Assembly (NCBI RefSeq): GCF_014384905.1
Contig: NZ_JACRSV010000002.1
Span: 585,882-649,881, forward strand
DNA length: 64,000 nt
Source: Fumia xinanensis
Lineage (GTDB): Bacteria > Bacillota > Clostridia > Oscillospirales > Ruminococcaceae
Direction: 5' to 3'
The translations under genes were made by a program, and so were the position numbers. Positions 1 to 64,000 of the stretch are shown one piece after another. The notes beneath the pieces are model-generated. The model was not told where the DNA came from. It did no database searches and saw only the letters and a program-made list of their open reading frames with translations. The first letter of the stretch is position 1, and each line of letters begins with the position of its first letter.

Positions 1-1
1 G

Positions 2-1204
2 GAAGGCAACATCACTTTCTACGCCATCGTGGATGAAAAAATCATCGCCTCCCAGCCTTTTGAGGGGATAGAGCAGTACGATTTTCGACAAGCTACCTGG
101 TATCAGCAGGCCATAGACGCCCGGGGCCAGGTGATTTTTACCGATGCCTACAAGAGCGTCACTGGCAGACAGGTGGTCACAGTGGCGGCGGCCAGCCCTA
201 AAAGCGGAAACATCATTGTCATCGACCTGTTTACCGAAAACTTTGAGCACTACCATAAGAATCTGTCCTTGATAGAGGACGGAGCTTACTATCTGTGCGA
301 TTCCAGCGGAAATCTCCTGTTTTACAGCGCGCCGTTTGACGTGGACGAGGCGGCAATGGAAAATTACGTCAAAAGCGTTGTTTACAAGGCAAGTACCGGA
401 GAGCAGCTGGAAAACGGAAAGGAATCCTTTCGGGATTTAAATGGTAAGGCCCGCGGCCTTTATTACTACCAGATGCCAAACGGCTGGCTTTCCATCCTTT
501 CGGTGCCGCGTGCGGTTTTGCTGGAAGGAATGGGGGTGGTGGTCACCTGGTATGCTGTCCTCATGGTTGTATTTTTAACGGCGTCAGTGGCCTATTGGCT
601 GCGGGAAGGCCGTCTGAACAAGACCATTGAGCGGACCAACGACACCATCAGGGTGCTGGGCAACTCCTACTATGCCATATACCGCGTCGATGTAGATAAA
701 GGCGAGTATGAGATGACCAAAGGCTCCGATTACGCGCGGCAGAAGCTCCCATATAAAGGAAGCTACGAGGCGCTGCCGGAAACCGAGGAGCAAAATTCAG
801 CGGCGGCGGATGTTTTGCAGGGCAGGCATATATTGCTGGTTGAAGATAATCCCCTCAATATGGAAATTACAGCCGAACTTTTAAAAATGAGAGGAGCACA
901 GGTGACTCCCGCCGCCAACGGCAGAGAAGCGGTAGAAGCTTTCGAAAAATCGGAACCTGGGTTCTTTGACGGAATCCTGATGGATATGCAGATGCCGGAG
1001 ATGGACGGCTGTGAGGCGGCACGGGCTATCCGAAACTTGAACCGTCCCGACGCGAGGGCGGTGCCCATTGTAGCACAGACGGCCAATGCCTTTGCTGAGG
1101 ATATTTCCCGCACTGAACAGGCGGGCATGAACGCCCATCTCTCAAAACCCATTGACATGGAACAGCTCTGTTGCATATTAGAGGAACTGTTTACCAAACG
1201 GTGA
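2..1204 (+). CDS. Membrane sensor protein: periplasmic dCache-like domain, TM helix, C-terminal receiver (REC) domain; 5' end lies outside the window
   Basis: The open frame runs from the window edge. Cache-like sensor residues are followed by a hydrophobic TM segment (GMGVVVTWYAVLMVVFLTASVAYWL). The C-terminal REC domain carries the HILLVEDNPLN...DGILMDMQMPEMDG motifs. No HisKA/HATPase domain is visible in the part seen. Confidence 0.55.
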   Translation, partial: EGNITFYAIVDEKIIASQPFEGIEQYDFRQATWYQQAIDARGQVIFTDAYKSVTGRQVVTVAAASPKSGNIIVIDLFTENFEHYHKNLSLIEDGAYYLCDSSGNLLFYSAPFDVDEAAMENYVKSVVYKASTGEQLENGKESFRDLNGKARGLYYYQMPNGWLSILSVPRAVLLEGMGVVVTWYAVLMVVFLTASVAYWLREGRLNKTIERTNDTIRVLGNSYYAIYRVDVDKGEYEMTKGSDYARQKLPYKGSYEALPETEEQNSAAADVLQGRHILLVEDNPLNMEITAELLKMRGAQVTPAANGREAVEAFEKSEPGFFDGILMDMQMPEMDGCEAARAIRNLNRPDARAVPIVAQTANAFAEDISRTEQAGMNAHLSKPIDMEQLCCILEELFTKR

Positions 1205-1221
1205 CTGAAATAACCTAAAGG

Positions 1222-3345
1222 ATGAAACATATGACAGACAAAGAAAAATGCCACAAACAGAAAATCCTTATTGCCGACGACTCAGAGATGAACCGCTTCA
1301 TTTTGGCCGCCATGTTGGAGGAAGAATACACTGTTATTGAGGCGAAGAACGGATTGGAGGCGGTGGCTGCCCTGCAGGATATGGAGGCAGGTGTCGATTT
1401 GGTGCTGCTGGACATCGTGGCACCGGAAATGAACGGCTTCCAGGTGCTGACGGCCGTGAAACAGCACCGCTGGGGCGAACAGGTGCCGATTATCGTGATT
1501 TGGGCGGAAAACAGCCCTGTCTGCGTGGAACGGGCTTACGAGCTGGGAGCATCTGACTATATCAGGCGTCCTTTTGAGGCGGAGGCGGTTCGGCGGAGGG
1601 TGGCGGATACCCTGAGGCTGCGCGCCAAGCAGAAACAGCTTGTACAGCTGATCGCGGACCAGATCTACGAAAAAGAAAAGACCAGCAATCTCATGGTGGG
1701 CATTCTCAGCCATATTGTCGAGCTCCAATACGGTGAAAGCGACCTGCACTTGATGCACATCCAAACCATCACAGAGATGCTGCTCAAGCGTCTGGTGGAG
1801 AAGACTGACCGATATGCCCTGTCCCAGGCGGATATTTCCATCATTTCCGCTGCCTCCGTCCTCCACGACATTGGGAAAATATCTGTTCCAGGCGAAATTC
1901 TGAACAAGCCCGGAAAGCTTACTCCGGAAGAGTTTGAGCAGATAAAAAGCCATGCGGCGGCAGGGGCCCGCCTGCTCAGGCGGCTGCCTCTCTACCAGGA
2001 TGAACCGCTCATCCAGACTGCCTGTGAAATCTGCCACTGGCACCACGAGCGGTATGACGGCGGAGGTTATCCCGACGGGCTCATCGGGGAGAAAATTCCC
2101 ATTGCCGCTCAGGCGGCGGCAATTGCCGATGTATACGTAGCTTTGATTGGCGAGCGGGTCTACAAAAAGGCGTTTTCACACGAAACCGCCCTTCGGATGA
2201 TCCAAAACGGGGAGTGCGGTCAATTTAATCCCCTGCTGCTGGAATGCCTCAACGATATCTCCGGAACGCTGCGGCAGGAGTGGAAGGTTGATCTTCTGGG
2301 CCGTGAGTTCCGCTGGAAGCTGGAAAACACTGTGGCTGAGCTGCTTCGAGATAATGGGCTGTCGGCTTCGAAGCGGATCATTCGCCTGATGGAAGAGGAG
2401 CGGGATAAAAAGCGATTTTTCGATTCTCTGACCAAGGAGGTTCAATTCGAATATACTGTCACGCCGTCGATGATATGCTTTTCCGATTGGGGCGCCGCTT
2501 ATCTGGGGCTGGACAAAGTGGTCATGGACCCCGCTGGAAATAAGCTGTTTCGGGATCTGTTGGGGGAGGAAAACCTGCATCAGTTGAGCCGAGCCGTCCG
2601 CCAGACTGCGCCCCAGCATCCGGATGTTCAGCACAACTGCCAGATACGGATGAAAGGAGAGCTGCGCTGGTGCCGCGTCATCTGCCGGACGCTTTGGTCC
2701 AAGGAAGAACCGTCTCAGTTCCTGGGGGCCATCGGAAAGCTTTTGGACATCAATGAAGAGTACACCAAAATGCTCCAATGGCAGTACCGGGCCTCCTGCG
2801 ATATGCTGACCGGCCTTTTGAATAAGGCTGCGGTCCGGGAGAAAGTGCAGCAGCGGCTTTTGCAGTATCCTGACCAGCGGTTTGTGATGCTTATGGCAGA
2901 TGTGGACCGGTTCAAGGAAATCAACGATACACGGGGACATACCTTCGGCGACCGGGTTTTAAAATACATTGCCAAAAGGCTCAAGCAGCGTATCCGAGGC
3001 AGCGATATTGCTGCGCGAGCCGGCGGGGATGAGTTCCTGATTTTTGTCCAGTATGATGAGAATCCAGACGCCATCGTCAAAAGAGTGTTCGCAGACCTGC
3101 CCCGGGAATATGAGGGGCACCCCGTTTCGGTGAGCATGGGAGCTGTGACCACGATTGGAGCGGGAAGACAATATGAAGTTCTGTTTCACAGGGCGGACCA
3201 AGCCCTTTACGCCGCCAAAAATGCCGGACGGGGAAGGTTTTGCTTTTATGACGACTCAATGCGGGGCCTGCTCTCTCCGAGGGCCGGCGCTGACAGAAAG
3301 AGAGCGTTTATTTGCGCTGAAGCGGAAGAAGAGGACGAACAATGA
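1222..3345 (+). CDS. Response regulator with HD-GYP phosphodiesterase and GGDEF diguanylate cyclase domains (c-di-GMP turnover)
   Basis: N-terminal REC domain (KILIADD...DLVLLDIVAPEMNG). HD-GYP motifs (HDIGK, HHERYDGGGYPDGL). C-terminal GGDEF domain with a canonical RAGGDEF motif. A 4-nt overlap with the downstream gene suggests an operon. Confidence 0.75.
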   Translation: MKHMTDKEKCHKQKILIADDSEMNRFILAAMLEEEYTVIEAKNGLEAVAALQDMEAGVDLVLLDIVAPEMNGFQVLTAVKQHRWGEQVPIIVIWAENSPVCVERAYELGASDYIRRPFEAEAVRRRVADTLRLRAKQKQLVQLIADQIYEKEKTSNLMVGILSHIVELQYGESDLHLMHIQTITEMLLKRLVEKTDRYALSQADISIISAASVLHDIGKISVPGEILNKPGKLTPEEFEQIKSHAAAGARLLRRLPLYQDEPLIQTACEICHWHHERYDGGGYPDGLIGEKIPIAAQAAAIADVYVALIGERVYKKAFSHETALRMIQNGECGQFNPLLLECLNDISGTLRQEWKVDLLGREFRWKLENTVAELLRDNGLSASKRIIRLMEEERDKKRFFDSLTKEVQFEYTVTPSMICFSDWGAAYLGLDKVVMDPAGNKLFRDLLGEENLHQLSRAVRQTAPQHPDVQHNCQIRMKGELRWCRVICRTLWSKEEPSQFLGAIGKLLDINEEYTKMLQWQYRASCDMLTGLLNKAAVREKVQQRLLQYPDQRFVMLMADVDRFKEINDTRGHTFGDRVLKYIAKRLKQRIRGSDIAARAGGDEFLIFVQYDENPDAIVKRVFADLPREYEGHPVSVSMGAVTTIGAGRQYEVLFHRADQALYAAKNAGRGRFCFYDDSMRGLLSPRAGADRKRAFICAEAEEEDEQ

Positions 3346-3704
3346 CGTTGAAGCAATGCTATAAGGCTTTGGAAGGGGATTACAGCGGTACGTTAGCCCG
3401 GCTGTACAGCGAACAGATGGTGCAGAAATTCCTGCTTCGTTTTTTGGAAGATCAAAGCTATGAGCAACTGTGGCGATCCTTTGAGAACCATGACTACGAA
3501 TCCGCTTTTCAGGCTGCCCACATCTTGAAAGAGAGCGCCCAGGTTCTGGGGCTCTTGAGGCTCTTTTCCTCCAGTGAGGCGCTGGCGGAAGCTTTGCAAA
3601 ACGGGGAAAGCCATAACAGTGAGGTGTATATGGGGCATGTGGCGGCGGATTATCAGCAGACATTGAATGCAATCCGTCAGTACCAGATGGAATGGGATGC
3701 GTGA
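3342..3704 (+). CDS. Hpt (histidine phosphotransfer) domain protein
   Basis: A 120-aa helical protein with an Hpt-like AAHxLKxSAQVLG motif, translationally coupled to the upstream response regulator gene. Confidence 0.5.
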   Translation: MTLKQCYKALEGDYSGTLARLYSEQMVQKFLLRFLEDQSYEQLWRSFENHDYESAFQAAHILKESAQVLGLLRLFSSSEALAEALQNGESHNSEVYMGHVAADYQQTLNAIRQYQMEWDA

Positions 3705-3989
3705 GAGAAATCCGGTTTTCCGAACATCACAAAACGGCGCTGTAAGGTCCGTTGCTTTTTCGCCTTCTCGATGCTGCACTGATAAAAACGGCGGGGAGGG
3801 AGATAAATGGACGAGGTGAGGCTGAAAAGAGCGCCGCGTCGGCTGAAAAAAGAGGAATTGAGGCTGCGGTACGGAAGCGATACACCTGAGAAAGGCCTTG
3901 TTAGGGATGCTTATTTTTCCAACGGGAGGACCTGATGTCCGGTATCCTTTTGTATCGCTCCGTGCCATGGATCGGGAGGCGTTTCGCAG

Positions 3990-4334
3990 GTGCAGGCCGA
4001 ATTTTACGCCGATCTCTGCGCCGTTTTTGGGCGGAAGGTTCCCGCCGGGACGGGAGCGCATGTTTATGACCCGCGGCTGCTGGCCCAAATGGGGCTCCCG
4101 CCGCAGACGGGGCAGACAGAGATAAAAAGCCGGTTCAGTTCTCTGGCCAAGGAGCTCCATCCTGACTGCGGCGGCGACGAAGATCCGTTCATTCGCCTCG
4201 TGGAGGCCTACCGGAAGTTGATGGCGTGGAGTGAACGGGTTTGGGTTCTGCCCGGATTGATTTTGTACGATATAAATACGGTTTTGTTCCTAGGGGCGGC
4301 AGCGGAGGTAAAAGTTTCACAAATTCTTTATTGA
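3990..4334 (+). CDS. J-domain (DnaJ-like) small protein
   Basis: Carries an HPD tripeptide in J-domain context (EIKSRFSSLAKELHPDCGGDEDPFIRLVEAYRKL). The start is a GTG per the ORF track, so the exact start is uncertain. Confidence 0.4.
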   Translation: MQAEFYADLCAVFGRKVPAGTGAHVYDPRLLAQMGLPPQTGQTEIKSRFSSLAKELHPDCGGDEDPFIRLVEAYRKLMAWSERVWVLPGLILYDINTVLFLGAAAEVKVSQILY

Positions 4335-4391
4335 AAACGTTTACACTTTGGGGTAAGATAAGGGTAAAAGAACCGAAAGGATGAGTGAAAT

Positions 4392-5495
4392 ATGGATTTT
4401 TTGAGCAGCATGTCCTCCCTGCCCCTGGTGAACGGGGGCAGAAGCCGCGCCGTTACCGGTGAAAATCCTAAGGGTGAAAAAGGCGCAGGAGGGAAGGAAG
4501 CAAGCAATCTGGGGCCTTCACGGAAAGGACGGCCCTGTTATCCTTTAGTTAAGGCGGGGGAGACGGTGACTCTCTGTGACATCGAGGGACCGGGTGTCAT
4601 CCAGCACATTTGGATGACGGCGCCGGGAAAAACCAACGACCAAAATCCCTTCGTCCTTAGGGATTTGATTCTCCGCATCTACTGGGACGGAGAGGAAATC
4701 CCATCGGTGGAATGCCCTCTGGGGGATTTTTTCTGCCTGGGGTTCGGTCAGGGATACCATGTCAACTCGCTGCCCATCGCCGTTAACCCCAACCGGGGGA
4801 TGAACTGCTATTTCGCCATGCCCTTTCATAAATCCGCCCGGGTGACCGTTGAAAACCAAAACGAACTGGACATCACGGCGCTGTTTTACCAGTTTGACTA
4901 CACCCTCTATGACGAGCTGCCGAAAAACACCGCTACCTTCCACGCCCAGTGGCGGCGGCAGAATCTCACCGAAAAAGGAAAGGACTATGTGATACTTGAT
5001 GGGGTCGAGGGGCAGGGACAGTACGTGGGTACCTTTCTCTGCCTGTCTGCACTGGAGCGGTACTGGTGGGGCGAAGGGGAAGTAAAGTTCTACTTGGACG
5101 GGGACAAAGACTATCCCACCATCTGCGGCACCGGCACCGAGGATTATTTTGGCGGCGCGTGGAGCTTTGCCTCCTATCCAGAGGGAAAATGTGTGGAAAC
5201 TACCTATCAGACCCCCTTCCTTGGCTACCCCTATTATTCTGTGAAGGACGGGACAGTAGAAAACCCCTATCACGACGATTCCTGCCCGCCTATGCGGAGT
5301 TTTTACCGATTCCACATTATGGATCCCATCCGGTTTTCACAAAACCTTAAGGTGACCATCCAGCAGATTGGTGTCAGCCATCGGGGGCTCTTTGAGCGGC
5401 AAGACGACGTTTCCACCGTGGCATACTGGTATCAGCTGGAGCCTCACAAGGCGTTCCCGCCCTTCCCGGATCGGTTTAGCCGATGGCCCAGATAA
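4392..5495 (+). CDS. DUF2961 / glycoside hydrolase family 172-like protein
   Basis: Motifs recalled from the DUF2961 family are present (WGEGEVKFYLDGDKDYPTICGTGTEDYF, GENPKGEKGAGG). The protein is 367 aa, a size typical for the family. Confidence 0.5.
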   Translation: MDFLSSMSSLPLVNGGRSRAVTGENPKGEKGAGGKEASNLGPSRKGRPCYPLVKAGETVTLCDIEGPGVIQHIWMTAPGKTNDQNPFVLRDLILRIYWDGEEIPSVECPLGDFFCLGFGQGYHVNSLPIAVNPNRGMNCYFAMPFHKSARVTVENQNELDITALFYQFDYTLYDELPKNTATFHAQWRRQNLTEKGKDYVILDGVEGQGQYVGTFLCLSALERYWWGEGEVKFYLDGDKDYPTICGTGTEDYFGGAWSFASYPEGKCVETTYQTPFLGYPYYSVKDGTVENPYHDDSCPPMRSFYRFHIMDPIRFSQNLKVTIQQIGVSHRGLFERQDDVSTVAYWYQLEPHKAFPPFPDRFSRWPR

Positions 5496-5661
5496 ATGAG
5501 CCTTTGCACACGCTGGCTTGATGCGCCGGTTTTGCCTGAGGGGAGCCGAAATGGGGAGCGTCCATGCCCCTTGCTTTCTCTGGCTGGAGAACCGGACGGA
5601 CAACCGAATGCCCAAGCGGGAGGAAAGCCCAATTACAGCAAAATTTTACATGATGACGGTT

Positions 5662-5697
5662 AAAACACCGAAGCCTGTGGGCTTCGGTGTTTTTTGT
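5662..5697 (+). terminator. Rho-independent terminator after the GH172-like gene
   Basis: The hairpin aaaacaccgaagcc-tgtg-ggcttcggtgtttt is followed by a T-run. Confidence 0.7.
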
Positions 5698-6178
5698 GAG
5701 AAGCCGCAGATGCTTTTGGCTAATCGCTTTTTGAGTATTAATTTTACATCTATTAAGGAAAAAGCAGTTTTGATGCAAAAATAAATAGTATAACAACTAT
5801 TATATCGTATTATATTTACTTTTTTATCAATAAAAAACTATAAAGTAAAAATAATACGGTTGATTTATGTTAATTTTTCATTAAAATAAAAGAGTACAAT
5901 AGATTACTATGTTTTTTAGAAAAGTGAATTAGTTCGACATAATCTACATAATATCATTTGAAAATTGCCGCGTATTTATAGATTATGTCTATTTTTATGC
6001 GCTTGACATAAAAGTTGAATTATAAAGTGTTTTGACCTAATGAACGAAAAGCTGTGATAGCTGGAGAAAGTCCTGACAAATAGGCTTAGAAGAATAATTG
6101 AGGAAGTATGGAAACTGCCTGGCGAATGGAAGGAGTTTAGGCAGTTTTACATAAATTGTGACAAAGGAGATAGTTGAG

Positions 6179-9100
6179 ATGTTACACAAACGACTCAAAA
6201 AGCGGCTTTCGTCTTGCTTGGCGGCTGTGCTCGCGGTAACCTGCATGTTCAGCAGTATACCGGTACAGGCGTCCAACACGCGCGCCGCGGACAACAGGGT
6301 CAATCTGGCGCTTGGTATCACTTATGAAACCAACGCCACGGATGCTGATTACAATGAATCGTATCCGGATTTTGACCATGTTAAAATGACCGACGGGCAA
6401 ATGGCTTCCAGTGTTTGGAGTGGGGCCAGCGTCGGATTCAAAAACCTAAAAAGAGGGGATCCTGCTGCTGACATCCCTCTGACCCTGACCTTCGATTTAG
6501 GCGGGGAAAAGGACGTTAATGCAGTTCTCTTCTCTGGATGGGACAGCAACAATGACGGAGGAATCCGTAACCCTGTCCATTATGTCATCAAGTACTGGGC
6601 GGACGGCGCCTGGCAGGTTCTGCATGAGCAGAGTCATGGCCGGGTCGACCCGAATGGAGGCCATGCTTATTTCGAATTTGGCTACACCATTCCCGATAAT
6701 GGTTCCGTCAAGGCTTCAAAAATTATGTTGGAAATCACCAATGACCCTGAGACCCTCGTGGCGTTTCTGGACGAAGTACAGATTCTCGCCCCGGCAGAGC
6801 AGGGCGGTGGTATAGCCCCCGGCACCCCCGGCAACTTGGCCAAAGGCAAAAGCTACGAAGTCACGGGGACAAACGACTGGATCAGCGAGGACAAGAACTA
6901 CGGCGATCCCACCGGCCGCAAACTCACCGACGGCGTGATTCACACCGATGATTCCAGTTTCCAGACCGGGGACGCCTTGGTGGGCTACAAGGTCAACGAC
7001 GCGGAACATCAGGATTTTATCATCGATTTAGGTGAAGAGAAGGAAGTCAGCGGCTACGCCATCCACGGCTGGTGCATCAACGATTACGCTTGGCTGATTT
7101 GGAATCTTCGCCACTACTCGGTATCCTACCTGGATGGAAACGGCGACTGGCAGACTCTGGTGGACACCGAAGACCGGCTGCCCCGTCAGGATGACACCGC
7201 TTCCTGCTACACCTGGAAAGGAGATTTCCAGGCTCCTGTCACCACCAGCAAGATCAAATTTTCCATCCGCTGCTGGAGCACAGGCCTGTTCCTCAGCGAG
7301 CTTGAAGTGTTCGGCACACAGGGTGGTGGCGAACCTGACGAGCCCGATACCTACGACAATAAGGCTCTGAACCGGCCCTACACCAAATCCGAACCCTATT
7401 CAGAAAACGGTTCGATTCTCTATCCCGACACCGGCGACAGCGAACTGACTGATGGTAAAACCGGCGGCGACAGCTACGGCGATGCGGGTTGGGTAGGTTT
7501 TGCTGGACAGGACAATGAAAAATTTGTACAGGTGGACCTGGGCAAGCCTTATGACATCGATAAAGTGGAATTTTCCTACTGTGTCGACAGCGGCGCGGGC
7601 ATCAATCCGCCCTCTTCCACTAAAGTGACTTATTCGCTGGACGGCGTCACTTTCTACGATTTTGTCACCTTCCAGAATCTCAGCCCGGCTTCCGGCGCTC
7701 ACACAGTTTCTCTCAAAGGGGAGCCGGTCGTGGCCCGGTATGTGCGCTATAACTTCACCAAATCCGGCTCCTGGCTGTTTGTGTCAGAAGTTGCCGCTTA
7801 CGGTACAGCCGCGAATTTGGATCCCAAAGTACCTTACCTGGCGCAGAACCTGCCCGCGGAAAAACAGCTCTATTTCGGAAACGATGCGGAGCTCACCGTT
7901 TCCGCTATTATCGGTACCCCCGGCACCGTTACATATGAGTGGAAAAAAGACGGTACCCCGCTTGAAGAAACCGGCGCAACCCTGTCCCTCAAAAATGTCC
8001 AGGCAGAGGACAGCGGCGTCTATCAGGTGACCGTCGTCAACGAACTGAACGGGGAAAAGCACACCGCCGAGAGCAACCCCTGTACCGTCTCCGTTACCGA
8101 GGTTCAAGACGCGAAAACCCTGCTTGATGTGTTCAGGACCAAGACTCCCGTCATTGAGGGCGGCAAAGTGGTCATCGAGGACTCTCAGAGCTCTCTTTAC
8201 AAAGTGGTGATCGGCGGTTCTGACCGGGAGACCATCATTGACCTGGACGGAAACGTCTACGAGCCCCTCTTCGACACTACGGTAAACCTGGTGTACAAGG
8301 CGGTCTCCACCACCGACGAGACCGATTTCGCAAACGCAGATTACAATGTTCAGGTCGTGGTTCCCGGCAAATACAAAAAAGTAACCGGCGACAACAAAGC
8401 GCCTTCCACCCTTCCTTCCATCCGGGAGTGGAAAGGCAATACCGGCAAGTTTGAAATGACCGATTCTACAGCTATTGTCGCCAACACCGCTGTGGAAAAA
8501 GCAGTGGCCCAAAAGATGGCCACCTTCTTCAAGGATGTGCTGAAAAAAGACGTTTCCGTCAAAGAAGGCACTCCTGCTAAGGGCGATGTACAGCTGAAAA
8601 TCGATTCTTCCATCCCCGAAATGGGCGCGGAAGGCTATTACATGGACGTCACCGACACTGTCGTCGTTCGGGCCCCTCAGCAGACGGGCCTTTTATACGG
8701 CGCAATCACCGTGGTCCAGTCCCTTTACTCCGACAAGGAGAAAACCTTTATCCCCAAAGGTATCGCCAGAGACTACCCGGCCTATAAGGTCAGAGGCGCG
8801 TTTTTGGACGTGGCCCGTATGGGTTACCCTCTGGAGTATTTGGAAGAAATCACCAAGTACATGGCCTGGTTTAAGATGAACGACTTCCATCTTCACTTAA
8901 ATGACAAGGCAGATCAGGATTACAAGTCCTTCCGGCTGGAAAGCGACCTGCAAAACCTGACCTCCACAGACTTGTACTACGGAAAAGAAGAATACAAGGA
9001 TTTCCAGGACATGGCGGCCGACTGGGGCGTCAACATCATCTCGGAAATCGAGACTCCCGGCCATGCGAGAGCCTTTAGAGACGTCCCCGGCATCAAGATG

Positions 9101-12100
9101 ACTACCGACGGGGAGCATCTGGACCTCTCTGACCGTCAGACCGTCGAGACCATCAAAGGCCTTTTTGACGAAATGCTGGACGGAGACGATCCGGTTATCC
9201 GCAACCCTGTTGTCCACATCGGTACGGATGAATATTACGCCGGCACCCCTGAACAGCTCAACGAATATGTCTATGAGCTGACTCAGCACCTGGCTGCGAA
9301 AGGCGTTACCATGCGTTTCTGGGGTGCGTTTCTCAACAACGCCGGCGTTCCCGCGGGCGTCAGCAAAACCATCCCCGGTTCCCAGTGCAACATCTGGGCT
9401 TCCTCCGGCGAGTGGAGCGATACTTTAAGCCCCACCCAGATGATGGAGTACGGCTACGATCTTATCAACTCCAACGGCTACAACCTTTATATGGTTCCCG
9501 GAGGCGTCGAGTATTCCGACAGCCTGAACCACGCAAACCTTTATAATAAGTGGGATGTCAATCACTTCGACCTGGCGGGCAAACAGACTAACATCATGCC
9601 TCTGGGCCATCCTCAGGTGTTGGGCGCAGATTTCCTTATCTGGAACGATCGCGGCACCTCCAACACCGGATTCTCCATCTTCGACACCTTTACCCGTTTC
9701 CAGAATGGTACTACCATCGTGGCGGAAAAGACCTGGCACGGTCCCAAGGACGAAGATCAGGATTACAACGACTTTGCAAAACGGGATAAGATGTTCAAAG
9801 ACATCGTGGGCGGCGCAAATCCCACAAGAAAAGTCAATTCCGAGACCCAGACCCTGGTGGATATCGACTTTGAAGACGCAAGTGGAAACACCGCTTACGA
9901 TCTGTCCGACAATCATCTGGACGCTACTGTCACAAACGGCAGCTTTGTTGAGGACAACGGCAGCACCGTCCTTTCCTTCGACGGAAACGGCTCCATGTCC
10001 CTGCCTGTTCAGTCTATCGGCTTCCCCTACGAGGCTTCCTTCGACCTGAAGGTCACGAAAGCCCCGGCGGCCAATACCAAGCTCTTTTCGAGCCAGGACG
10101 GCACCTTCTATCTGAACATTGACGGCACCGGCAAAATGGGCTTCAAGCGGGACGGCTTCAAGGTCATTACGCCTAATAAGGATGTCCGGTTCGACTTGGA
10201 AGGCTACACCTTCACTTTTGATTACAAACTGCCTCTCAATACCTGGACCAAAATCAAAATCAAGTCCGACAAGCAGTTTACTTATCTGGAAGTGGACGGC
10301 AAATCCTACAAAGCGCAGAATAGTGTCAGGAGATTAGACTATCCTAAGCCCAGTTCTCTGGACGAAAGCTCTATCAGCATGTTCTCCACCGAGAAGATGT
10401 TCGAGGGTATGACCTGTATGGTGGATAACCTTGTGGTCAAGAACCCCGAACTGAAAGACAACAGCGAGAGAAACCCGAATCTGGCGTTTGAATGCGATGT
10501 CACCACCTCTCCTCTGGAGGACGGCAGCATGTACGGCCGGAACTTCTATCCCGGCGCGCTGACTGACGGCATCAAAAACGACATCAACACTCGGGTATCC
10601 TTTGAACCGAAGAGTGAAACCACCTGGGCCATCATCGACCTGGGCAAGGTGAAGGACATTAACCTCATCAAAGTGTTCTTCTTCGAGAGCTGCCCCGAGT
10701 ACAGAATCTCTATTTCTGAAAATGGGGAAGACTGGACAGAAGTTCTCCACAAGACCGACGGCGTCCATGGACGTCCCGAAAACGTCGACGTGGAAATCGA
10801 TATTCCATTCGAGACTCAAAAGGCCCGTTATGTCAAGTACGAAGGCCTCCAGAAATGGCAGTCCCAGTGGGGCGGATACCACGGCGGCCTCTCTGAAATG
10901 GAAGTTTACAACATGAAGGCCGACTTTGACGTCGTGGTCAAAGAAACTGCAAACGGCACCGTCTCCGTTGATAAAATCTACGCAAACGAAGGCGACAAAG
11001 TCACCGTTACGATTACTCCCGACGAGGGTTACAAACTGGAATCCCTCACCGTCAACGGCAAGGCAGTCACCGTGGAAGGAAATACCTATATTCTGACCAT
11101 GCCCGCCAAAAATGTGACGATTGCAGCAAACTTCGTTTCCGCGACGAAACCTACCTTCAGCGTCACCATGGACAGCATGCAAAACGGCACTGTCACCGCC
11201 GATAAGACTACTGCCAACGAAGGCGACAAGATCACCCTGACGGTCAGACCGGCAAACGGCTATCAGCTCAAGGAGATCAAGGCAAACGGCGAAACAATCA
11301 CTCCGGTGGAAGGCGTTTACAGTTTCGTGATGCCTGCAAAAGATGTGACTGTTACAGCGGTATTCGAGAAGATTCCCGAAGTGAAATACAACATCAACAT
11401 CGCAGAAACGACAAACGGCACCGTTTCTTCCGACAAGCAGACTGCTGCCAAGGGCGAGACCGTCACTCTGACTGTCACTCCTGCAAATGGCTATCTCGTG
11501 AAGAGCGTGAAGGTCAACGGCAGCACTGTTGAAGCGGTGGGCGGCGTTTACAGCTTCGTAATGCCCGCTAAAGACGTTAATGTGGAAGCAGTATTTGAGA
11601 AAATTCCCGAAAACCAGTACAAAGTGACTGTTCTGCCTTCTGAAAACGGCACTGTTACTGCTGATAAGCAGGCTGCCGCCGAAGGAGAGACCGTTACTCT
11701 GACCGTGAAGCCTGCAAGCGGCTACTCCATCAGTTCCGTCAAGGTGAACGGCGAGGCCATCACACCTGTAAACGATGTTTACCGTTTTGTAATGCCCGGA
11801 AAAGACGTGGAGGTTACCGCTTCCTTCGAACAGGGCGAAACTTATAAGATCATCGTCGAACAATTAAACGGCGGCGTGATCGTTCCCGAAAAGACCACCG
11901 CTAAAGCTGGTGAAACTATCCACCTGACCGTTGTTCCTGACTTCCAGTACGCTGTGAGCTTTGTTTGGTGCAATAAGCAGGAATTGGTTTCGAAGGACGG
12001 CAAATACAGCTTTGTGATGCCTGCTCAGGATGTGAGAATTTACGCTTACTTCATCTACATGGGCGGCTCCATCGGCGGAGGTTCTTCTGGCGGCGGAAGC

Positions 12101-12673
12101 AGCAAACCTTCGAAACCCGTGAAACCCACCGAGCCCACCTGGGAAGAGGTTGACGGCGTCTGGAAACTCAAAGGCACTGACGGCGAATACCTGACCGGCT
12201 GGCAGAAGGTTGACAGCAAGTGGTACTATCTGGGCACCGATGGCGTACGCGCTACCGGCTGGCAGAAGGTTGACAACAAGTGGTACTATCTGAAATCCGA
12301 CGGCGTGATGGCGACAGGCTGGCTCAAACTGGGCAACATCTGGTACTATCTGAACGCAGGCGGCGTCATGCAGACCGGCTGGCTCTACAACGGAGGCGTA
12401 TGGTACTACCTCTACAGCTGGGGCGGCATGGCTAACACCAGTTGGGTACAGATAGGCAATACCTGGTACTACTTCAGAGGCAACGGCGCTATGTTTACCG
12501 GCTGGCTCCAGCAGGGTACCACCTGGTATTACCTGAAAGACAGCGGCGCAATGGCGACCGGCTGGAACTGGGTAGGAAACAAATGCTACTACTTTAACGC
12601 CAGCGGCAAAATGGCGCAGAACACCACCGTAGGCGGCTACAAGTTAGACGCTTCCGGCGCATGGGTGAAATAA
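6179..12673 (+). CDS. Giant secreted multidomain GH20 beta-N-acetylhexosaminidase-like surface protein (F5/8 type C / CBM domains, Ig-like domain, GH20 catalytic domain, tandem Listeria-Bacteroides-type repeats, C-terminal cell-wall-binding repeats)
   Basis: The signal peptide MLHKRLKKRLSSCLAAVLAVTCMFSSIPVQA follows an AAAGGAG RBS. GH20 catalytic signatures are present (RGAFLDVARMGYP...FKMNDFHLHLND and HIGTDEY with a D-E pair). Discoidin-like segments are visible. About five ~80-aa tandem repeats (TANGTVSxDKxxAxxGxxVTLTVxPAxGY...VxGxxYxFVMPAKDV) precede a C-terminal GWxKxxxxWYY choline/cell-wall-binding repeat region. The start is moved from the ORF-track 6158 to the RBS-supported ATG at 6179. 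Confidence 0.7.
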   Translation: MLHKRLKKRLSSCLAAVLAVTCMFSSIPVQASNTRAADNRVNLALGITYETNATDADYNESYPDFDHVKMTDGQMASSVWSGASVGFKNLKRGDPAADIPLTLTFDLGGEKDVNAVLFSGWDSNNDGGIRNPVHYVIKYWADGAWQVLHEQSHGRVDPNGGHAYFEFGYTIPDNGSVKASKIMLEITNDPETLVAFLDEVQILAPAEQGGGIAPGTPGNLAKGKSYEVTGTNDWISEDKNYGDPTGRKLTDGVIHTDDSSFQTGDALVGYKVNDAEHQDFIIDLGEEKEVSGYAIHGWCINDYAWLIWNLRHYSVSYLDGNGDWQTLVDTEDRLPRQDDTASCYTWKGDFQAPVTTSKIKFSIRCWSTGLFLSELEVFGTQGGGEPDEPDTYDNKALNRPYTKSEPYSENGSILYPDTGDSELTDGKTGGDSYGDAGWVGFAGQDNEKFVQVDLGKPYDIDKVEFSYCVDSGAGINPPSSTKVTYSLDGVTFYDFVTFQNLSPASGAHTVSLKGEPVVARYVRYNFTKSGSWLFVSEVAAYGTAANLDPKVPYLAQNLPAEKQLYFGNDAELTVSAIIGTPGTVTYEWKKDGTPLEETGATLSLKNVQAEDSGVYQVTVVNELNGEKHTAESNPCTVSVTEVQDAKTLLDVFRTKTPVIEGGKVVIEDSQSSLYKVVIGGSDRETIIDLDGNVYEPLFDTTVNLVYKAVSTTDETDFANADYNVQVVVPGKYKKVTGDNKAPSTLPSIREWKGNTGKFEMTDSTAIVANTAVEKAVAQKMATFFKDVLKKDVSVKEGTPAKGDVQLKIDSSIPEMGAEGYYMDVTDTVVVRAPQQTGLLYGAITVVQSLYSDKEKTFIPKGIARDYPAYKVRGAFLDVARMGYPLEYLEEITKYMAWFKMNDFHLHLNDKADQDYKSFRLESDLQNLTSTDLYYGKEEYKDFQDMAADWGVNIISEIETPGHARAFRDVPGIKMTTDGEHLDLSDRQTVETIKGLFDEMLDGDDPVIRNPVVHIGTDEYYAGTPEQLNEYVYELTQHLAAKGVTMRFWGAFLNNAGVPAGVSKTIPGSQCNIWASSGEWSDTLSPTQMMEYGYDLINSNGYNLYMVPGGVEYSDSLNHANLYNKWDVNHFDLAGKQTNIMPLGHPQVLGADFLIWNDRGTSNTGFSIFDTFTRFQNGTTIVAEKTWHGPKDEDQDYNDFAKRDKMFKDIVGGANPTRKVNSETQTLVDIDFEDASGNTAYDLSDNHLDATVTNGSFVEDNGSTVLSFDGNGSMSLPVQSIGFPYEASFDLKVTKAPAANTKLFSSQDGTFYLNIDGTGKMGFKRDGFKVITPNKDVRFDLEGYTFTFDYKLPLNTWTKIKIKSDKQFTYLEVDGKSYKAQNSVRRLDYPKPSSLDESSISMFSTEKMFEGMTCMVDNLVVKNPELKDNSERNPNLAFECDVTTSPLEDGSMYGRNFYPGALTDGIKNDINTRVSFEPKSETTWAIIDLGKVKDINLIKVFFFESCPEYRISISENGEDWTEVLHKTDGVHGRPENVDVEIDIPFETQKARYVKYEGLQKWQSQWGGYHGGLSEMEVYNMKADFDVVVKETANGTVSVDKIYANEGDKVTVTITPDEGYKLESLTVNGKAVTVEGNTYILTMPAKNVTIAANFVSATKPTFSVTMDSMQNGTVTADKTTANEGDKITLTVRPANGYQLKEIKANGETITPVEGVYSFVMPAKDVTVTAVFEKIPEVKYNINIAETTNGTVSSDKQTAAKGETVTLTVTPANGYLVKSVKVNGSTVEAVGGVYSFVMPAKDVNVEAVFEKIPENQYKVTVLPSENGTVTADKQAAAEGETVTLTVKPASGYSISSVKVNGEAITPVNDVYRFVMPGKDVEVTASFEQGETYKIIVEQLNGGVIVPEKTTAKAGETIHLTVVPDFQYAVSFVWCNKQELVSKDGKYSFVMPAQDVRIYAYFIYMGGSIGGGSSGGGSSKPSKPVKPTEPTWEEVDGVWKLKGTDGEYLTGWQKVDSKWYYLGTDGVRATGWQKVDNKWYYLKSDGVMATGWLKLGNIWYYLNAGGVMQTGWLYNGGVWYYLYSWGGMANTSWVQIGNTWYYFRGNGAMFTGWLQQGTTWYYLKDSGAMATGWNWVGNKCYYFNASGKMAQNTTVGGYKLDASGAWVK
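10920..12060 (+). repeat. Tandem ~240-bp coding repeats (about 5 copies) encoding ~80-aa Ig-like/Listeria-Bacteroides-type repeat modules inside the GH20 gene
   Basis: Recurrent peptide blocks ETTNGTVSSDKQTAAKGETVTLTVTPANGY...VYSFVMPAKDVxVxAVFEKIPE are seen in the translation. Confidence 0.6.
12120..12670 (+). repeat. Tandem ~60-bp coding repeats encoding cell-wall/choline-binding (GW..WYY) repeats at the C-terminus of the GH20 protein
   Basis: Repeated TGWQKVDSKWYYLGTDGV / ATGWLKLGNIWYYLNAGGV motifs. Confidence 0.6.
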
Positions 12674-12736
12674 CTGGGATTTTAGTTGTTTTCATCAATT
12701 TGCTATTTCCTTGTAACTCATAACAATCTCTTAGAG

Positions 12737-12767
12737 AAAAAGGCTCCGAATAATCGGAGCCTTTTTT
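12737..12767 (+). terminator. Rho-independent terminator of the GH20 gene
   Basis: Hairpin aaaaaggctccg-aataa-tcggagcctttttt. Confidence 0.7.
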
Positions 12768-12782
12768 CATTGTGACGGCATC

Positions 12783-12818
12783 AAAAAACAGCCCGGGAAA
12801 CAGTTCCCGGGCTGTTTG
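12783..12818 (-). terminator. Terminator for the convergent aminopeptidase gene (bidirectional hairpin)
   Basis: Hairpin cagcccgggaa-acag-ttcccgggctg is flanked by an A-run and a T-run. Confidence 0.55.
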
Positions 12819-12829
12819 ATGATTTCATT

Positions 12830-14221
12830 TTATTTTGCAAATTCACTGAAAGCGCGGTAGGTGGAATACACGTCGATTTTGCCGGTCACTTCAAATGGGG
12901 AGTGCATCGACAGAACAGGGACTCCCAGGTCTACCGTGTCCACATCCAGCTCGGCGATATAGGCTGCCACCGTTCCGCCGCCGCCCTGGTCGACTTTGCC
13001 AAGCTCGGAGGTCTGCCAGAGCACGTCGCCGTCGATGAGCATTTTCCGCACTTCGCCCATAAACTCGGCGGAAGCGTCGTTGGATCCGCCCTTACCCCGG
13101 GAGCCGGTGTATTTGAGCACAACGGTGCCGTAGTTTACATAGGCGCTGTTTTTCCGCTCGGACACGTCGGGGAAGGTGGGGTCGAAGGCCGCGCCTACGT
13201 CGGCGGACAGGCATTTTGATTTGCTGAGGACGGTTCTCGCCTCGATGCCGTGGGGTTTTGCCAGATCGGCGATGAAGTACTTGAGGTAGGCGCCTTTGAG
13301 GCCGGTAGCGCCGTTAGAGCCGATCTCCTCCTTGTCGGCGAAGATGGTGACGAGGGTTTTATGGGGATTTTCGGCCTCCAGCGTCGCTTCCAGCGATGTG
13401 AAGGCGCAGACCCGGTCGTCCTGGCCGTAGGAGCCCACCATGCTCCGGTCAAAGCCGATGTCCCGGGCCTTGAAGGCGGGAACGGCCTCCAGCTCGGCGG
13501 AGAGGAAGTCGCTTTCGATGATACCGTACTTTTCGTTTAAGATGCGCATGATGTTGAGCTTTACCTTCTCGCTGGCCTCGTCGTCCTTAAAGGGGCGGGA
13601 GCCGATGAGGAGGTTTAGTTCCTCGCCCTGGATGAGCTTGGGGGCGGGGCGCTTCATCTGCTCGTCGGCAAGGTGGGGAAGCAAATCGGTGACGCAGAAA
13701 ACCGGGTCGCTTTCGTCCTCTCCGATAGAGACGGTGACTTTACTCAGGTCGGATTTCACGATGACGCCGTGGAGCGACAGGGGGATGGCGGTCCACTGGT
13801 ATTTCTTGATGCCGCCGTAGTAGTGGGTCTTGAAAAGAGCCAGTTCGGCGTCCTCGTAGAGGGGGACCTGCTTTAAGTCAAGACGGGGGGAATCGATGTG
13901 GGAAGCCATGATTTTGACGCCGTTTTCCAGCGGTTCCTGGCCCATGACTGCCAAGATAAGGGATTTGTCCCGGTTTACGAAATAAACCTTGTCGCCGGGC
14001 ATGTATTTGACGCCGGGCTGGAAGGGCTTATATCCCTTCTGCTCTGCCCGGGCCACGATGTACTCCACGGCCTCCCGCTCGGTTTTGCCCCGGTTTAAAA
14101 AATTCTTGTATTCCTCGCAGAATTGGTCGGCTTTTTGCAGCGTTTCGTCGTCCATGAGAAGGCCGCCGTTTTTCTTTTTCATGAGAAGCTCTTTTTCCAG
14201 AGTGGATTCTTTTTCGCTCAT
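12830..14221 (-). CDS. M18-family aminopeptidase (aspartyl aminopeptidase-like)
   Basis: M18-like signature blocks are present (IMASHIDSPRLDLK, GQDDRVCAFTSLEA, SMHSPFE). The start is set at the second ATG (MSEKES), which has AAAGGA RBS spacing. Confidence 0.6.
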   Translation of the reverse strand: MSEKESTLEKELLMKKKNGGLLMDDETLQKADQFCEEYKNFLNRGKTEREAVEYIVARAEQKGYKPFQPGVKYMPGDKVYFVNRDKSLILAVMGQEPLENGVKIMASHIDSPRLDLKQVPLYEDAELALFKTHYYGGIKKYQWTAIPLSLHGVIVKSDLSKVTVSIGEDESDPVFCVTDLLPHLADEQMKRPAPKLIQGEELNLLIGSRPFKDDEASEKVKLNIMRILNEKYGIIESDFLSAELEAVPAFKARDIGFDRSMVGSYGQDDRVCAFTSLEATLEAENPHKTLVTIFADKEEIGSNGATGLKGAYLKYFIADLAKPHGIEARTVLSKSKCLSADVGAAFDPTFPDVSERKNSAYVNYGTVVLKYTGSRGKGGSNDASAEFMGEVRKMLIDGDVLWQTSELGKVDQGGGGTVAAYIAELDVDTVDLGVPVLSMHSPFEVTGKIDVYSTYRAFSEFAK

Positions 14222-14338
14222 AACAATCATTCCTTTCAGGAAATGGGGGAGGATTTTGGCCTCTGCCCGGAAACTCCGGCGGCAGAGGCGCGGATGCGCC
14301 CCTTTTTCAGTTTAGTATATTCGTTTTTGAGCCGTTTA

Positions 14339-15505
14339 TCAGGAATAAAGGCTCTGATACGCTTTTTGAGCTTGTAAAACGTCGTCTACATAATCGCTGG
14401 TAGTGGGGAAGGGGATGTTTTCGAGAGTCGTTCCGTCGGAGCTGTATCGCTCGTCCTGGAGCCACTTTTTCACATTGCCCCAACCGGCGTGGTAAGCAGT
14501 GAGCGCGTTCTCCGCCGAATCGAATTCAGTAAGCAACAGGGAGAGCAGATAGGTCCCGTACCGGATGTTCACCTCCGGGTCAAATATCTCGTCGTAAGAG
14601 GCTTTTTCGCCGGCGGGCATCTTGGAGTTCACCCAGTCAAAAGTCTCCTCGGTGATCTGCATGAGGCCCTTAGCGTCGGCCTTGGAGACGACGTTTGGGC
14701 GAAAACCGCTCTCGCACTTGATGACGGCGTAGACGAGATTTTCGTCCACGTTGTACTCCTGGGCGCAGGCAGAAACGATTTCCTCATATTTTTGGGGATA
14801 CATCTGGTGAAGCATCAGCTTGTAGGCCCCGCCGATGACGACGATGCAGGCCAGAATGATCGCCGCCCAGATGAGCAGGTTCATCCCAGGCCCCCGTTCC
14901 TTTTTACCGCCGTCCGCACCGCTGCCCATCCGCTTTGCGATGAGCCGCCCCTGGTCGAGAAGCTCCTGTTCTGAGCCGTTGTTGCGGAGAATGTAGTCGG
15001 AGCGGAGAATGTAGAACCGGTCGTTATGCTGGGCAGACATCCGGTCCTCGGCTTCCTTGGAGGAAAGACCGTCCCGGCGCATGATCCGCTCTTTCCGTAG
15101 CTCCGGGTTTGCCAGCACCGATACCTTGCAGTCGCAGAGGCGCTGGGCGCCGCTCTCAAAGAGAGTGGGGGCATCCAAAAGAATTTTTTGTTCCCCTGCC
15201 TCCTGTAATTCCCGGATCTGCCCCTCGATCTTCTCGATGATGGGCGGATTCATCACAGCGTTTAATTTTTCCAGCTGTTCTTTATCAGAAAAGGTCTTGG
15301 CGGCTAAAAGGCGGCGGTCGAGCGTGCCGTCGGGCCGCAGGATTTCGTCTCCGAACACGGCGCAGAGCCGCAGGAGAACGTCCGGGTCGGCGGCGACTGT
15401 CCGGGCGACTTTGTCCGCGTCGATGACGGCGTAGCCCATGTCGGCGAAAACTTTTGTCAGAGTGGACTTGCCGGCTCCGGTCTGCCCGGTGAGGCCGACG
15501 ACCAC
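14339..15505 (-). CDS. coaE: Dephospho-CoA kinase (CoaE) fused to a TM helix and a C-terminal lytic transglycosylase (SLT/lysozyme-like) domain
   Basis: The N-terminus carries the P-loop GLTGQTGAGKST and a CoaE-like fold. A TM segment (LLIWAAIILACIVVIGGAYKLML) follows. The C-terminus has an SLT motif (AVIKCESGFRPNVVSKADAKGLMQI). Confidence 0.6.
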   Translation of the reverse strand: MVVGLTGQTGAGKSTLTKVFADMGYAVIDADKVARTVAADPDVLLRLCAVFGDEILRPDGTLDRRLLAAKTFSDKEQLEKLNAVMNPPIIEKIEGQIRELQEAGEQKILLDAPTLFESGAQRLCDCKVSVLANPELRKERIMRRDGLSSKEAEDRMSAQHNDRFYILRSDYILRNNGSEQELLDQGRLIAKRMGSGADGGKKERGPGMNLLIWAAIILACIVVIGGAYKLMLHQMYPQKYEEIVSACAQEYNVDENLVYAVIKCESGFRPNVVSKADAKGLMQITEETFDWVNSKMPAGEKASYDEIFDPEVNIRYGTYLLSLLLTEFDSAENALTAYHAGWGNVKKWLQDERYSSDGTTLENIPFPTTSDYVDDVLQAQKAYQSLYS

Positions 15506-15758
15506 TTCTTTTTTCTTCTGTGACAGGAAAATCCCTCCTTTGTGGGAGCCGCTCCGCTATGGGAGCTATGAAAGGCCGGAATCCGGCGCGAATGTTTGTT
15601 GAAACAGAGGGGCCATCTGCCCACAGGATTCCGTCAATGGTTTGGCAATTCCGCGGGCGGAGCGTAAATCTAATGCGGCAGCGTTTGATTTTGACCCGCC
15701 CCTACAATAAATGAAAATCCCCATAGGGCAGGGGTATCACCCCCTACAGGCGTTCGGG

Positions 15759-16799
15759 TCAGACGGGATTTCCGTCCTTGCCGACAACGGTGAAGCCCGC
15801 CGCCCGCAGCAGCCGGTTGTACACCGCCAAGCCGATGCCGTCTTTCTGCGGCGCGCGGACATAAACGGTTTTGGCCCCCAGCTCGTCACAGCGGCGCAGA
15901 CTGTCAAAGAGTACCTTTGCCTGGGACGGCTGGTCATCCTGAACGCCGAAAGAGAGGGTGGGAACCTGTAACAACGCTTCCTCCCCGTCGAAAACCATGG
16001 CGTAGACGCCGTTTTCCCGCCGGGCGTTGACAAATGAGGCGAAATCGGGAAGTGGAGCGTCTACGATAATCACCTTGGCTTTGGGAGAGTAGTGCTTATA
16101 CTTCATGCCGGGAGAGGCGGCTTTCGTCCCCTCGTCCAGCTGATGGAGCACCCCGTCGTCGATTTCCACCGGAGCGTAAGCCCGGAGCTGCTCCGCGGTG
16201 ATCCCGCCGGGCCGCAGCAGCCGAATTCTGTCCTCCATGACGGCAATGACGGTGGACTCTAAGCCCACGGCGCACGCACCGCCGTCGATGATCAGGGGGA
16301 TTTTGCCCTGTAAGTCGTCGTATACATGGGAGGCCCTCGTGGGGCTGGGACTGCCGGACAGGTTGGCGCTGGGGGCGGCTAAGGGCAGGCCGCTCTCTCT
16401 GATAATCGCCTGGGCCGCCGGGTGGGCGGGGAAGCGGATGCCCACAGTGGGGAGGCCCGCCGTCACCTCGTCGGAGAGGCAGGTAGCTTTGGGGAGCACC
16501 ATGGTCATGGGGCCGGGCCAGAAGGCCTTTGCCAGCTCGTAGGTAAGCTCCGGAGGGTTACTGGTCAGCGTTTCCATCATCGATAGGTCACAGATGTGGA
16601 CGATGAGGGGATTGTCCTGAGGGCGGCCCTTGGCGGCGAAAATTTTTCGCACTGCCGCAGGATTTAAAGCGTCCGCCGCCAGCCCGTAAACCGTTTCGGT
16701 GGGGAGGCCGATGAGTGAGCCTTCCTTTAAAAGGGCGGCGGCCCGGGCGATGCTTTCCGGGGAGGCGGGGAGAAGCTGGGTTTCCATAAAAAAGGTCAT
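15759..16799 (-). CDS. tsaC: L-threonylcarbamoyladenylate synthase (Sua5/YwlC/TsaC family, YrdC domain + Sua5 C-terminal domain)
   Basis: YrdC motifs (GSLIGLPTETVYGLAADALNPAAVRKIFAAKGRPQDNPLIVHI) and a Sua5-type C-terminal domain; the protein is 346 aa. Confidence 0.7.
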   Translation of the reverse strand: MTFFMETQLLPASPESIARAAALLKEGSLIGLPTETVYGLAADALNPAAVRKIFAAKGRPQDNPLIVHICDLSMMETLTSNPPELTYELAKAFWPGPMTMVLPKATCLSDEVTAGLPTVGIRFPAHPAAQAIIRESGLPLAAPSANLSGSPSPTRASHVYDDLQGKIPLIIDGGACAVGLESTVIAVMEDRIRLLRPGGITAEQLRAYAPVEIDDGVLHQLDEGTKAASPGMKYKHYSPKAKVIIVDAPLPDFASFVNARRENGVYAMVFDGEEALLQVPTLSFGVQDDQPSQAKVLFDSLRRCDELGAKTVYVRAPQKDGIGLAVYNRLLRAAGFTVVGKDGNPV

Positions 16800-16918
16800 T
16801 CCTTTCTGGGAATCGGGGTAAAATCACTGGAAAGCGAAAATACTTTACAGTTGAAAAATGGCTTGATACAGGGATTTTTTGAGTCTTCCCAAAAATCCTG
16901 CGTCAAAGGAGAAGGGCC

Positions 16919-17995
16919 TCAGCTTTCGGCCTGAGCGGCCAGCAGTTCCGCCTGATGGGCGGTGATGAGGGCGTCGATCACTTCGTCGATGTTGCCGTTT
17001 AAGAAATCCTCCAGCCTATAGATGGTCAGGCCAATGCGATGGTCACTGATGCGGCCCTGGGGGTAGTTGTAGGTGCGGATCCGCTCGGAGCGGTCGCCGG
17101 TGCCCACCTGGCTTTTGCGCTCGGCGGCGACGGCGGCTTCCTGTTCCCGGACCTTGGCTTCGTAGAGGCGGGAGCGGAGCACCTTCATGGCCTTTTCCTT
17201 GTTCTTCATCTGGCTGCGCTCGTCCTGGCACTCCACCACCACCCCGGTGGGCAGGTGGGTGATGCGGATGGCGGACTCGGTCTTGTTGACGTGCTGGCCG
17301 CCCGCGCCGCTGGAACGGTAAGTGTCGATCTGGAGGTCCACGGGGTTGATCTCAAATTCCACCTCTTCGGCCTCGGGGAGGACCGCCACCGTGACGGTAG
17401 AGGTGTGGACCCGGCCCTGGGTCTCGGTCTCGGGGACCCGCTGGACCCTGTGGACGCCGCTTTCGAACTTCAGGCGGGAATAGGCCCCCTCGCCGTCGAT
17501 GCTGAAGGAAATTTCCTTGAAGCCGCCCAGCTCGGTGGGGTTGGCGTTAATGACTTCCACCTTCCAGCGCTTCTGTTCGGCGTACATGGTGTACATACGG
17601 TAGAGGGAATTGACGAAAAGCGCCGCCTCCTCGCCGCCGGCGCCGCCGCGGATTTCGACGATGACGTTTTTGTCGTCGTTGGGGTCCTTGGGGAGCAGGA
17701 GGATTTTCGCTTCCTCCTGGAGCCTGTCGATGGCGGCACGGCTCTCGTCGTACTGCTCCTGCAACAGCTCCTTAAAATCCTTGTCGAGGCCGCCGGCCTC
17801 CAGCATGGATTTTGCTTCCTCGAAGTCGTCAGAAGCCTTTTGGAGCTCCTTGTACTTCTCGACGATGGGGGTGAGGCTTTTGTATTCCTTCATAAGATCC
17901 CGATACTGGTTTTGGTCGTTGATGACATTGGGGTCCATGAGTTTTTCGTTGATTTCATCGTAATGGTCCGCGATGAGTTTTAATTTTTCTAACAT
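16919..17995 (-). CDS. prfA: Peptide chain release factor 1
   Basis: GGQ motif ([26 protein letters not shown]) plus an RF1-type PxT tripeptide (PET) in the [17 protein letters not shown] block. Confidence 0.85.
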
Positions 17996-18164
17996 AAATT
18001 ACCTCCAAAGATGAAAAGGGAATGTGGGATGGACGCCGGGGAACGCTTCTATAGAAAAGATAGAAGCGAAACTTATTCCAAAGAGAAAACGTCCGCGCTT
18101 TTTCAGGCAAAATACCGGTTACCGGCTTTTGGGGGCGGCGTTTCCAATGCGTTGAAACAAAGCG

Positions 18165-18353
18165 CTAATCCTCGCCGCTTGACTCCACCCGTTTGACGCC
18201 CTTTTCCGCTTTGGAGCGGGGAATCATGATTTCGTGGCCGCATTTTTGGCAGCGGAGCTTGAAGTCCATGCCGACTCGCAGCACCGAAAAACGGTTTTCG
18301 CCGCAGGGATGGTTCTTTTTCATGATGAGGGTGTCTCCGACTTTGATATCCAT
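18165..18353 (-). CDS. DUF951-like small protein (Cys-x2-Cys...Cys-x2-His zinc-ribbon-like)
   Basis: A 62-aa conserved-looking Firmicutes small protein (MDIKVGDTLIMKKNHPCGEN...LRCQKCGHEIMIPR) lying upstream of prfA. Confidence 0.4.
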   Translation of the reverse strand: MDIKVGDTLIMKKNHPCGENRFSVLRVGMDFKLRCQKCGHEIMIPRSKAEKGVKRVESSGED

Positions 18354-18811
18354 TGCGGCACCTCCTTTGCCGGATGATTGGTTATGGAAAATTTGTCCAT
18401 ACTTTTATAGTATACCACTGTTTGGCGGCAGTTGGCAAATTTTTTTGGAAACAAATGCTGAATTTTTCAAAAACAAGAGCAATACCCTGTTTTTGGCTGG
18501 AATAACCGGGCGCAAAGGGGCGAAAATACAAATGTATCAAAGAAAGAGCGTAAAATTCGCTCAAAATAGAAAAATATAGGAAAATATGGCATGATGCGAA
18601 GTTTTGGAGCAATGAGAGAAAATGCAGTTGGCGAGAGGGGAAGCGCAGGAATACACGGTTTATTCCACATTTTGCTGCGTCCCGTGCGCTTTACGCCCGC
18701 CCAAACGGTGCTTTTGACGGAAACTACGCATGATGCGTTGTTGGGATAGGGTATGTTATCGAATCGGCCCATTGTGGGAGCGGCAGGGGCGGCCGACTCG
18801 GGAGAGAAAGG

Positions 18812-19210
18812 ATGAGAGGTATGAAGGTTTACGCGCAATTTGACAGCATCGATGAGGCGGAAAACGCCGCCCGAGACCTGCGGCGGCGTTGTGAGGGAAT
18901 CAAGGCGGTGAAAATCCGCTACCGGGAAGTGGGGGAAGTGGCTCCGGATTTGCCGGTGAGCTCCTTCGCACTTTTTGACAGCGGCGATTATTCGCTGAGC
19001 GGCAACGGCGCCCACGGGGTCAGCGAAAGTTTTTCCCCGGCGGTGTATTTCGATTCGGATTTCGCCGACGTGCCCACCCGGGAGATGCTGGACGGCCCAA
19101 GGGGCCGGGTGGACTGCTCCATGGACGTAGTGGTGGAGGATTACTCGGCCGACAGCGTGGCCCACATACTGCGGTCGGCCCACGGGAGAAAGGTGAGCAT
19201 TTTAGGATAG
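18812..19210 (+). CDS. Hypothetical protein
   Basis: ORF with an RBS (GAAAGGA); no recognisable domain. Confidence 0.35.
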   Translation: MRGMKVYAQFDSIDEAENAARDLRRRCEGIKAVKIRYREVGEVAPDLPVSSFALFDSGDYSLSGNGAHGVSESFSPAVYFDSDFADVPTREMLDGPRGRVDCSMDVVVEDYSADSVAHILRSAHGRKVSILG

Positions 19211-19337
19211 AAAATCTTTCTAAAAACCAGCGGACCTATGTTCAAAAGAAAATCCCGGCAGGCTGGAGTAATGAGCCTGCCGGGATTTTCTGCCATAAGT
19301 AAAGCGCAATCCCGCGTGGGAGTTATCCCACGCGGGA

Positions 19338-19811
19338 TTAGAAATTGTCGTTTCGTTTTTTGCGGATGGCGATGTTGATGGGCCGCAGGCCGTGGTCGTA
19401 GCCGCAGCGGACAGCGGGATAGGAGCCGCCGTAGTCGTGGCCTTTGCTGAAATAGACCATGTAGTGGGCCTGACCGACGATAAAGCGGTACAACTCCCGG
19501 CAGGAAGCGTTCGACGGGGGATAGAGGCGGTGTACTTCGTCGAAGGAAAGCCGCCACTTGCCGATGACAGCGGGGTCGTCAGAGAAGAGGACGATTTTGA
19601 AGCGGACGGTGAAAAAGTGCCGGGTGCGCAGGGTGTGGAGCGCTCGCAGGCAGGCCTGCTCAAAAGGCGCCAGGCCGCAAAACAGAAAGCGGTTGATACC
19701 GTGAACCAGGAGGGTCTCCAGCTCGTATTCGATGGTGGGCTCGTAGCCTTTGATGAGGTTTCGACGGCCGATGATGCAGCAGGTACTAATTTTTAGGATA
19801 GCGTAATCCAT
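19338..19811 (-). CDS. SLOG-fold small protein, YpsA/DUF1273-like (paralog 1 of 3 intact copies in the window)
   Basis: A 157-aa protein sharing the signature TCCI(I/V)GR...GY...EYE...G...F(L/F)FCG..(P)FE..CL..L with the 34336 and 35262 copies. Its layout resembles B. subtilis YpsA as recalled (ISGQLGVELWAAE ~ FLFCGLAPFEQACL; C-terminal LLLLYD.EKEGSPKY ~ FLFYYQRDDFGGxxSDIRYG). The assignment rests on recalled motifs, not a search. Confidence 0.45.
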   Translation of the reverse strand: MDYAILKISTCCIIGRRNLIKGYEPTIEYELETLLVHGINRFLFCGLAPFEQACLRALHTLRTRHFFTVRFKIVLFSDDPAVIGKWRLSFDEVHRLYPPSNASCRELYRFIVGQAHYMVYFSKGHDYGGSYPAVRCGYDHGLRPINIAIRKKRNDNF

Positions 19812-19822
19812 AAATTTATTCT

Positions 19823-19928
19823 CCTATTAGTGATAATGTGAGGAATACGTCACATATTTGAATTAGTGATATATCATCCTCATAAAAAGCTTTAGTGAAT
19901 TATCATATGTTTATAAATCACTAATAGG
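19823..19928. promoter_or_regulatory. Divergent promoter/operator region with TTAGTGAT-type inverted repeats (cctattagtgat ... atcactaatagg)
   Basis: 12-bp inverted repeats at 19823-19834 and 19917-19928, plus additional ATTAGTGATATATCA half-sites, between the SLOG gene and the HTH gene. Confidence 0.5.
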
Positions 19929-19937
19929 AGGTTTTAA

Positions 19938-20180
19938 ATGAAAACTCACGAAGCAGTTGTTCGCAGGATTGTACAATTGTGCCAAATGAAAGGTACTACT
20001 CCTTACGGAATCAGTCTCATATCAGGTGTCCCTCAAGGGACGCTGAAGAGCATTTTAAATGGAGAAAGCCAAAATCCGGGAATTGTAAATATCAAAAAGT
20101 TATGTGATGGATTTGAGATAACATTAGGTCAATTTTTCAGCACTCCTGAATTTGATGCGTTAGAACAAGAAATTGAGTAA
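19938..20180 (+). CDS. Small XRE/Cro-type HTH transcriptional regulator (copy 1 of tandem duplicate)
   Basis: An 80-aa protein with an HTH segment (TTPYGISLISGVPQGTLKSILNG) and an AGGAGG RBS; it is near-identical to the 20338 copy. Confidence 0.6.
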   Translation: MKTHEAVVRRIVQLCQMKGTTPYGISLISGVPQGTLKSILNGESQNPGIVNIKKLCDGFEITLGQFFSTPEFDALEQEIE

Positions 20181-20224
20181 CAGTAGATATGATACCTCTT
20201 ATTTTGAATCTTAGAGTATTTCCT

Positions 20225-20246
20225 AATTAGTGATATATCACTAATT
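20225..20246. promoter_or_regulatory. Perfect 22-bp palindrome AATTAGTGATATATCACTAATT (candidate operator)
   Basis: Self-complementary; it shares the TTAGTGAT half-site with the sites upstream of both HTH copies. Confidence 0.55.
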
Positions 20247-20337
20247 ATAGCATAATAAATGATTAGTGATATATCATCCTCGTGTAAATTTTTAGTGAAT
20301 TATCATATGTTTATAAATCACTAATAGGAGGTTTTAA

Positions 20338-20580
20338 ATGAAAACTCGTGAGGCGGTTGTTCGCAGGATTGTTCAGTTGTGTAAGGAAAGAATTACAACG
20401 CCCTATGGAATTGCCAATCAATCAGGTGTTTCGCAAGCAACGTTAAAGAGCATTTTAAATGGATCCAGTAAAAATCCTGGAATCGTAACCATTAAAAAGT
20501 TATGCGATGGATTTGAGATAACCCTGGCTGAGTTTTTCAGCACTCCCGAATTTGATGCGTTAGAACAAGAAATTGAATAG
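20338..20580 (+). CDS. Small XRE/Cro-type HTH transcriptional regulator (copy 2 of tandem duplicate)
   Basis: An 80-aa paralog. The ~75 bp upstream, including the RBS, duplicates the sequence at 19861-19937. Confidence 0.6.
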   Translation: MKTREAVVRRIVQLCKERITTPYGIANQSGVSQATLKSILNGSSKNPGIVTIKKLCDGFEITLAEFFSTPEFDALEQEIE

Positions 20581-20677
20581 AGCTATGGAAAGTGAGCCTA
20601 TTTATACACTCCACAAGTAGGGGCGGGGCTTTGCCGCTGCGTTTCGGTGATAGGACGGGAACGAAAAAACCAACCGC

Positions 20678-20718
20678 AAAAAAACAGACGAACCATAACC
20701 GGTTCGTCTGTTTTTCGT
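20678..20718. terminator. Bidirectional rho-independent terminator between the HTH genes and the convergent DUF885 gene
   Basis: Hairpin aacagacgaacc-ataacc-ggttcgtctgtt with an A-run on one side and a T-run on the other. Confidence 0.65.
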
Positions 20719-20727
20719 TCCGTATCT

Positions 20728-22506
20728 TTACGCCGCCTTATTTTGACCCTGCGCTTCGGCGATGTACCGCTGGACCTGCGCTTGATACACGTCAAAGCTC
20801 GTGTTGCCGCATTGGAGCAGCACCCGGTGGAACTCCACGGGGTCGAAGCCGTCTCCAAGGGCCTCCTGGGCTTCGGTTTTCATCTGTTCGAAATAGAGGC
20901 CGCCGGCGTAGTAGCTGAGATAGTTGCCGGGGCTTTCCAGGCAGAGGTCGTACTGGGCGTTGGACGCCTCCAAAGTCATATTTTCGCTGAGGCGCTCCTT
21001 TAGGAACTTAAGGGCTTCCTCCCGGCTCCATCCGTCGTAATGGATGCCGATGTCCAGAAGCCCGATGACACAGCGGGTGTACTGCTCACTGTACCACATG
21101 GCGTCGGTGCCGGCGCGGTATTTTTCCGGTATGTAGCTCATGGCGTAGCCCTCGGCGTAGTTGGCCCAGCCCTCCGCCGAACCGGCGAACTCCGTCAGGG
21201 AGCGGACGGCGGGGAAGTCCATGGTCTGATAGAAGGTGTACTGGTACATGTGGCCGGGGAAGCTCTCATGGGCGACGGTGCGGTAATTGCTTTGGTCAAA
21301 GGCACCGTTTAATTTGATCACTTGGGGGTCAGTGGGGGCGGCGTCCACCTTGGGGGTCCGGTAGGAGGCGGGGCTGTAGTTCTCGCTCATGGAGGCGGGG
21401 ACCTGCTCCACTCTGTAGTTCGGCATGGGAACCTCCGGGAAATCGGCCTTGGAGGCCTCGTAGAGTTCCGCGATCAGCTCTTCGGCAGAAGTGAGCTCAG
21501 TGAAAACGGGGTTTCCGTTTTCGTCAGTAAACCGTTCGGCGTCCTTGTTGTCCCAGATGGAGCGGAACATGCCGATGTAATTTTTCACCATGGCTTCTGT
21601 GAGCATGAGGCGGATGTCCTCGATGCCGTCGGTGGTGCCCACCTTCTGCTGGACCAGCTTTTCGTAGTAGGCCCTGCCGTCGGGCTGTTTCGCCAGGCCG
21701 CCGTCCGGGGTTTTGACCGTGATGGACTCAAGCTCTCGCTGGAGGGTGCGGTAGGCGTTCACCAGGTCGTTTTGGACGAGTTTTTTGTTCTTCTCCTTGG
21801 CGGAAGCCTTTTCCGCACCGGTGAGGAAAGCAACCCGGTCGATTCGCTCGTCAAAGGACTCGAGGAGATAATCGGTGGAGTTGCTCACAAAGTTTTTGCA
21901 CTGCTGGATGGCGGCCTCCATAATGGCAGGGGTGAGGCCCATGCCTTTGTCCTGGCGGAGCTGTTCGTTTTCCGCGTATTTCACAAAGGTCGCCTTGGCG
22001 GTTTGCAGCAGGTTAAAATAGCTGTCCAGGTCCGCTTTGCGGTTGAAGGTAAACTGCATCAGGTACATGGGAAGGTTCGCCTGGGTGCTCAGATAGCCGC
22101 CCAGATAATTGTTGTTCTGGTAGGCGTAGGGGACGAGGGCTTTGTTGAGATTGAGGTAATCCTCCAGGGTGTCGTAGGTAATCTGCTGGCTGCCGGTGAG
22201 CTTGTTGGCATCAAACTCATGAAGGGCCTGCAAAAGGGCGTCGTATTCCTGTGCTCCTTCCCGATAAAGGTCCCGGGATGGCACGTAGGGAAGAGTGAGC
22301 AGGGCGGTTTCGTCGAAGCCGAAGGCCGCCGGATCGTTGAAATTAGAGTTGACGCCCAGGTTTTGGGAGGACATCATCAGGGAGGGAAGGGCGTCCACGA
22401 ATTCGTCGAACCGCTCCGCCTGGGAGGGGGCGGATGTAAAGGACATCATGGACAGGGAAAGGGCGACGGCTGCGGCAGCCGCGGCGAAACGTCTGGTTTT
22501 TGTCAT
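20728..22506 (-). CDS. Secreted DUF885-family protein (putative metallopeptidase-like; HE..PGH motif)
   Basis: Signal peptide MTKTRRFAAAAAAVALSLSMMSFTSAPSQA and the DUF885 hallmark HESFPGHMYQY; it is a paralog of the adjacent gene. Confidence 0.6.
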   Translation of the reverse strand: MTKTRRFAAAAAAVALSLSMMSFTSAPSQAERFDEFVDALPSLMMSSQNLGVNSNFNDPAAFGFDETALLTLPYVPSRDLYREGAQEYDALLQALHEFDANKLTGSQQITYDTLEDYLNLNKALVPYAYQNNNYLGGYLSTQANLPMYLMQFTFNRKADLDSYFNLLQTAKATFVKYAENEQLRQDKGMGLTPAIMEAAIQQCKNFVSNSTDYLLESFDERIDRVAFLTGAEKASAKEKNKKLVQNDLVNAYRTLQRELESITVKTPDGGLAKQPDGRAYYEKLVQQKVGTTDGIEDIRLMLTEAMVKNYIGMFRSIWDNKDAERFTDENGNPVFTELTSAEELIAELYEASKADFPEVPMPNYRVEQVPASMSENYSPASYRTPKVDAAPTDPQVIKLNGAFDQSNYRTVAHESFPGHMYQYTFYQTMDFPAVRSLTEFAGSAEGWANYAEGYAMSYIPEKYRAGTDAMWYSEQYTRCVIGLLDIGIHYDGWSREEALKFLKERLSENMTLEASNAQYDLCLESPGNYLSYYAGGLYFEQMKTEAQEALGDGFDPVEFHRVLLQCGNTSFDVYQAQVQRYIAEAQGQNKAA

Positions 22507-22680
22507 CGGTGAACCTCCTGTATGGCGGCAATTTGGCGGATGATTTGCAGATAATACCAATATAGCAAGATAATGTGACGAAAAAGTGACGGTTTTTTCA
22601 AATTCTCATGGAAATTTCCGGAAAGGGGCGGATTTTGTGCGGGAAAGGCAAAAAACCTCGGCTTTGCCAAAAGAGTTATG

Positions 22681-22720
22681 AAAAAAGACAGCCCCCGGTT
22701 AACGGGAAGCTGTCTTTGCT
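22681..22720 (-). terminator. Rho-independent terminator of the second DUF885 gene
   Basis: The hairpin aagacagc..gctgtctt is followed by a T-run on the minus strand. Confidence 0.55.
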
Positions 22721-22722
22721 GT

Positions 22723-24498
22723 TCAGACGGCTTTGCGGGCCGCCAAAGCGGTGGCGACGTAATTATCCGCCTGTTTTTGATAGATGGGGAAAGTGGTGCT
22801 GCCGGCTTTTAAGAGCTCCTGATGGAACTGCACCGGGTCAAAGTCGCCGCCCAGGATGGTTTGAGCCTCGGCGCGCATCTGCTGGAAATAGAGGCATCCG
22901 ACGGCAAAGGGCAGGTAACTCCCCGGGTTTTGCAGGCAGGTGTTATACCAGATGTTCGAGTAATCGAGGGTGGCCTTTTCGCTGAAATACTCCTGGAAGA
23001 ACTGAAGGGTTCGTTCCCGAGTCCAGCCGTCGTAATGGATGCCGATGTCCATGAGGGCGCTGAAGCAGTAGTTTTTCATGGTTTCGTAATAGGCGTACAG
23101 GGCCGAGGGGCGGTACTGCTCCGGGACGTAGCTTGCGGCGTATTCGGCGGCGTAATTGGCCCAGCCTTCCGCCGCGCCCTGGAATCCGATGAGCTGCCGG
23201 ATGGCGGGCAGGCCCATGATTTCAGTGAAATTGTACTGGTACATGTGGCCGGGGATGGTTTCGTGGGCGATGACGTTCAGTTTGCTCCGGTCGAAAGCGC
23301 CGTTCAATAAAATGAGCTGGGGGTCGGTGGGGAGGGCGTCCACCCTGGGGTTCCGGTAGGCGGCGTCCTCGAAAAAGGCGCTGACCGGGGCGGGCACCTG
23401 CTTTACCGTGTATTTGGGCTTGCCGATGGTGGGAAAATCGGTCTTGGAGGACTCATACAGAGAAGAGATCAGCCCTTCCACCGAGGTTTTGTCGGTGGTG
23501 AGCAAGTTGCTGTTCTGATCGAAGAGGAGCTTCCCGCCCGGGTCGTTTTGAATCTCCTTCATCTTTTGGTCGTACATTTTCATGCCGTCCATGAGGAGCT
23601 GACGGATGGCTTCTATGTTATCGCGGGTGCCCACTTTGGCCTGTATAAGCTTTATGTAATAGGCCCTGCCGTCCGGCCGGGCGGCGAGGCCTCCGTCGGG
23701 GGATTTCACCTTGATTTTCGCAAGCTCTCGCTTGAGGGTCCGATAGGCGTTTACAAGGTCTGTTTTCACCAGCTTTTTATTCTGCTGCTTGGCGTCCGCT
23801 TTCTCGGCGGAGGTGAGATAGGAGGCGGCGTTGATCTGCCCGTCGAAAAACTGAATCAGGTAGTCGGTGGAGCCGCCCGCAAACCGGTCGCACTGCTCCA
23901 TGACGGATTTGAGGCTCACTTCCGACAGGCCCACCCCTTTGTCCTGGCGTTCCTGTTCATTTTGGGCATATTTCACAAAGGTGGCCTTGGCGGTCTGGAG
24001 CAGATGGAAATAGTCGTTGATGTCGTCCTTCGACTGGAAGGTATAGAGGATCAGGGTCGCCGGAAGGCTGCACGCGGCGCCTAGGTAATCGTTGTCCAGA
24101 TAGGCGTAAGGGGTGAGGGCTTTCTGCATTTCCAGGTAGTCCCGGATGGTTTCGTAGCTCACCTGCTGGCTCTGGGTGAGCTTGCTGTAGTCGAAGGAAG
24201 CGAGCGACTTGAGCAAGGCGTCAGTTTCGCCGGACCCCGCTTTGAGCCGATCGCTGATAGAGGTAAAGGGTTGCTCCGGAACGGCGGCCTGAAATCCAAA
24301 GGCCTGGGGGTCGTTGAACTGGAGATGGATGCTCAGATCGTGGCTGGATGTGAGGGCGGCGGGCAGCGAGGCCAAAAACTCATCGAACCGCGCCGGTTCG
24401 TCCGGAGCGGCGCCCACCGGCGCGCCGGCAAACGATATCATGGACAGGGAAAGCATTACTGCCGCGGCGGCCGCGGCCACTCGTTTCAATCGATTCAT
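22723..24498 (-). CDS. Secreted DUF885-family protein (paralog)
   Basis: Signal peptide MNRLKRVAAAAAAVMLSLSMISFAGAPVGA, the HETIPGHMYQY motif, and the same block structure as the upstream paralog. Confidence 0.6.
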   Translation of the reverse strand: MNRLKRVAAAAAAVMLSLSMISFAGAPVGAAPDEPARFDEFLASLPAALTSSHDLSIHLQFNDPQAFGFQAAVPEQPFTSISDRLKAGSGETDALLKSLASFDYSKLTQSQQVSYETIRDYLEMQKALTPYAYLDNDYLGAACSLPATLILYTFQSKDDINDYFHLLQTAKATFVKYAQNEQERQDKGVGLSEVSLKSVMEQCDRFAGGSTDYLIQFFDGQINAASYLTSAEKADAKQQNKKLVKTDLVNAYRTLKRELAKIKVKSPDGGLAARPDGRAYYIKLIQAKVGTRDNIEAIRQLLMDGMKMYDQKMKEIQNDPGGKLLFDQNSNLLTTDKTSVEGLISSLYESSKTDFPTIGKPKYTVKQVPAPVSAFFEDAAYRNPRVDALPTDPQLILLNGAFDRSKLNVIAHETIPGHMYQYNFTEIMGLPAIRQLIGFQGAAEGWANYAAEYAASYVPEQYRPSALYAYYETMKNYCFSALMDIGIHYDGWTRERTLQFFQEYFSEKATLDYSNIWYNTCLQNPGSYLPFAVGCLYFQQMRAEAQTILGGDFDPVQFHQELLKAGSTTFPIYQKQADNYVATALAARKAV

Positions 24499-24735
24499 AC
24501 AGAACCCTCCTATTGGATGAAATTCCTTAAATTATGATCAGTATATCAGGAAATTATGACGAAAATATGACCAAATTTAAATTTTTGGAAGTTTTTTGGC
24601 GAATTTGCCCGGTGGGAAAGTTGCGGTTTTGGGAGAATGGGAGTAAAATAGAAGAAACTTTTCCGCAAAAACGGTTTGCGCCTTTGCCGCAAACAGAACA
24701 GCGGCTCAAACAAACGGAAAGGAACGCGGATTTTC

Positions 24736-26100
24736 ATGGAGCAAAACGACTTTTCCAAGGGCAGCGTCCCCCGCACCATCCTGCGGCTGGCGCTGCCCAT
24801 GACGGTGGCACAGCTCATCAACGTTTTATATAACATCGTCGACCGGATTTACATCGGGCACCTGCCCGAGGCGTCCACCCTGGCGCTGACGGGACTGGGG
24901 CTCACCTTTCCCATCATCACCATCATCTCGGCATTTTCAAACCTCTTTGGCATGGGCGGCGCTCCCCTCTGCTCCATCGCGCGGGGCCAGGGGGACTTAA
25001 AGCGGGCGGAAGAAATTATGGGCAACTCTTTTGCCATGCTTTTGGGTTCAGGGGCGGTACTGACGATATTTTGCCTTCTATTTAAAAAACCAATCCTCTA
25101 TCTGTTTGGGGCCAGCGCCGGCACCTTTCCCTACGCCGACGCCTATGTGACCATCTACGTCTGCGGCAGTGTGTTCGTCATGGTGGGGCTGGGGATGAAC
25201 AGCTTCATCAACGCCCAGGGCTTCGCCAAAATGGGGATGCTCACCATCCTCATTGGGGCGGTGCTGAACATTTTGCTGGACCCGCTTTTTATCTTCGCGT
25301 TCAAGATGGGGGTGCGGGGTGCGGCGCTGGCCACCGTCCTGTCCCAGATGGCCTCCGCCTGCTGGGTGCTGCGGTTTCTCAGGGGAAAACGGGCGATTTT
25401 TAAGCTCCGGCGGGAGGCCATGGGCCTCAAATGGAAAACGGTGAAGGAAATCGTGTCCTTAGGCATGTCCGGATTCATCATGGCGGTGACAAACGGCCTG
25501 GTGCAGATCGTCTGCAACGCCACCTTGCAGCAGTGGGGCGGCGACATCTACGTGGGGGTCATGACGGTTTTGAATTCCGTCCGGGAAGTGCTGACCATGC
25601 CGGTCATGGGGCTGACAAACGGGGCGCAGCCCTTTTTGGGCTTCAACTACGGGGCGGGGGAGTACAAAAGGGTGCGAAAGGGCGTGGGATTCATGTCCGC
25701 CGTCTGCATCGGGTACACCGTTTTGGCCTGGGTGGCGATCATGCTCATCCCGGATGTGTTCATCCACCTCTTTAACAGCGAGCCGGAGCTGATCCAAAAA
25801 GGCGTCCCGGCCTTGAACCTCTATTTCTTCGGGTTCTTCCTCATGAGTTTGCAGTTTTCCGGGCAGTCCACCTTTGTGGCCCTGGGGAAAAGCCGCCAGG
25901 CCATCTTTTTCTCCCTGTTTCGGAAGGCGATCATCGTGGTGCCGCTGACCCTCTGGCTGCCGGGGATGTTCGGCCTGGGGGTCAACGGAGTGTTCCTGGC
26001 GGAGCCCATCTCCAACCTGATCGGCGGGGTGAGCTGTTTTGTGACCATGCTGCTGACGGTGTGGCCGTCCCTACGGGAGAAAAAGGGGGAAAACGGTTGA
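24736..26100 (+). CDS. MATE family multidrug/oligosaccharidyl-lipid/polysaccharide efflux transporter
   Basis: Twelve predicted TM segments; the MATE N-terminal block LRLALPMTVAQLINVLYNIVDRIYIGHL repeats in the second half. Confidence 0.7.
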   Translation: MEQNDFSKGSVPRTILRLALPMTVAQLINVLYNIVDRIYIGHLPEASTLALTGLGLTFPIITIISAFSNLFGMGGAPLCSIARGQGDLKRAEEIMGNSFAMLLGSGAVLTIFCLLFKKPILYLFGASAGTFPYADAYVTIYVCGSVFVMVGLGMNSFINAQGFAKMGMLTILIGAVLNILLDPLFIFAFKMGVRGAALATVLSQMASACWVLRFLRGKRAIFKLRREAMGLKWKTVKEIVSLGMSGFIMAVTNGLVQIVCNATLQQWGGDIYVGVMTVLNSVREVLTMPVMGLTNGAQPFLGFNYGAGEYKRVRKGVGFMSAVCIGYTVLAWVAIMLIPDVFIHLFNSEPELIQKGVPALNLYFFGFFLMSLQFSGQSTFVALGKSRQAIFFSLFRKAIIVVPLTLWLPGMFGLGVNGVFLAEPISNLIGGVSCFVTMLLTVWPSLREKKGENG

Positions 26101-26198
26101 CAAAGGGGCTTTTTTGCGGTAGGCTGAAACTGTAAATGAGGATGTTGGACGGGATTTCCTTTGGGGAAATCCCAACGACCCGAAAGGAGGCCGAACCC

Positions 26199-26501
26199 AT
26201 GGAACGAATTCTCAGTTGCTGCGGCATCGTCTGTTCCGAGTGCCCCAGCTACCCCACCGAATGCGCCGGGTGCCCCGCCCTGAAAGGCCGGGTGTTCTGG
26301 CTCGACTATGTGGACGCGGATATCTGTCCTGTCTACAAGTGCTGCCTCGACAAGGCGGTGGAGCACTGCGGCAAATGCGGGGAGATGCCCTGCGAACGGT
26401 GGACCCGCTACAAAGACCCCAATGTGAGCGAAGAGGAAGGGGCGGCCGAGCGGGAGAAGCGGGCGGCTTTCCTGCGTCAAAGGGAAGAATCGGGCGAGTG
26501 A
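26199..26501 (+). CDS. Cys-rich DUF3795-like small protein
   Basis: MERILSCCGIVCSECPSYPTECAGCP...CGKCGEMPC cysteine pattern; GAAAGGAGG RBS. Confidence 0.45.
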   Translation: MERILSCCGIVCSECPSYPTECAGCPALKGRVFWLDYVDADICPVYKCCLDKAVEHCGKCGEMPCERWTRYKDPNVSEEEGAAEREKRAAFLRQREESGE

Positions 26502-26731
26502 GGAGCCGGTGAAAACGGGCTTCCGGGCTGCTTTTTGTCCGGGATGTGACTCTAACGCGCTGCCCCCCATCGGAGAGCGGCTTTGGGGCAGATGGAGCCG
26601 GCTCCGCTCCCACAGAGGGGCGGAATGGTGAGAAGCGCCGCGAGGTCCGCCTTCAACAGATGTGAACGGCGGGAGTCCTGCTCCGCATCCCATGGGGCTG
26701 GCGCAAATATCAGACAAGTGAGGAAAACGGC

Positions 26732-27298
26732 ATGGAAGAACTTCTAAAGCTCAAACGGGCAAGGGAATATATGCAGGCTCTGTCAGAGGGGGTGGACCCG
26801 CTTTCCGGGCTGGAAATCCCCGAGGACGACGTGGCAAACCAGGTGCGGCTCTGCCGGTGCTTTGCCTATGTGGCGTCGGTGCTCGACAAGGTCATCCAAA
26901 ACGGCGGCGCGGTGGGCGGCGGCCCGAGGATCGTGGCGCGGCTGGGCCTCACCGAAGAGCAGAAGCAGGCGGTGGAACTGAGCGGCCGCCCCATCGGCAT
27001 CACCGAGCTGGCGAAACGGATTTTAGCCGCGGCGGGAGTGGACCGGATGCGGGGGGTGTCGGGCGTCCACATGGCGGCGTGGCTCCTCGAGAAAGGATTC
27101 CTGGAGGAGGAGTTCGACGACGAGGGGGAGCTCCAGCGGGTCCCCAGCGAGACGGGGACCGCTCTGGGTATCACGAAAATCATGCGGGAGACCACCTACG
27201 GGGTGAAGCCCATGAACCTCTACTCCCAGGAAGCCCAGCAGTTTATATTGGACAACCTGGACGAAATACTCTGCTGGAAAAAGTCGGGGAAAAAATAG
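26732..27298 (+). CDS. Hypothetical protein
   Basis: A 188-aa ORF followed by a terminator. Confidence 0.35.
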   Translation: MEELLKLKRAREYMQALSEGVDPLSGLEIPEDDVANQVRLCRCFAYVASVLDKVIQNGGAVGGGPRIVARLGLTEEQKQAVELSGRPIGITELAKRILAAAGVDRMRGVSGVHMAAWLLEKGFLEEEFDDEGELQRVPSETGTALGITKIMRETTYGVKPMNLYSQEAQQFILDNLDEILCWKKSGKK

Positions 27299-27300
27299 GG

Positions 27301-27334
27301 AAAGCCGGGAACCGTAAGGGTTCCCGGCTTTTTT
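27301..27334. terminator. Bidirectional rho-independent terminator
   Basis: aagccgggaacc-gtaa-gggttcccggctt followed by ttttt. Confidence 0.7.
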
Positions 27335-27349
27335 GCCTTGGAGGGGGTG

Positions 27350-28048
27350 CTATTTGAGAGCGGAGAGGATTTCCAGGTGTTTGCCCCGACGATCACAGGC
27401 GTCTCGAAATACCCCAATGACTCTTTCATGGGGGATTTGGGACAGATCGACGGCAAAATCCACGGCGTTATCGCCAAATCCTACGGGAGACACGTCTACC
27501 GGGAAATTTCCATCCCGCAAAATCGCCTTGACGTCTTGATAACCGCCTTCGGGGATGCGGGTACCCTGCGGAAGTGCGCAGCACTGGTACGTCTCCTTCA
27601 AAAGGGCGTTGTCGTTCATGTACACCGCCCGCAGCAAGCCCCTGTCCGCTCCCGTTTTCAGCAAAATCAGCTCCTGATGGGAGGAATAGGGTTCGGAAAG
27701 AACCTTTCGTCCCTCCGACCAGTCGTTGGCGTCTAAAAAGAGGTCATAGAAGCGGGGGAAGCTATGTGGATCGCCGGAGGAGGCTCTTACAATCGTCGCC
27801 GTTGGGTAATTTTCGCAGAGCATGCAGATGGCGTCTACAGCCGTGTCACAAAAAAGCACGGTGAAATCCGCCGTATTTTTATCGGTGTGATAAGACCAAG
27901 TCTGAAAGATGTAGGTTCCCTCAGAAAAGCAGAGATAAAAGGCCCCGTCCGGGGAGGCGGGGTCGGACTCCCGCTGTTTTTCCTCGGGTTTTAGAACACT
28001 GTCCGCCCATTGGCGGGGGGCGTTTTGTTTCCAGAAGCGTTTCATCAT
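27350..28048 (-). CDS. Hypothetical protein
   Basis: ORF trimmed to the MMKRFW start, which is preceded by a GGAGG RBS; it is the last gene of a three-gene minus-strand string. Confidence 0.4.
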   Translation of the reverse strand: MMKRFWKQNAPRQWADSVLKPEEKQRESDPASPDGAFYLCFSEGTYIFQTWSYHTDKNTADFTVLFCDTAVDAICMLCENYPTATIVRASSGDPHSFPRFYDLFLDANDWSEGRKVLSEPYSSHQELILLKTGADRGLLRAVYMNDNALLKETYQCCALPQGTRIPEGGYQDVKAILRDGNFPVDVSPVGFGDNAVDFAVDLSQIPHERVIGVFRDACDRRGKHLEILSALK

Positions 28049-28058
28049 TTTCCTCCTG

Positions 28059-28616
28059 TTAATAGTCCCATCTGGTGGAATAGCGATAGGAATTTTCTCC
28101 CAAACGCTTGAGGCATCCGGCATCCGGCATCCATTGACTGAGACCGGAAATGCCCAGTTCGCCTTCACCGTGGGTCTTATCCTCCGGTTCCCCTTCCTTG
28201 TGATAGCCGCGGCGGATTACCCAGTCGATTCCATCCAGCTCCCCGTTGAGGGCGGGGTCGTTTACAAAAACGACTCCCACGCTGTCGTCCGCGGCCCCTC
28301 CCAGGGCATAAAGCACAACACCTGGGTGTTCCTGGGAGATTCCCCCTTTGACAGGATGCCAAAATCGGAAGGATTCCAGTTTGATCGTCTTGTAGACCTT
28401 CCGGTCGCGGTTCAGGAGCTCAATGGAGTTCCATTTGACTTCGGCAAACAGGAAGCTTTCGTCTTTGATTTGCTCGTTCAGCTCAAAGCAGTACCGGTTG
28501 TACCGCTGGCAGAGCCGGTCTCCTGTGTTCAGATAGAGCCAGCCCGAAAGACAGGCGGTTGCGAGAAGGAGGAGAGGGAGGATCATATGCCATTTTTTGG
28601 AGCGTGTTTGCATCAT
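28059..28616 (-). CDS. Hypothetical membrane-anchored protein
   Basis: N-terminal TM segment (ILPLLLLATACLSGWLYL); otherwise unknown. Confidence 0.4.
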   Translation of the reverse strand: MMQTRSKKWHMILPLLLLATACLSGWLYLNTGDRLCQRYNRYCFELNEQIKDESFLFAEVKWNSIELLNRDRKVYKTIKLESFRFWHPVKGGISQEHPGVVLYALGGAADDSVGVVFVNDPALNGELDGIDWVIRRGYHKEGEPEDKTHGEGELGISGLSQWMPDAGCLKRLGENSYRYSTRWDY

Positions 28617-28629
28617 CTTTACCTGCTTT

Positions 28630-29316
28630 CTAGTTTTGAATCCATGGGTGCCTATATTTCGGCAAATGCTTTCTCATGAATTCTTCGTCCTTGCCCAATA
28701 ATTGATAAAAATATCGAATACCTTCCCATCTCATGAAAGCATCTTCAGCTTCATCCCATCTTTTCTCAAGGACTAAGCTTCCTCCTTCTGCCAACATGTT
28801 TTGCAAATCATTTCCATATCCCTTTGACGCTAAATAGCAAGTCCACATAAAATTACCGGCCTCATTCCGATCACACACAATACCATTTATTAAGTACAGT
28901 TTTTGCTGATCTAAATAGTATTTGAAGTTAAGCTCCCCATGAGCCTTAGCCGATTCTAACAGAACTCTCATAATGTCCGCATCTGTTTCGTCTGCAATCC
29001 AGAATTTTTCCGTCATTGTTGTGTTTAGAAAGTCAGTGTCAATCGTATACCAGTCATATTTGGTAACCGCTTCTCTGCTGTTTGCCGGATAAATCTCGCC
29101 TTCAAATTCGGCATAGTAATGATCAACTTATGTGCCTAAGGTATTCGGCCGTTCATCTTTTATATAGTAGTGTGTTTGATCTGTATAAACATAATCGTAT
29201 GATTTAGATGTCAAGTAGACCATAGAAATATGGGAAAAAATCAGGGGCTTTGCGGATCGCGGGCCTCTGATTTTTTGCTTTACTCCCAAAGTAACACATT
29301 TTGTCCGTTGAGTCAA
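28630..29316 (-). pseudogene. Hypothetical gene interrupted by a single in-frame TAA (low-GC islet)
   Basis: The ORFs 29128..29316 and 28630..29016 lie in one frame, separated only by the TAA at 29128-29130 (...ERPNTLGT*VDHYYAEFEGEIYPANSRE...TMTEKFW...). The segment is visibly AT-richer than its flanks. Confidence 0.4.
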
Positions 29317-29455
29317 TGGAAAAACAAAAGATTTGTAGCATTGTGCGATATTTATTACAAGTATTCAGATATTTTGTATCAAAACGCAACTTTATTTTTG
29401 GTTTAATGGCTCTCACATTTTACCTCAATTTTACAAAAATATTTTCAGAACCCTA

Positions 29456-29484
29456 TTGACAATCATGTGACCTTATGATATATT
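29456..29484 (+). promoter_or_regulatory. Sigma-70-like promoter (TTGACA-17 bp-TATATT) for the DUF1836 gene
   Basis: A consensus -35 with a 17-bp spacer and a near-consensus -10, about 85 bp upstream of the ATG at 29570. Confidence 0.5.
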
Positions 29485-29569
29485 TAAGTAAACCGGAAAA
29501 GGAATTAGAGAAACTCTTTCGAGGGTTCTCGAAATCATTCGTCCATTTCTTTGGAAAGAAGGTGAAAAA

Positions 29570-30139
29570 ATGGCTCATTACCTGCCCGGTTCCACCATCG
29601 AGGCGGAAGAAATCAGTGCGAAAACCGCCAATCGGCTCCTTTCCCCCATGTTTTTGAGCGGGGGGCTCATGCTGTCCCAGGTGGCGGCGCTGACGGGACT
29701 CGAACCCTACACCATCCAGAACTGGGTGAAGCGGGGATTTCTGCCGCCGCCACAGAACAAGCGGTACTCCATCCGGCAGTTTGCCCGGATTCTGCTCATC
29801 AACATGCTCAAAGATTCCTTCCAGTTGGATCGGGTGAGCGTCCTATTGAGTTACATCAACGGACACCTGGACGACGAAAGCGACGACATCATCGACGACA
29901 TGGCTTTGTACCTGTCCGCCGCCGAGGCGGTGGGGAAGATGCTCACCCAGAGCAAGCTGGGGGTTGAAACGCTGGACGAGGCCTGCGCCCGTGCCATCGA
30001 AGGCTACGAAGAGCCGATTCCCGGCGCGAAGGAGCGGGTTTACCGGGTGCTCCAGATCATGGTGACGGCGTACATCGCGTCGATGCTCAAGCAGCAGGCC
30101 CTAAAGATGTACGACGCGCTGCCCCAGCAAAACAGATAA
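29570..30139 (+). CDS. DUF1836-like protein with MerR-like HTH segment
   Basis: LSQVAALTGLEPYTIQNWVKRGFLPPPQNKRY motif. Confidence 0.45.
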   Translation: MAHYLPGSTIEAEEISAKTANRLLSPMFLSGGLMLSQVAALTGLEPYTIQNWVKRGFLPPPQNKRYSIRQFARILLINMLKDSFQLDRVSVLLSYINGHLDDESDDIIDDMALYLSAAEAVGKMLTQSKLGVETLDEACARAIEGYEEPIPGAKERVYRVLQIMVTAYIASMLKQQALKMYDALPQQNR

Positions 30140-30404
30140 CCTCCATCGAAATTTATCCAGCCCAATGGGCCGCCGCCCTTGTTTTCAGCCCCCTGCAATT
30201 TCGGGATCGTCCCGGGGCAGACTGTAAATAAAGGTTTTTACGGGGAATTTGGGTGAACGAGCCCGAAACCCCACACGTTTTTCGGCCCCGGAAACCTGTT
30301 GCCGGGCCATCGAAGGGAGGCGGATTCAAAACAGGGTATCGTCCGGCGTTTGCGCCTTTTCCGCCGGGAAGCTTCAGCGACAAAGGCGAAAACGTCAGAA
30401 AGGA

Positions 30405-31265
30405 ATGATTGCTATGCTGCAATGGTGGGAGTCCTTAACCGGGCTTCAGCAGATTTTCGCCTGCATCGCCATCCCGGCAACGGTGCTCCTCGTCATCCAG
30501 ACCCTCCTGACCCTTTTGGGCCTGGGCCACGGCGCGGGGGACGGCGACGACGGCGGTTTCGTCCACGACGCCCACGTGGACAGCGGATTCGACGGGCCGG
30601 ACGCTGGATTCGACGCACCCGACGGCGGTTTTGACGGGCCGGATACCGGCTTCGATATGCCTGACAGCCCTGTCGATCTGGAAGCCGGCCCGCATGAGTT
30701 CGGCCCTGCCTTTGACGCGGGAGCCGGGGGAACGGTGCCGGAAATGCCCGGGGAAGTACCGGACGACGGCCTCGGGGGCGCTTTCCACGAAGGGCCCCAG
30801 CTCATCGAGCACGACGTCCACGGCGACCACAACACCCCCCGGGATTCCGGCGAGTTCGACCACAGCCTGCGCATCTTTACCCTGAGGGGCTTCGTCGCCT
30901 TCTTTGCGGTATTCGGCTGGTCGGGGCTCGTCATGCTCAAGGGCGGGCTGGGCACGGTGGTTTCGGTGTTCCTGGCCCTGGTGTTCGGCGCGCTGATGAT
31001 GGTTTTAGTGGCGCTTTTGTTCGACTGGCTCTTAAAATGCCAGTACGACGGCACCATGGATCCCAGAGAAGCGGTGGGCAAAGAGGGCGAAGTTTATCTC
31101 ACCGTCCCCGCGAAAAAGCAGGGCATGGGCAAGGTAAACGTCCTGGTGGGGGAGGCCCTCACCGAATTCGACGCGGTGACCGACGACAGGGAAGACATTC
31201 CCACCGGCGAAACGGTCGTCGTGCGGGAGGCGCTTGCTTCCACGCTCCTGGTCCGCAGGAAATAG
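30405..31265 (+). CDS. NfeD-like membrane protein (YuaF-like, flotillin-associated) with an unusual internal acidic Gly/Asp/Phe-rich repeat insert
   Basis: N-terminal and central TM segments plus a C-terminal OB-like region (GKVNVLVGEALTEFDAVTDD...VVVRE), lying immediately upstream of the flotillin gene. The start is set at MIAMLQWW, which has an RBS. Confidence 0.55.
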   Translation: MIAMLQWWESLTGLQQIFACIAIPATVLLVIQTLLTLLGLGHGAGDGDDGGFVHDAHVDSGFDGPDAGFDAPDGGFDGPDTGFDMPDSPVDLEAGPHEFGPAFDAGAGGTVPEMPGEVPDDGLGGAFHEGPQLIEHDVHGDHNTPRDSGEFDHSLRIFTLRGFVAFFAVFGWSGLVMLKGGLGTVVSVFLALVFGALMMVLVALLFDWLLKCQYDGTMDPREAVGKEGEVYLTVPAKKQGMGKVNVLVGEALTEFDAVTDDREDIPTGETVVVREALASTLLVRRK

Positions 31266-31298
31266 CGGGCAAATACAGAAAAAAGAGAGGGAAAAAAC

Positions 31299-32702
31299 AT
31301 GCCAAACAATTTATCCATTGAAATGCTGATTCTCATTGTTGTCATCGTTGTGATTTTGTTCTCCCTGCTGCTCCTGATCCTGTCCCGGTACAAAAAGTGC
31401 CCCTCCGACAAGGTCATGGTCATCTACGGTAACGTGGGCAACAACAAGGACGGCTCCAACCGTACCGCCAAATGCATCCACGGCGGCGCCAGCTTCATCT
31501 GGCCGGTGGTGCAGGCTTACGAGTTTCTCGATTTGACCCCCATTTCCATCTCGGTGGATTTGCAGAGCGCGTTGTCCCGGCAGAACATCCGCATCAACGT
31601 GCCGTCCAGGTTCACCGTGGGCATCTCGGTGGAACCCGGCGTTATGCAGAACGCGGCAGAGCGGCTTTTGGGCCTGAAACTCCAGGAAATCCAGGAGCTT
31701 GCAAAAGACATCATCTTCGGACAGCTCCGTCTCGTTATCGCCACCATGGACATCGAGGAAATCAACACCGATAGGGATAAATTCTTAGCGGCGGTGTCCA
31801 GCAACGTGGAGGGCGAGCTGAAAAAAATCGGCCTGCGGCTCATCAACGTCAACGTCACCGACATCAGCGACGAGTCCGGTTACATCTCCGCCCTCGGTAA
31901 AGAGGCGGCGGCAAAAGCCATTAACGACGCCAAAAAGAGCGTGGCCGAAAAAGAGCGCGACGGCTCCATCGGTGAGGCCAACGCCAACCGTGACCAGCGC
32001 GTACAGGTGGCACAGGCAAACTCCATCGCCATCGAGGGTGAAAACGAGGCCCAGATAAACATCGCCATGTCTAACGCCGCCCGCCGCGAAAAAGAGGCGG
32101 AGGCCTTAAAAATCGCTACCTCGGCGGAAAAAATCCAGTCGGCAAAAGCTTTGGAAGAGGCTTACTCGGCCGAACAGCAGGCTGAGGCCGCACGTTTCGC
32201 CCGTGAGAAAGCCACTTTGGAAGCGGACATCATCGTCAAGACCGAAATCGAAAAACGCAAAATGGAACTGGAGGCTGAAGCGGAGGCCGAGCAGACCAGA
32301 CGCCGCGCCCAAGGTGAGGCCGACGCAATTCTCGCCCGCATGACCGCTGAGGCGGAGGGCTTGCAGACCATGCTCCAAAAACAGGCAGACGGTTTGAAAG
32401 ACATCGTCAGCGCCGCCGGCGGCGACGCAAACGACGCTCTGCGCCTGATGCTGGCCGACAAGATGGAAAACCTCCTGAAAATCCAGGTGGAGGCCGTCAA
32501 GGGCATCAAAATCGACAAAGTCACCGTCTGGGACGGCGGCGAAAAGGACGGCAAGACCGCGACTGCGGGCTTTGTGTCCGGCCTGATGAAGAGCATCCCC
32601 CCCATGAACGAGATGTTCGACATGGCGGGCATGAACCTGCCGGAATTTTTGGGCAAAAAGAAAGAGGAAGCCCCCGCGGCGGAAATCAAAGCGGAGGAAT
32701 AA
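31299..32702 (+). CDS. Flotillin (SPFH/band-7 domain, FloT/YuaG-like)
   Basis: N-terminal TM segment, an SPFH domain, and a long Ala/Glu-rich coiled coil with EA-repeat region (AEQQAEAARFAREKATLEADIIVKTEIEKRKMELEAEAEAEQTRRRAQGEADAIL). Confidence 0.75.
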   Translation: MPNNLSIEMLILIVVIVVILFSLLLLILSRYKKCPSDKVMVIYGNVGNNKDGSNRTAKCIHGGASFIWPVVQAYEFLDLTPISISVDLQSALSRQNIRINVPSRFTVGISVEPGVMQNAAERLLGLKLQEIQELAKDIIFGQLRLVIATMDIEEINTDRDKFLAAVSSNVEGELKKIGLRLINVNVTDISDESGYISALGKEAAAKAINDAKKSVAEKERDGSIGEANANRDQRVQVAQANSIAIEGENEAQINIAMSNAARREKEAEALKIATSAEKIQSAKALEEAYSAEQQAEAARFAREKATLEADIIVKTEIEKRKMELEAEAEAEQTRRRAQGEADAILARMTAEAEGLQTMLQKQADGLKDIVSAAGGDANDALRLMLADKMENLLKIQVEAVKGIKIDKVTVWDGGEKDGKTATAGFVSGLMKSIPPMNEMFDMAGMNLPEFLGKKKEEAPAAEIKAEE

Positions 32703-32712
32703 GCTTTCGTAA

Positions 32713-32747
32713 GAAAAAAGACGAACCCCCGGCGGGTTCGTCTTTTT
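32713..32747 (+). terminator. Rho-independent terminator of the flotillin operon
   Basis: aagacgaaccc-ccggc-gggttcgtctt followed by ttttttg. Confidence 0.75.
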
Positions 32748-32764
32748 TGTTGTTTTCAGTGGAA

Positions 32765-32946
32765 TGTAGGGGCGGCTATCAGCCGCCCGCCGATAGGCAA
32801 AAACTGTGGGAAACCGCGGGCGGCCGATGGCCGCCCCTACATTTTCCTGAAACCTTCCGGCAGACTGCGGGCGGATTTTATATCCGCCCCTATATTTTTT
32901 CGAAACTTCTTGGTAAACGGTAGGGGGCGATACCTTATCGCCCCGC
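32765..32946. repeat. Array of four degenerate GC-rich hairpin repeats (GGGCGG-loop-CCGCCC followed by CTA(C/T)ATTTT), period ~55-60 bp
   Basis: Four stem-loops with conserved stems and different loops: ggcggct-atc-agccgcc; gggcggcc-gat-ggccgccc; gggcggat-tttat-atccgccc; ggggcgata-cct-tatcgcccc. Each is followed by a similar (t)gaaac(c)tt tail. Confidence 0.5.
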
Positions 32947-33557
32947 CAGTAAAAAACACGGTTTCCTGATGGAGGGCCGGAGGAGCGTCAGCGACGACGG
33001 CCCCAAAGGGGGGCGAGCGGCGAAGCGCGCAGCCCCGGACAGCGACGAAGCAAAAAATCTTTCCGTTTTACTACAAGCCCTAGAAAAGCACGAGGGGTGG
33101 CAGGGGAGGGCGACTCCTAGGATTCTAAGCGCAGCGCGGAGCCCTCCCCCCGCGGTAGGATTATTAAGGGGCTGACAAGACAGCCCCTTAATTCGCCTGT
33201 CGGGGCGAGTCCCGACGACTGAACGAAAAGAAAACAGTAACGGTTAAGGAGAACAACGAAACAGAAACCAACATAACAAACCCGCCCTCACCGAATCGGT
33301 AAAGGCGGGTTTGTTGTTCCATAATGGTGTAATTTTGGGACTATTTTGACACTAGTTTAGCACTAGATTATGAACGAATGCTTCTGATATAATATTTGAT
33401 GAGATACCCCTTAGGGAGAGTTACAACAAAAATTATCCGTGGAACCTTATAATATTCAATGAAAGGCAACAACAATTTTTAATATACGTTACAGCCGCCC
33501 GATGCTCTCAAAAAATGGGGACCAATAATATATAAATCTTTTTCCCAATATTTTACA

Positions 33558-33797
33558 ATGGATGCAGGAAGTGATGCTATGAATGACAGCAATAGAGAAC
33601 CGCTAAAAATCAAGATTCGCGGTGAGGATGGATATCGTGTGACAACCATTCGGATATCGGAAGGAATTATTTGCCGGCTAGACCGGCTTGCTGACGAAAC
33701 GCATCGCTCCCGCAATGAATTAATCAATATCATGCTGGAATACGCGATCAACAACATTGTTATCGAGCGCCTGCCAAATCAGAAGGTCAAAGAATAA
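33558..33797 (+). CDS. Ribbon-helix-helix (CopG/Arc-like) DNA-binding protein
   Basis: The RVTTIRISEGIICRLDRLADETHRSRNELINIMLEYAI block has a beta-strand/helix-helix pattern typical of RHH proteins. It sits in an AT-rich segment. Confidence 0.45.
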   Translation: MDAGSDAMNDSNREPLKIKIRGEDGYRVTTIRISEGIICRLDRLADETHRSRNELINIMLEYAINNIVIERLPNQKVKE

Positions 33798-33802
33798 AAA
33801 TC

Positions 33803-33901
33803 GGAACCTGCTGCATCCTCGGCCGCCCCGACATTCCTCCCGAATACCGGGCCGCGCTGGAACGCGAACTCGATAATCTAATGCCCTATGAGGTGACCTA
33901 A
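33803..33901 (+). pseudogene. Truncated remnant (N-terminal ~26 codons) of a fourth SLOG/YpsA-like paralog
   Basis: It translates to GTCCILGRPDIPPEYRAALERELDNL..., near-identical to the N-terminus of the 34336 paralog (TCCILGRPDIPPGYRATLEHEFDNL). It has no start codon and ends after 33 codons. Confidence 0.55.
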
Positions 33902-33933
33902 CAAAAAGCACCTTTACAAATCCAAAAGCGGGT

Positions 33934-34224
33934 TTATTTGTTTTCCAATGGGATATATTCAAGCAAATCGCTTATTTCGCATTGAAGCGAACAGCATATT
34001 TTAGCAAAGAGCACCATATCCAGTCTATAAATTTCCACGTCCGGTTTACAGTAATGGTCGATTGTCTGGAACTTGACACCGATACTGTCAGCCAAACTGT
34101 TTCTGGTAATACCGTGCTGATTCAAGTATTCGCCCAATTTGACTTTGATTTTGCCAAAAGGCTGCAAAGTAGAGACTTCTGTCCGTTTTCCAACCAATTG
34201 AATCGGAATTTTCACTTTGCACAC
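33934..34224 (-). CDS. Small XRE-family HTH transcriptional regulator (divergent partner of SLOG paralog 2)
   Basis: HTH segment ITRNSLADSIGVKFQTIDHYCK; a paralog of the 34873 gene. Confidence 0.55.
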   Translation of the reverse strand: MCKVKIPIQLVGKRTEVSTLQPFGKIKVKLGEYLNQHGITRNSLADSIGVKFQTIDHYCKPDVEIYRLDMVLFAKICCSLQCEISDLLEYIPLENK

Positions 34225-34289
34225 CTTCTTTGTTATTTTCTATAATTATACCTTAACACATATAACCCAATTTGACATTATACCTATTC

Positions 34290-34319
34290 GGGTATTATAC
34301 TTATACAAGTATAATACCC
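34290..34319. promoter_or_regulatory. Perfect inverted repeat GGGTATTATACT-N6-AGTATAATACCC (candidate operator overlapping divergent promoters)
   Basis: 12-bp arms that are exact reverse complements. It contains TATAAT-like hexamers and ends ~17 bp before the SLOG gene start. Confidence 0.6.
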
Positions 34320-34335
34320 ATAGGAGGAAATGATT

Positions 34336-34812
34336 ATGAATTTTTTGACTTCTACAGCCGGAACCTGCTGCATCCTCGGCCGTCCCGACATTCCTCCCGG
34401 TTACCGGGCCACGCTGGAACACGAATTCGATAATCTGATCGCCCACGGGGTCACTTGTTACTTTTTCACCGGGTTGGATATCTTCGAGCGGCTCTGCCTC
34501 AAGGCCCTGCGCTGCCTTCAGCAAACTTATGACTACATCCCTATCAAAACCATTCTCCTCGGCACCGACATCACTCTGCTCACCAAATCAGAATACGACT
34601 TCGACGCGGTTTGCTGCCTGCGGCCCGAAAAGGACCCCTCCTTTTCCCTCAACCGCATTGCCATCGAGCATTCCCGGTTTATGGTCTACTTTCAGCTCAC
34701 CGACTTCGGCGGAATCCAAAGCGACCTCATTTACGGCGAGGGGCTGGGCCTGCGGCCCATCAACATTGCGGCGCGAAAAAAAGCGGATGATGGGCCATCC
34801 GCTTCTCTATGA
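34336..34812 (+). CDS. SLOG-fold small protein, YpsA/DUF1273-like (paralog 2)
   Basis: Shares the family signature TCCILGRPDIPPGY...FFTGLDIFERLCLKAL...SRFMVYFQLTDFGGIQSDLIYG; AGGAGG RBS. Confidence 0.45.
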   Translation: MNFLTSTAGTCCILGRPDIPPGYRATLEHEFDNLIAHGVTCYFFTGLDIFERLCLKALRCLQQTYDYIPIKTILLGTDITLLTKSEYDFDAVCCLRPEKDPSFSLNRIAIEHSRFMVYFQLTDFGGIQSDLIYGEGLGLRPINIAARKKADDGPSASL

Positions 34813-34872
34813 AAATATTCCTGTTTTTCACCAGCGAAACCGCTCCACGGCAGCAAGCGGGAGCGGTTTTCA

Positions 34873-35145
34873 TCAATCGTTTTCCGGGGGAAGGTAGCGG
34901 AGGATATCCGACAGCTCACAGTTCATGGAGTAGCAGAATTTCGCCAGCAGGCTCAGGTCCACCCGCTCCACGTTTTTGTTCTGGTAATACCGGTCGACGG
35001 TTTTATAGTCCAGGCCGGTGCGCTTGGCAAGCCCGTTTCTGGAAAATCCGTGGGCGTCCATATATTCGCCTAAAAACAGCTCCACCTTCCCGTACGGCCG
35101 CTCCTTGCCCACTACATTTTCGACGATTGTCCTCAAAGTACCCAT
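34873..35145 (-). CDS. Small XRE-family HTH transcriptional regulator (divergent partner of SLOG paralog 3)
   Basis: HTH segment FSRNGLAKRTGLDYKTVDRYYQNK. Confidence 0.55.
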   Translation of the reverse strand: MGTLRTIVENVVGKERPYGKVELFLGEYMDAHGFSRNGLAKRTGLDYKTVDRYYQNKNVERVDLSLLAKFCYSMNCELSDILRYLPPEND

Positions 35146-35193
35146 GGCTTTCCCTCCTATATATAGACATAGATTATCATACCTATTGACATT

Positions 35194-35233
35194 TGGATAT
35201 TAGGTATTATATACTTATCTATATTTACTAGTA
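35194..35233. promoter_or_regulatory. Imperfect AT-rich inverted repeat (GGTATTATATACT ... AGTATATATATCC), candidate operator related to the 34290 palindrome
   Basis: 10 of 13 arm positions are complementary, and it sits in the same position relative to the gene pair as the perfect palindrome upstream. Confidence 0.4.
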
Positions 35234-35261
35234 TATATATCCATATATAGGAGAAGTATTT

Positions 35262-35744
35262 ATGCGGATTCAATACATTGCAAAGCGTACCTGCTGTATC
35301 GTCGGTAGGCCCGATGTTCCGTACGGGTACGAGCCCGTGGTGGAATACGAATTCAACGGCCTTATCGCACGGGGCGTCACCAGCTTTCTGTTCTGCGGCG
35401 TAGGGCCTTTTGAGCGCCTCTGCCTGGAAACCCTCCAAAAACTTCAGCAATGCTACGGCTATATCCCCATCCGGCTCACTCTCATCGGGTCGGACGCCCA
35501 TCTGCTGGCCGATTACGAGGATGAGTTTGACGCGATAATCTGCCTCTGCCGCCAGTCAGAACCGCACTTACGGCCGGTGCGGTATGCCATTGGCAATTCC
35601 CGGTTTTTATTTTATTACCAGCGGGACGATTTCGGCGGAGCATTCAGTGACATCCGCTACGGGCTGGACATGGGGTTGGAGCTGATAAACGTCGCAGAAT
35701 CCAAAAGGGAAGCGGACAAAACGCCGTTTACTTCCCTATTATAA
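35262..35744 (+). CDS. SLOG-fold small protein, YpsA/DUF1273-like (paralog 3)
   Basis: TCCIVGRPDVPYGYEPVVEYEF...FLFCGVGPFERLCLETL...SRFLFYYQRDDFGGAFSDIRYG. Confidence 0.45.
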   Translation: MRIQYIAKRTCCIVGRPDVPYGYEPVVEYEFNGLIARGVTSFLFCGVGPFERLCLETLQKLQQCYGYIPIRLTLIGSDAHLLADYEDEFDAIICLCRQSEPHLRPVRYAIGNSRFLFYYQRDDFGGAFSDIRYGLDMGLELINVAESKREADKTPFTSLL

Positions 35745-35748
35745 CGCA

Positions 35749-35778
35749 AAAGCAGGGGAGGCCCCCTGCTTTTTTTCA
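35749..35778. terminator. Bidirectional rho-independent terminator
   Basis: aaagcaggggag-gccccctgcttttttt. Confidence 0.65.
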
Positions 35779-35795
35779 TTGCATTGGAACTGTTT

Positions 35796-36341
35796 TCAGG
35801 ACGATGATTTCGATATTTTAGGGAACATGGTAAAGTTGCTGTACAGCAGGAAAAACAACGAAAATTCCCGCTTGGAGAACGTTCCGTTCCGGATCAGGAG
35901 CTCCTGGGTTTTCCCGCCCAATTTGATATAATATCCCGTTTCGGCATATCCGTTTCGGAGATAGAAATTTTTGCGCCGGATCCTCTGCGCCAGGTCTTTT
36001 GCACCCTCTCCGCAAGGTTCGATGGACACGATGACCTTGCTGTCCGGGTGCATGGCCTGGACTTTTTGCAGAATGGCGCCGCCGTATCCTTTGGAGCGGA
36101 GGGTTTCTTCCACCGCGAGGAACATGATAAAGCTGAGCTTGCGGACGGTGGCGAGATAGACAAAGCCGCAGAGGGTATCGCCGTCATAAAACGCCAGAAA
36201 CTCGGTGTTCCAAAGGTGGGACATGGCCATCATCATCCAAAAGGGCATCCGGTCTTCTCTGGAAAACGAAGCGTGGTAAATTGCCTTGATTTTTTGCTTG
36301 TTTTCGCGCTTCGCAGCCTTTTTTGCTCTTAAATCCATCAT
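35796..36341 (-). CDS. GNAT-family N-acetyltransferase
   Basis: GNAT motif A region (VEETLRSKGYGGAILQ) plus a C-terminal NGY motif. Confidence 0.55.
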   Translation of the reverse strand: MMDLRAKKAAKRENKQKIKAIYHASFSREDRMPFWMMMAMSHLWNTEFLAFYDGDTLCGFVYLATVRKLSFIMFLAVEETLRSKGYGGAILQKVQAMHPDSKVIVSIEPCGEGAKDLAQRIRRKNFYLRNGYAETGYYIKLGGKTQELLIRNGTFSKREFSLFFLLYSNFTMFPKISKSSS

Positions 36342-36623
36342 TTAACCATCCTATTATCGTCGGGTAATGGTTTTTTGGTTTGGCAGGGGCCTTTTTCGTT
36401 GGGACGGTCGTAAGCTTTCCTACAAAAATTTGATATGAAATCCATGTATATGTAGAATTGAAAAAACAAAGATTTTGGACATATTAAAATAAGCCTGTCA
36501 AGACCTTGGCATAAAATTCACGCAAATGGAATTTATATAGAAAAGCAATAAAACCCAGAAAAACACTCATTTAAGCAAATTGCCAATTGCTTCATATTTT
36601 TATAAATATAGGAGGATATTAAA

Positions 36624-37517
36624 ATGTACGACATGATTATTATTGGCGCAGGACCTGCTGGTATCAGTGCAGCAATTTATGGGAAAAGCAGAGGAAAAAA
36701 AGTTTTGGTGTTGGAAAAGAAACAGGTGGGAGGTTTGATTGGAACGGTATCTACAGTGACACACTATACAGCAATCGTACAAGAAGAATCTGGCAATACC
36801 TTTGCTGAACGAATGAAAGAGCAGGCGCTCGGTGCTGGTGTGGAGATTCGTTATGAAAATGTGACAGAGACAAAACTTACAGGCGAAATAAAGAAAGTCG
36901 TTACCGATAAAGCAAGTTATCAATCTAAAACCTTAATTTTGGCAAATGGTGGCTCTGGCCGTATGCTGGGCATTCCCGGGGAAAGTCTGAAAGGTGTCAG
37001 ATTAAATGCACCAAAAGATGGTTTGAACTATAAAGGAAAGAATGTTTATGTTATCGGCGGAGCAGATGGAGCGGTTAAGGAAGCTCTTTATCTGGCTGAA
37101 TTAGCGGCAAAAGTGATGATTGTATGCCTGGAGGATGAGCTTGCATGTATACAGGAATTCAAAGATAAAGTATTTACCCATGATAATATCGAAGTCATGC
37201 CGCATTCAAGTCTAACTGGAGTATATGGCAACGAAGCGGTGGAAGAGCTCGAATTTACAGATAACAAAACAGGAATGAAGCAGATTGTAAAAGATGCAGA
37301 GTGTGGAGTATTTGTATACGCGGGAATTGTTCCGAATACGCAGATGTACACAGAATTGAAGTTAGATGACGGCTATATTTTGACTGATGACTCGATGCAG
37401 ACGGAAATCCCAGGAGTATTTGCGGCAGGAGATATCCGCGCGAAGAAAGTAAGACAGGTTGCTACAGCAGTGGCCGATGGTGCCATCGCAGGTATTCAGG
37501 CAGCCGCAATGTGCTGA
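36624..37517 (+). CDS. Thioredoxin-reductase-like FAD/NAD(P)-dependent oxidoreductase lacking the CxxC redox motif (ferredoxin-NADP reductase-like)
   Basis: GxGxxG FAD motif (IIGAGPAGISAA), a second dinucleotide motif (VIGGADGAVKEALYLA) and C-terminal FAAGDIR. No CxxC is found in the expected position. It lies in an AT-rich islet. Confidence 0.55.
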   Translation: MYDMIIIGAGPAGISAAIYGKSRGKKVLVLEKKQVGGLIGTVSTVTHYTAIVQEESGNTFAERMKEQALGAGVEIRYENVTETKLTGEIKKVVTDKASYQSKTLILANGGSGRMLGIPGESLKGVRLNAPKDGLNYKGKNVYVIGGADGAVKEALYLAELAAKVMIVCLEDELACIQEFKDKVFTHDNIEVMPHSSLTGVYGNEAVEELEFTDNKTGMKQIVKDAECGVFVYAGIVPNTQMYTELKLDDGYILTDDSMQTEIPGVFAAGDIRAKKVRQVATAVADGAIAGIQAAAMC

Positions 37518-37648
37518 TATTAAAAGCAAACATTAGGGCGGGGATTAAGGTTACGTCTTAGCGCTGAATTTGGTTAGCCAAATTCGTCTGCTGTGAAAAT
37601 CAAGGGGATCTTTGTGGGAAAAAGGCAGTACCATTGGGGCGGCGCCTA

Positions 37649-39745
37649 TTACAGATATATTTTTCCAAATTCGTCCGCGGGCAGGGGTTTGCTGTATAGA
37701 TACCCCTGGGCGGTGGTGCAGTCCATGTTTTTCAGAAGGGCCAGCTGCTCTTCGGTTTCTACTCCCTCGGCCAAGCATTCCATTCCCATTTCCCGGCACA
37801 TGTCGATGATGCATTTGACCATGGTACGGCAGGAAGGGCTGGTTTCCAGGTTCCAGATGAGGCTTTTATCCAGTTTCAGTGTGTCGAACTCCATGAAGGT
37901 GAGCAGCGACATACTGGAGTACTGGGAGCCGAAGTCGTCCAGTCCCAGCTGGAACCCCTGATCCCGGATGCTCTTGCCGATCTGGAATACGATTTCCCGC
38001 TCCACCTCTCCGATGGTCTCGGTGAGCTCGATTTGGACAAAATTTTTGGGCACGGAATCATACCGGCTGTAGATTTCAAGCATTTCCTTCATCAGGTCGG
38101 CGTCCAGCAGGGTGATGCGGGAGAAGTTGAGGGAGATGGGGAAGAGGGGCTTGCCCTGTTGCTGCCACGCCGTCATCTGTTTGAGCACCTGCTCGTAGAT
38201 AAACAAATCCACATAGCGGATGAGCCGCTCTTTTTCCAGCAGAGGGATAAACTTGTCCGGGGTAATGAGGCCGTGAGTTTTGTCCCCGAAGCGCACCAGG
38301 GCTTCGGCTCCCACAACCTCACCGGATGAAATATCGCACTTGGGTTGGAGGTACATGCGGAAGGAGCCTCGGGCCACTTCTTCCAGAAGGGCAGTCTGGG
38401 ACATATGGTTGGCGTGCTTGGAATTGCTGTCAAAGTTTTTGTAAAACTCCTGCTTTTGGATAAACATCAGCTCGTCGGCGTGGGTGACAAGGTTCTGGAC
38501 ATTTATTTCGGCATCGCTCCAGGTGTAGCCGATGGTGACGCCGTACAGCACCCGCCGTTCGAGGATTTCCTGCATCTGGCGGATTTTATGGACGAACTGC
38601 TGGATATCGGTGTTTTCCACAAAGCCGACGATTTCGTCACCGCTGAGGCGGAAGAGAATCCGCTCTTCGATAAATTCCTTCATAATGCTGCCAGTGGTGG
38701 CCACGACACTGTCGCCAAAGGAGTGGCCAAACCGTTCGTTGATTTGTTTGAGGCCATTGATGTCGGCCACCACTACGCCCAGGGACTGGAGCCGTTCTTC
38801 AGGGTTGCTGTCCAGGTAGGCTATATAGCTGTTGCGGTTTAGAAGCCCGGTGAGGGGATCGTGATAATTGAGGTAGGTGTGCTTGGATATCATCCGCCGC
38901 TTGGTAATCTCGTTGGCGATGAAGTAGGCAAGGCTCTGGAGCAGGACCGGGTTCCCGGCGTAAGCACGAGGATTATCCACTCCGACGTAACCCATGAGGA
39001 TGTTGTCGATGGTGAAGGGGGCGGCGATGAGGTTTTTGATGTTCTGCATCGAAAGGATGCAGTACTCCTCCGGGCTGTCCACCTTGATGGCTTCCAGGTC
39101 GGGAATGAGCACCGGCTCCATCTGCTCGAAATGGGGCATCCACCGGTTCAGGAGGGTCATGTCCACGTCCTGCAAAAATTCCATTTCCGGCGCCACGCCT
39201 TCTCCGCACCACTCATAGGTGTTTTTGCAGATGTCCTTTTGGTGGTCGATCTCAAAGATATAGGCCCTGTCGGCCCGATAGAATTCCCCGATGCTCTGGA
39301 GCACCAGGGCGATGGCTTTTTCCAGGCTCTCCGCCGAAGTGAGAGACCGGGTGCAGGACACGATGGCCTGCTCCACAGCCAGCTTTTCAGACAGCTCCCG
39401 GCTGACGGTTTCCCGGTCGGTGATGTCTAAGGCCACCTCCATTCGCACCGGGCGGCCTTGATAGGAAATCAGCTTGTCCTTCAGCAGGTAATGCCGGTTG
39501 ACCCGTTGGTTTTGATGTTCCCAGACATAGGTTTCGTCGGGCTTCAGCAGATGGTTGGTGCAGAAAGGACAGGGTTCGTCCCGATTTTGCAGCACTTTGT
39601 AGCAGGGCTTTCCCAGGTAGTCGTCAGGGGAGTCAAGGCCCAGGTCTTTCCGGCAGGCCCGATTGACAAACAGAATTTCATAGGTTTCAGCATCGCTGAG
39701 ATAAATCACTTCATCCAGCTCTTCGATGAGCCAGCCGATTTCCAT
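37649..39745 (-). CDS. PAS/GAF sensor protein with degenerate GGDEF (SGDEI) and EAL phosphodiesterase domains
   Basis: EAL-domain blocks are present (EALVRF, QIELTE, DDFGSQYSSMSL). The GGDEF position reads RLSGDEIVGF, which is non-canonical. Confidence 0.7.
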   Translation of the reverse strand: MEIGWLIEELDEVIYLSDAETYEILFVNRACRKDLGLDSPDDYLGKPCYKVLQNRDEPCPFCTNHLLKPDETYVWEHQNQRVNRHYLLKDKLISYQGRPVRMEVALDITDRETVSRELSEKLAVEQAIVSCTRSLTSAESLEKAIALVLQSIGEFYRADRAYIFEIDHQKDICKNTYEWCGEGVAPEMEFLQDVDMTLLNRWMPHFEQMEPVLIPDLEAIKVDSPEEYCILSMQNIKNLIAAPFTIDNILMGYVGVDNPRAYAGNPVLLQSLAYFIANEITKRRMISKHTYLNYHDPLTGLLNRNSYIAYLDSNPEERLQSLGVVVADINGLKQINERFGHSFGDSVVATTGSIMKEFIEERILFRLSGDEIVGFVENTDIQQFVHKIRQMQEILERRVLYGVTIGYTWSDAEINVQNLVTHADELMFIQKQEFYKNFDSNSKHANHMSQTALLEEVARGSFRMYLQPKCDISSGEVVGAEALVRFGDKTHGLITPDKFIPLLEKERLIRYVDLFIYEQVLKQMTAWQQQGKPLFPISLNFSRITLLDADLMKEMLEIYSRYDSVPKNFVQIELTETIGEVEREIVFQIGKSIRDQGFQLGLDDFGSQYSSMSLLTFMEFDTLKLDKSLIWNLETSPSCRTMVKCIIDMCREMGMECLAEGVETEEQLALLKNMDCTTAQGYLYSKPLPADEFGKIYL

Positions 39746-39891
39746 GGTGACACCGCCTTTCCTTTAGAGTATATTCAAAATTAGTCTACCACAAGTTTAC
39801 ACAAAAGTACAGTGAAAAAGTAAAAGACGCCGACTTCCGGGCGGTCCAATAAAACATTATAATATTGTTTTCGGGAAGGCGGCATGAGTGA

Positions 39892-41238
39892 TCATGCCGC
39901 TTTTCCGTTCACAACGTCATAGAGTAAATTGGCGGGGAGTATGCCGATATAGTTGTAACTGATGGTCACATCCTGCACTCGGTGTCCGCTGGACTTGTCC
40001 GGTGCATGAACATATACGGCGTTCACCATATCGTTCAGCACGGTCGGTGTCAGCTTCTCCAGATACAGGTATTTCTTTGCCTGTCGGATAAATCTATCAA
40101 CATTCTCCGCTTGATCTTCTTGATTCTGTATTTCGTTTTCAAGCATTTCAATCTTGGCTCTCAAGTCTGCCTGCTCCTGCTCATAATCATCAGACAACAT
40201 CTGAAAACGAGCTTCGGACAGTTTTCCGTTGACCATATCCTCATAAATACGCTTGAACAATCTGTCCAGTTCAGCCAGACGATTTTCGGATTTCTGCAAG
40301 GTTTGCTTCTTGGCAGAAAGCTCTTTCCTTGCTTCCTCGCTTCGCTTGGCACCCAATGCTCTGCGGAATGAGTCCTCATAGCCTGCAACACAGGAGATTA
40401 CCAACCTCATGTGCTGGAGCGTACCTTCTTCCAGTACAACGGCTCTGATGAAGTGGGTGTCACAGACCTCCTTACCCTTTTTACGGGAAGTGGAGCAAAC
40501 AAAGTGGTCTTGTCTGGTTTCAAAACTGTTGCTGGTGCAGTAGTACAATTTCTCACCGCAATCGGCACAGCGGACGAGACCGGAGAACATATTGGTCTTG
40601 CCTGTTCTGGCGGGTCTGCGCTTATTCTTGCGAAGCTCCTGCACACGGGCGAAGGTTTCTTCGTCAATAATAGCTTCATGGGTGTTCTCGAAAATCTTCC
40701 ATTGGTCGGGAGGGTTTTCGAGTTTCTTTTTGCTTCTGTACGACTGCTTGCGGGTCTTGAAGTTGACCATGTGACCAAGGTATTCCATCTTTTCCAGTAT
40801 GCCGGTGATAGTTCGTGGTGCCCAATTGTAAGGATTATCCGGTGTCTTTGCAGGAGCATTACGTCCCATCTTCATCCAATGGACGGTGGGGCAATCCACC
40901 TTTGCTTCCTTCAGCTTCTTGGCAATCTGAGAGGGGCCGAAGCCCTCCATACACCATGCGAAGATCTGACGGACAACAGCTACGGCTTCATCGTCCACAA
41001 CCCAATGTCTCTTTGGATTGTCGGGGTCTTTCATGTAGCCATAGGGTGGGTTGGTGGTCAGATACTCACCGGATTCGCCTTTCTGCTTCATAACCGCTTT
41101 GACCTTTTTACTGCTGTCCTTGACATAGAACTCGTTGATGATATTCAAGAACGGAGTAAAGTCGTTGTCCTGCTGATTGGCGCTGTCCACACCGCTGTTC
41201 ACGGCGATGAAACGGACATCGTGTTCGGGGAAAAGCAT
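39892..41238 (-). pseudogene. C-terminal part (recombinase domain + zinc ribbon + coiled coil) of a large serine recombinase gene split by insertion of a nested element
   Basis: It begins LFPEHDVRFIAVNSGVDSANQQDNDFTPFLNIINEFYVKDSSKKVKA, the continuation expected after the resolvase-domain segment that ends the 47966..48382 fragment (…[13 protein letters not shown]). It lacks the catalytic Ser region. Confidence 0.7.
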
Positions 41239-41292
41239 TTCACTATTATAGACAAGAGCACAAAAAGGATAGGTACGGTGGGGATTAACCCG

Positions 41293-42804
41293 TCAGATTT
41301 TCCATTCAATTTCTACCTTTTCATTTGTCGCCCGGATGACCGTTATCAGTGCGTCCACCACCTGCCTCTTGTCCTCAAAGCTGACATTCTCCCAGTCATC
41401 CAGATACCCGGAAATGCTTTCCATCTTCTCCATCGGCACAGCGTCCGCAGAGAGTTTTGCAATCTCATTGGCAATGGACTGCCGCCTTGCGTCCAGCTCC
41501 TCAATTTTGCTGTTGGCATAGGAGATCAAAACAGGGCTTGCGCCCGTCAGCGTGTCAAGCAGCTTTTCAATCTCGCTTTCCACCTGCGCCAGTTCCTGCC
41601 GCTTTGCCGCCAGCTTCGGGGAGATTTTCGCCGCTTTTTTCCGGCCTGTTAGCGTCTTAAAATCTTTCAGCTTCTTCACCATAGCCCCATAGACCACCGC
41701 TTCCAGTTCGTGCAGCTTCACGCACCCGCAGCCGGGACACGCCTTGCTGTCCGCATGGACGGTGCAACGCATATAGAGGATGCCGTTGGAGTGCGCCGAC
41801 ATAAGCGCATACCCGCATTTCCCGCATTTGATTTTTCCCGCCATCCATGTGTTCCGGGCTTTCCTTGCGGGCTGGTAGGTGTGGCTGGCAAGCAGCTTCT
41901 TCCTGCATTTCAGCCACAGCTCCGATGGGATAAACCCCTCATGTGGAGCCAGTACCAGCGTCTGTCCTTGCAGGTGCTTGTGCTTGTCCTCTGTATTCCC
42001 CTTGCCCTGATAGTAATAGCAGCCGTTTGTCCCGGCAAAGTCGGCGGCGTCATTGTAAATATCCGTCCCCTGGCTTTTGTAAAACTCGTATATGTCGAGG
42101 TCAGCCATGACATAAATCGGGTTGCGGAGAATAACGCTCAAAGTAGCCCTTGACAGCGGCCTGCCATGATAAGTACGCATACCGCCCGCCGTCAGCTTCT
42201 TTGTAATGTCATGCAGCGATACCTGCGGGTCAGCGTACATCTCATACATCTGCCGGACAAAGGCCGCTTCGGTTGGCTCTATTACCAGCTTCTTTGTGCT
42301 CACCCCGTCCATCACATAAGGCTCTGTCCGAAATCCGTAGGGCGTTTTGCCGCCCATTTTGAAGCCCCGCTGACAGCGGGAGTACCATGCGTCCTGCACC
42401 CGCTTCTGTATCGTTTCCCGTTCAAGCTGGGCGAACACGATACAGATATTCAGCATCGCCCGCCCCATTGGGGTGGAGGTATCAAACTTCTCCGTAGAGG
42501 ACACAAACTCCACTTCGTACTTTTGGAAGAAGTCCATCATCTTCGCAAAGTCCAGAATGGAACGGCTGATGCGGTCGAGCTTGTAAACCACCACTTTCCG
42601 CACAAGGCCGCTTTCAATATCCCGCATAAGCTGTTGGAATTGTGGACGCTCCGTATTTTTCCCGGAATACCCTTTGTCCTTGTACTCTTTGCAGTTCCCG
42701 CCTTTCAATTCGTATTTGCAAAACTCAATCTGGCTTTCAATGGAAATGCTATCCTTTTTGTCTACCGATTGCCTTGCATAGATTGCGTCTATTCTGTTAT
42801 TCAT
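41293..42804 (-). CDS. Large serine recombinase (resolvase/invertase N-terminal catalytic domain + recombinase domain + zinc ribbon), intact
   Basis: N-terminal AIYARQSVDKKDSISIESQ (catalytic Ser context), FVSSTEKFDTSTPMGRAM, and a Cys cluster (CGKCGYALMSAHSNG...CTVHADSKACPGCGC); 503 aa. Confidence 0.8.
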   Translation of the reverse strand: MNNRIDAIYARQSVDKKDSISIESQIEFCKYELKGGNCKEYKDKGYSGKNTERPQFQQLMRDIESGLVRKVVVYKLDRISRSILDFAKMMDFFQKYEVEFVSSTEKFDTSTPMGRAMLNICIVFAQLERETIQKRVQDAWYSRCQRGFKMGGKTPYGFRTEPYVMDGVSTKKLVIEPTEAAFVRQMYEMYADPQVSLHDITKKLTAGGMRTYHGRPLSRATLSVILRNPIYVMADLDIYEFYKSQGTDIYNDAADFAGTNGCYYYQGKGNTEDKHKHLQGQTLVLAPHEGFIPSELWLKCRKKLLASHTYQPARKARNTWMAGKIKCGKCGYALMSAHSNGILYMRCTVHADSKACPGCGCVKLHELEAVVYGAMVKKLKDFKTLTGRKKAAKISPKLAAKRQELAQVESEIEKLLDTLTGASPVLISYANSKIEELDARRQSIANEIAKLSADAVPMEKMESISGYLDDWENVSFEDKRQVVDALITVIRATNEKVEIEWKI

Positions 42805-42898
42805 TTTGTCGCTCCTTTTCTTAAAAAAGAAACGGAGCTGCTGACAGTTCTATTATACCGTCAGCAGCCCCGCAAATCAACGATGGTTTCGGGAAACC

Positions 42899-43114
42899 TT
42901 ATGCCCCGGCTTCCTCACTCTGCCGTTTGTCGGCATACTTGCGGAACACCTCATAAAGCTGCTGTTCCAGCTCTCGGCGTTTTGCCGCTTCCTGCTCCGG
43001 CGTGAACACCGGGGAGAGGTTTTCCAGCGTGATTTCCCTGCCTTGAAAAGTCACGACTTCCGTTTCCTTTTTGTATCTGATAGTGGTACTTATAAAATCA
43101 CCTTTCCTTTCCAT
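42899..43114 (-). CDS. Small hypothetical protein of the nested element
   Basis: A 71-aa ORF between the relaxase and recombinase genes, overlapping the relaxase stop. Confidence 0.35.
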   Translation of the reverse strand: MERKGDFISTTIRYKKETEVVTFQGREITLENLSPVFTPEQEAAKRRELEQQLYEVFRKYADKRQSEEAGA

Positions 43115-44042
43115 GCTGCCGCTGCTGCCGTTTCAGTTCCGCCAGTATATCCGGCGGGATACGGTCAACCAGCCGCTGTAAATTGTCCAGTTCGCTTTTC
43201 AGCTTTGCCCGTTCCATCGTATCTTTCATCTTGCCTTTTTCACCGGCTTTTGCCCTTGCTTCCAGCTTTTCATTTTCCGCTAACAGGTCATTGATTGTGA
43301 CCTTGTATTTTTTCAACTGCCCGGAGAAATTCTCCATCTGCGGGAACCACTTTTTCAGCATGGAGAGGGCTTCCTCTTTTTTCTTTCCGGCGTTGAACGG
43401 GGTAATATCGCCCAGCGTGGCTTCAATGGCTCTTGCCTGTTTGGAGAGATTGACCGCCTGCTTGAACAGACGGGTGGGGATATGCTTCCTGCCTGTCTTG
43501 CTGGCACTTTCCCCACGCTCCAAGTCAGGATATTTCTCCACCATATAGGCGTGAAAATCGTCCTGCCACTTTGTTAAATTCGCCCGGTTGCCTATGATTT
43601 CTTTAGCGCACAGGCGGTTGTCCTTAGTAAGCGGGACAAAGGTCAAATGCAGGTGGGGCGTTTTCTCGTCCATGTGTACCACAGCAGACACGATATTGTC
43701 CTGCCCTACCCGGTCAATGAGGAAATCAGCCGCCCTCTGGAAAAACGCCTGTATCTCCTTTGGGGATTTCTTCTTGAAAAACTCCGGGCTGGCGGTGACC
43801 AGCGTGTCCACAAACCGGGTGCTGTCCTTACGGGTGCGGCAGCCAGCCTGTTCAATGCGGTTCTGGATAAAGTGGTAGTACCTGCTCTCCGGCTTGACGA
43901 TATGGAAGTTGTATTTGCTCCGGCTGGTGTCAATGTCGGGATTGCTGGCGTACTGTTCCTTTTGCCGTTCGTGATGGGCTTCCAGCGGTCTTGCCGGATT
44001 GCCCTTGTGTTTTTCAAATCGCAAAATTGCGTGTTGTGCCAT
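43098..44042 (-). CDS. MobV-family relaxase (Mob/Pre plasmid recombination enzyme)
   Basis: N-terminal MAQHAILRFEKHKG, the HHERQ motif, and VHMDEKTPHLHLTFVPL (HxH metal motif). The start is set at MAQH, which has an AAAGGAG RBS. Confidence 0.75.
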   Translation of the reverse strand: MAQHAILRFEKHKGNPARPLEAHHERQKEQYASNPDIDTSRSKYNFHIVKPESRYYHFIQNRIEQAGCRTRKDSTRFVDTLVTASPEFFKKKSPKEIQAFFQRAADFLIDRVGQDNIVSAVVHMDEKTPHLHLTFVPLTKDNRLCAKEIIGNRANLTKWQDDFHAYMVEKYPDLERGESASKTGRKHIPTRLFKQAVNLSKQARAIEATLGDITPFNAGKKKEEALSMLKKWFPQMENFSGQLKKYKVTINDLLAENEKLEARAKAGEKGKMKDTMERAKLKSELDNLQRLVDRIPPDILAELKRQQRQHGKER

Positions 44043-44224
44043 AAACTCCTTTCCCCGTTCCTTTCCCTTCCGGGACTTTTCCACAGGAAAATCCCGCAGA
44101 AAATATCTCGGATAGGAAGGGAATGGATAGAATATAAATCAATATTTTTATCTCTGTATTTCTATATACCGTCCGGTTTTCGTACTTCAAGAGGATTGAT
44201 TATCGTACTTGTGGAGTGCGGTTT

Positions 44225-44620
44225 TCAGTCCTCCGGCGTACCAGAACGGGATTTCTTGAAGTCGGTATTTGGAACCGCTTCATAGGATTTTGGGTAGATG
44301 CGGTTGGGTTTTCCACAGCCCTGCTTCTGGATCTCCACCAATCCGGCATATTGCAGTTCCCGCAGGGTATTGACCGCCTTTTGCCGCCCACAGTGGAGCA
44401 GACCAACTACTTCGCAGATGGGATAGTAGAGGTAAATCCTCCCGTATTCGTCTGCCCAACCGTTCTTGCGGGACAACTCCATCCGGCGCAGGATAAAGGC
44501 GTACAGAACCTTTGCTTCGTTGGACAGTGGCGTGAATGTGGGTGCTTCAAAGAGGAAATTCGGGAGCCGGGTGAAGCTGACCGATTTCTCCGGCTGATGA
44601 ATATAAATAGTGTTTGTCAT
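44225..44620 (-). CDS. RepA_N-like replication initiator (N-terminal domain type common in Firmicutes plasmids/ICEs)
   Basis: The LPNFLF...LSNEAKVLYAFILRRMELSRKNGWADEYGRIYLYY...KAVNTLRELQYAGLVE pattern matches the recalled RepA_N family. Confidence 0.5.
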   Translation of the reverse strand: MTNTIYIHQPEKSVSFTRLPNFLFEAPTFTPLSNEAKVLYAFILRRMELSRKNGWADEYGRIYLYYPICEVVGLLHCGRQKAVNTLRELQYAGLVEIQKQGCGKPNRIYPKSYEAVPNTDFKKSRSGTPED

Positions 44621-44629
44621 ACTGTGTTT

Positions 44630-44745
44630 TGTGGACAGTTAGGAGGGCATTTCCGGGGGGAGGACGGTGCTTGATACCACTTCCCCCGGTTCTGCCCTCT
44701 GGAAGCCTTATGAATAAAGGCTTTTCCCCTGCCTAACTGTCCACA
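44630..44745. promoter_or_regulatory. Nested inverted-repeat structure (candidate replication or transfer origin) between the RepA_N and Cys-rich genes
   Basis: The outer IR is tgtggacagttagg / cctaactgtccaca (14 bp). The inner IR is agggcatttccggggg / cccccggttctgccct. An additional hairpin gaagcctt-atgaataa-aggcttt is present. Confidence 0.4.
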
Positions 44746-45146
44746 GCAGACCTCCTTTTCCGTTCACTTTCTGTTTTCTGCCGCCTGTGAACTCTGGCGG
44801 CGCAGTCGGGACAGTATTTCGCCCGGTTGGACTTTGGGACAAACACTCTGCCGCAGACCGCACAGCGTTTTAGCTCCTTATCCCGGAAAATCTCTGCTTC
44901 CAGCGTCCCGATTTGCGGTAAGACCGACCAGCGGAACCACTTACAGCAGACCGAGAAAGAAATGGTCTGGGGGCAAGTGTGGGTATCCCCATCGTCAAGG
45001 AGCATACAGTTCCCGTCCTCATAATTACAGCACTCCCGGCGGATCAGGGCGTTTGCCTGCTTCCTCTGTGCCGGGGTCATGCGGCAGAGGGTACCGTCCG
45101 GCTTGCGCTCCAACGGTGGTAGGCGTTTATATGGATTATCTTTCAT
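44733..45146 (-). CDS. Cysteine-rich VLP-like protein (family associated with Firmicutes conjugative/mobilizable elements)
   Basis: Cys-rich segments RRECCNYEDGNC...HTCPQTISFSVCCKW...CAVCGRVF...CPDCAARV. Confidence 0.4.
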   Translation of the reverse strand: MKDNPYKRLPPLERKPDGTLCRMTPAQRKQANALIRRECCNYEDGNCMLLDDGDTHTCPQTISFSVCCKWFRWSVLPQIGTLEAEIFRDKELKRCAVCGRVFVPKSNRAKYCPDCAARVHRRQKTESERKRRSAVDS

Positions 45147-45370
45147 GCGTCCCTCCGTTTTTCACTTTTGCCGTTCTCCCCGAAAAGGCTTCCTGCCCCA
45201 TTCCTGCGGCGTGTTCCGGCGTTGGCACGCTCCCCACAGCTTCGGGACAAGTTGTCCCGAAGTGACCTCTGGACAAAGTGTCCAGAAGTTGGCTCCTTGC
45301 GGTGCTTCCCCGGCCGGGGTATTCCTTTTCGGACGGTCATTCGGTTTTCAAGGTGCAGCTCATCGATGAA

Positions 45371-45476
45371 CTACCACAAGTCTACACTTTTTCGACCGCC
45401 TGTGCCGTATATCCATAAGGTAGGAAATCACCTCGGAAAACTCGCTATTTCCACGCTCTCGGAATTGTGGTAGAAT
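45371..45476. promoter_or_regulatory. Promoter region of the SUKH-like gene. It contains the 17-nt motif CTACCACAAGTCTACAC (also found at the outer element's left end), its 9-bp inverted partner TTGTGGTAG, and an extended -10 TGgTAGAAT.
   Basis: The motif lies at 45371-45387. Its inverted partner lies at 45465-45473 and overlaps a TGnTAGAAT -10 element about 20 bp upstream of the RBS/ATG (45494). Confidence 0.4.
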
Positions 45477-45493
45477 AGAAAAAATAATGCGAG

Positions 45494-46252
45494 GTGATAG
45501 AGATGGATAAGTTGGAGTTATTTTCAAAGTGCTTAAATTTAGTAGAGGGCAGGGAAAATCCTGAGAGTTGGTGGGGTTGGTGGAACGAACACGAATCCGA
45601 AGTGGAAAAACTATTGAACCACGGCGAGTTTTTGAAGTTAAAACCCCGGTCGCATGGATTTTCTTGGGTATCAGTATTTGGTAGCCAAAAGGGAGCCATC
45701 ACTATTCTGGAGAAGAACGGAATAGCGTTTGAAATTAGCAATCTCTATCAAGAACGGTATCTGGAGGAATTGGACGCTTACTGTAAGGAACAGAAACGAG
45801 TACAACGGGAAAAGCAAAAGAAATTCAAGGCACAGCACCCCGAATGGTTTACTCAATACCCTAAGTTCTCAAAAATGTTGGCAAAAGTCTTGGACTCCTC
45901 TGATGAAATAAAATCTGCTGCAACTGTGGAGAAGATTGTAGAGATAGAAAAGAAATTAGGATTTATTCTCCCAACACAAGTTCGGGAATTTTTTCTCATA
46001 ACTGAGGGAGTTAATGTATCTACAGGTTTGAGTATCAGCTTATCCCAGCTCTTTAATCTAACTATTCACGAGGAGCATTATTGTGTACTAGGCGAATTTT
46101 GGAAAGAGGCTGACGGAGATTTACTCCTACTTCGCCCCGGCGAAGAAACTGTCTGGTACTATGCCCATGAGCAAGACAAAGTAAAATTTTTGCGGAATAC
46201 CATGTATGAATTGTTAGAAAAAGAGTTAGTGAATTATCTGCGAGAAAATTAA
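45494..46252 (+). CDS. SUKH-1 (SMI1/KNR4-like) family protein, C-terminal domain; orphan immunity-like cargo
   Basis: LPTQVREFFLITEGVNVS...GDLLLLRPGEETVWYYAHE resembles the SMI1/KNR4 core; the gene is AT-rich. Confidence 0.4.
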   Translation: MIEMDKLELFSKCLNLVEGRENPESWWGWWNEHESEVEKLLNHGEFLKLKPRSHGFSWVSVFGSQKGAITILEKNGIAFEISNLYQERYLEELDAYCKEQKRVQREKQKKFKAQHPEWFTQYPKFSKMLAKVLDSSDEIKSAATVEKIVEIEKKLGFILPTQVREFFLITEGVNVSTGLSISLSQLFNLTIHEEHYCVLGEFWKEADGDLLLLRPGEETVWYYAHEQDKVKFLRNTMYELLEKELVNYLREN

Positions 46253-46290
46253 AAATATTTTTGACTATCAAGCAGACAAGGAGGGAGAGC

Positions 46291-47091
46291 ATGGAATTAT
46301 CCATACAAGAACGATTAAAAGACCTGCGTGTGGAACGAGGGCTGACGCTGGAACAGCTTGCGGAGGAAACTCACCTTTCCAAATCTGCTTTAGGCAGTTA
46401 TGAGGGAGACAATCTCAAAGACATCAGCCACCATGCCCTTATCCAGCTGGCAAAGGTTTATGAAGTGACCGTTGATTACCTGCTGGGACGCTCTAAAACA
46501 AAAAATCACCCAAACGCCGATCTTGCAGACCTGCGCTTGAGTGATGATATGATTGAACTATTGAAAAGTGGGCGGGTGGATACTTCCCTCTTGTGTGAGC
46601 TGGCGGCGCACCCGGATTTCCCCCGGCTGATGGCTGACCTTGAAATCTATGTGAACGGAACGGCAGTCAAGCAGGTACAGAGCGCAAATGCCATTGTGGA
46701 TATTATGAGCGCAACCATTATGAAGCAGCACAATCCCGGCTTGTCCGACCCGCAGTTAAGGCAGCTTGTCGCCGCCCATATTGACGATGACAGCTTTTGC
46801 CGCTATGTGATACAGCAGGACATAAACAAGATAGCTCTTGACCTGCGGAAAGCACATAAGGACGATTTTTTCAGCGTCCCGGAGGACAATCCGCTGGAAG
46901 ATTTTTTACAGACCGCCGAGGAAACCGCTAAAGAGGACAGCGACCCGGAGCAAGCATCGCTGGCGTTTATCTGCAAGCGGCTCAAATTGAATTTGAAGAA
47001 GCTGTCTGAAGAAGAAAAGAAGTGGCTGAAAAAGATTGCACAGAAGTCGGACTTGCTGAAAAATCCAAATCCCCAGCGGGGGAGAAAATAG
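46291..47091 (+). CDS. XRE-family HTH transcriptional regulator with extended C-terminal domain
   Basis: N-terminal HTH (LKDLRVERGLTLEQLAEETHLSKSALGSYEGDN); the start is set at MELSIQ. Confidence 0.6.
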   Translation: MELSIQERLKDLRVERGLTLEQLAEETHLSKSALGSYEGDNLKDISHHALIQLAKVYEVTVDYLLGRSKTKNHPNADLADLRLSDDMIELLKSGRVDTSLLCELAAHPDFPRLMADLEIYVNGTAVKQVQSANAIVDIMSATIMKQHNPGLSDPQLRQLVAAHIDDDSFCRYVIQQDINKIALDLRKAHKDDFFSVPEDNPLEDFLQTAEETAKEDSDPEQASLAFICKRLKLNLKKLSEEEKKWLKKIAQKSDLLKNPNPQRGRK

Positions 47092-47115
47092 AGAACGAGA
47101 AATTGGAGGGAGTAA

Positions 47116-47450
47116 AGGTGCAGGAGGCAATTATAAAATTGAAACTTCTCGGTCAAATGCCAGACGCAGTGAAAGATGACCCTACAGAAGAAACCATCAA
47201 CATGTATGACGAATTGCTCTTCAATGTAAAAACGCCATTGACAAGTGAAGAAGTAGGCGTATTGATTGACATTTTCCCCGAAGGTGGAATGTATGGAGTA
47301 GAGTGGGATTTGCTAAAATTGGTAGAGTCTTATTTGATAGAAGCACCATCAAGTGAAGAGTATCGAAAATTGATTACTGCTTGTCCAAGTGAAGAATGGC
47401 GAGAAACTATGCAAGCCCGTTTAGATAATTGGGAAAACAACAAACAATAA
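47116..47450 (+). CDS. Hypothetical protein
   Basis: An ORF with a GTG start after a GGAGGGAG RBS. The GTG start is preferred over the longer ORF-track ATG (47022), which would overlap the XRE gene. Confidence 0.3.
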
Positions 47451-47965
47451 CTTGTTTGGGAGATAGCAAAGCCAGTCGAGCCAGTCAACGGTCAAGATGA
47501 ACGGCGCATTTCATGCGCCGCCGTTGACAGCCCCGCCCGTCTTTGCTAATGGGCAATCAAGGCGGGAAAGCCCTAAAACGGCTTCCCGCCCATTTCAATT
47601 TTGAAAAGAAAATCCGTCTGCTTTTTAGTTAGTGTGTCCACAGGTTCGGGACATTTTGTCCCGAAGTCCGGCGTGGGACGAGGGACGGGGGCTTTCATAT
47701 ACGCCCTGTCTGCTGGCGAAACCAGTCCTGCGCTTGCGGCTCCACGCCACGCAATCACAGCCCTGTTTTCCTGCCGCTTCAAACGCCCTTGCCCTCCCCG
47801 GCGGCAACGGTATTTTCACGGCAACGCCGACAGAGCGTATAACACACTACACTTTGCAAGCAAAGTCGTGTGCCAAGGGGCAAGCCCCTTTGGAAACCCC
47901 AGACAACAAAACAGGCTGAATATCTCGCACTTTCCCGGTGCTTGATATTCAGCCTTTATTTGTTG

Positions 47966-48427
<462 letters not shown>

Positions 48428-48625
48428 TTAGTTTTCTCTTGCCATGTGGTCGAGCAACTTACCGGAAAGACTTCGTGTGCCATCGTAGCTACCGCCAAAT
48501 CGGTAAGTAGTCTGACCGGAACGAATGGTTACGGTGATCTTTGGCAGCTCTGCCGCACAGTAGTTGTGAACGATGATACTGCCGTTTTCATTGACTGTGT
48601 AATTCTTGTTTTTCTGTTCATTCAT
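48428..48625 (-). CDS. Small hypothetical protein
   Basis: A 65-aa ORF between the recombinase and relaxase genes. Confidence 0.3.
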   Translation of the reverse strand: MNEQKNKNYTVNENGSIIVHNYCAAELPKITVTIRSGQTTYRFGGSYDGTRSLSGKLLDHMAREN

Positions 48626-48685
48626 ATAATTGTCCTTTCTTGATTTTTGGAATGGATGGGAATGGAAACGAATCGAAGGGAAGGA

Positions 48686-50275
48686 TTAACGCTCCAGTTC
48701 CTGTTTGCGTTCGATTTTTCTGCCAAGGGTCTGCTCGATATTGTGGCGAATGGTATCAAGCCGCTGTGCTTCGTCTTTGGCGGTCTGATACTGGTTGTAA
48801 AGCTTGTTTTTCTCTTTGATGAGCTGTTCCACTTCCGTCTGCAATGCCTTGTAGCTCGGCAGCTTCTTGAGTCCCTTGGAATCAAAATATCGTTTGGCGG
48901 CGTTCAGAATGATGAAGTCGCTGTCATGCTCGTCACGATATTTCTGACGGGCTTTTTCTTTCTTACAGGCTTTCAGCTCGTCAACCACATATCGTGTTTT
49001 GTGATAGTTCAGCACATAGTCACGGAACTCTTTCTTTTCTGCAATTGTAGCTTCCACTGATTTCATTTCTGTGCGAATATCACTCAGCTTTTCGTGGGCG
49101 GCATCACAGGCGGCAGCCAATGCTTCGGGAGAATCAAATCCCATTTCCTGATACAGCAGATAGGCACGGCTGGCATTTTTGAGATTGTGTTTCTTTGCCC
49201 AATGCTCGTAACCTTTGCCTTTTTCCTTTGCGGCATCAATATCCACCATGCGGCTAACAGTATCACGCTCGTTGATGGTTTTCTGCATAGCGGGTGCAGA
49301 AGGGATGGGGTCGGTTTTTGCCCTCACTCGTTTTGTGTTTCTGACAATAACAGCGAACACAGCCGATCTATCAAAATCGTCACCCAGCTTTCGTGCTGTG
49401 ATGGGCTTGGTGCGGTCGGGTGTGAGATAGGACAAGCGCCCACGGCTCTCTTTGACGGTAATGCCACGGCGGAGAAGTTTTTCTGCGAAGCCCTCAAAGC
49501 TGACAGTATCAGAAAGTGCCATGCGGATTTCTTCACGGAGCTTGTCTTTGTCTGTTTCAAATTTGGTCTGCTTGACGGGTAAGCCCTGTTCGGCAAGAAC
49601 AGCGTTTTCTTCATCCAGCGCAAGCTGTCCTTTCTTCTTCGCCCAATACTCACGCTCGGTCACACGGGTCTTACTGCCGTTCAGCAGATCAATCTGATAC
49701 AGACCCGCATCGTGACACATTTCCATAACCTCGGAGCGAAAATATTCCATAGCTGCGTTGGTGCATCGGTGCTTCATGCCCGGTTGTGTATCGCACGGTC
49801 TGTCCATATATGGCATGAATGGAACTTCTTCAATTCGCAGAGAATTGATCACGATGTGTACATGAACATTGCCGCTGCCGTTGTGTCCGTCGGGGTGAGT
49901 GCAAACAATGGCTTGATGACCCGGAAAGTGTTCCTTGCAGAATTTCTCTCCAAGACTCTGCGCCAGATCTACGGTCAATCCGTGGTCGGGAACATCTTTA
50001 GGGTCAAAAGAAATGATATAGTGATGACTTTTGACATCTTCCCGTTTTTGATTTTTGCCATATCGGAGGTTGGCTCTCAGACAAGCAATCGCAAAATCTT
50101 CGTTACCGCAGTTCAAGGTGGAAATGCGATAATTCTGTCTTGGGATGAGCCTGCCGTTTTCATCCAGGGTGGGCTTCATAGTGAACTCATCATGCTCAAA
50201 AGTGAGGTAAGCTTCAGCGGCAGAGTAGTCGGCATTCTTAGAGCTTATATGCTTGAACGTTGCCAACAGCATCAC
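48686..50275 (-). CDS. MobA/MobL-type relaxase (relaxase/mobilization nuclease domain)
   Basis: HHYIISFDP and HPDGHNGSGNVHVHIVINS (HxDxxxxNxHxHxxxN metal motif); 529 aa with a C-terminal coiled-coil region. Confidence 0.7.
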   Translation of the reverse strand: MMLLATFKHISSKNADYSAAEAYLTFEHDEFTMKPTLDENGRLIPRQNYRISTLNCGNEDFAIACLRANLRYGKNQKREDVKSHHYIISFDPKDVPDHGLTVDLAQSLGEKFCKEHFPGHQAIVCTHPDGHNGSGNVHVHIVINSLRIEEVPFMPYMDRPCDTQPGMKHRCTNAAMEYFRSEVMEMCHDAGLYQIDLLNGSKTRVTEREYWAKKKGQLALDEENAVLAEQGLPVKQTKFETDKDKLREEIRMALSDTVSFEGFAEKLLRRGITVKESRGRLSYLTPDRTKPITARKLGDDFDRSAVFAVIVRNTKRVRAKTDPIPSAPAMQKTINERDTVSRMVDIDAAKEKGKGYEHWAKKHNLKNASRAYLLYQEMGFDSPEALAAACDAAHEKLSDIRTEMKSVEATIAEKKEFRDYVLNYHKTRYVVDELKACKKEKARQKYRDEHDSDFIILNAAKRYFDSKGLKKLPSYKALQTEVEQLIKEKNKLYNQYQTAKDEAQRLDTIRHNIEQTLGRKIERKQELER

Positions 50276-50636
50276 CTACCTTTTTCATCACTTCAAATTT
50301 CAGAGTGGCGAGATCAGAGGCGGCATCTTGCAATTCTTTTGCCATGGACGGATAGGGACTTCGCCATTCGTTGAGGTGTCTGGCAATCTGATTTAGATTG
50401 TTACCGATCCTTCCATATTCAGCGGTTAGCTTGCCGATGGCTGCGAGCAGATCGTCGCTGACCAATGTTGCCACAATGGTTGGACGGATGGTTACACCGG
50501 AGATTGCTTCACGGATAAACTCCGATTGATTCATGTCGTAAATCTCCAAGCGGCGAAGAAAATCTGCGTGTTCTTCATCGTCCAGACGGGTTTTTACGAT
50601 GTGGGTTCGTTTCGGTGTGTTGTAGGTTTTGGCCAT
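50238..50636 (-). CDS. MobC-like relaxosome accessory protein
   Basis: The GRIGNNLNQIARHLN motif characteristic of MobC. The stop overlaps the relaxase start, indicating an operon. Confidence 0.6.
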   Translation of the reverse strand: MAKTYNTPKRTHIVKTRLDDEEHADFLRRLEIYDMNQSEFIREAISGVTIRPTIVATLVSDDLLAAIGKLTAEYGRIGNNLNQIARHLNEWRSPYPSMAKELQDAASDLATLKFEVMKKVGDAVGNVQAYKL

Positions 50637-51221
50637 TCGGTTCCTCCTTCATTTGTGAAAATGGTGGACGGCGGATGCCGTCGCTTCTGCGAAAGCAGAA
50701 CAGATGCAGGGTTTGGGGAAGGCACTCCCCAACAAGATTCCATGAGGGGCAAAATGAGCGATAGGCGAAATTTGGACCCATGGTAGAATCTTGCTCTACG
50801 CTACCCAGCCTTTTCGTTTTCGACGATTTTTCAAGTTCACGCATTTGGTGCTGAACGATGTTTTGGAAAAATGGTAAAACAAAAAGAGCCGATTACACAA
50901 AACATCAGAAATCAGCGGGAGCATGGCTCTCGCTTCAAAGTGATGTTCTATGTAATCGGCTCTGAAAAATCAAAGTCGGGTTCTGCTTTGTACAACTCCC
51001 GCCAACAGAACCAAAGGCGTGGTGGAGCAGTTCGGTACTTCCAGTGCACCGATACCGTGTCGGACAATTCCGACTCTCATAAAATATGTTTGAACATTCT
51101 TATATTCAGTTGTCCGCAACGTTCGACCCGTTACACTAATATTATACAAATGCGGGCTATTTCTGTCAACATTGCAAATGCAAAATATGTAAGAACAATG
51201 CTCTTTTACTCATATAACCTA
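50637..51221. promoter_or_regulatory. Candidate oriT / promoter region upstream of mobC (585-bp non-coding with inverted repeats)
   Basis: The IR agagccgattac (about 50888) / gtaatcggctct (about 50962) and other dyad elements are present. The position adjacent to mobC is typical for an oriT. Confidence 0.4.
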
Positions 51222-52109
51222 TTAGAACAGAACACTCATTACAAAATAAACTCGCCCTTGTTCATCATCCAAAATTTCATCTACAGCAATCATCTCTAAG
51301 CATTGCATCATATACACCACAGACCATATTTCATCAAACTGAGAAGATAGCTCCATGTGTTGTTGAATCAAATCTTTTGTAATGGTATATGGTGAAAAGT
51401 CAGGAGCACCATATAGATAGTCACCGTTAAGTAATGCTGCTATTTTCTTTGCTAACTTTGAATTTCTTACAGCAGTTTCATAAGAAAAAATCTGTAATGG
51501 TTCACGATTGAATCCATAAATGCTATCGGCTCCAACGGGATCTCCCCAATAAGGAAGTATATATAATTCATAATCATCTTTGTCAATGGGACACCATGAC
51601 TCCATAATTTTATAAAAGCGAATCATGAAATTATGAAGCACACAAAAATCTTCTTCGGACAAAAAGCTGCCTTGACGAATCAAAAAGTGGGTTTCATTAT
51701 TTCTCAGCTTTTGCAACAGCTCAAGTTCTGTTTTTAACGATTCTCCTTGCTCAAGGCTTCTGCCAAATAACTTCTTATGTAATGAAATTAGTTCGTTAAA
51801 TTGAATTGTGTTAAATTTTGAAAGATCTTCATTTGACAGCGTATCAAAAAAACTATTTAAATCCGTTGCCTTGAAATAATCGAATAAGAGTTTTGCATCA
51901 GCTTCATTTTTTGCCTTTCTTACTTCTGCAACCCTGTGATCGTTATTATTCAACAGCATTTGCTTCATAATAAGTTCAACGGCATTATGAAGTGACAATA
52001 CAAAATTTTTCTGATACTGGAGTGTTGCTTTTCCATCTTTTATATCATCACAAAAGCGTATGGCAGCCGCCCAAGCTTCAAAGGCATTTTCCATCAATAC
52101 TGGTTTCAT
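51222..52109 (-). CDS. Hypothetical protein with a HEPN-like RNxxxH motif (possible defense-associated RNase-like protein)
   Basis: A 295-aa, AT-rich ORF. It contains LQKLRNNETHF (Rx4H) within a helical region and lies immediately downstream of the Shedu-like gene. Confidence 0.3.
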   Translation of the reverse strand: MKPVLMENAFEAWAAAIRFCDDIKDGKATLQYQKNFVLSLHNAVELIMKQMLLNNNDHRVAEVRKAKNEADAKLLFDYFKATDLNSFFDTLSNEDLSKFNTIQFNELISLHKKLFGRSLEQGESLKTELELLQKLRNNETHFLIRQGSFLSEEDFCVLHNFMIRFYKIMESWCPIDKDDYELYILPYWGDPVGADSIYGFNREPLQIFSYETAVRNSKLAKKIAALLNGDYLYGAPDFSPYTITKDLIQQHMELSSQFDEIWSVVYMMQCLEMIAVDEILDDEQGRVYFVMSVLF

Positions 52110-52206
52110 ATCTTGCTCCTTGTTCTTTTATCTTCAAAAGACAGGTGCCCATGTCAACAAGAAGCACGTTCATCCTAAACGTTGACATGATCGGTTCACT
52201 TGTTAT

Positions 52207-53010
52207 TTAAAATGATTGAGCTGTTTCTAACTCGCAGGCTTTATCGTACAGATTATCATAATGCAAAGTCAGAATGTTTTGCTGGGTTGCTTTGTTTCGA
52301 CGATCACGATAAGTAGCTTCGTTGTAATCCTCACGCAAGCCTGCGACCACAGCATAGTGAAAACGGCTTGAATCATATTCTGAAAATTCCTTCGGAAGCG
52401 AGGATTTGTTGCTGTACTTGGTGATCGTCACAAACGATGCAGAAAAGTGTGCTTCGATTTCTGCTTTCCAATCATAAATTTGATAAGTACCTTTTCTAAA
52501 GGCTTCTCCCTCGTGTCCAGATTTCAAGGTTGTCCTTCCATTAGGGTGTTCAAGCTCGACAAATACAAACTCATAGCCGCCAGAGCTTTTTCCTATCAAC
52601 AAATAATCAGCAATGTACTTACCTAAAGCAAATTCCGGGAAGACATATGCATCGTGGTGGCCAAAATTATAATACTTAAATACACCAGCAATAATATGAT
52701 AAGCAGGTCTGTGATTAATGAAGCGAAGAACGTCTCTTTCGTTTGTGTTTGCATCATGAATCAAGGCACAAAACTCTTCATTTAGTTGTTCCATATTACC
52801 TTCGTTCTGGAAATCAAACAACTCAATATGATTGTTAGGGAAAAAACTATCATAGTGCCGAACTGCTGCTGGATACAATCGCCTATGATTTATCTTCCCA
52901 AATCTTCTGTCTCCGGCAGCTTCTCTTTCAGTACACAAAATATCCTCATACAGTTGCATCTCCTGTTTGGTAGGAACGCTCTTTATATAGTCTCGTTTAT
53001 ATAAATTCAT
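52207..53010 (-). CDS. DUF4263/Shedu-like (SduA-like) anti-phage nuclease-fold protein
   Basis: ERDVLRFINHRPAYHIIAGVF...HHDAYVFPEFALGKYIADYLLIGKSSGGYEFVFVELEHPNG...YQIYDWKAE matches the recalled DUF4263 pattern (YxFPEFxLG...ADYLL...VELK-like), although ELE replaces ELK. Confidence 0.5.
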   Translation of the reverse strand: MNLYKRDYIKSVPTKQEMQLYEDILCTEREAAGDRRFGKINHRRLYPAAVRHYDSFFPNNHIELFDFQNEGNMEQLNEEFCALIHDANTNERDVLRFINHRPAYHIIAGVFKYYNFGHHDAYVFPEFALGKYIADYLLIGKSSGGYEFVFVELEHPNGRTTLKSGHEGEAFRKGTYQIYDWKAEIEAHFSASFVTITKYSNKSSLPKEFSEYDSSRFHYAVVAGLREDYNEATYRDRRNKATQQNILTLHYDNLYDKACELETAQSF

Positions 53011-53049
53011 AATACTTCCTCATGTTGTAAGAATATGCTGCAATGCTAT

Positions 53050-53262
53050 TCATTGTTCGATTTCTGTAGTGAATTCCAAAATGTCATCGACTCCACAATC
53101 AAGAGTTTTGCAGATCTTCTCGATAGTGTCGAGAGAAATATAATTGTCACGCTTGATGCGTGTAATGATATTAGCACTAAAGCCCGCTTTTTCCATCAGC
53201 TCGGCATTAGTCATACCCTTGTCGATCAGTAAGTGAAATAACTTTTTGTAGGTTACAGCCAT
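53050..53262 (-). CDS. Small XRE/Cro-type HTH regulator preceding the Shedu-like gene (paralog of 59570..59785)
   Basis: MAVTYKKLFHLLIDKGMTNAELMEKAGF...KICKTLDCGVDDILEF; the family signature is shared with the HTH gene upstream of hsdM. Confidence 0.6.
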   Translation of the reverse strand: MAVTYKKLFHLLIDKGMTNAELMEKAGFSANIITRIKRDNYISLDTIEKICKTLDCGVDDILEFTTEIEQ

Positions 53263-53432
53263 GGTAATTCACCTCCTAATATTAACGGTAATTATATCAC
53301 GAAAGCGTGAATAATTCAATTAGTATGATTGACATCGCACGATAATAAAACACTTCTGCCCAAGTTGGTCAGAAGTTGAACAGCTTACCACTTTGCTGAA
53401 CGCAAAGTGGTAAGCTGTTTCATTATCACGTA

Positions 53433-56384
53433 TTATAAACTTGTCTGATTATGGTTTGCTTGATATGTCGAATTAAAAGCACTATCAAACAACCACTTTC
53501 TAAAGGACGGGTTGTTCTGAACTTCTCTAAACAATTCCAGTCCGCTTTGCATACTGTTCATGACCGCTTCATGGGCAGCACGATCACTTTCATCACGGGC
53601 ATTCTGCTTGTCAGAGAATTGCATTGCATTATTGTACTTCTCATCCCTGCGGACACTTTCGATAATATCGTTGATCTGCTTCTTGATTTTGTCTTCATCT
53701 GTCCACTCGATATTGCCGAAGATATCATGGAATTCCTTCAAGATATTTGTGAGCGTATCCAATTCTGGAACATCAATCCCCACACTGGTGCTTACCGGAA
53801 TAGGATCGATTTTGCCGTTTTCGTTCTCGAGCTGAATTCTCATAGTCTGCTGCGCTTCAGCACGGTAACTTTCCAGATCCACATCTTCAAGCAAGCCCTC
53901 GGTGTAATCCTCACCATCCGGTTTAGGCAGCTTGGGCACCAAAAGATTTAGGAAGATGGAGAGCTTTTCCCACTGAACACTGCCATATGGCAAAATCGCA
54001 GAAAGAAAATTATAGGTTCGCACGAAAGTCTTTGCACAACTCTTAAATTCAATCTGATCTTCAATAATCAAACCTTTATAGACTTCGACACAGTGATCCA
54101 GAATGGGGTCAAGGTGCTCACGAGGTCCATTTGCCAAATAACGCTCCACAAAGGTATCAATGTCAGCATCGCTGTAAACCTGAATAGATTCCATAGTATC
54201 AATCAAATCATTCAGCTTATTCACATCGGTCTCACCAGAAAGAATTGTGGTTTTATAATACCTATCAAAGGCTTCTTTGATGACCCCAGGCTCGTTTACA
54301 AAGTCCAGAATAAATGTGTCTTTCTTGTCAGGGTGGCTTCTATTTAGACGGGACAGTGTTTGAACTGCCTTAATATCGGCCAAGCCTTTGTCTACATACA
54401 TAGTGTGCAGCAGCGGTTCATCAAAACCTGTCTGGAATTTGTTTGCGACAATAAGAATGCGATAGGGATCACCCTTAAAGGTTTTTTCGATTTTAGCACT
54501 CGGAAATCCGTTCAAATCCGCTTCTGTAACTTGTCTGCCCTCATACTCGACAGAACCGGAAAAAGCTACAATCGCTTTAAAGGGACTCTTGCGTTCTTCC
54601 AATAGCTTAGAAATCGCTTTGTAATATTCGATGGCACGTTTAATGGAACTGGTGATAACCATGGCTCTGGCCTTACCGCCGACTTTTCCTTTGGCAATCA
54701 CTTCTGTATGGAAATGCTCAACCATAATGTTAGCCTTTTCGTGGATAGCGTACTGATTGGATTCCACATAGTAACGAAGCAATCGCTGTGCTCGTTTCTT
54801 GTCAAACTGCGGATCGTCCTCAATAGTTTTCGCCAATTTATAATAACTTTGCACTGGCGTAAAATAACGCAGTACATCCATGATAAAGCCTTCTTCGATA
54901 GCCTGCTTCATGGTATAAACATAGTGCGGTTCCGGCTTTGTTGTTCCATCGGGCAACCGCTTTTTCTTACCGAACATTTCCAACGTCTTATTCTTCGGTG
55001 TTGCGGTAAACGCAAAATAGCTTGCGTTCTTTACCATCTTGCGCCCCTCGATGATTGTATTGATCTTGTCTTCAAGATCATCTTCATCCTCATAGACGCT
55101 ACCAGAAAGCACCATGTTCATCTTTGCAGACAGACTGCCGTTCTGGCTGGAATGGGCTTCGTCAATCAGAATGGCAAAGTTTTTATCCTTATGTACCTCG
55201 CCAATATCATCCAAAATGAACTGGAACTTATGGACGATGGTAATAATGATTTTCTTACCTTCGTTCAGGAGCTGCTTCAGCTCACCGGCACTTTTCGCCC
55301 AACCAACTGTTGCAGATACCTGCATAAACTGTTTGATGGTGTCTTTGATCTGCTTGTCCAAATTGATACGGTCAGTCACAACGATAACCGTGTCAAAAAT
55401 CTCTTTGCCGCTGTCATTTTTCAGTGTGACGAGCTGATGTGCCAGCCATGCGATGGAATTAGACTTACCGGAACCTGCGCTGTGCTGAATCAGATAGCGT
55501 CCGCCCACACCGTCACGCTTTGCATCACTAAGCAGGGATTCCACCACAGAAAGCTGATGATAACGAGGGAACACCTGCTTATATTTTGTAACCCCGGTGT
55601 CTTCGTCTTTCTCAGAAATCACCTGAGCATAGTTTTCAATGATATTGGATAGTTCATCCTTGGTCAGAATCTCTTTCCAAAGATAATCCGTTTTGATTCC
55701 ATTGGGATTCGGAGGATTGCCAGCACCATCATTGAATCCCTTGTTAAACGGCAGGAACCAGGATTTCTTGCCCTTCAGTTCCGTACACATTCTTACTTCG
55801 TTATCATCAACGGCAAAGTGAACGATGCATCGTTTGAAGCTGAACAAAACCTCATCCGGAGTGCGATCATTCTTGTACTGTTCAACTGCATCGGAAACGT
55901 TTTGCTTGGTAAGCTGGTTTTTCAGCTCCATGGTGATTACTGGCAGACCGTTGATGAAGATACAGACATCCAGTGCCAAACGAGGGTTGAAGCTGGAATA
56001 CTGTAGCTGTCTGGTCACGCTGAAAATATTCTTTTCATATAATTCTGCGGCTTCTGGATTGTGAACAGAGGGGCGCACATAGAACAGATCCAAGCGCAGA
56101 TGCTTGTAGCGCATACCTTTGCGGAGCAGCTCTATGACACCATCGCTTTTCAGCTTCTTGTCCAACTGCTTGAAGAAACGATCTTTTTCCAGATCACTGT
56201 CCAGAATGTGCAGCTCATCCATTGCTTTCTTCTGAGTAGACAGCAGAAAACGGAAGAGTCTGTCCTCATCGATGGCATATTGCTTGTTGTACTCAGTTGT
56301 GACACCTTGTTCATAGCCATTGCTATTTACCAAAGTATCCACAATCAAGGTTTCAAAACCATTTTCCTTTGTATTACTCGGCAT
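53433..56384 (-). CDS. hsdR: Type I restriction enzyme R subunit (HsdR)
   Basis: HsdR N-terminal block (ELKNQLTKQNVSDAVEQYKND), a DEAD-box helicase motif (ILIDEAHSSQNG), and a length of about 980 aa. The start is placed at MPSNTK, which has a GGAGG RBS; a longer ORF-track start at 56420 would overlap hsdS. Confidence 0.8.
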   Translation of the reverse strand: MPSNTKENGFETLIVDTLVNSNGYEQGVTTEYNKQYAIDEDRLFRFLLSTQKKAMDELHILDSDLEKDRFFKQLDKKLKSDGVIELLRKGMRYKHLRLDLFYVRPSVHNPEAAELYEKNIFSVTRQLQYSSFNPRLALDVCIFINGLPVITMELKNQLTKQNVSDAVEQYKNDRTPDEVLFSFKRCIVHFAVDDNEVRMCTELKGKKSWFLPFNKGFNDGAGNPPNPNGIKTDYLWKEILTKDELSNIIENYAQVISEKDEDTGVTKYKQVFPRYHQLSVVESLLSDAKRDGVGGRYLIQHSAGSGKSNSIAWLAHQLVTLKNDSGKEIFDTVIVVTDRINLDKQIKDTIKQFMQVSATVGWAKSAGELKQLLNEGKKIIITIVHKFQFILDDIGEVHKDKNFAILIDEAHSSQNGSLSAKMNMVLSGSVYEDEDDLEDKINTIIEGRKMVKNASYFAFTATPKNKTLEMFGKKKRLPDGTTKPEPHYVYTMKQAIEEGFIMDVLRYFTPVQSYYKLAKTIEDDPQFDKKRAQRLLRYYVESNQYAIHEKANIMVEHFHTEVIAKGKVGGKARAMVITSSIKRAIEYYKAISKLLEERKSPFKAIVAFSGSVEYEGRQVTEADLNGFPSAKIEKTFKGDPYRILIVANKFQTGFDEPLLHTMYVDKGLADIKAVQTLSRLNRSHPDKKDTFILDFVNEPGVIKEAFDRYYKTTILSGETDVNKLNDLIDTMESIQVYSDADIDTFVERYLANGPREHLDPILDHCVEVYKGLIIEDQIEFKSCAKTFVRTYNFLSAILPYGSVQWEKLSIFLNLLVPKLPKPDGEDYTEGLLEDVDLESYRAEAQQTMRIQLENENGKIDPIPVSTSVGIDVPELDTLTNILKEFHDIFGNIEWTDEDKIKKQINDIIESVRRDEKYNNAMQFSDKQNARDESDRAAHEAVMNSMQSGLELFREVQNNPSFRKWLFDSAFNSTYQANHNQTSL

Positions 56385-57741
56385 CCTCTGCCACCTCCTC
56401 CACATCTTCACCGGTATCATCGGTGTCGATTTCCGTATCTTCCTCTGGCGTGTATTCCGGGATAACTACATCACGAACATCAATCTGTCCCGTCACAACA
56501 TCAGAGATCAATCTGGTTCGGTATTCTCTAAGATACTCAATATGTTTTTCAACTTCTTTTTTGAGCAAGTCAATCTTTTCTGTCTCTTGCTCAATGTATT
56601 CAACAATTTCACGTTGTTCTTCAATCGGAGGAACAGGAATATCATAATTCTTAAAATTTATTGCAGGCATACGCCATCTTCCTTTATTGGCTGCACCACG
56701 TCCCAGTCCGTAGAAGATTTTACGCTTGTATCCCAACTGGAATACATATAAGAAGTATTTCAAATCGGTTCTTTCAACATCAATTGCAGAAAATACTCGA
56801 TAGTCTGGACTTGTAACCCCAAAAAAGTCAGAAAGCCCAATAAAACCGGTTAGCAAGTCCATGTGATTCATTGCATAATCGCCAGGATATACAAACTGGT
56901 ATTTCGAGTAATTGGCAGCCATTTGGCCTTCATTAGAGGCAATGTCTTTTACTTTTAAACCCTGCTGCGTAATAGATATTACATCGTAGCCTTCTTTACC
57001 AGCAATTCGCTTCTTAATTTCAAAATGCTGCTTAACTTTGTTGAATTGCCAATGTGCAGGAATTTCTTTAACCCAGTTTGCTTCAACAGCTTGCATTTCA
57101 ACATCAGCATGAATGCCACGTGTGACAGCCTGATTTATTACTGTTGTTTTTCTTTCGTCCAGTAAATTAATCTGCTTCTGATAACCATGAATCAAATGAT
57201 TGATTTTGGAAACTTGCCAATCAAGGTATCGGACAATCTGATCCTGCTCATCTCGTGGAGGAACAAGAACACTTGCACATTTCAACTCCTGCCAATATAG
57301 GTTTCTTTGAATGGAACCAACGCCTTTTGACCTAACCAAGTATTGATCTACCATAATGGCACTCCTGAATAGGTAATTTGCATATTCCGTAGTCAATTGA
57401 TCATTCATAGACAGAACAATATATGCAGGGCTTGTAATACCGGTATGTTTTGATACACCAACAGAACCTCTCCATGCTTGCTGATTATTTAATACAAAAT
57501 CACCCGGATCAACTCGCTGATATTTGGAAAGATCCTTACTTGTTGCGTTGGTTCTCTTTTCGGTTCTTTTTGAGAAAGGAACTACACCGGCATCCAAATA
57601 TACAGATAACAGTTCCAACTCGGTACAATTACATATCGATTTCTCCTTGGCTATAGAATACAATGGAAAAACTTCCCAATGCTTTGGAAATGTCATATTC
57701 CATAGTGGCTGTACAGCCTTGTACGCTTCGTATCTTTTCAT
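56374..57741 (-). CDS. hsdS: Type I restriction-modification specificity subunit (HsdS) with two target-recognition domains
   Basis: Two repeated TRD halves separated by conserved helical spacers; the position between hsdM and hsdR is typical. Confidence 0.7.
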   Translation of the reverse strand: MKRYEAYKAVQPLWNMTFPKHWEVFPLYSIAKEKSICNCTELELLSVYLDAGVVPFSKRTEKRTNATSKDLSKYQRVDPGDFVLNNQQAWRGSVGVSKHTGITSPAYIVLSMNDQLTTEYANYLFRSAIMVDQYLVRSKGVGSIQRNLYWQELKCASVLVPPRDEQDQIVRYLDWQVSKINHLIHGYQKQINLLDERKTTVINQAVTRGIHADVEMQAVEANWVKEIPAHWQFNKVKQHFEIKKRIAGKEGYDVISITQQGLKVKDIASNEGQMAANYSKYQFVYPGDYAMNHMDLLTGFIGLSDFFGVTSPDYRVFSAIDVERTDLKYFLYVFQLGYKRKIFYGLGRGAANKGRWRMPAINFKNYDIPVPPIEEQREIVEYIEQETEKIDLLKKEVEKHIEYLREYRTRLISDVVTGQIDVRDVVIPEYTPEEDTEIDTDDTGEDVEEVAEDAE

Positions 57742-57743
57742 AA

Positions 57744-59570
57744 TCAGCCCCCTAAGATTTCATCCAGAAGACCGTCGGTTTCTTTTTCGATAGCACGAAT
57801 ATCCCTTGCAATTTCTTCTAACGTACGCAACTGAATCGGTTTATAGAAATACTTCGTAAAGGAAAGCTCATAGCCCACTTTCTCTGTACCCGGTTTAATA
57901 AACACATCAGGGGCATACGGTTTCACTTCTTTTTCGATAAATGCTTCGATACCACCTTTATAGGTAAACGGTACGATTTCTTTATCAGAGTTCGGCTTTA
58001 TAGGCTTGCCCTTCTTATCCAGAATAGGCTGACCGTTTTCATCATACTGCGGTGTGTAGACCGGAATTTCCCAATATCCAAATTCAGAATTATTAAACAC
58101 CTTGCTGTAACGTTCATCTGCTTGGTCAAATGCCATGTACAATTCCAGAATATAATCTCTAATATCCTTATCGATTTCACAGTTCTTTTCTCCAAGGTTC
58201 TTGCGAAGAGGTTTTTTGAAGGAAGTAGCATCAATGAGTTGTACCTTTCCTTTGCGGCGTTTCTCCTTCTTGTTGGCAAGAATCCAGATGTAGGTACCAA
58301 TTCCTGTGTTGTAGAACATTTTTTCAGGAACTGCGACAATGGCTTCCAGCAAATCCTGCTCCAGAACATACTGACGCAGATTGGAGGGACCCTGACCTGC
58401 TTTGCCGGTAAACAGAGAAGATCCGTTGTGTACCTCCACAATACGACTGCCAAGAGCAGTATTCTTCTTCATCTTGCTAATGTTATTGGCAAGGAACAAC
58501 ATCTGCGGATCACCAATGTCCGGAATCAGAGAGAAATCTTCATCCTTATAGTTCACACGGAAACGGGTGTCGGTAATCTCATCCTTCTTAATGTCGCCCC
58601 ATGCCTTCAGATCTGTTTTCCAAGGTGTGCCGAAAGGCGGGTTGGAAAGCATAAAGTCAAAGGTTTCTCCAGCGAATCCATCATTGGAAATGGTGGAGCC
58701 AAAGAAAATGTTGTTTGCCTGTACGCCTTCGCCCTTAACCAGCATGTCACTGCGAGCGATAGCATAGGTTTCGTCGGAGTTCTCCTGGCCGTACAAATGG
58801 ATCGAAACATTCTTTCCGAATTCCTTAGCCACTTCTTGCATTCGACCTTCGGCAACCGTCAGCATACCGCCTGTGCCACAGGCTCCGTCATAGATACGGT
58901 AAGTTGTACTCTGAATTTTGTCTTTCACGGGCACAAACGCCAGATCAGTAATCAGCTCCACGATGTCACGAGGGGTAAAGTGACGTCCTGCATCAGTAAT
59001 GTTGGTTTCCTCATTAAACTTACGGATGACCTCTTCAAACACTGTTCCCATAGTGTGATTGTCCAGTGCGGGCTGCACAAGATTACCCTTGGCATCATAA
59101 ATCGGGCGATTAGACAGGTTCACAGAGGAATCCGTAAACTTGCTGATCAGCAGGCCCAGAATGTCATGCTCAGAGAGTTTGTCAATCTGATTTCTGAATT
59201 CAAAGCGCTTGATAATATCCTGCACATTCTGAGAAAAACCGTTCAGGTAAAGGATAAAGTCGGATTTCAGCTGTTGCTGATTAGTACGGGATTTCAGATC
59301 TGACAGGGTATAGGGGGAACTATTACAAAAAGCTTCTCCCGCTACGCTGCACAGGGCTTCGTCCTGATCGGTAATACCAGCAGCATCCAGCTGCTCCTTC
59401 ATTTTCAAAACTTTCTCCTTAGTGGGTTCCAAAACCGCATCAAAACGGCGGATAACCATCATAGGCAGAATAATCTTTCTGTAGTCGCCTACATCATATG
59501 TATCTACGAGACAGTCATTTGCGATTCCAAACAAAAAGGAAACGATCTGACCAAAGTTTGCTTTTTCCAT
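57744..59570 (-). CDS. hsdM: Type I restriction-modification N6-adenine DNA methyltransferase subunit (HsdM)
   Basis: The NPPF motif in LSNPPFGTPWK, an AdoMet-binding region (YDGACGTGGML), and an HsdM-type N-terminal domain. Confidence 0.8.
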   Translation of the reverse strand: MEKANFGQIVSFLFGIANDCLVDTYDVGDYRKIILPMMVIRRFDAVLEPTKEKVLKMKEQLDAAGITDQDEALCSVAGEAFCNSSPYTLSDLKSRTNQQQLKSDFILYLNGFSQNVQDIIKRFEFRNQIDKLSEHDILGLLISKFTDSSVNLSNRPIYDAKGNLVQPALDNHTMGTVFEEVIRKFNEETNITDAGRHFTPRDIVELITDLAFVPVKDKIQSTTYRIYDGACGTGGMLTVAEGRMQEVAKEFGKNVSIHLYGQENSDETYAIARSDMLVKGEGVQANNIFFGSTISNDGFAGETFDFMLSNPPFGTPWKTDLKAWGDIKKDEITDTRFRVNYKDEDFSLIPDIGDPQMLFLANNISKMKKNTALGSRIVEVHNGSSLFTGKAGQGPSNLRQYVLEQDLLEAIVAVPEKMFYNTGIGTYIWILANKKEKRRKGKVQLIDATSFKKPLRKNLGEKNCEIDKDIRDYILELYMAFDQADERYSKVFNNSEFGYWEIPVYTPQYDENGQPILDKKGKPIKPNSDKEIVPFTYKGGIEAFIEKEVKPYAPDVFIKPGTEKVGYELSFTKYFYKPIQLRTLEEIARDIRAIEKETDGLLDEILGG

Positions 59571-59785
59571 TATTGTTCTGTCCTTTCATTCGTAAGTTCC
59601 ATAATATCGGAGATGTCGCACTTCAGAGTGTTGCAGATTTTCACAAGCACCTCAGTGTTGACATTTTCATTCTTACCAAGTTTCGCAAGTGCTGCGGTTG
59701 TAATTCCAGCTTCTTTACGAAGCATCGTTTTCGTCATATCCATGTCAATCAACAGTTTCCAGAGCTTCTTATAGGATACAGCCAT
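59570..59785 (-). CDS. Small XRE/Cro-type HTH regulator, first gene of the hsdMSR operon (paralog of 53050..53262)
   Basis: MAVSYKKLWKLLIDMDMTKTMLRKEAGI...KICNTLKCDISDIMEL; the stop overlaps the hsdM start codon. Confidence 0.55.
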   Translation of the reverse strand: MAVSYKKLWKLLIDMDMTKTMLRKEAGITTAALAKLGKNENVNTEVLVKICNTLKCDISDIMELTNERTEQ

Positions 59786-59988
59786 GCTTATCTCCCTTCC
59801 TATATAAATCAAATATCTAAAAATTAGATTTCTGGTTCAATTATATAACAAGATATCAAGAAATGAAAGTGGCGAAGCAGTCTTTTGAAAAATTTCTCAA
59901 AAAATGTGGTTGACTTTCTCGGCACCACTGCGTATAATAGTGTTAGGAATTAGCGAACACGCTTATTCCTGTCAAGGAGGAAAGGACT

Positions 59989-60366
59989 ATGAACGGCAAG
60001 TTCGGAGAATTCATCGCTGAAAAGCGAAAATCCCGTGGACTGACACTACGTGGACTGGCTGCCGAATTAGGGATTGTACCGGCATACATGAGCGACATTG
60101 AAAAGGGGAATCGCTATCCCCCTGACAAAGACAAGCTGTATGAATTGGCCCGTATTCTGTGCCTGTCCGAAGAAGAAACCAACACCATGTTTGATCTGGC
60201 CGCAGGCGAAAAGGAGAATACGGTATCTCCTGATCTGCCGGAGTACATCATGGGGAATGAGCATGTCCGTGTTGCGCTTCGTATGGCACGTGACAACAAT
60301 GCCTCCAGTGAAGTATGGCAGAAGGTCATTGAGATGATGGAGGAACAAGAGCGAGGTAAGAAATAA
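59989..60366 (+). CDS. XRE-family HTH transcriptional regulator (ImmR/CapH-like)
   Basis: HTH segment RKSRGLTLRGLAAELGIVPAYMSDIEKGNRYP; it is divergent from the hsdM operon and followed by a metallopeptidase gene. Confidence 0.6.
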   Translation: MNGKFGEFIAEKRKSRGLTLRGLAAELGIVPAYMSDIEKGNRYPPDKDKLYELARILCLSEEETNTMFDLAAGEKENTVSPDLPEYIMGNEHVRVALRMARDNNASSEVWQKVIEMMEEQERGKK

Positions 60367-60368
60367 GC

Positions 60369-61067
60369 GTGATCCATTACAACTATTCTGCGCATCAGTT
60401 GGAAAAAGAGGCGGAAAAGCTTCTGAACCAATTTGACCCTGAACGACTAAAAAAGCCGAAGCCCATCGACGTCTACGCCGTCATTGAAAAGTGCTTGGGT
60501 GTTGACTATGACTGGAAGTATATCACCCCAGATCAGTCTATTCTCGGCGCAACCGCCTTCAATGCTGGCTATGTGTGGGTGTGGCCCGAACCCTGTTATC
60601 GAGAGGGCATGCTTCCTTCAAAGGTTTATCTTTCCAAGGGGAGTATTCTCATTGATGCAACGCTGACTGAGGGGGATAATAGAGGGCGTGAAAACTTCAC
60701 TGTGATGCACGAAGTGTTTCACCAAGTTCTGCACAAGAACTGTTTCCGTCGTGAAACGCCCGACTATATTCACAGCACGACGCAAATAGCCTTGAATGGG
60801 AAGAAAAGTCTGAAAACGTCGCTGGATTTCATCGAGTATCAGGCGAATGCGTGTGCAGCGGCGTTCTTGATGCCGCAGAATGTGGTTCGAGACGAGTTCA
60901 AAAAGCGAAGCAGCAACTTAGGCGCAAAATACCCCCTTCCGTGCGACTGCATGGTAGAGAGCATTATCTATGACATGGCGGATGAATTCAGCGTATCTAA
61001 ACAGGCTATGCGCTATCGCTTGAACTCGCTGAAGATGATCACATTTGATGCCCCCCTATTCAACTAA
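60369..61067 (+). CDS. ImmA/IrrE-family metallopeptidase (HEXXH; ImmA/CapP-like)
   Basis: HEVFH zinc-binding motif in a DUF955-like context; translationally coupled to the upstream XRE gene. Confidence 0.6.
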   Translation: MIHYNYSAHQLEKEAEKLLNQFDPERLKKPKPIDVYAVIEKCLGVDYDWKYITPDQSILGATAFNAGYVWVWPEPCYREGMLPSKVYLSKGSILIDATLTEGDNRGRENFTVMHEVFHQVLHKNCFRRETPDYIHSTTQIALNGKKSLKTSLDFIEYQANACAAAFLMPQNVVRDEFKKRSSNLGAKYPLPCDCMVESIIYDMADEFSVSKQAMRYRLNSLKMITFDAPLFN

Positions 61068-61285
61068 AAATCTCAATTTAAGGGAATCTTCCGATTCCCT
61101 TAAATGCAAGCCGAGTGTTAGAAAGAAGCGAACAGGCGAATATGCGAACATTAAAGGAGGTGATGCCTTATGCGCAAATAAAAAGAGCGGCAATCTGCTG
61201 CAACAGATTAACCGCTCATTCAAGATGTACACGTTACTAAAATATCACGACTGGCTTGTTCCGTCAAGCCGAAAGGAGTCAAATT

Positions 61286-61501
61286 ATGTATAAACACTAC
61301 TATATCAACAACAATCAGACCTTGAATCCTGGACATCATCATGAAGTCCACACCAAGGAGCACGCAGCTCAGCTTGGCATCCGCAGCACGCAGTATGTTG
61401 GCTATTTTGCAAGCGAAGTGGAAGCTGTTGCTCAGGCAAAGAAAACCTATTTTGATGCGGACGGCTGTGCAACCTGCTGTCCGAAAGCACACAGGGGGTA
61501 A
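61286..61501 (+). CDS. Small His/Cys-containing hypothetical protein
   Basis: MYKHYYINNNQTLNPGHHHEVHTKEH...CATCCPKAH; AAAGGAG RBS. Confidence 0.35.
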   Translation: MYKHYYINNNQTLNPGHHHEVHTKEHAAQLGIRSTQYVGYFASEVEAVAQAKKTYFDADGCATCCPKAHRG

Positions 61502-61506
61502 TTAAT

Positions 61507-61734
61507 ATGGCACGTTCTTCTCATCATGTTGTTCACAATTCCAACGGAGGTTGGGATGTTAAGCGTAGCGGCGCTCAGCGCTCCAGCGGCCATTTTACAA
61601 CCAAGGAACAGGCCGTAAACGCAGGAAGACAAATCAGCCGAAATCAGGGCACCGAATTCGTTGTTCATGGTATGAACGGACGCATCCAGTCCGCAGACAG
61701 CCATGGGAACGATCCTTGCCCGCCGAAGGGTTAA
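61507..61734 (+). CDS. DUF2188-like small protein
   Basis: HVVHNSNGGWDVKRSGAQRSSGHFTTKEQAVNAGRQI...VVHGMNGRIQ pattern. Confidence 0.4.
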   Translation: MARSSHHVVHNSNGGWDVKRSGAQRSSGHFTTKEQAVNAGRQISRNQGTEFVVHGMNGRIQSADSHGNDPCPPKG

Positions 61735-61752
61735 TTTAGGGAGGTGAATATC

Positions 61753-61878
61753 ATGTCTGTACATCATGGTGGTAAGGTTGGTAAAGCCGGTAAGACCTTG
61801 GCGTCTAAAAGTTCTTCTAAGTCTGCGAAGAGCAAAGCCGGGAAGACTCTGGCCAACCACAAAGCGAAAGCGCATTAA
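61753..61878 (+). CDS. Lys-rich 41-aa peptide (MSVHHGGKVGKAGKTLASKSSSKSAKSKAGKTLANHKAKAH)
   Basis: A strong GGGAGGTG RBS sits 8 nt upstream, and a strong terminator follows immediately. It is absent from the ORF track because it is shorter than 60 aa. Confidence 0.4.
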   Translation: MSVHHGGKVGKAGKTLASKSSSKSAKSKAGKTLANHKAKAH

Positions 61879-61916
61879 AGGACAGGTGCCTATGCTGCCG
61901 CATAGGCACCTGTTTT
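61879..61916 (+). terminator. Rho-independent terminator
   Basis: caggtgcctatg-ctgc-cgcataggcacctg followed by tttt. Confidence 0.75.
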
Positions 61917-61929
61917 ATGTGATGCAGAT

Positions 61930-62193
61930 TTATTCTTCCATGACCTCTAACATCATTCGTGCGCCTAACTTAAAGCCATTCTGAAAGATCAAACAGTCTG
62001 TATTGGTTTGATGCTCTCGCACACAATCTGTGTATTTATCAAACAGTTCTTTCTGTTCGTCCGTCATAGTGGCTTTGAGTTTTTCTTCGTTCCTGCAAAT
62101 CAGCTCCAACAGTTTCTTGTATTCTTTGCAAGAGGATGTGTCATACTCTGTTGGCTCGATATTACCATGCCAAAATTCTTCAAGGATTCTCAT
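61930..62193 (-). CDS. Small hypothetical protein (partner of TnpV-like gene)
   Basis: An 87-aa ORF whose start overlaps the stop of the upstream TnpV-like gene. Confidence 0.35.
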   Translation of the reverse strand: MRILEEFWHGNIEPTEYDTSSCKEYKKLLELICRNEEKLKATMTDEQKELFDKYTDCVREHQTNTDCLIFQNGFKLGARMMLEVMEE

Positions 62194-62567
62194 ACTGCAT
62201 CCTCCTCGTAGATCATCTCACGCAGAACAATTTCCTCGGCTCGGTTGCGGATGCTGTTCATAGCTCCAACCCACGCCATCTGATCATGCTGCTTCGTGCT
62301 CTCTGTCACGCCCTCAGCGGCTTTCATTTGCTCAATGATGAGTTCAAGACGGCTCTGTGCCTGCTCGTTTAAATCAGCCAGATAAGACCACAGCTCACCG
62401 TTAAGACACAGAGCGTTGAAACGGATAGGATTATGCTCCTTGATATAATCTCTGTGCATACGCCCCCAACGACCAATAGGTCTGGTTTCCTCTGGTAAGC
62501 GAATATCAGGAATATAGTAATCGCCACAGCGAATGTAGTTTAGTTCTTGCATCATATGTACCTCCAA
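62190..62567 (-). CDS. TnpV-like transposon-encoded small protein
   Basis: The YIRCGDYYIPDIRLPEE...GRWGRMHRDYIKEH...QMAWVGAMNSIRNRAEEIV pattern resembles the recalled Clostridial TnpV proteins (YTQVGDYLLPxLxLPEE...NNIRNRAxEIV). Confidence 0.45.
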   Translation of the reverse strand: MEVHMMQELNYIRCGDYYIPDIRLPEETRPIGRWGRMHRDYIKEHNPIRFNALCLNGELWSYLADLNEQAQSRLELIIEQMKAAEGVTESTKQHDQMAWVGAMNSIRNRAEEIVLREMIYEEDAV

Positions 62568-62595
62568 TAAGATTCAAACATTCTGTTAAAGATAG

Positions 62596-62633
62596 AAAAA
62601 GGCGATACTTGGTTGTGAAAACCAAGTATCGCC
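62596..62633 (-). terminator. Rho-independent terminator of the chromosomal MATE gene; it marks the approximate right end of the mobile element
   Basis: The hairpin ggcgatacttggtt-gtgaaa-accaagtatcgcc is followed by a T-run on the minus strand. Confidence 0.55.
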
Positions 62634-62784
62634 AATTCTTCTTGTCGCACTCCTGTACGGCAGCTACCCTATGTCAGTAATGTTCTCATACTGTCTTATT
62701 GGAAACTACCTTTCGGCGTCTTTTTTTATAAAGGGAACCTGCCGGTTTTCTTCAAACGATGAATGCTGAGTTTTGTGACGCAGT

Positions 62785-64000
62785 TTATAGATAGTGGTAG
62801 AAGCGGCGGTATTTGGCAAAGCAGAACACCGTTACGGCCAGGGCGAGAATTTCCGCCGCCGGAGCTGCCAGCCAGACGCCGTCGGCACCGAACAGGGCAG
62901 TCATTCCAAGGGTGCAGACGACTAAGAACAGGAAGGTCCTTAAGAAGGAGAGGATGGCGGAGGTTTTCCCGTCGGAAAAGGCGGTGAACATAGCGGAGGC
63001 AAAGATGTTGTAACCTTTGAAAAGGTAGCTCACCGCATAGATGAGAAGCCCGTGGACGGCGAACCGGTACACGTCGGTGCCGGGCTTGGCGAACACGGCG
63101 GAAAGCGGGCCGGGGAAGAGAAGCGCCCCCGCCGTCATCAGCACTGAGAAGCCGGTGAGGAGCATCATGCTCATCCGAAACAGCTTTTTGAGTTTTTCGT
63201 TGTCTTGGGCGCCGTAATTATAGCTGATAAGAGGGGCCACGCCCATGGAATACCCCAGGTTGACTGAAACCAGCAGGAAGTCAAGATACATGACGATGGT
63301 GATGGCAGCCACGCCGTCCTGCCCCAGGGTTCTCATCATGATGATGTTGAACAGGAAGGTGGTGACGCTCATGGCAAGGTTGCTGACCATCTCCGACGAA
63401 CCGTTGGTGATGCTGTGGAGGAGGGAGCGCCAGTCGGCCAGAGGCTTTACAAAACAGATTCCCCCGCGCCTGACGGAAAAGTAAATAAGCCCCGCCACGG
63501 TGGGAACGCAGTAGCCGATGCCGGTAGCCAGGGCTGCTCCGGCAACGCCCATGCCCATGGGAACAATAAACACGTAGTCGAGGATCATGTTGGTGATGCC
63601 TCCTGCCAAAGAGGTGATCAGTCCCAGGCCGGGGCGGCCGTCGGCGACCATCATGTTCTGGAACAGGAGCTGGAGAATGCTGAAGGGGAAAAAGCCCAGA
63701 ATGGTCAAGGCGTAATCCCGGCAATAATCGAAGAGGGCGTCGTTGGAGCCTAAAAGCCTGATAATTCCGTCCAGGCCAAAGAAGGATACCGCTGTCAGCA
63801 CCACGCCGAAGAGGGCGGCGCAGAGCGAGACAAAGGAAAAGACCCGGCAGGCTTCCTCCCGTCTGCCTTCGCCCACTTTTCGGGCCACGATGGCGGTGAG
63901 CCCGGTGCTGAACATAAGCCCGATGGCGTAGACCACGTTGATGACCGGATAGACGATGTTCACCGCCGACAAGGCATCGGTATTGACGAAATTCGACACG
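62785..64000 (-). CDS. MATE family efflux transporter (5' end beyond window)
   Basis: Multiple TM segments and MATE-like repeats; the frame is open to the window edge. Confidence 0.6.
   Translation of the reverse strand, partial: VSNFVNTDALSAVNIVYPVINVVYAIGLMFSTGLTAIVARKVGEGRREEACRVFSFVSLCAALFGVVLTAVSFFGLDGIIRLLGSNDALFDYCRDYALTILGFFPFSILQLLFQNMMVADGRPGLGLITSLAGGITNMILDYVFIVPMGMGVAGAALATGIGYCVPTVAGLIYFSVRRGGICFVKPLADWRSLLHSITNGSSEMVSNLAMSVTTFLFNIIMMRTLGQDGVAAITIVMYLDFLLVSVNLGYSMGVAPLISYNYGAQDNEKLKKLFRMSMMLLTGFSVLMTAGALLFPGPLSAVFAKPGTDVYRFAVHGLLIYAVSYLFKGYNIFASAMFTAFSDGKTSAILSFLRTFLFLVVCTLGMTALFGADGVWLAAPAAEILALAVTVFCFAKYRRFYHYL

What the first reader, a model, noticed from the sequence alone, without database searches (positions are those of the whole stretch)
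51222..61067. Defense island on the outer element: Shedu-like + HEPN-like genes and a Type I R-M operon, each headed by a paralogous mini-HTH, with a divergent XRE/ImmA (CapH/CapP-like) pair
The island contains a complete hsdM-hsdS-hsdR operon, a DUF4263/Shedu-like gene and a 295-aa gene with an RNxxxH HEPN-like motif. The R-M operon is headed by one 70-aa HTH paralog (59570..59785) and the Shedu-like gene by the other (53050..53262). They share MAV(S/T)YKKL..LLID and KIC.TL.C...DI.E blocks, suggesting a dedicated controller-like regulator class shared between unrelated defense systems.

Divergently upstream lies an XRE + HEXXH ImmA-like pair. That is the architecture of both ICE ImmR/ImmA and the CapH/CapP DNA-damage-responsive regulators of defense systems. 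The Shedu-like protein has ELE where the canonical ELK nuclease triad would be.
Basis: partly seen in the sequence, partly recalled or inferred. Interest (0 to 1): 0.7.

Follow-up and report, generated by a model that had tools for sequence, protein, structure and literature searches.

The report
Regulated defence cargo on mobilisable transposon
A gut-Clostridia mobile element carries a Type I restriction-modification operon and a Shedu nuclease plus HEPN gene, each led by a small repressor of an R-M-controller-like family, and the R-M operon also carries a repressor/protease switch; the parts are known kinds in an undescribed combination.

Summary

The two mini-HTHs are 40% identical members of a large HTH_26 family. 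They have different candidate operators.

HTH-G and the divergent XRE/M78 pair co-diverge with hsdM across 80 related loci (r 0.78 to 0.85). The pair occurs in three layouts and carries a conserved 17-bp operator. It therefore belongs to the R-M module and not to the element backbone. The M78 protein lacks CapP's GAF domain.

HTH-C is a backbone "cargo-head" gene with a conserved promoter-operator, TTCAC-N5-CGTGATATAAT. Its relatives head Type II, IIG-like and III R-M genes and an unannotated NERD module. It heads Shedu only in near-identical copies.

Verdict: a real and largely correctly read island. Each part is a known kind in a new combination. Interest is moderate.

The parts
51222..52109 (-). 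p295: HEPN-fold protein (N-terminal ~175 aa) with a C-terminal alpha/beta domain; putative RNase effector
52207..53010 (-). SduA: short (Type 2-like) Shedu nuclease with an E-x-E active-site variant
53050..53262 (-). HTH-C: 70-aa HTH_26 repressor, the backbone 'cargo-head' gene
   Evidence: Pfam HTH_26 5e-18. NCBIfam VanU 5e-12, below cutoff. Proteins 89-93% identical head a different module in many contigs. In L033 it lies directly next to DUF6809.
53291..53319 (-). HTH-C promoter TTGAAT-17-TATAAT (TG-extended), with candidate operator TTCACGCTTTCGTGA (53297-53311) in the spacer
   Evidence: Promoter scan 10/12. Operator match. The unit TTCAC-N5-CGTGATA(T/C)(A/T)AT is kept upstream of HTH-C relatives while the flanks diverge.
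53379..53419 (-). 18-bp perfect hairpin between the hsdR stop and the HTH-C promoter (terminator-like, no T tract)
   Evidence: Inverted repeat, 100% complementary, 5-nt loop; sequence.
53433..56420 (-). hsdR, Type I restriction subunit
   Evidence: Pfam HSDR_N, SWI2_SNF2/ResIII and T1R_D3-like. PADLOC REase_I 8e-43.
56374..57741 (-). hsdS, specificity subunit
   Evidence: Pfam Methylase_S, two matched stretches. PADLOC Specificity_I 6e-122. Only 71% identical in L002 while its neighbours are 94-97% identical.
57744..59570 (-). hsdM, Type I methyltransferase
   Evidence: Pfam HsdM_N plus N6_Mtase. PADLOC MTase_I 1e-212.
59570..59785 (-). HTH-G: 71-aa HTH_26 repressor, first gene of the R-M operon; its stop codon overlaps the hsdM start codon by one base
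   Evidence: Pfam HTH_26 2e-17. NCBIfam VanU 1e-23, below cutoff. An HTH-G-like gene lies directly upstream of hsdM in 46 of 80 related loci. In the 45 with a full-length alignment its identity tracks hsdM identity (r 0.85).
59815..59829 (.). Inverted repeat ATCTAA-N3-TTAGAT, 11 nt downstream of a TATAAT box (59840-59845); candidate HTH-G operator
   Evidence: Kept in L056 and L063. Replaced by other AT-rich inverted repeats at the same position in more distant orthologs.
59910..59958 (+). XRE promoter TTGACT-17-TATAAT (59910-59938), followed by the conserved operator GTTAGGAATTAGCGAAC (59942-59958)
   Evidence: Promoter scan 11/12. The motif GTTCGCnAnTTnCTAAC occurs exactly in 56 of 139 fetched loci; in the loci checked it sits next to the XRE gene.
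59989..60366 (+). XRE-family repressor (CapH-like)
   Evidence: Pfam HTH_31 and HTH_3. PADLOC capH 4.6e-11, covering model positions 3-96 of 103. Identity co-varies with hsdM (r 0.83, n 58).
60369..61067 (+). M78 (ImmA/IrrE-type) Zn-metallopeptidase with an HEVFH motif; no GAF domain
   Evidence: Pfam Peptidase_M78 4e-8, residues 102-219. PADLOC capP 1.2e-13, but only model positions 51-152 of 242 are matched. Identity co-varies with hsdM (r 0.78, n 52).
61117..61133 (-). Second copy of the XRE operator (1 mismatch), between the M78 stop and the p71/DUF2188 genes
   Evidence: Extra copies at the equivalent place in L070 and L072.
61286..61734 (+). p71 (61286-61501) and a DUF2188 protein (61507-61734), co-directional with XRE-M78
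   Evidence: Pfam DUF2188 9.5e-21. phrog_4298 for p71. Both are present wherever the HTH-G form of the module has enough upstream DNA.
61930..62567 (-). DUF6809 and TnpV: element backbone bordering the cargo region
   Evidence: Pfam DUF6809 1e-26 and TnpV 1e-44. 90% DNA identity to L033-type elements, in which these genes abut HTH-C.
48686..50636 (-). MobC/NikA-like protein and relaxase: element backbone on the other side of the cargo
   Evidence: Pfam NikA-like, MobC and Relaxase.

Best explanation
The region is the accessory (cargo) segment of a mobilisable transposon. Its backbone carries TnpV, DUF6809, MobC, a relaxase and a large serine recombinase, and its close relatives are in gut Clostridia. 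The cargo consists of two separately acquired and separately regulated defence modules.

Module 1 is an 8.6-kb block at about 53337-61947. It is a complete Type I R-M operon, HTH-G-hsdM-hsdS-hsdR, with a divergent XRE-M78-p71-DUF2188 unit.
- Inferred: HTH-G, whose stop codon overlaps the hsdM start, binds the inverted repeat just downstream of the -10 box and negatively autoregulates the operon. This would make it a C-protein or HsdC-like governor, useful when the element enters an unmethylated host.
- Inferred: the XRE repressor sits on a conserved 17-bp operator immediately after its own -10 box, with a second copy before p71/DUF2188. It is removed by the M78 peptidase on a stress signal, as in ImmR/ImmA and CapH/CapP.
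- Whether XRE also gates the R-M promoter is not shown.

Module 2 starts after a hairpin downstream of hsdR. HTH-C has its own promoter, with the operator TTCAC-N5-CGTGA in the spacer.
- Inferred: HTH-C is autorepressed and drives SduA and probably p295. SduA is a short Shedu PD-(D/E)xK nuclease with an E-x-E motif III, as in BamHI. p295 is a stand-alone HEPN putative RNase.
- Shown: HTH-C with its promoter-operator is a conserved, portable 'head' behind which different cargos are found. These include a BanI-like REase, Type III Mod genes, MmeI-type and D12 methyltransferases, a NERD module, and here Shedu plus HEPN.
For: - Gene identities.
- Insertion logic: in L033-type elements, window 61948-62702 and window 53063-53336 are contiguous, so 53337-61947 is an extra block. 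L001 carries only HTH-C-SduA-p295.
- R-M regulators belong to the R-M operon. Among 80 hsdM relatives at 61-99% identity: 34 have HTH plus a divergent XRE (M78 seen in 31; upstream DNA too short in 3); 23 have a divergent XRE without HTH (M78 seen in 21); 3 have a co-directional XRE-M78-hsdM operon; 12 have HTH only.
- Identities of HTH-G, XRE and M78 co-vary with hsdM identity: r 0.85, 0.83 and 0.78.
- The operator GTTCGCnAnTTnCTAAC is exact in 56 loci.
- The HTH-C promoter-operator is conserved across relatives 56-94% identical while the flanks differ. Their downstream genes are R-M genes.
- Shedu fold and HEPN fold.
- Precedents: VanU_G is a negative autoregulator that binds inverted repeats spanning its promoter (PMC4405338). 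HsdC heads Type I hsd operons in Mollicutes and binds GTGTTA/GTGATA repeats overlapping the -10 box (PMC5282649). CapH/CapP sit upstream of, and opposite to, defence operons (bioRxiv 10.1101/2022.04.27.489752).
Against: - No binding, transcription or phage-resistance data exist; every regulatory step is inferred from position and conservation.
- The XRE operator overlaps only the XRE promoter. It lies about 100 bp from the best -10 box of the R-M operon, so direct control of the R-M operon is unproven.
- The HTH-G promoter has a perfect -10 box but a poor -35 box. It may need activation and not only repression.
- The HTH-G operator sequence is not conserved in more distant orthologs.
- HTH-C precedes Shedu only in near-identical copies, so its control of SduA could be an accident of cargo replacement.
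- In L001 the conserved promoter is absent.
- SduA lacks the motif III lysine.
Confidence: 0.68

Rival explanations
1. The mini-HTHs are generic mobile-element or cargo regulators with no special tie to defence. HTH-C is a backbone regulator of the transposon that may also control its recombinase, and it merely happens to sit in front of Shedu here.
For: - Proteins 89-93% identical to HTH-C head a 141aa-170aa(HTH_3)-NERD module that has no PADLOC hit, indexed in 206 and 128 blocks of the contig collection.
- The nearest named family is VanU, a vancomycin-resistance regulator (PMC4405338).
- A look-alike promoter-operator sits upstream of the element's serine recombinase at 48375-48389.
- SduA homologs at 39-82% identity lack any such HTH.
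Against: - Within the HTH-C clade that carries the conserved operator, the downstream genes are a BanI-like REase, Type III Mod genes, and D12 and MmeI-type methyltransferases.
- Across the wider sample, about 29 of 45 downstream genes are R-M or BREX components (approximate sum of family counts).
- HTH-G co-diverges with hsdM.
- The recombinase-site match is within chance for the short pattern alone: 5 found against 3.6 expected.
Confidence: 0.2
2. The XRE/M78 pair is the element's own ImmR/ImmA-type immunity switch. It would control excision or transfer of the transposon, not the defence genes.
For: The gene pair and domain content are the same as ImmR/ImmA. The M78 protein is short and lacks GAF, like ImmA. 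It lies on a mobile element.
Against: - Elements with a 90% identical TnpV/DUF6809 backbone lack the pair together with the R-M operon.
- The pair stays with hsdM in three different layouts, including an XRE-M78-hsdM operon, and in the flanks inspected at L093, L115 and L119 no TnpV or DUF6809 was detected.
- It co-diverges with hsdM.
- It is not adjacent to the recombinase or the relaxase.
Confidence: 0.08
3. XRE-M78-p71-DUF2188 is a self-contained unit, either a CapH/CapP-regulated DUF2188 operon or a Rosmer-like toxin-antitoxin. It is only a neighbour of the R-M operon and does not regulate it.
For: - A second operator copy lies directly upstream of p71/DUF2188.
- Lau et al. list DUF2188 operons among CapH/CapP partners (bioRxiv 10.1101/2022.04.27.489752).
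- The M78 protein hits PADLOC RmrA models and NCBIfam spr1629 repressor/antitoxin weakly.
- The main operator is about 100 bp from the R-M -10 box.
Against: About 23 loci keep XRE/M78 divergent from hsdM without p71/DUF2188. Three loci fuse XRE-M78-hsdM into one operon.
Confidence: 0.15
4. The Shedu-like protein is catalytically inactive or has a non-nuclease role, because the motif III lysine is replaced by glutamate.
For: E154 stands where B. cereus Shedu has K266 (bioRxiv 10.1101/2023.08.10.552793). No Pfam DUF4263 hit at E<0.1 for this sequence. No sequence match to solved Shedu structures.
Against: E-x-E is invariant in 34 homologs at 45-87% identity, together with E91, D135 and Q177. That pattern indicates purifying selection on an active site, not decay. 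From my own knowledge, not tested here: BamHI is an active PD-(D/E)xK enzyme with E-x-E. The fold is closest to Shedu.
Confidence: 0.1

Closest known systems
Shedu (SduA; B. cereus 8ti8/8ti9, E. coli 8ps4); Type 2 (nuclease-only) Shedu of Gu et al.
   Same: PADLOC SduA profile and PD-(D/E)xK fold closest to solved Shedu structures. Motifs I (E91), II (D135), III first residue (E152) and IV (Q177) are present. It sits beside or inside R-M systems, as Gu et al. found for 602 of 5,499 Shedu genes. It is short, with no large N-terminal sensor domain.
   Different: Motif III is E-x-E instead of E-x-K, and this is invariant in the subfamily. Sequence is too divergent for a PDB sequence match or a Pfam hit at E<0.1. 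Here it is preceded by a C-like mini-HTH and followed by a HEPN gene.
R-M controller (C) proteins, especially HsdC of Mollicutes (Fisunov 2017, PMC5282649)
   Same: Small XRE-type HTH encoded immediately upstream of, and co-oriented with, R-M genes, including Type I hsdMSR. Candidate operators overlap or follow the -10 box of its own promoter. HsdC sites of the GTGATATAAT type resemble the HTH-C site CGTGATATAAT.
   Different: There is no canonical GACT C-box. PADLOC control-protein models match HTH-C only weakly (2e-4) and do not match HTH-G. Homology to HsdC could not be tested because no HsdC sequence was at hand. HTH-C here heads Shedu, not an R-M operon.
VanU_G (PMC4405338)
   Same: It is the best named profile for both mini-HTHs (NCBIfam VanU: 1e-23 for HTH-G, 5e-12 for HTH-C). 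It is a 75-aa Xre-type negative autoregulator that binds inverted repeats across its own promoter, and it is the first gene of an accessory operon.
   Different: Scores are below the equivalog cutoff (83 and 46 bits against 150). VanU controls vancomycin-resistance genes, not defence genes.
CapH/CapP (Lau 2022; bioRxiv 10.64898/2026.05.16.725639) and ImmR/ImmA
   Same: An HTH repressor plus an M78 Zn-peptidase, encoded upstream of and opposite to a defence operon. PADLOC capH 4.6e-11 (near full length) and capP 1.2e-13. The association with DUF2188 genes was noted by Lau et al.
   Different: The M78 protein is 232 aa with the peptidase domain in its C-terminal half. It has no HTH-GAF half, so the ssDNA groove of CapP/IrrE is absent and the layout is ImmA-like. 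The partner is a Type I R-M operon, a partner not listed in the papers read. The operon additionally has its own C-like HTH.
RptR (PMC12255303)
   Same: A small repressor heading a Type I R-M operon that has another defence system embedded in or attached to it.
   Different: RptR is a bZIP-like, non-HTH protein of Gammaproteobacteria. It is an analogue, not a homolog.
HEPN toxins and Abi HEPN proteins (8xdj, 5yep, 7ae2; AbiA HEPN domain 8oz7)
   Different: No Pfam HEPN family match. There is an extra ~120-aa C-terminal domain of unknown fold class. No MNT-type antitoxin partner is adjacent.

Membership tests
Shedu (SduA/DUF4263) | Match to SduA/DUF4263 sequence profiles | tested here: met
   PADLOC PDLC00386 E 4e-106 over the full length, plus 8 other SduA models. 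Homologs at 46-87% identity carry precomputed PF14082 and the NCBI Shedu name. My own Pfam scan gave no PF14082 hit at E<0.1.
Shedu (SduA/DUF4263) | PD-(D/E)xK nuclease fold closest to solved Shedu | tested here: met
Shedu (SduA/DUF4263) | Catalytic motifs I (E), II (D), III (E-x-K) and IV (Q) | tested here: not met
   E91, D135, E152 and Q177 are invariant, but the motif III lysine is E154 in all 34 aligned homologs. Residue correspondence is by motif order, not by structural superposition.
Shedu (SduA/DUF4263) | Protects against phage through nuclease activity | not testable with these tools
   Needs phage challenge and nuclease assays.
Type I restriction-modification | HsdM (HsdM_N + N6_Mtase), HsdS (two target-recognition domains) and HsdR (nuclease N-domain + SF2 motor) in one operon | tested here: met
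   The NPPF motif in HsdM, DEAH in HsdR and D...ELK in the HsdR N-domain can be read directly in the translations.
HEPN | HEPN helical fold | tested here: met
HEPN | Conserved Rx4-6H motif | tested here: met
   R136-N-N-E-T-H141. R136, N137, E139 and H141 are invariant in 34 homologs.
HEPN | Match to a curated HEPN sequence family | tested here: not met
   No HEPN Pfam or NCBIfam hit. Only DUF3644 at 1.6e-3, below cutoff, and PADLOC candidate PDC-S19 at 1.9e-7.
R-M controller (C) protein | Small HTH gene directly upstream of and co-oriented with R-M genes, conserved across relatives | tested here: met
   HTH-G-like gene upstream of hsdM in 46 of 80 loci; identity correlates with hsdM, r 0.85 over 45 loci. 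HTH-C clade sits upstream of a BanI-like REase, Type III Mod, and D12 and MmeI-type methyltransferases.
R-M controller (C) protein | C-box operator in its own promoter | tested here: inconclusive
   Inverted repeats sit at the promoters. The HTH-C repeat is conserved. Neither is a GACT-type C-box, and the HTH-G repeat is not conserved in distant orthologs.
R-M controller (C) protein | Match to known C-protein profiles | tested here: inconclusive
   PADLOC Control_protein: HTH-C 2e-4 and 1e-2; HTH-G has no hit.
CapH/CapP | HTH repressor plus M78 peptidase pair, upstream of and on the opposite strand to a defence operon | tested here: met
   Kept in 57 of 80 related loci in the divergent layout.
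CapH/CapP | CapP architecture: peptidase - HTH - GAF (ssDNA-binding groove) | tested here: not met
   The protein is 232 aa and the M78 domain spans residues 102-219. Only capP model positions 51-152 of 242 are matched. CapP domains are as described in bioRxiv 10.64898/2026.05.16.725639. No structure prediction was made for this protein.
CapH/CapP | Signal-dependent cleavage of the repressor and derepression of the operon | not testable with these tools
   Needs biochemistry and reporter assays.
ICE/prophage ImmR/ImmA | Controls the element's own excision or transfer genes; part of the element backbone | tested here: not met
   Absent from L033-type elements with the same backbone. Travels and co-diverges with hsdM.
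VanU (NCBIfam NF000090) | Score above the equivalog cutoff | tested here: not met
   83.3 bits (HTH-G) and 45.8 bits (HTH-C) against a cutoff of 150.

The most novel reading that the evidence does not exclude
The mini-HTH with its promoter-operator (TTGAnn...TTCAC-N5-CGTGATATAAT) is a portable, self-limiting expression 'head'. Behind it, defence cargos such as R-M genes of several types, Shedu plus HEPN, and NERD modules are swapped by recombination at the 3' end of the HTH gene. That would make it a docking and regulation cassette for defence genes on Clostridial mobile elements. A whole clade of gut Type I R-M systems would in addition be placed under a stress-responsive XRE/M78 switch, giving two-tier control of restriction.
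Probability: 0.3. Interest if true: 0.55.

Novelty: new variant of a known kind. Interest (0 to 1): 0.4.

Why it matters
Regulation of defence systems is much less understood than their mechanisms. This locus, with the 80 or so related loci gathered here, offers three testable cases.

First, a Type I R-M clade common in human-gut metagenomes is linked over evolutionary time to an ImmR/ImmA- or CapH/CapP-type switch and also to a C-like autoregulator. Each has a clear candidate operator.

Second, a small-HTH family heads Type I, II, IIG-like and III R-M genes, BREX and Shedu genes. This would extend the C-protein concept beyond Type II R-M.

Third, a Shedu subfamily has an invariant E-x-E active site.

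None of these overturns current views. They would add Gram-positive examples to a literature dominated by Proteobacteria.

Tried and rejected
- A megablast search of the island against PLSDB plasmids found nothing.
- Rfam at gathering thresholds found no RNA family in the window.
- A profile search of the SduA alignment against PDB sequences found no Shedu entry. Fold comparison was needed instead.
I rebuilt the alignment from database hits.
- The afdb50 fold library was unavailable, so the C-terminal domain of p295 stays unassigned.
- Shared operator for the two mini-HTHs: rejected. The TTCAC-N5-CGTGA site occurs at HTH-C and near the recombinase, but not at HTH-G. ATCTAA-N3-TTAGAT occurs once only.
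- p295 as an obligate Shedu partner: rejected. Homologs sit in other contexts, although L022-24 keep a 150-bp remnant of the SduA 3' end.
- HTH-C as a conserved Shedu regulator: rejected.
- RptR as a homolog of HTH-G: rejected. RptR is bZIP-like and not an HTH protein.
- PHROGs, NCBIfam and PADLOC gave no function for the 141aa-170aa-NERD module that HTH-C relatives usually head.

Full report
**1. What is there**

Read along the minus strand, the order is:
- HTH-G (59570-59785)
- hsdM (57744-59570)
- hsdS (56374-57741)
- hsdR (53433-56420)
- HTH-C (53050-53262)
- a 267-aa gene (52207-53010)
- a 295-aa gene (51222-52109)

An XRE gene (59989-60366) and an M78 peptidase gene (60369-61067) are divergent from HTH-G. 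They are followed by a 71-aa gene and a DUF2188 gene.

G+C drops to 0.37-0.45 over the island, against 0.47-0.59 elsewhere. The island lies between TnpV/DUF6809 (61930-62567) and MobC/relaxase (48686-50636). It is therefore the cargo segment of a mobilisable transposon. The layout resembles the Tn4451 family; that comparison comes from my own knowledge and was not tested.

**2. The defence genes**

*Type I R-M.* HsdM, HsdS and HsdR have the expected Pfam domains and strong PADLOC Type I hits. The NPPF, DEAH and D...ELK motifs can be read directly in the translations.

*The 267-aa protein.*
- It matches PADLOC SduA model PDLC00386 end to end (E 4e-106) and eight other SduA models.
- Most of its database homologs carry PF14082 and the NCBI Shedu name. 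My own Pfam scan gave no hit at E<0.1, and a profile search of PDB sequences found nothing.
- Gu et al. (bioRxiv 10.1101/2023.08.10.552793) define motifs I E204, II D249, III E264/K266 and IV Q295. Here E91, D135, E152 and Q177 are invariant, but the lysine position is E154 in all 34 aligned homologs.
- An invariant E-x-E points to a selected variant active site, not decay. BamHI is a known active E-x-E enzyme; that is my own knowledge.
- The protein is short, so it resembles the nuclease-only "Type 2" Shedu of Gu et al. They also report 602 of 5,499 Shedu genes inside R-M systems. In L013 a homolog sits between hsdS and hsdR.

*The 295-aa protein.*
- It has no curated family.
- R136, N137, E139 and H141 are invariant.
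- Homologs occur in other contexts without Shedu, so it is a stand-alone gene. One set (L022-24) still carries about 150 bp of the SduA 3' end upstream.

**3. The two mini-HTHs**

They are 40% identical. Both are HTH_26 proteins. Their best named profile is VanU, below cutoff in both cases. The family is very large: at least 7,987 hits among the 8,000 candidates scored.

*HTH-G is tied to the R-M operon.*
- Among 80 metagenomic loci whose hsdM is 61-99% identical to the window's, an HTH-G-like gene lies directly upstream of hsdM in 46. Its stop codon usually overlaps the hsdM start.
- Its identity to the window protein tracks hsdM identity (r 0.85, n 45, range 41-99%).
- Its candidate operator is ATCTAA-N3-TTAGAT (59815-59829), 11 nt after a TATAAT box.
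- Close orthologs keep this repeat. Distant ones have other AT-rich inverted repeats at the same place.

*HTH-C is different.*
- SduA homologs at 39-82% identity never have such an HTH upstream.
- Only the near-identical copies in L001 (Ruminococcus sp.) and L002 (Lacrimispora sp.) do.
- Proteins 89-93% identical to HTH-C are indexed in 206 and 128 blocks of the contig collection. In all 18 places shown they head a 141aa-170aa(HTH_3)-NERD module, after either TnpV-DUF6809 or a relaxase. That module has no PADLOC hit.
- DNA comparison shows that in those elements the DUF6809 gene and the HTH-C promoter are contiguous. Window 53337-61947 (the R-M operon, HTH-G, XRE, M78, p71 and DUF2188) is therefore an 8.6-kb extra block, and HTH-C is a backbone gene at the head of the variable cargo.

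*The HTH-C promoter-operator.*
- The promoter is TTGAAT-17-TATAAT with an extended TG. It contains TTCACGCTTTCGTGA in its spacer.
- The unit TTCAC-N5-CGTGATA(T/C)(A/T)AT is conserved upstream of HTH-C relatives 56-94% identical, while the surrounding DNA is unrelated.
- In those relatives the next gene is a BanI-like REase, a Type III Mod, a D12 methyltransferase or an MmeI-type methyltransferase.
- In a wider IMG/VR sample of 45 distinct downstream genes, Pfam family matches were: 8 HsdM, 6 N6_N4 methyltransferases, 4 C5 methyltransferases, 4 EcoRI-type methyltransferases, 2 BrxA, and single or double cases of other R-M families. Summing these suggests about 29 of the 45 are R-M or BREX components; this is an approximate sum of family counts, not a per-gene tally.

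*Published precedents.*
- HsdC of Mollicutes is a small C-protein heading Type I hsd operons and Type II methyltransferases. Its sites, such as GTGATATAAT, overlap the -10 box (PMC5282649; also noted in the review PMC12707154).
- VanU_G is a negative autoregulator binding inverted repeats in its own promoter (PMC4405338).
- RptR is a functional analogue but is bZIP-like, not an HTH protein (PMC12255303).

The mini-HTHs therefore belong to a controller-like family that is strongly but not exclusively R-M-associated. They do not share an operator. The Shedu link is recent.

**4. The XRE/M78 pair**

- PADLOC scores capH at 4.6e-11 (nearly full model) and capP at 1.2e-13.
- The pair occurs in 60 of the 80 hsdM-related loci, in three layouts: divergent with HTH-G (34), divergent without HTH-G (23), and co-directional as an XRE-M78-hsdM operon (3).
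- Identities co-vary with hsdM: r 0.83 for XRE and r 0.78 for M78.
- A 17-bp motif, GTTCGCnAnTTnCTAAC, occurs exactly in 56 of the 139 loci held. In the loci checked it lies next to XRE.
- In the window the motif lies 3 nt after the -10 box of the XRE promoter (59942-59958). A one-mismatch copy lies before p71/DUF2188 (61117-61133).
- Elements with the same backbone but no R-M operon lack the pair. This argues against an element-level ImmR/ImmA role.
- CapP is peptidase-HTH-GAF (bioRxiv 10.64898/2026.05.16.725639). This 232-aa protein has its M78 domain at residues 102-219, and only capP model positions 51-152 of 242 are matched. It works like CapH/CapP or ImmR/ImmA but does not meet the CapP architecture.
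- The operator overlaps the XRE promoter. It is about 100 bp from the best R-M -10 box, so direct control of hsdMSR is inferred, not shown.
- Lau et al. list CBASS, DISARM and DUF2188/DUF3892 operons as partners (bioRxiv 10.1101/2022.04.27.489752). Later work adds Pycsar, BREX and Bub (PMC13373217). I did not find Type I R-M listed in the passages I read.

**5. Mechanism proposed (inferred)**

There are two independent modules.
- *R-M module.* HTH-G autorepresses the operon it heads, as a C/HsdC-like governor. XRE autorepresses and is removed by M78 on a stress signal. This derepresses at least XRE-M78 and p71-DUF2188, and possibly a second, upstream R-M promoter.
- *Shedu module.* After a hairpin downstream of hsdR (53379-53419), the HTH-C promoter, with its operator in the spacer, drives HTH-C, SduA and probably p295. 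A weak TTGACA-containing promoter lies in the 97-bp gap before p295.

**6. Novelty and verdict**

Every component is a known kind. Three things are new in degree:
- the dual regulation of a common gut Type I R-M clade;
- the conserved HTH-C promoter-operator "head" with exchangeable cargo, here Shedu plus HEPN;
- the E-x-E Shedu subfamily.

I rate this a new variant of known kinds, with moderate interest (0.4).

Noticed in passing
window 39937-48313: The outer element's large serine recombinase gene is split. The N-terminal part lies at 48313-48014 (-) and the C-terminal part at 41265-39937 (-). The intervening 41242-48012 (6.8 kb, with its own recombinase-like ORF at 41293-42804) is absent in L133, which joins the two halves directly.
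   Followed up: partly
window 48375-48389 (-): A look-alike of the HTH-C promoter-operator (GTGGAT-tta-TTCACGAATGTGTGATATGAT) sits about 60 bp upstream of the recombinase start. It could mean that HTH-C also controls the recombinase. The short pattern alone is within chance: 5 found against 3.6 expected.
   Followed up: partly
window 51141-51169 (-): A perfect sigma-70 consensus, TTGACA-17-TATAAT, lies just downstream of p295 with no convincing ORF behind it. The region lies between p295 and mobC and may contain oriT or a small RNA.
   Followed up: no
L013:3842-11935: In a Clostridiales MAG, a SduA homolog (42% identity) sits between hsdS and hsdR of a related Type I R-M operon.
   Followed up: no
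L062, L084, L133: These are deletion variants of the same element. The R-M operon is truncated after hsdM or part of hsdS and joined directly to mobC/relaxase, so hsdR, HTH-C, Shedu and p295 are lost.
   Followed up: partly
window 56374-57741; L002:3256-4617: hsdS is only 71% identical between the window and L002 while flanking genes are 94-97% identical. hsdS scores vary widely among the 80 loci, consistent with swapping of target-recognition domains.
   Followed up: no
L079, L082, L107, L108: In these relatives the hsdM ORF is 856 aa and there is no separate hsdS (an M-S fusion or an assembly frameshift). hsdR is again followed by an HTH-C-like gene.
   Followed up: no
L117:3744-3956: An hsdM relative at 63% identity is headed by a different 70-aa HTH that phmmer with HTH-G does not detect. 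This suggests that different small HTH genes have been recruited to the same position.
   Followed up: no
L022-L024:5748-6000: p295 homologs (83% aa identity) that lack Shedu still carry about 150 bp homologous to the 3' end of SduA upstream. This looks like a remnant of a former SduA-p295 pair.
   Followed up: no
L119:2690-2900: In the co-directional XRE-M78-hsdM layout, the conserved XRE operator is about 140 bp upstream of XRE and in the opposite orientation relative to XRE. It faces what may be a divergent minus-strand gene, which suggests an inversion of the XRE-M78 segment.
   Followed up: no
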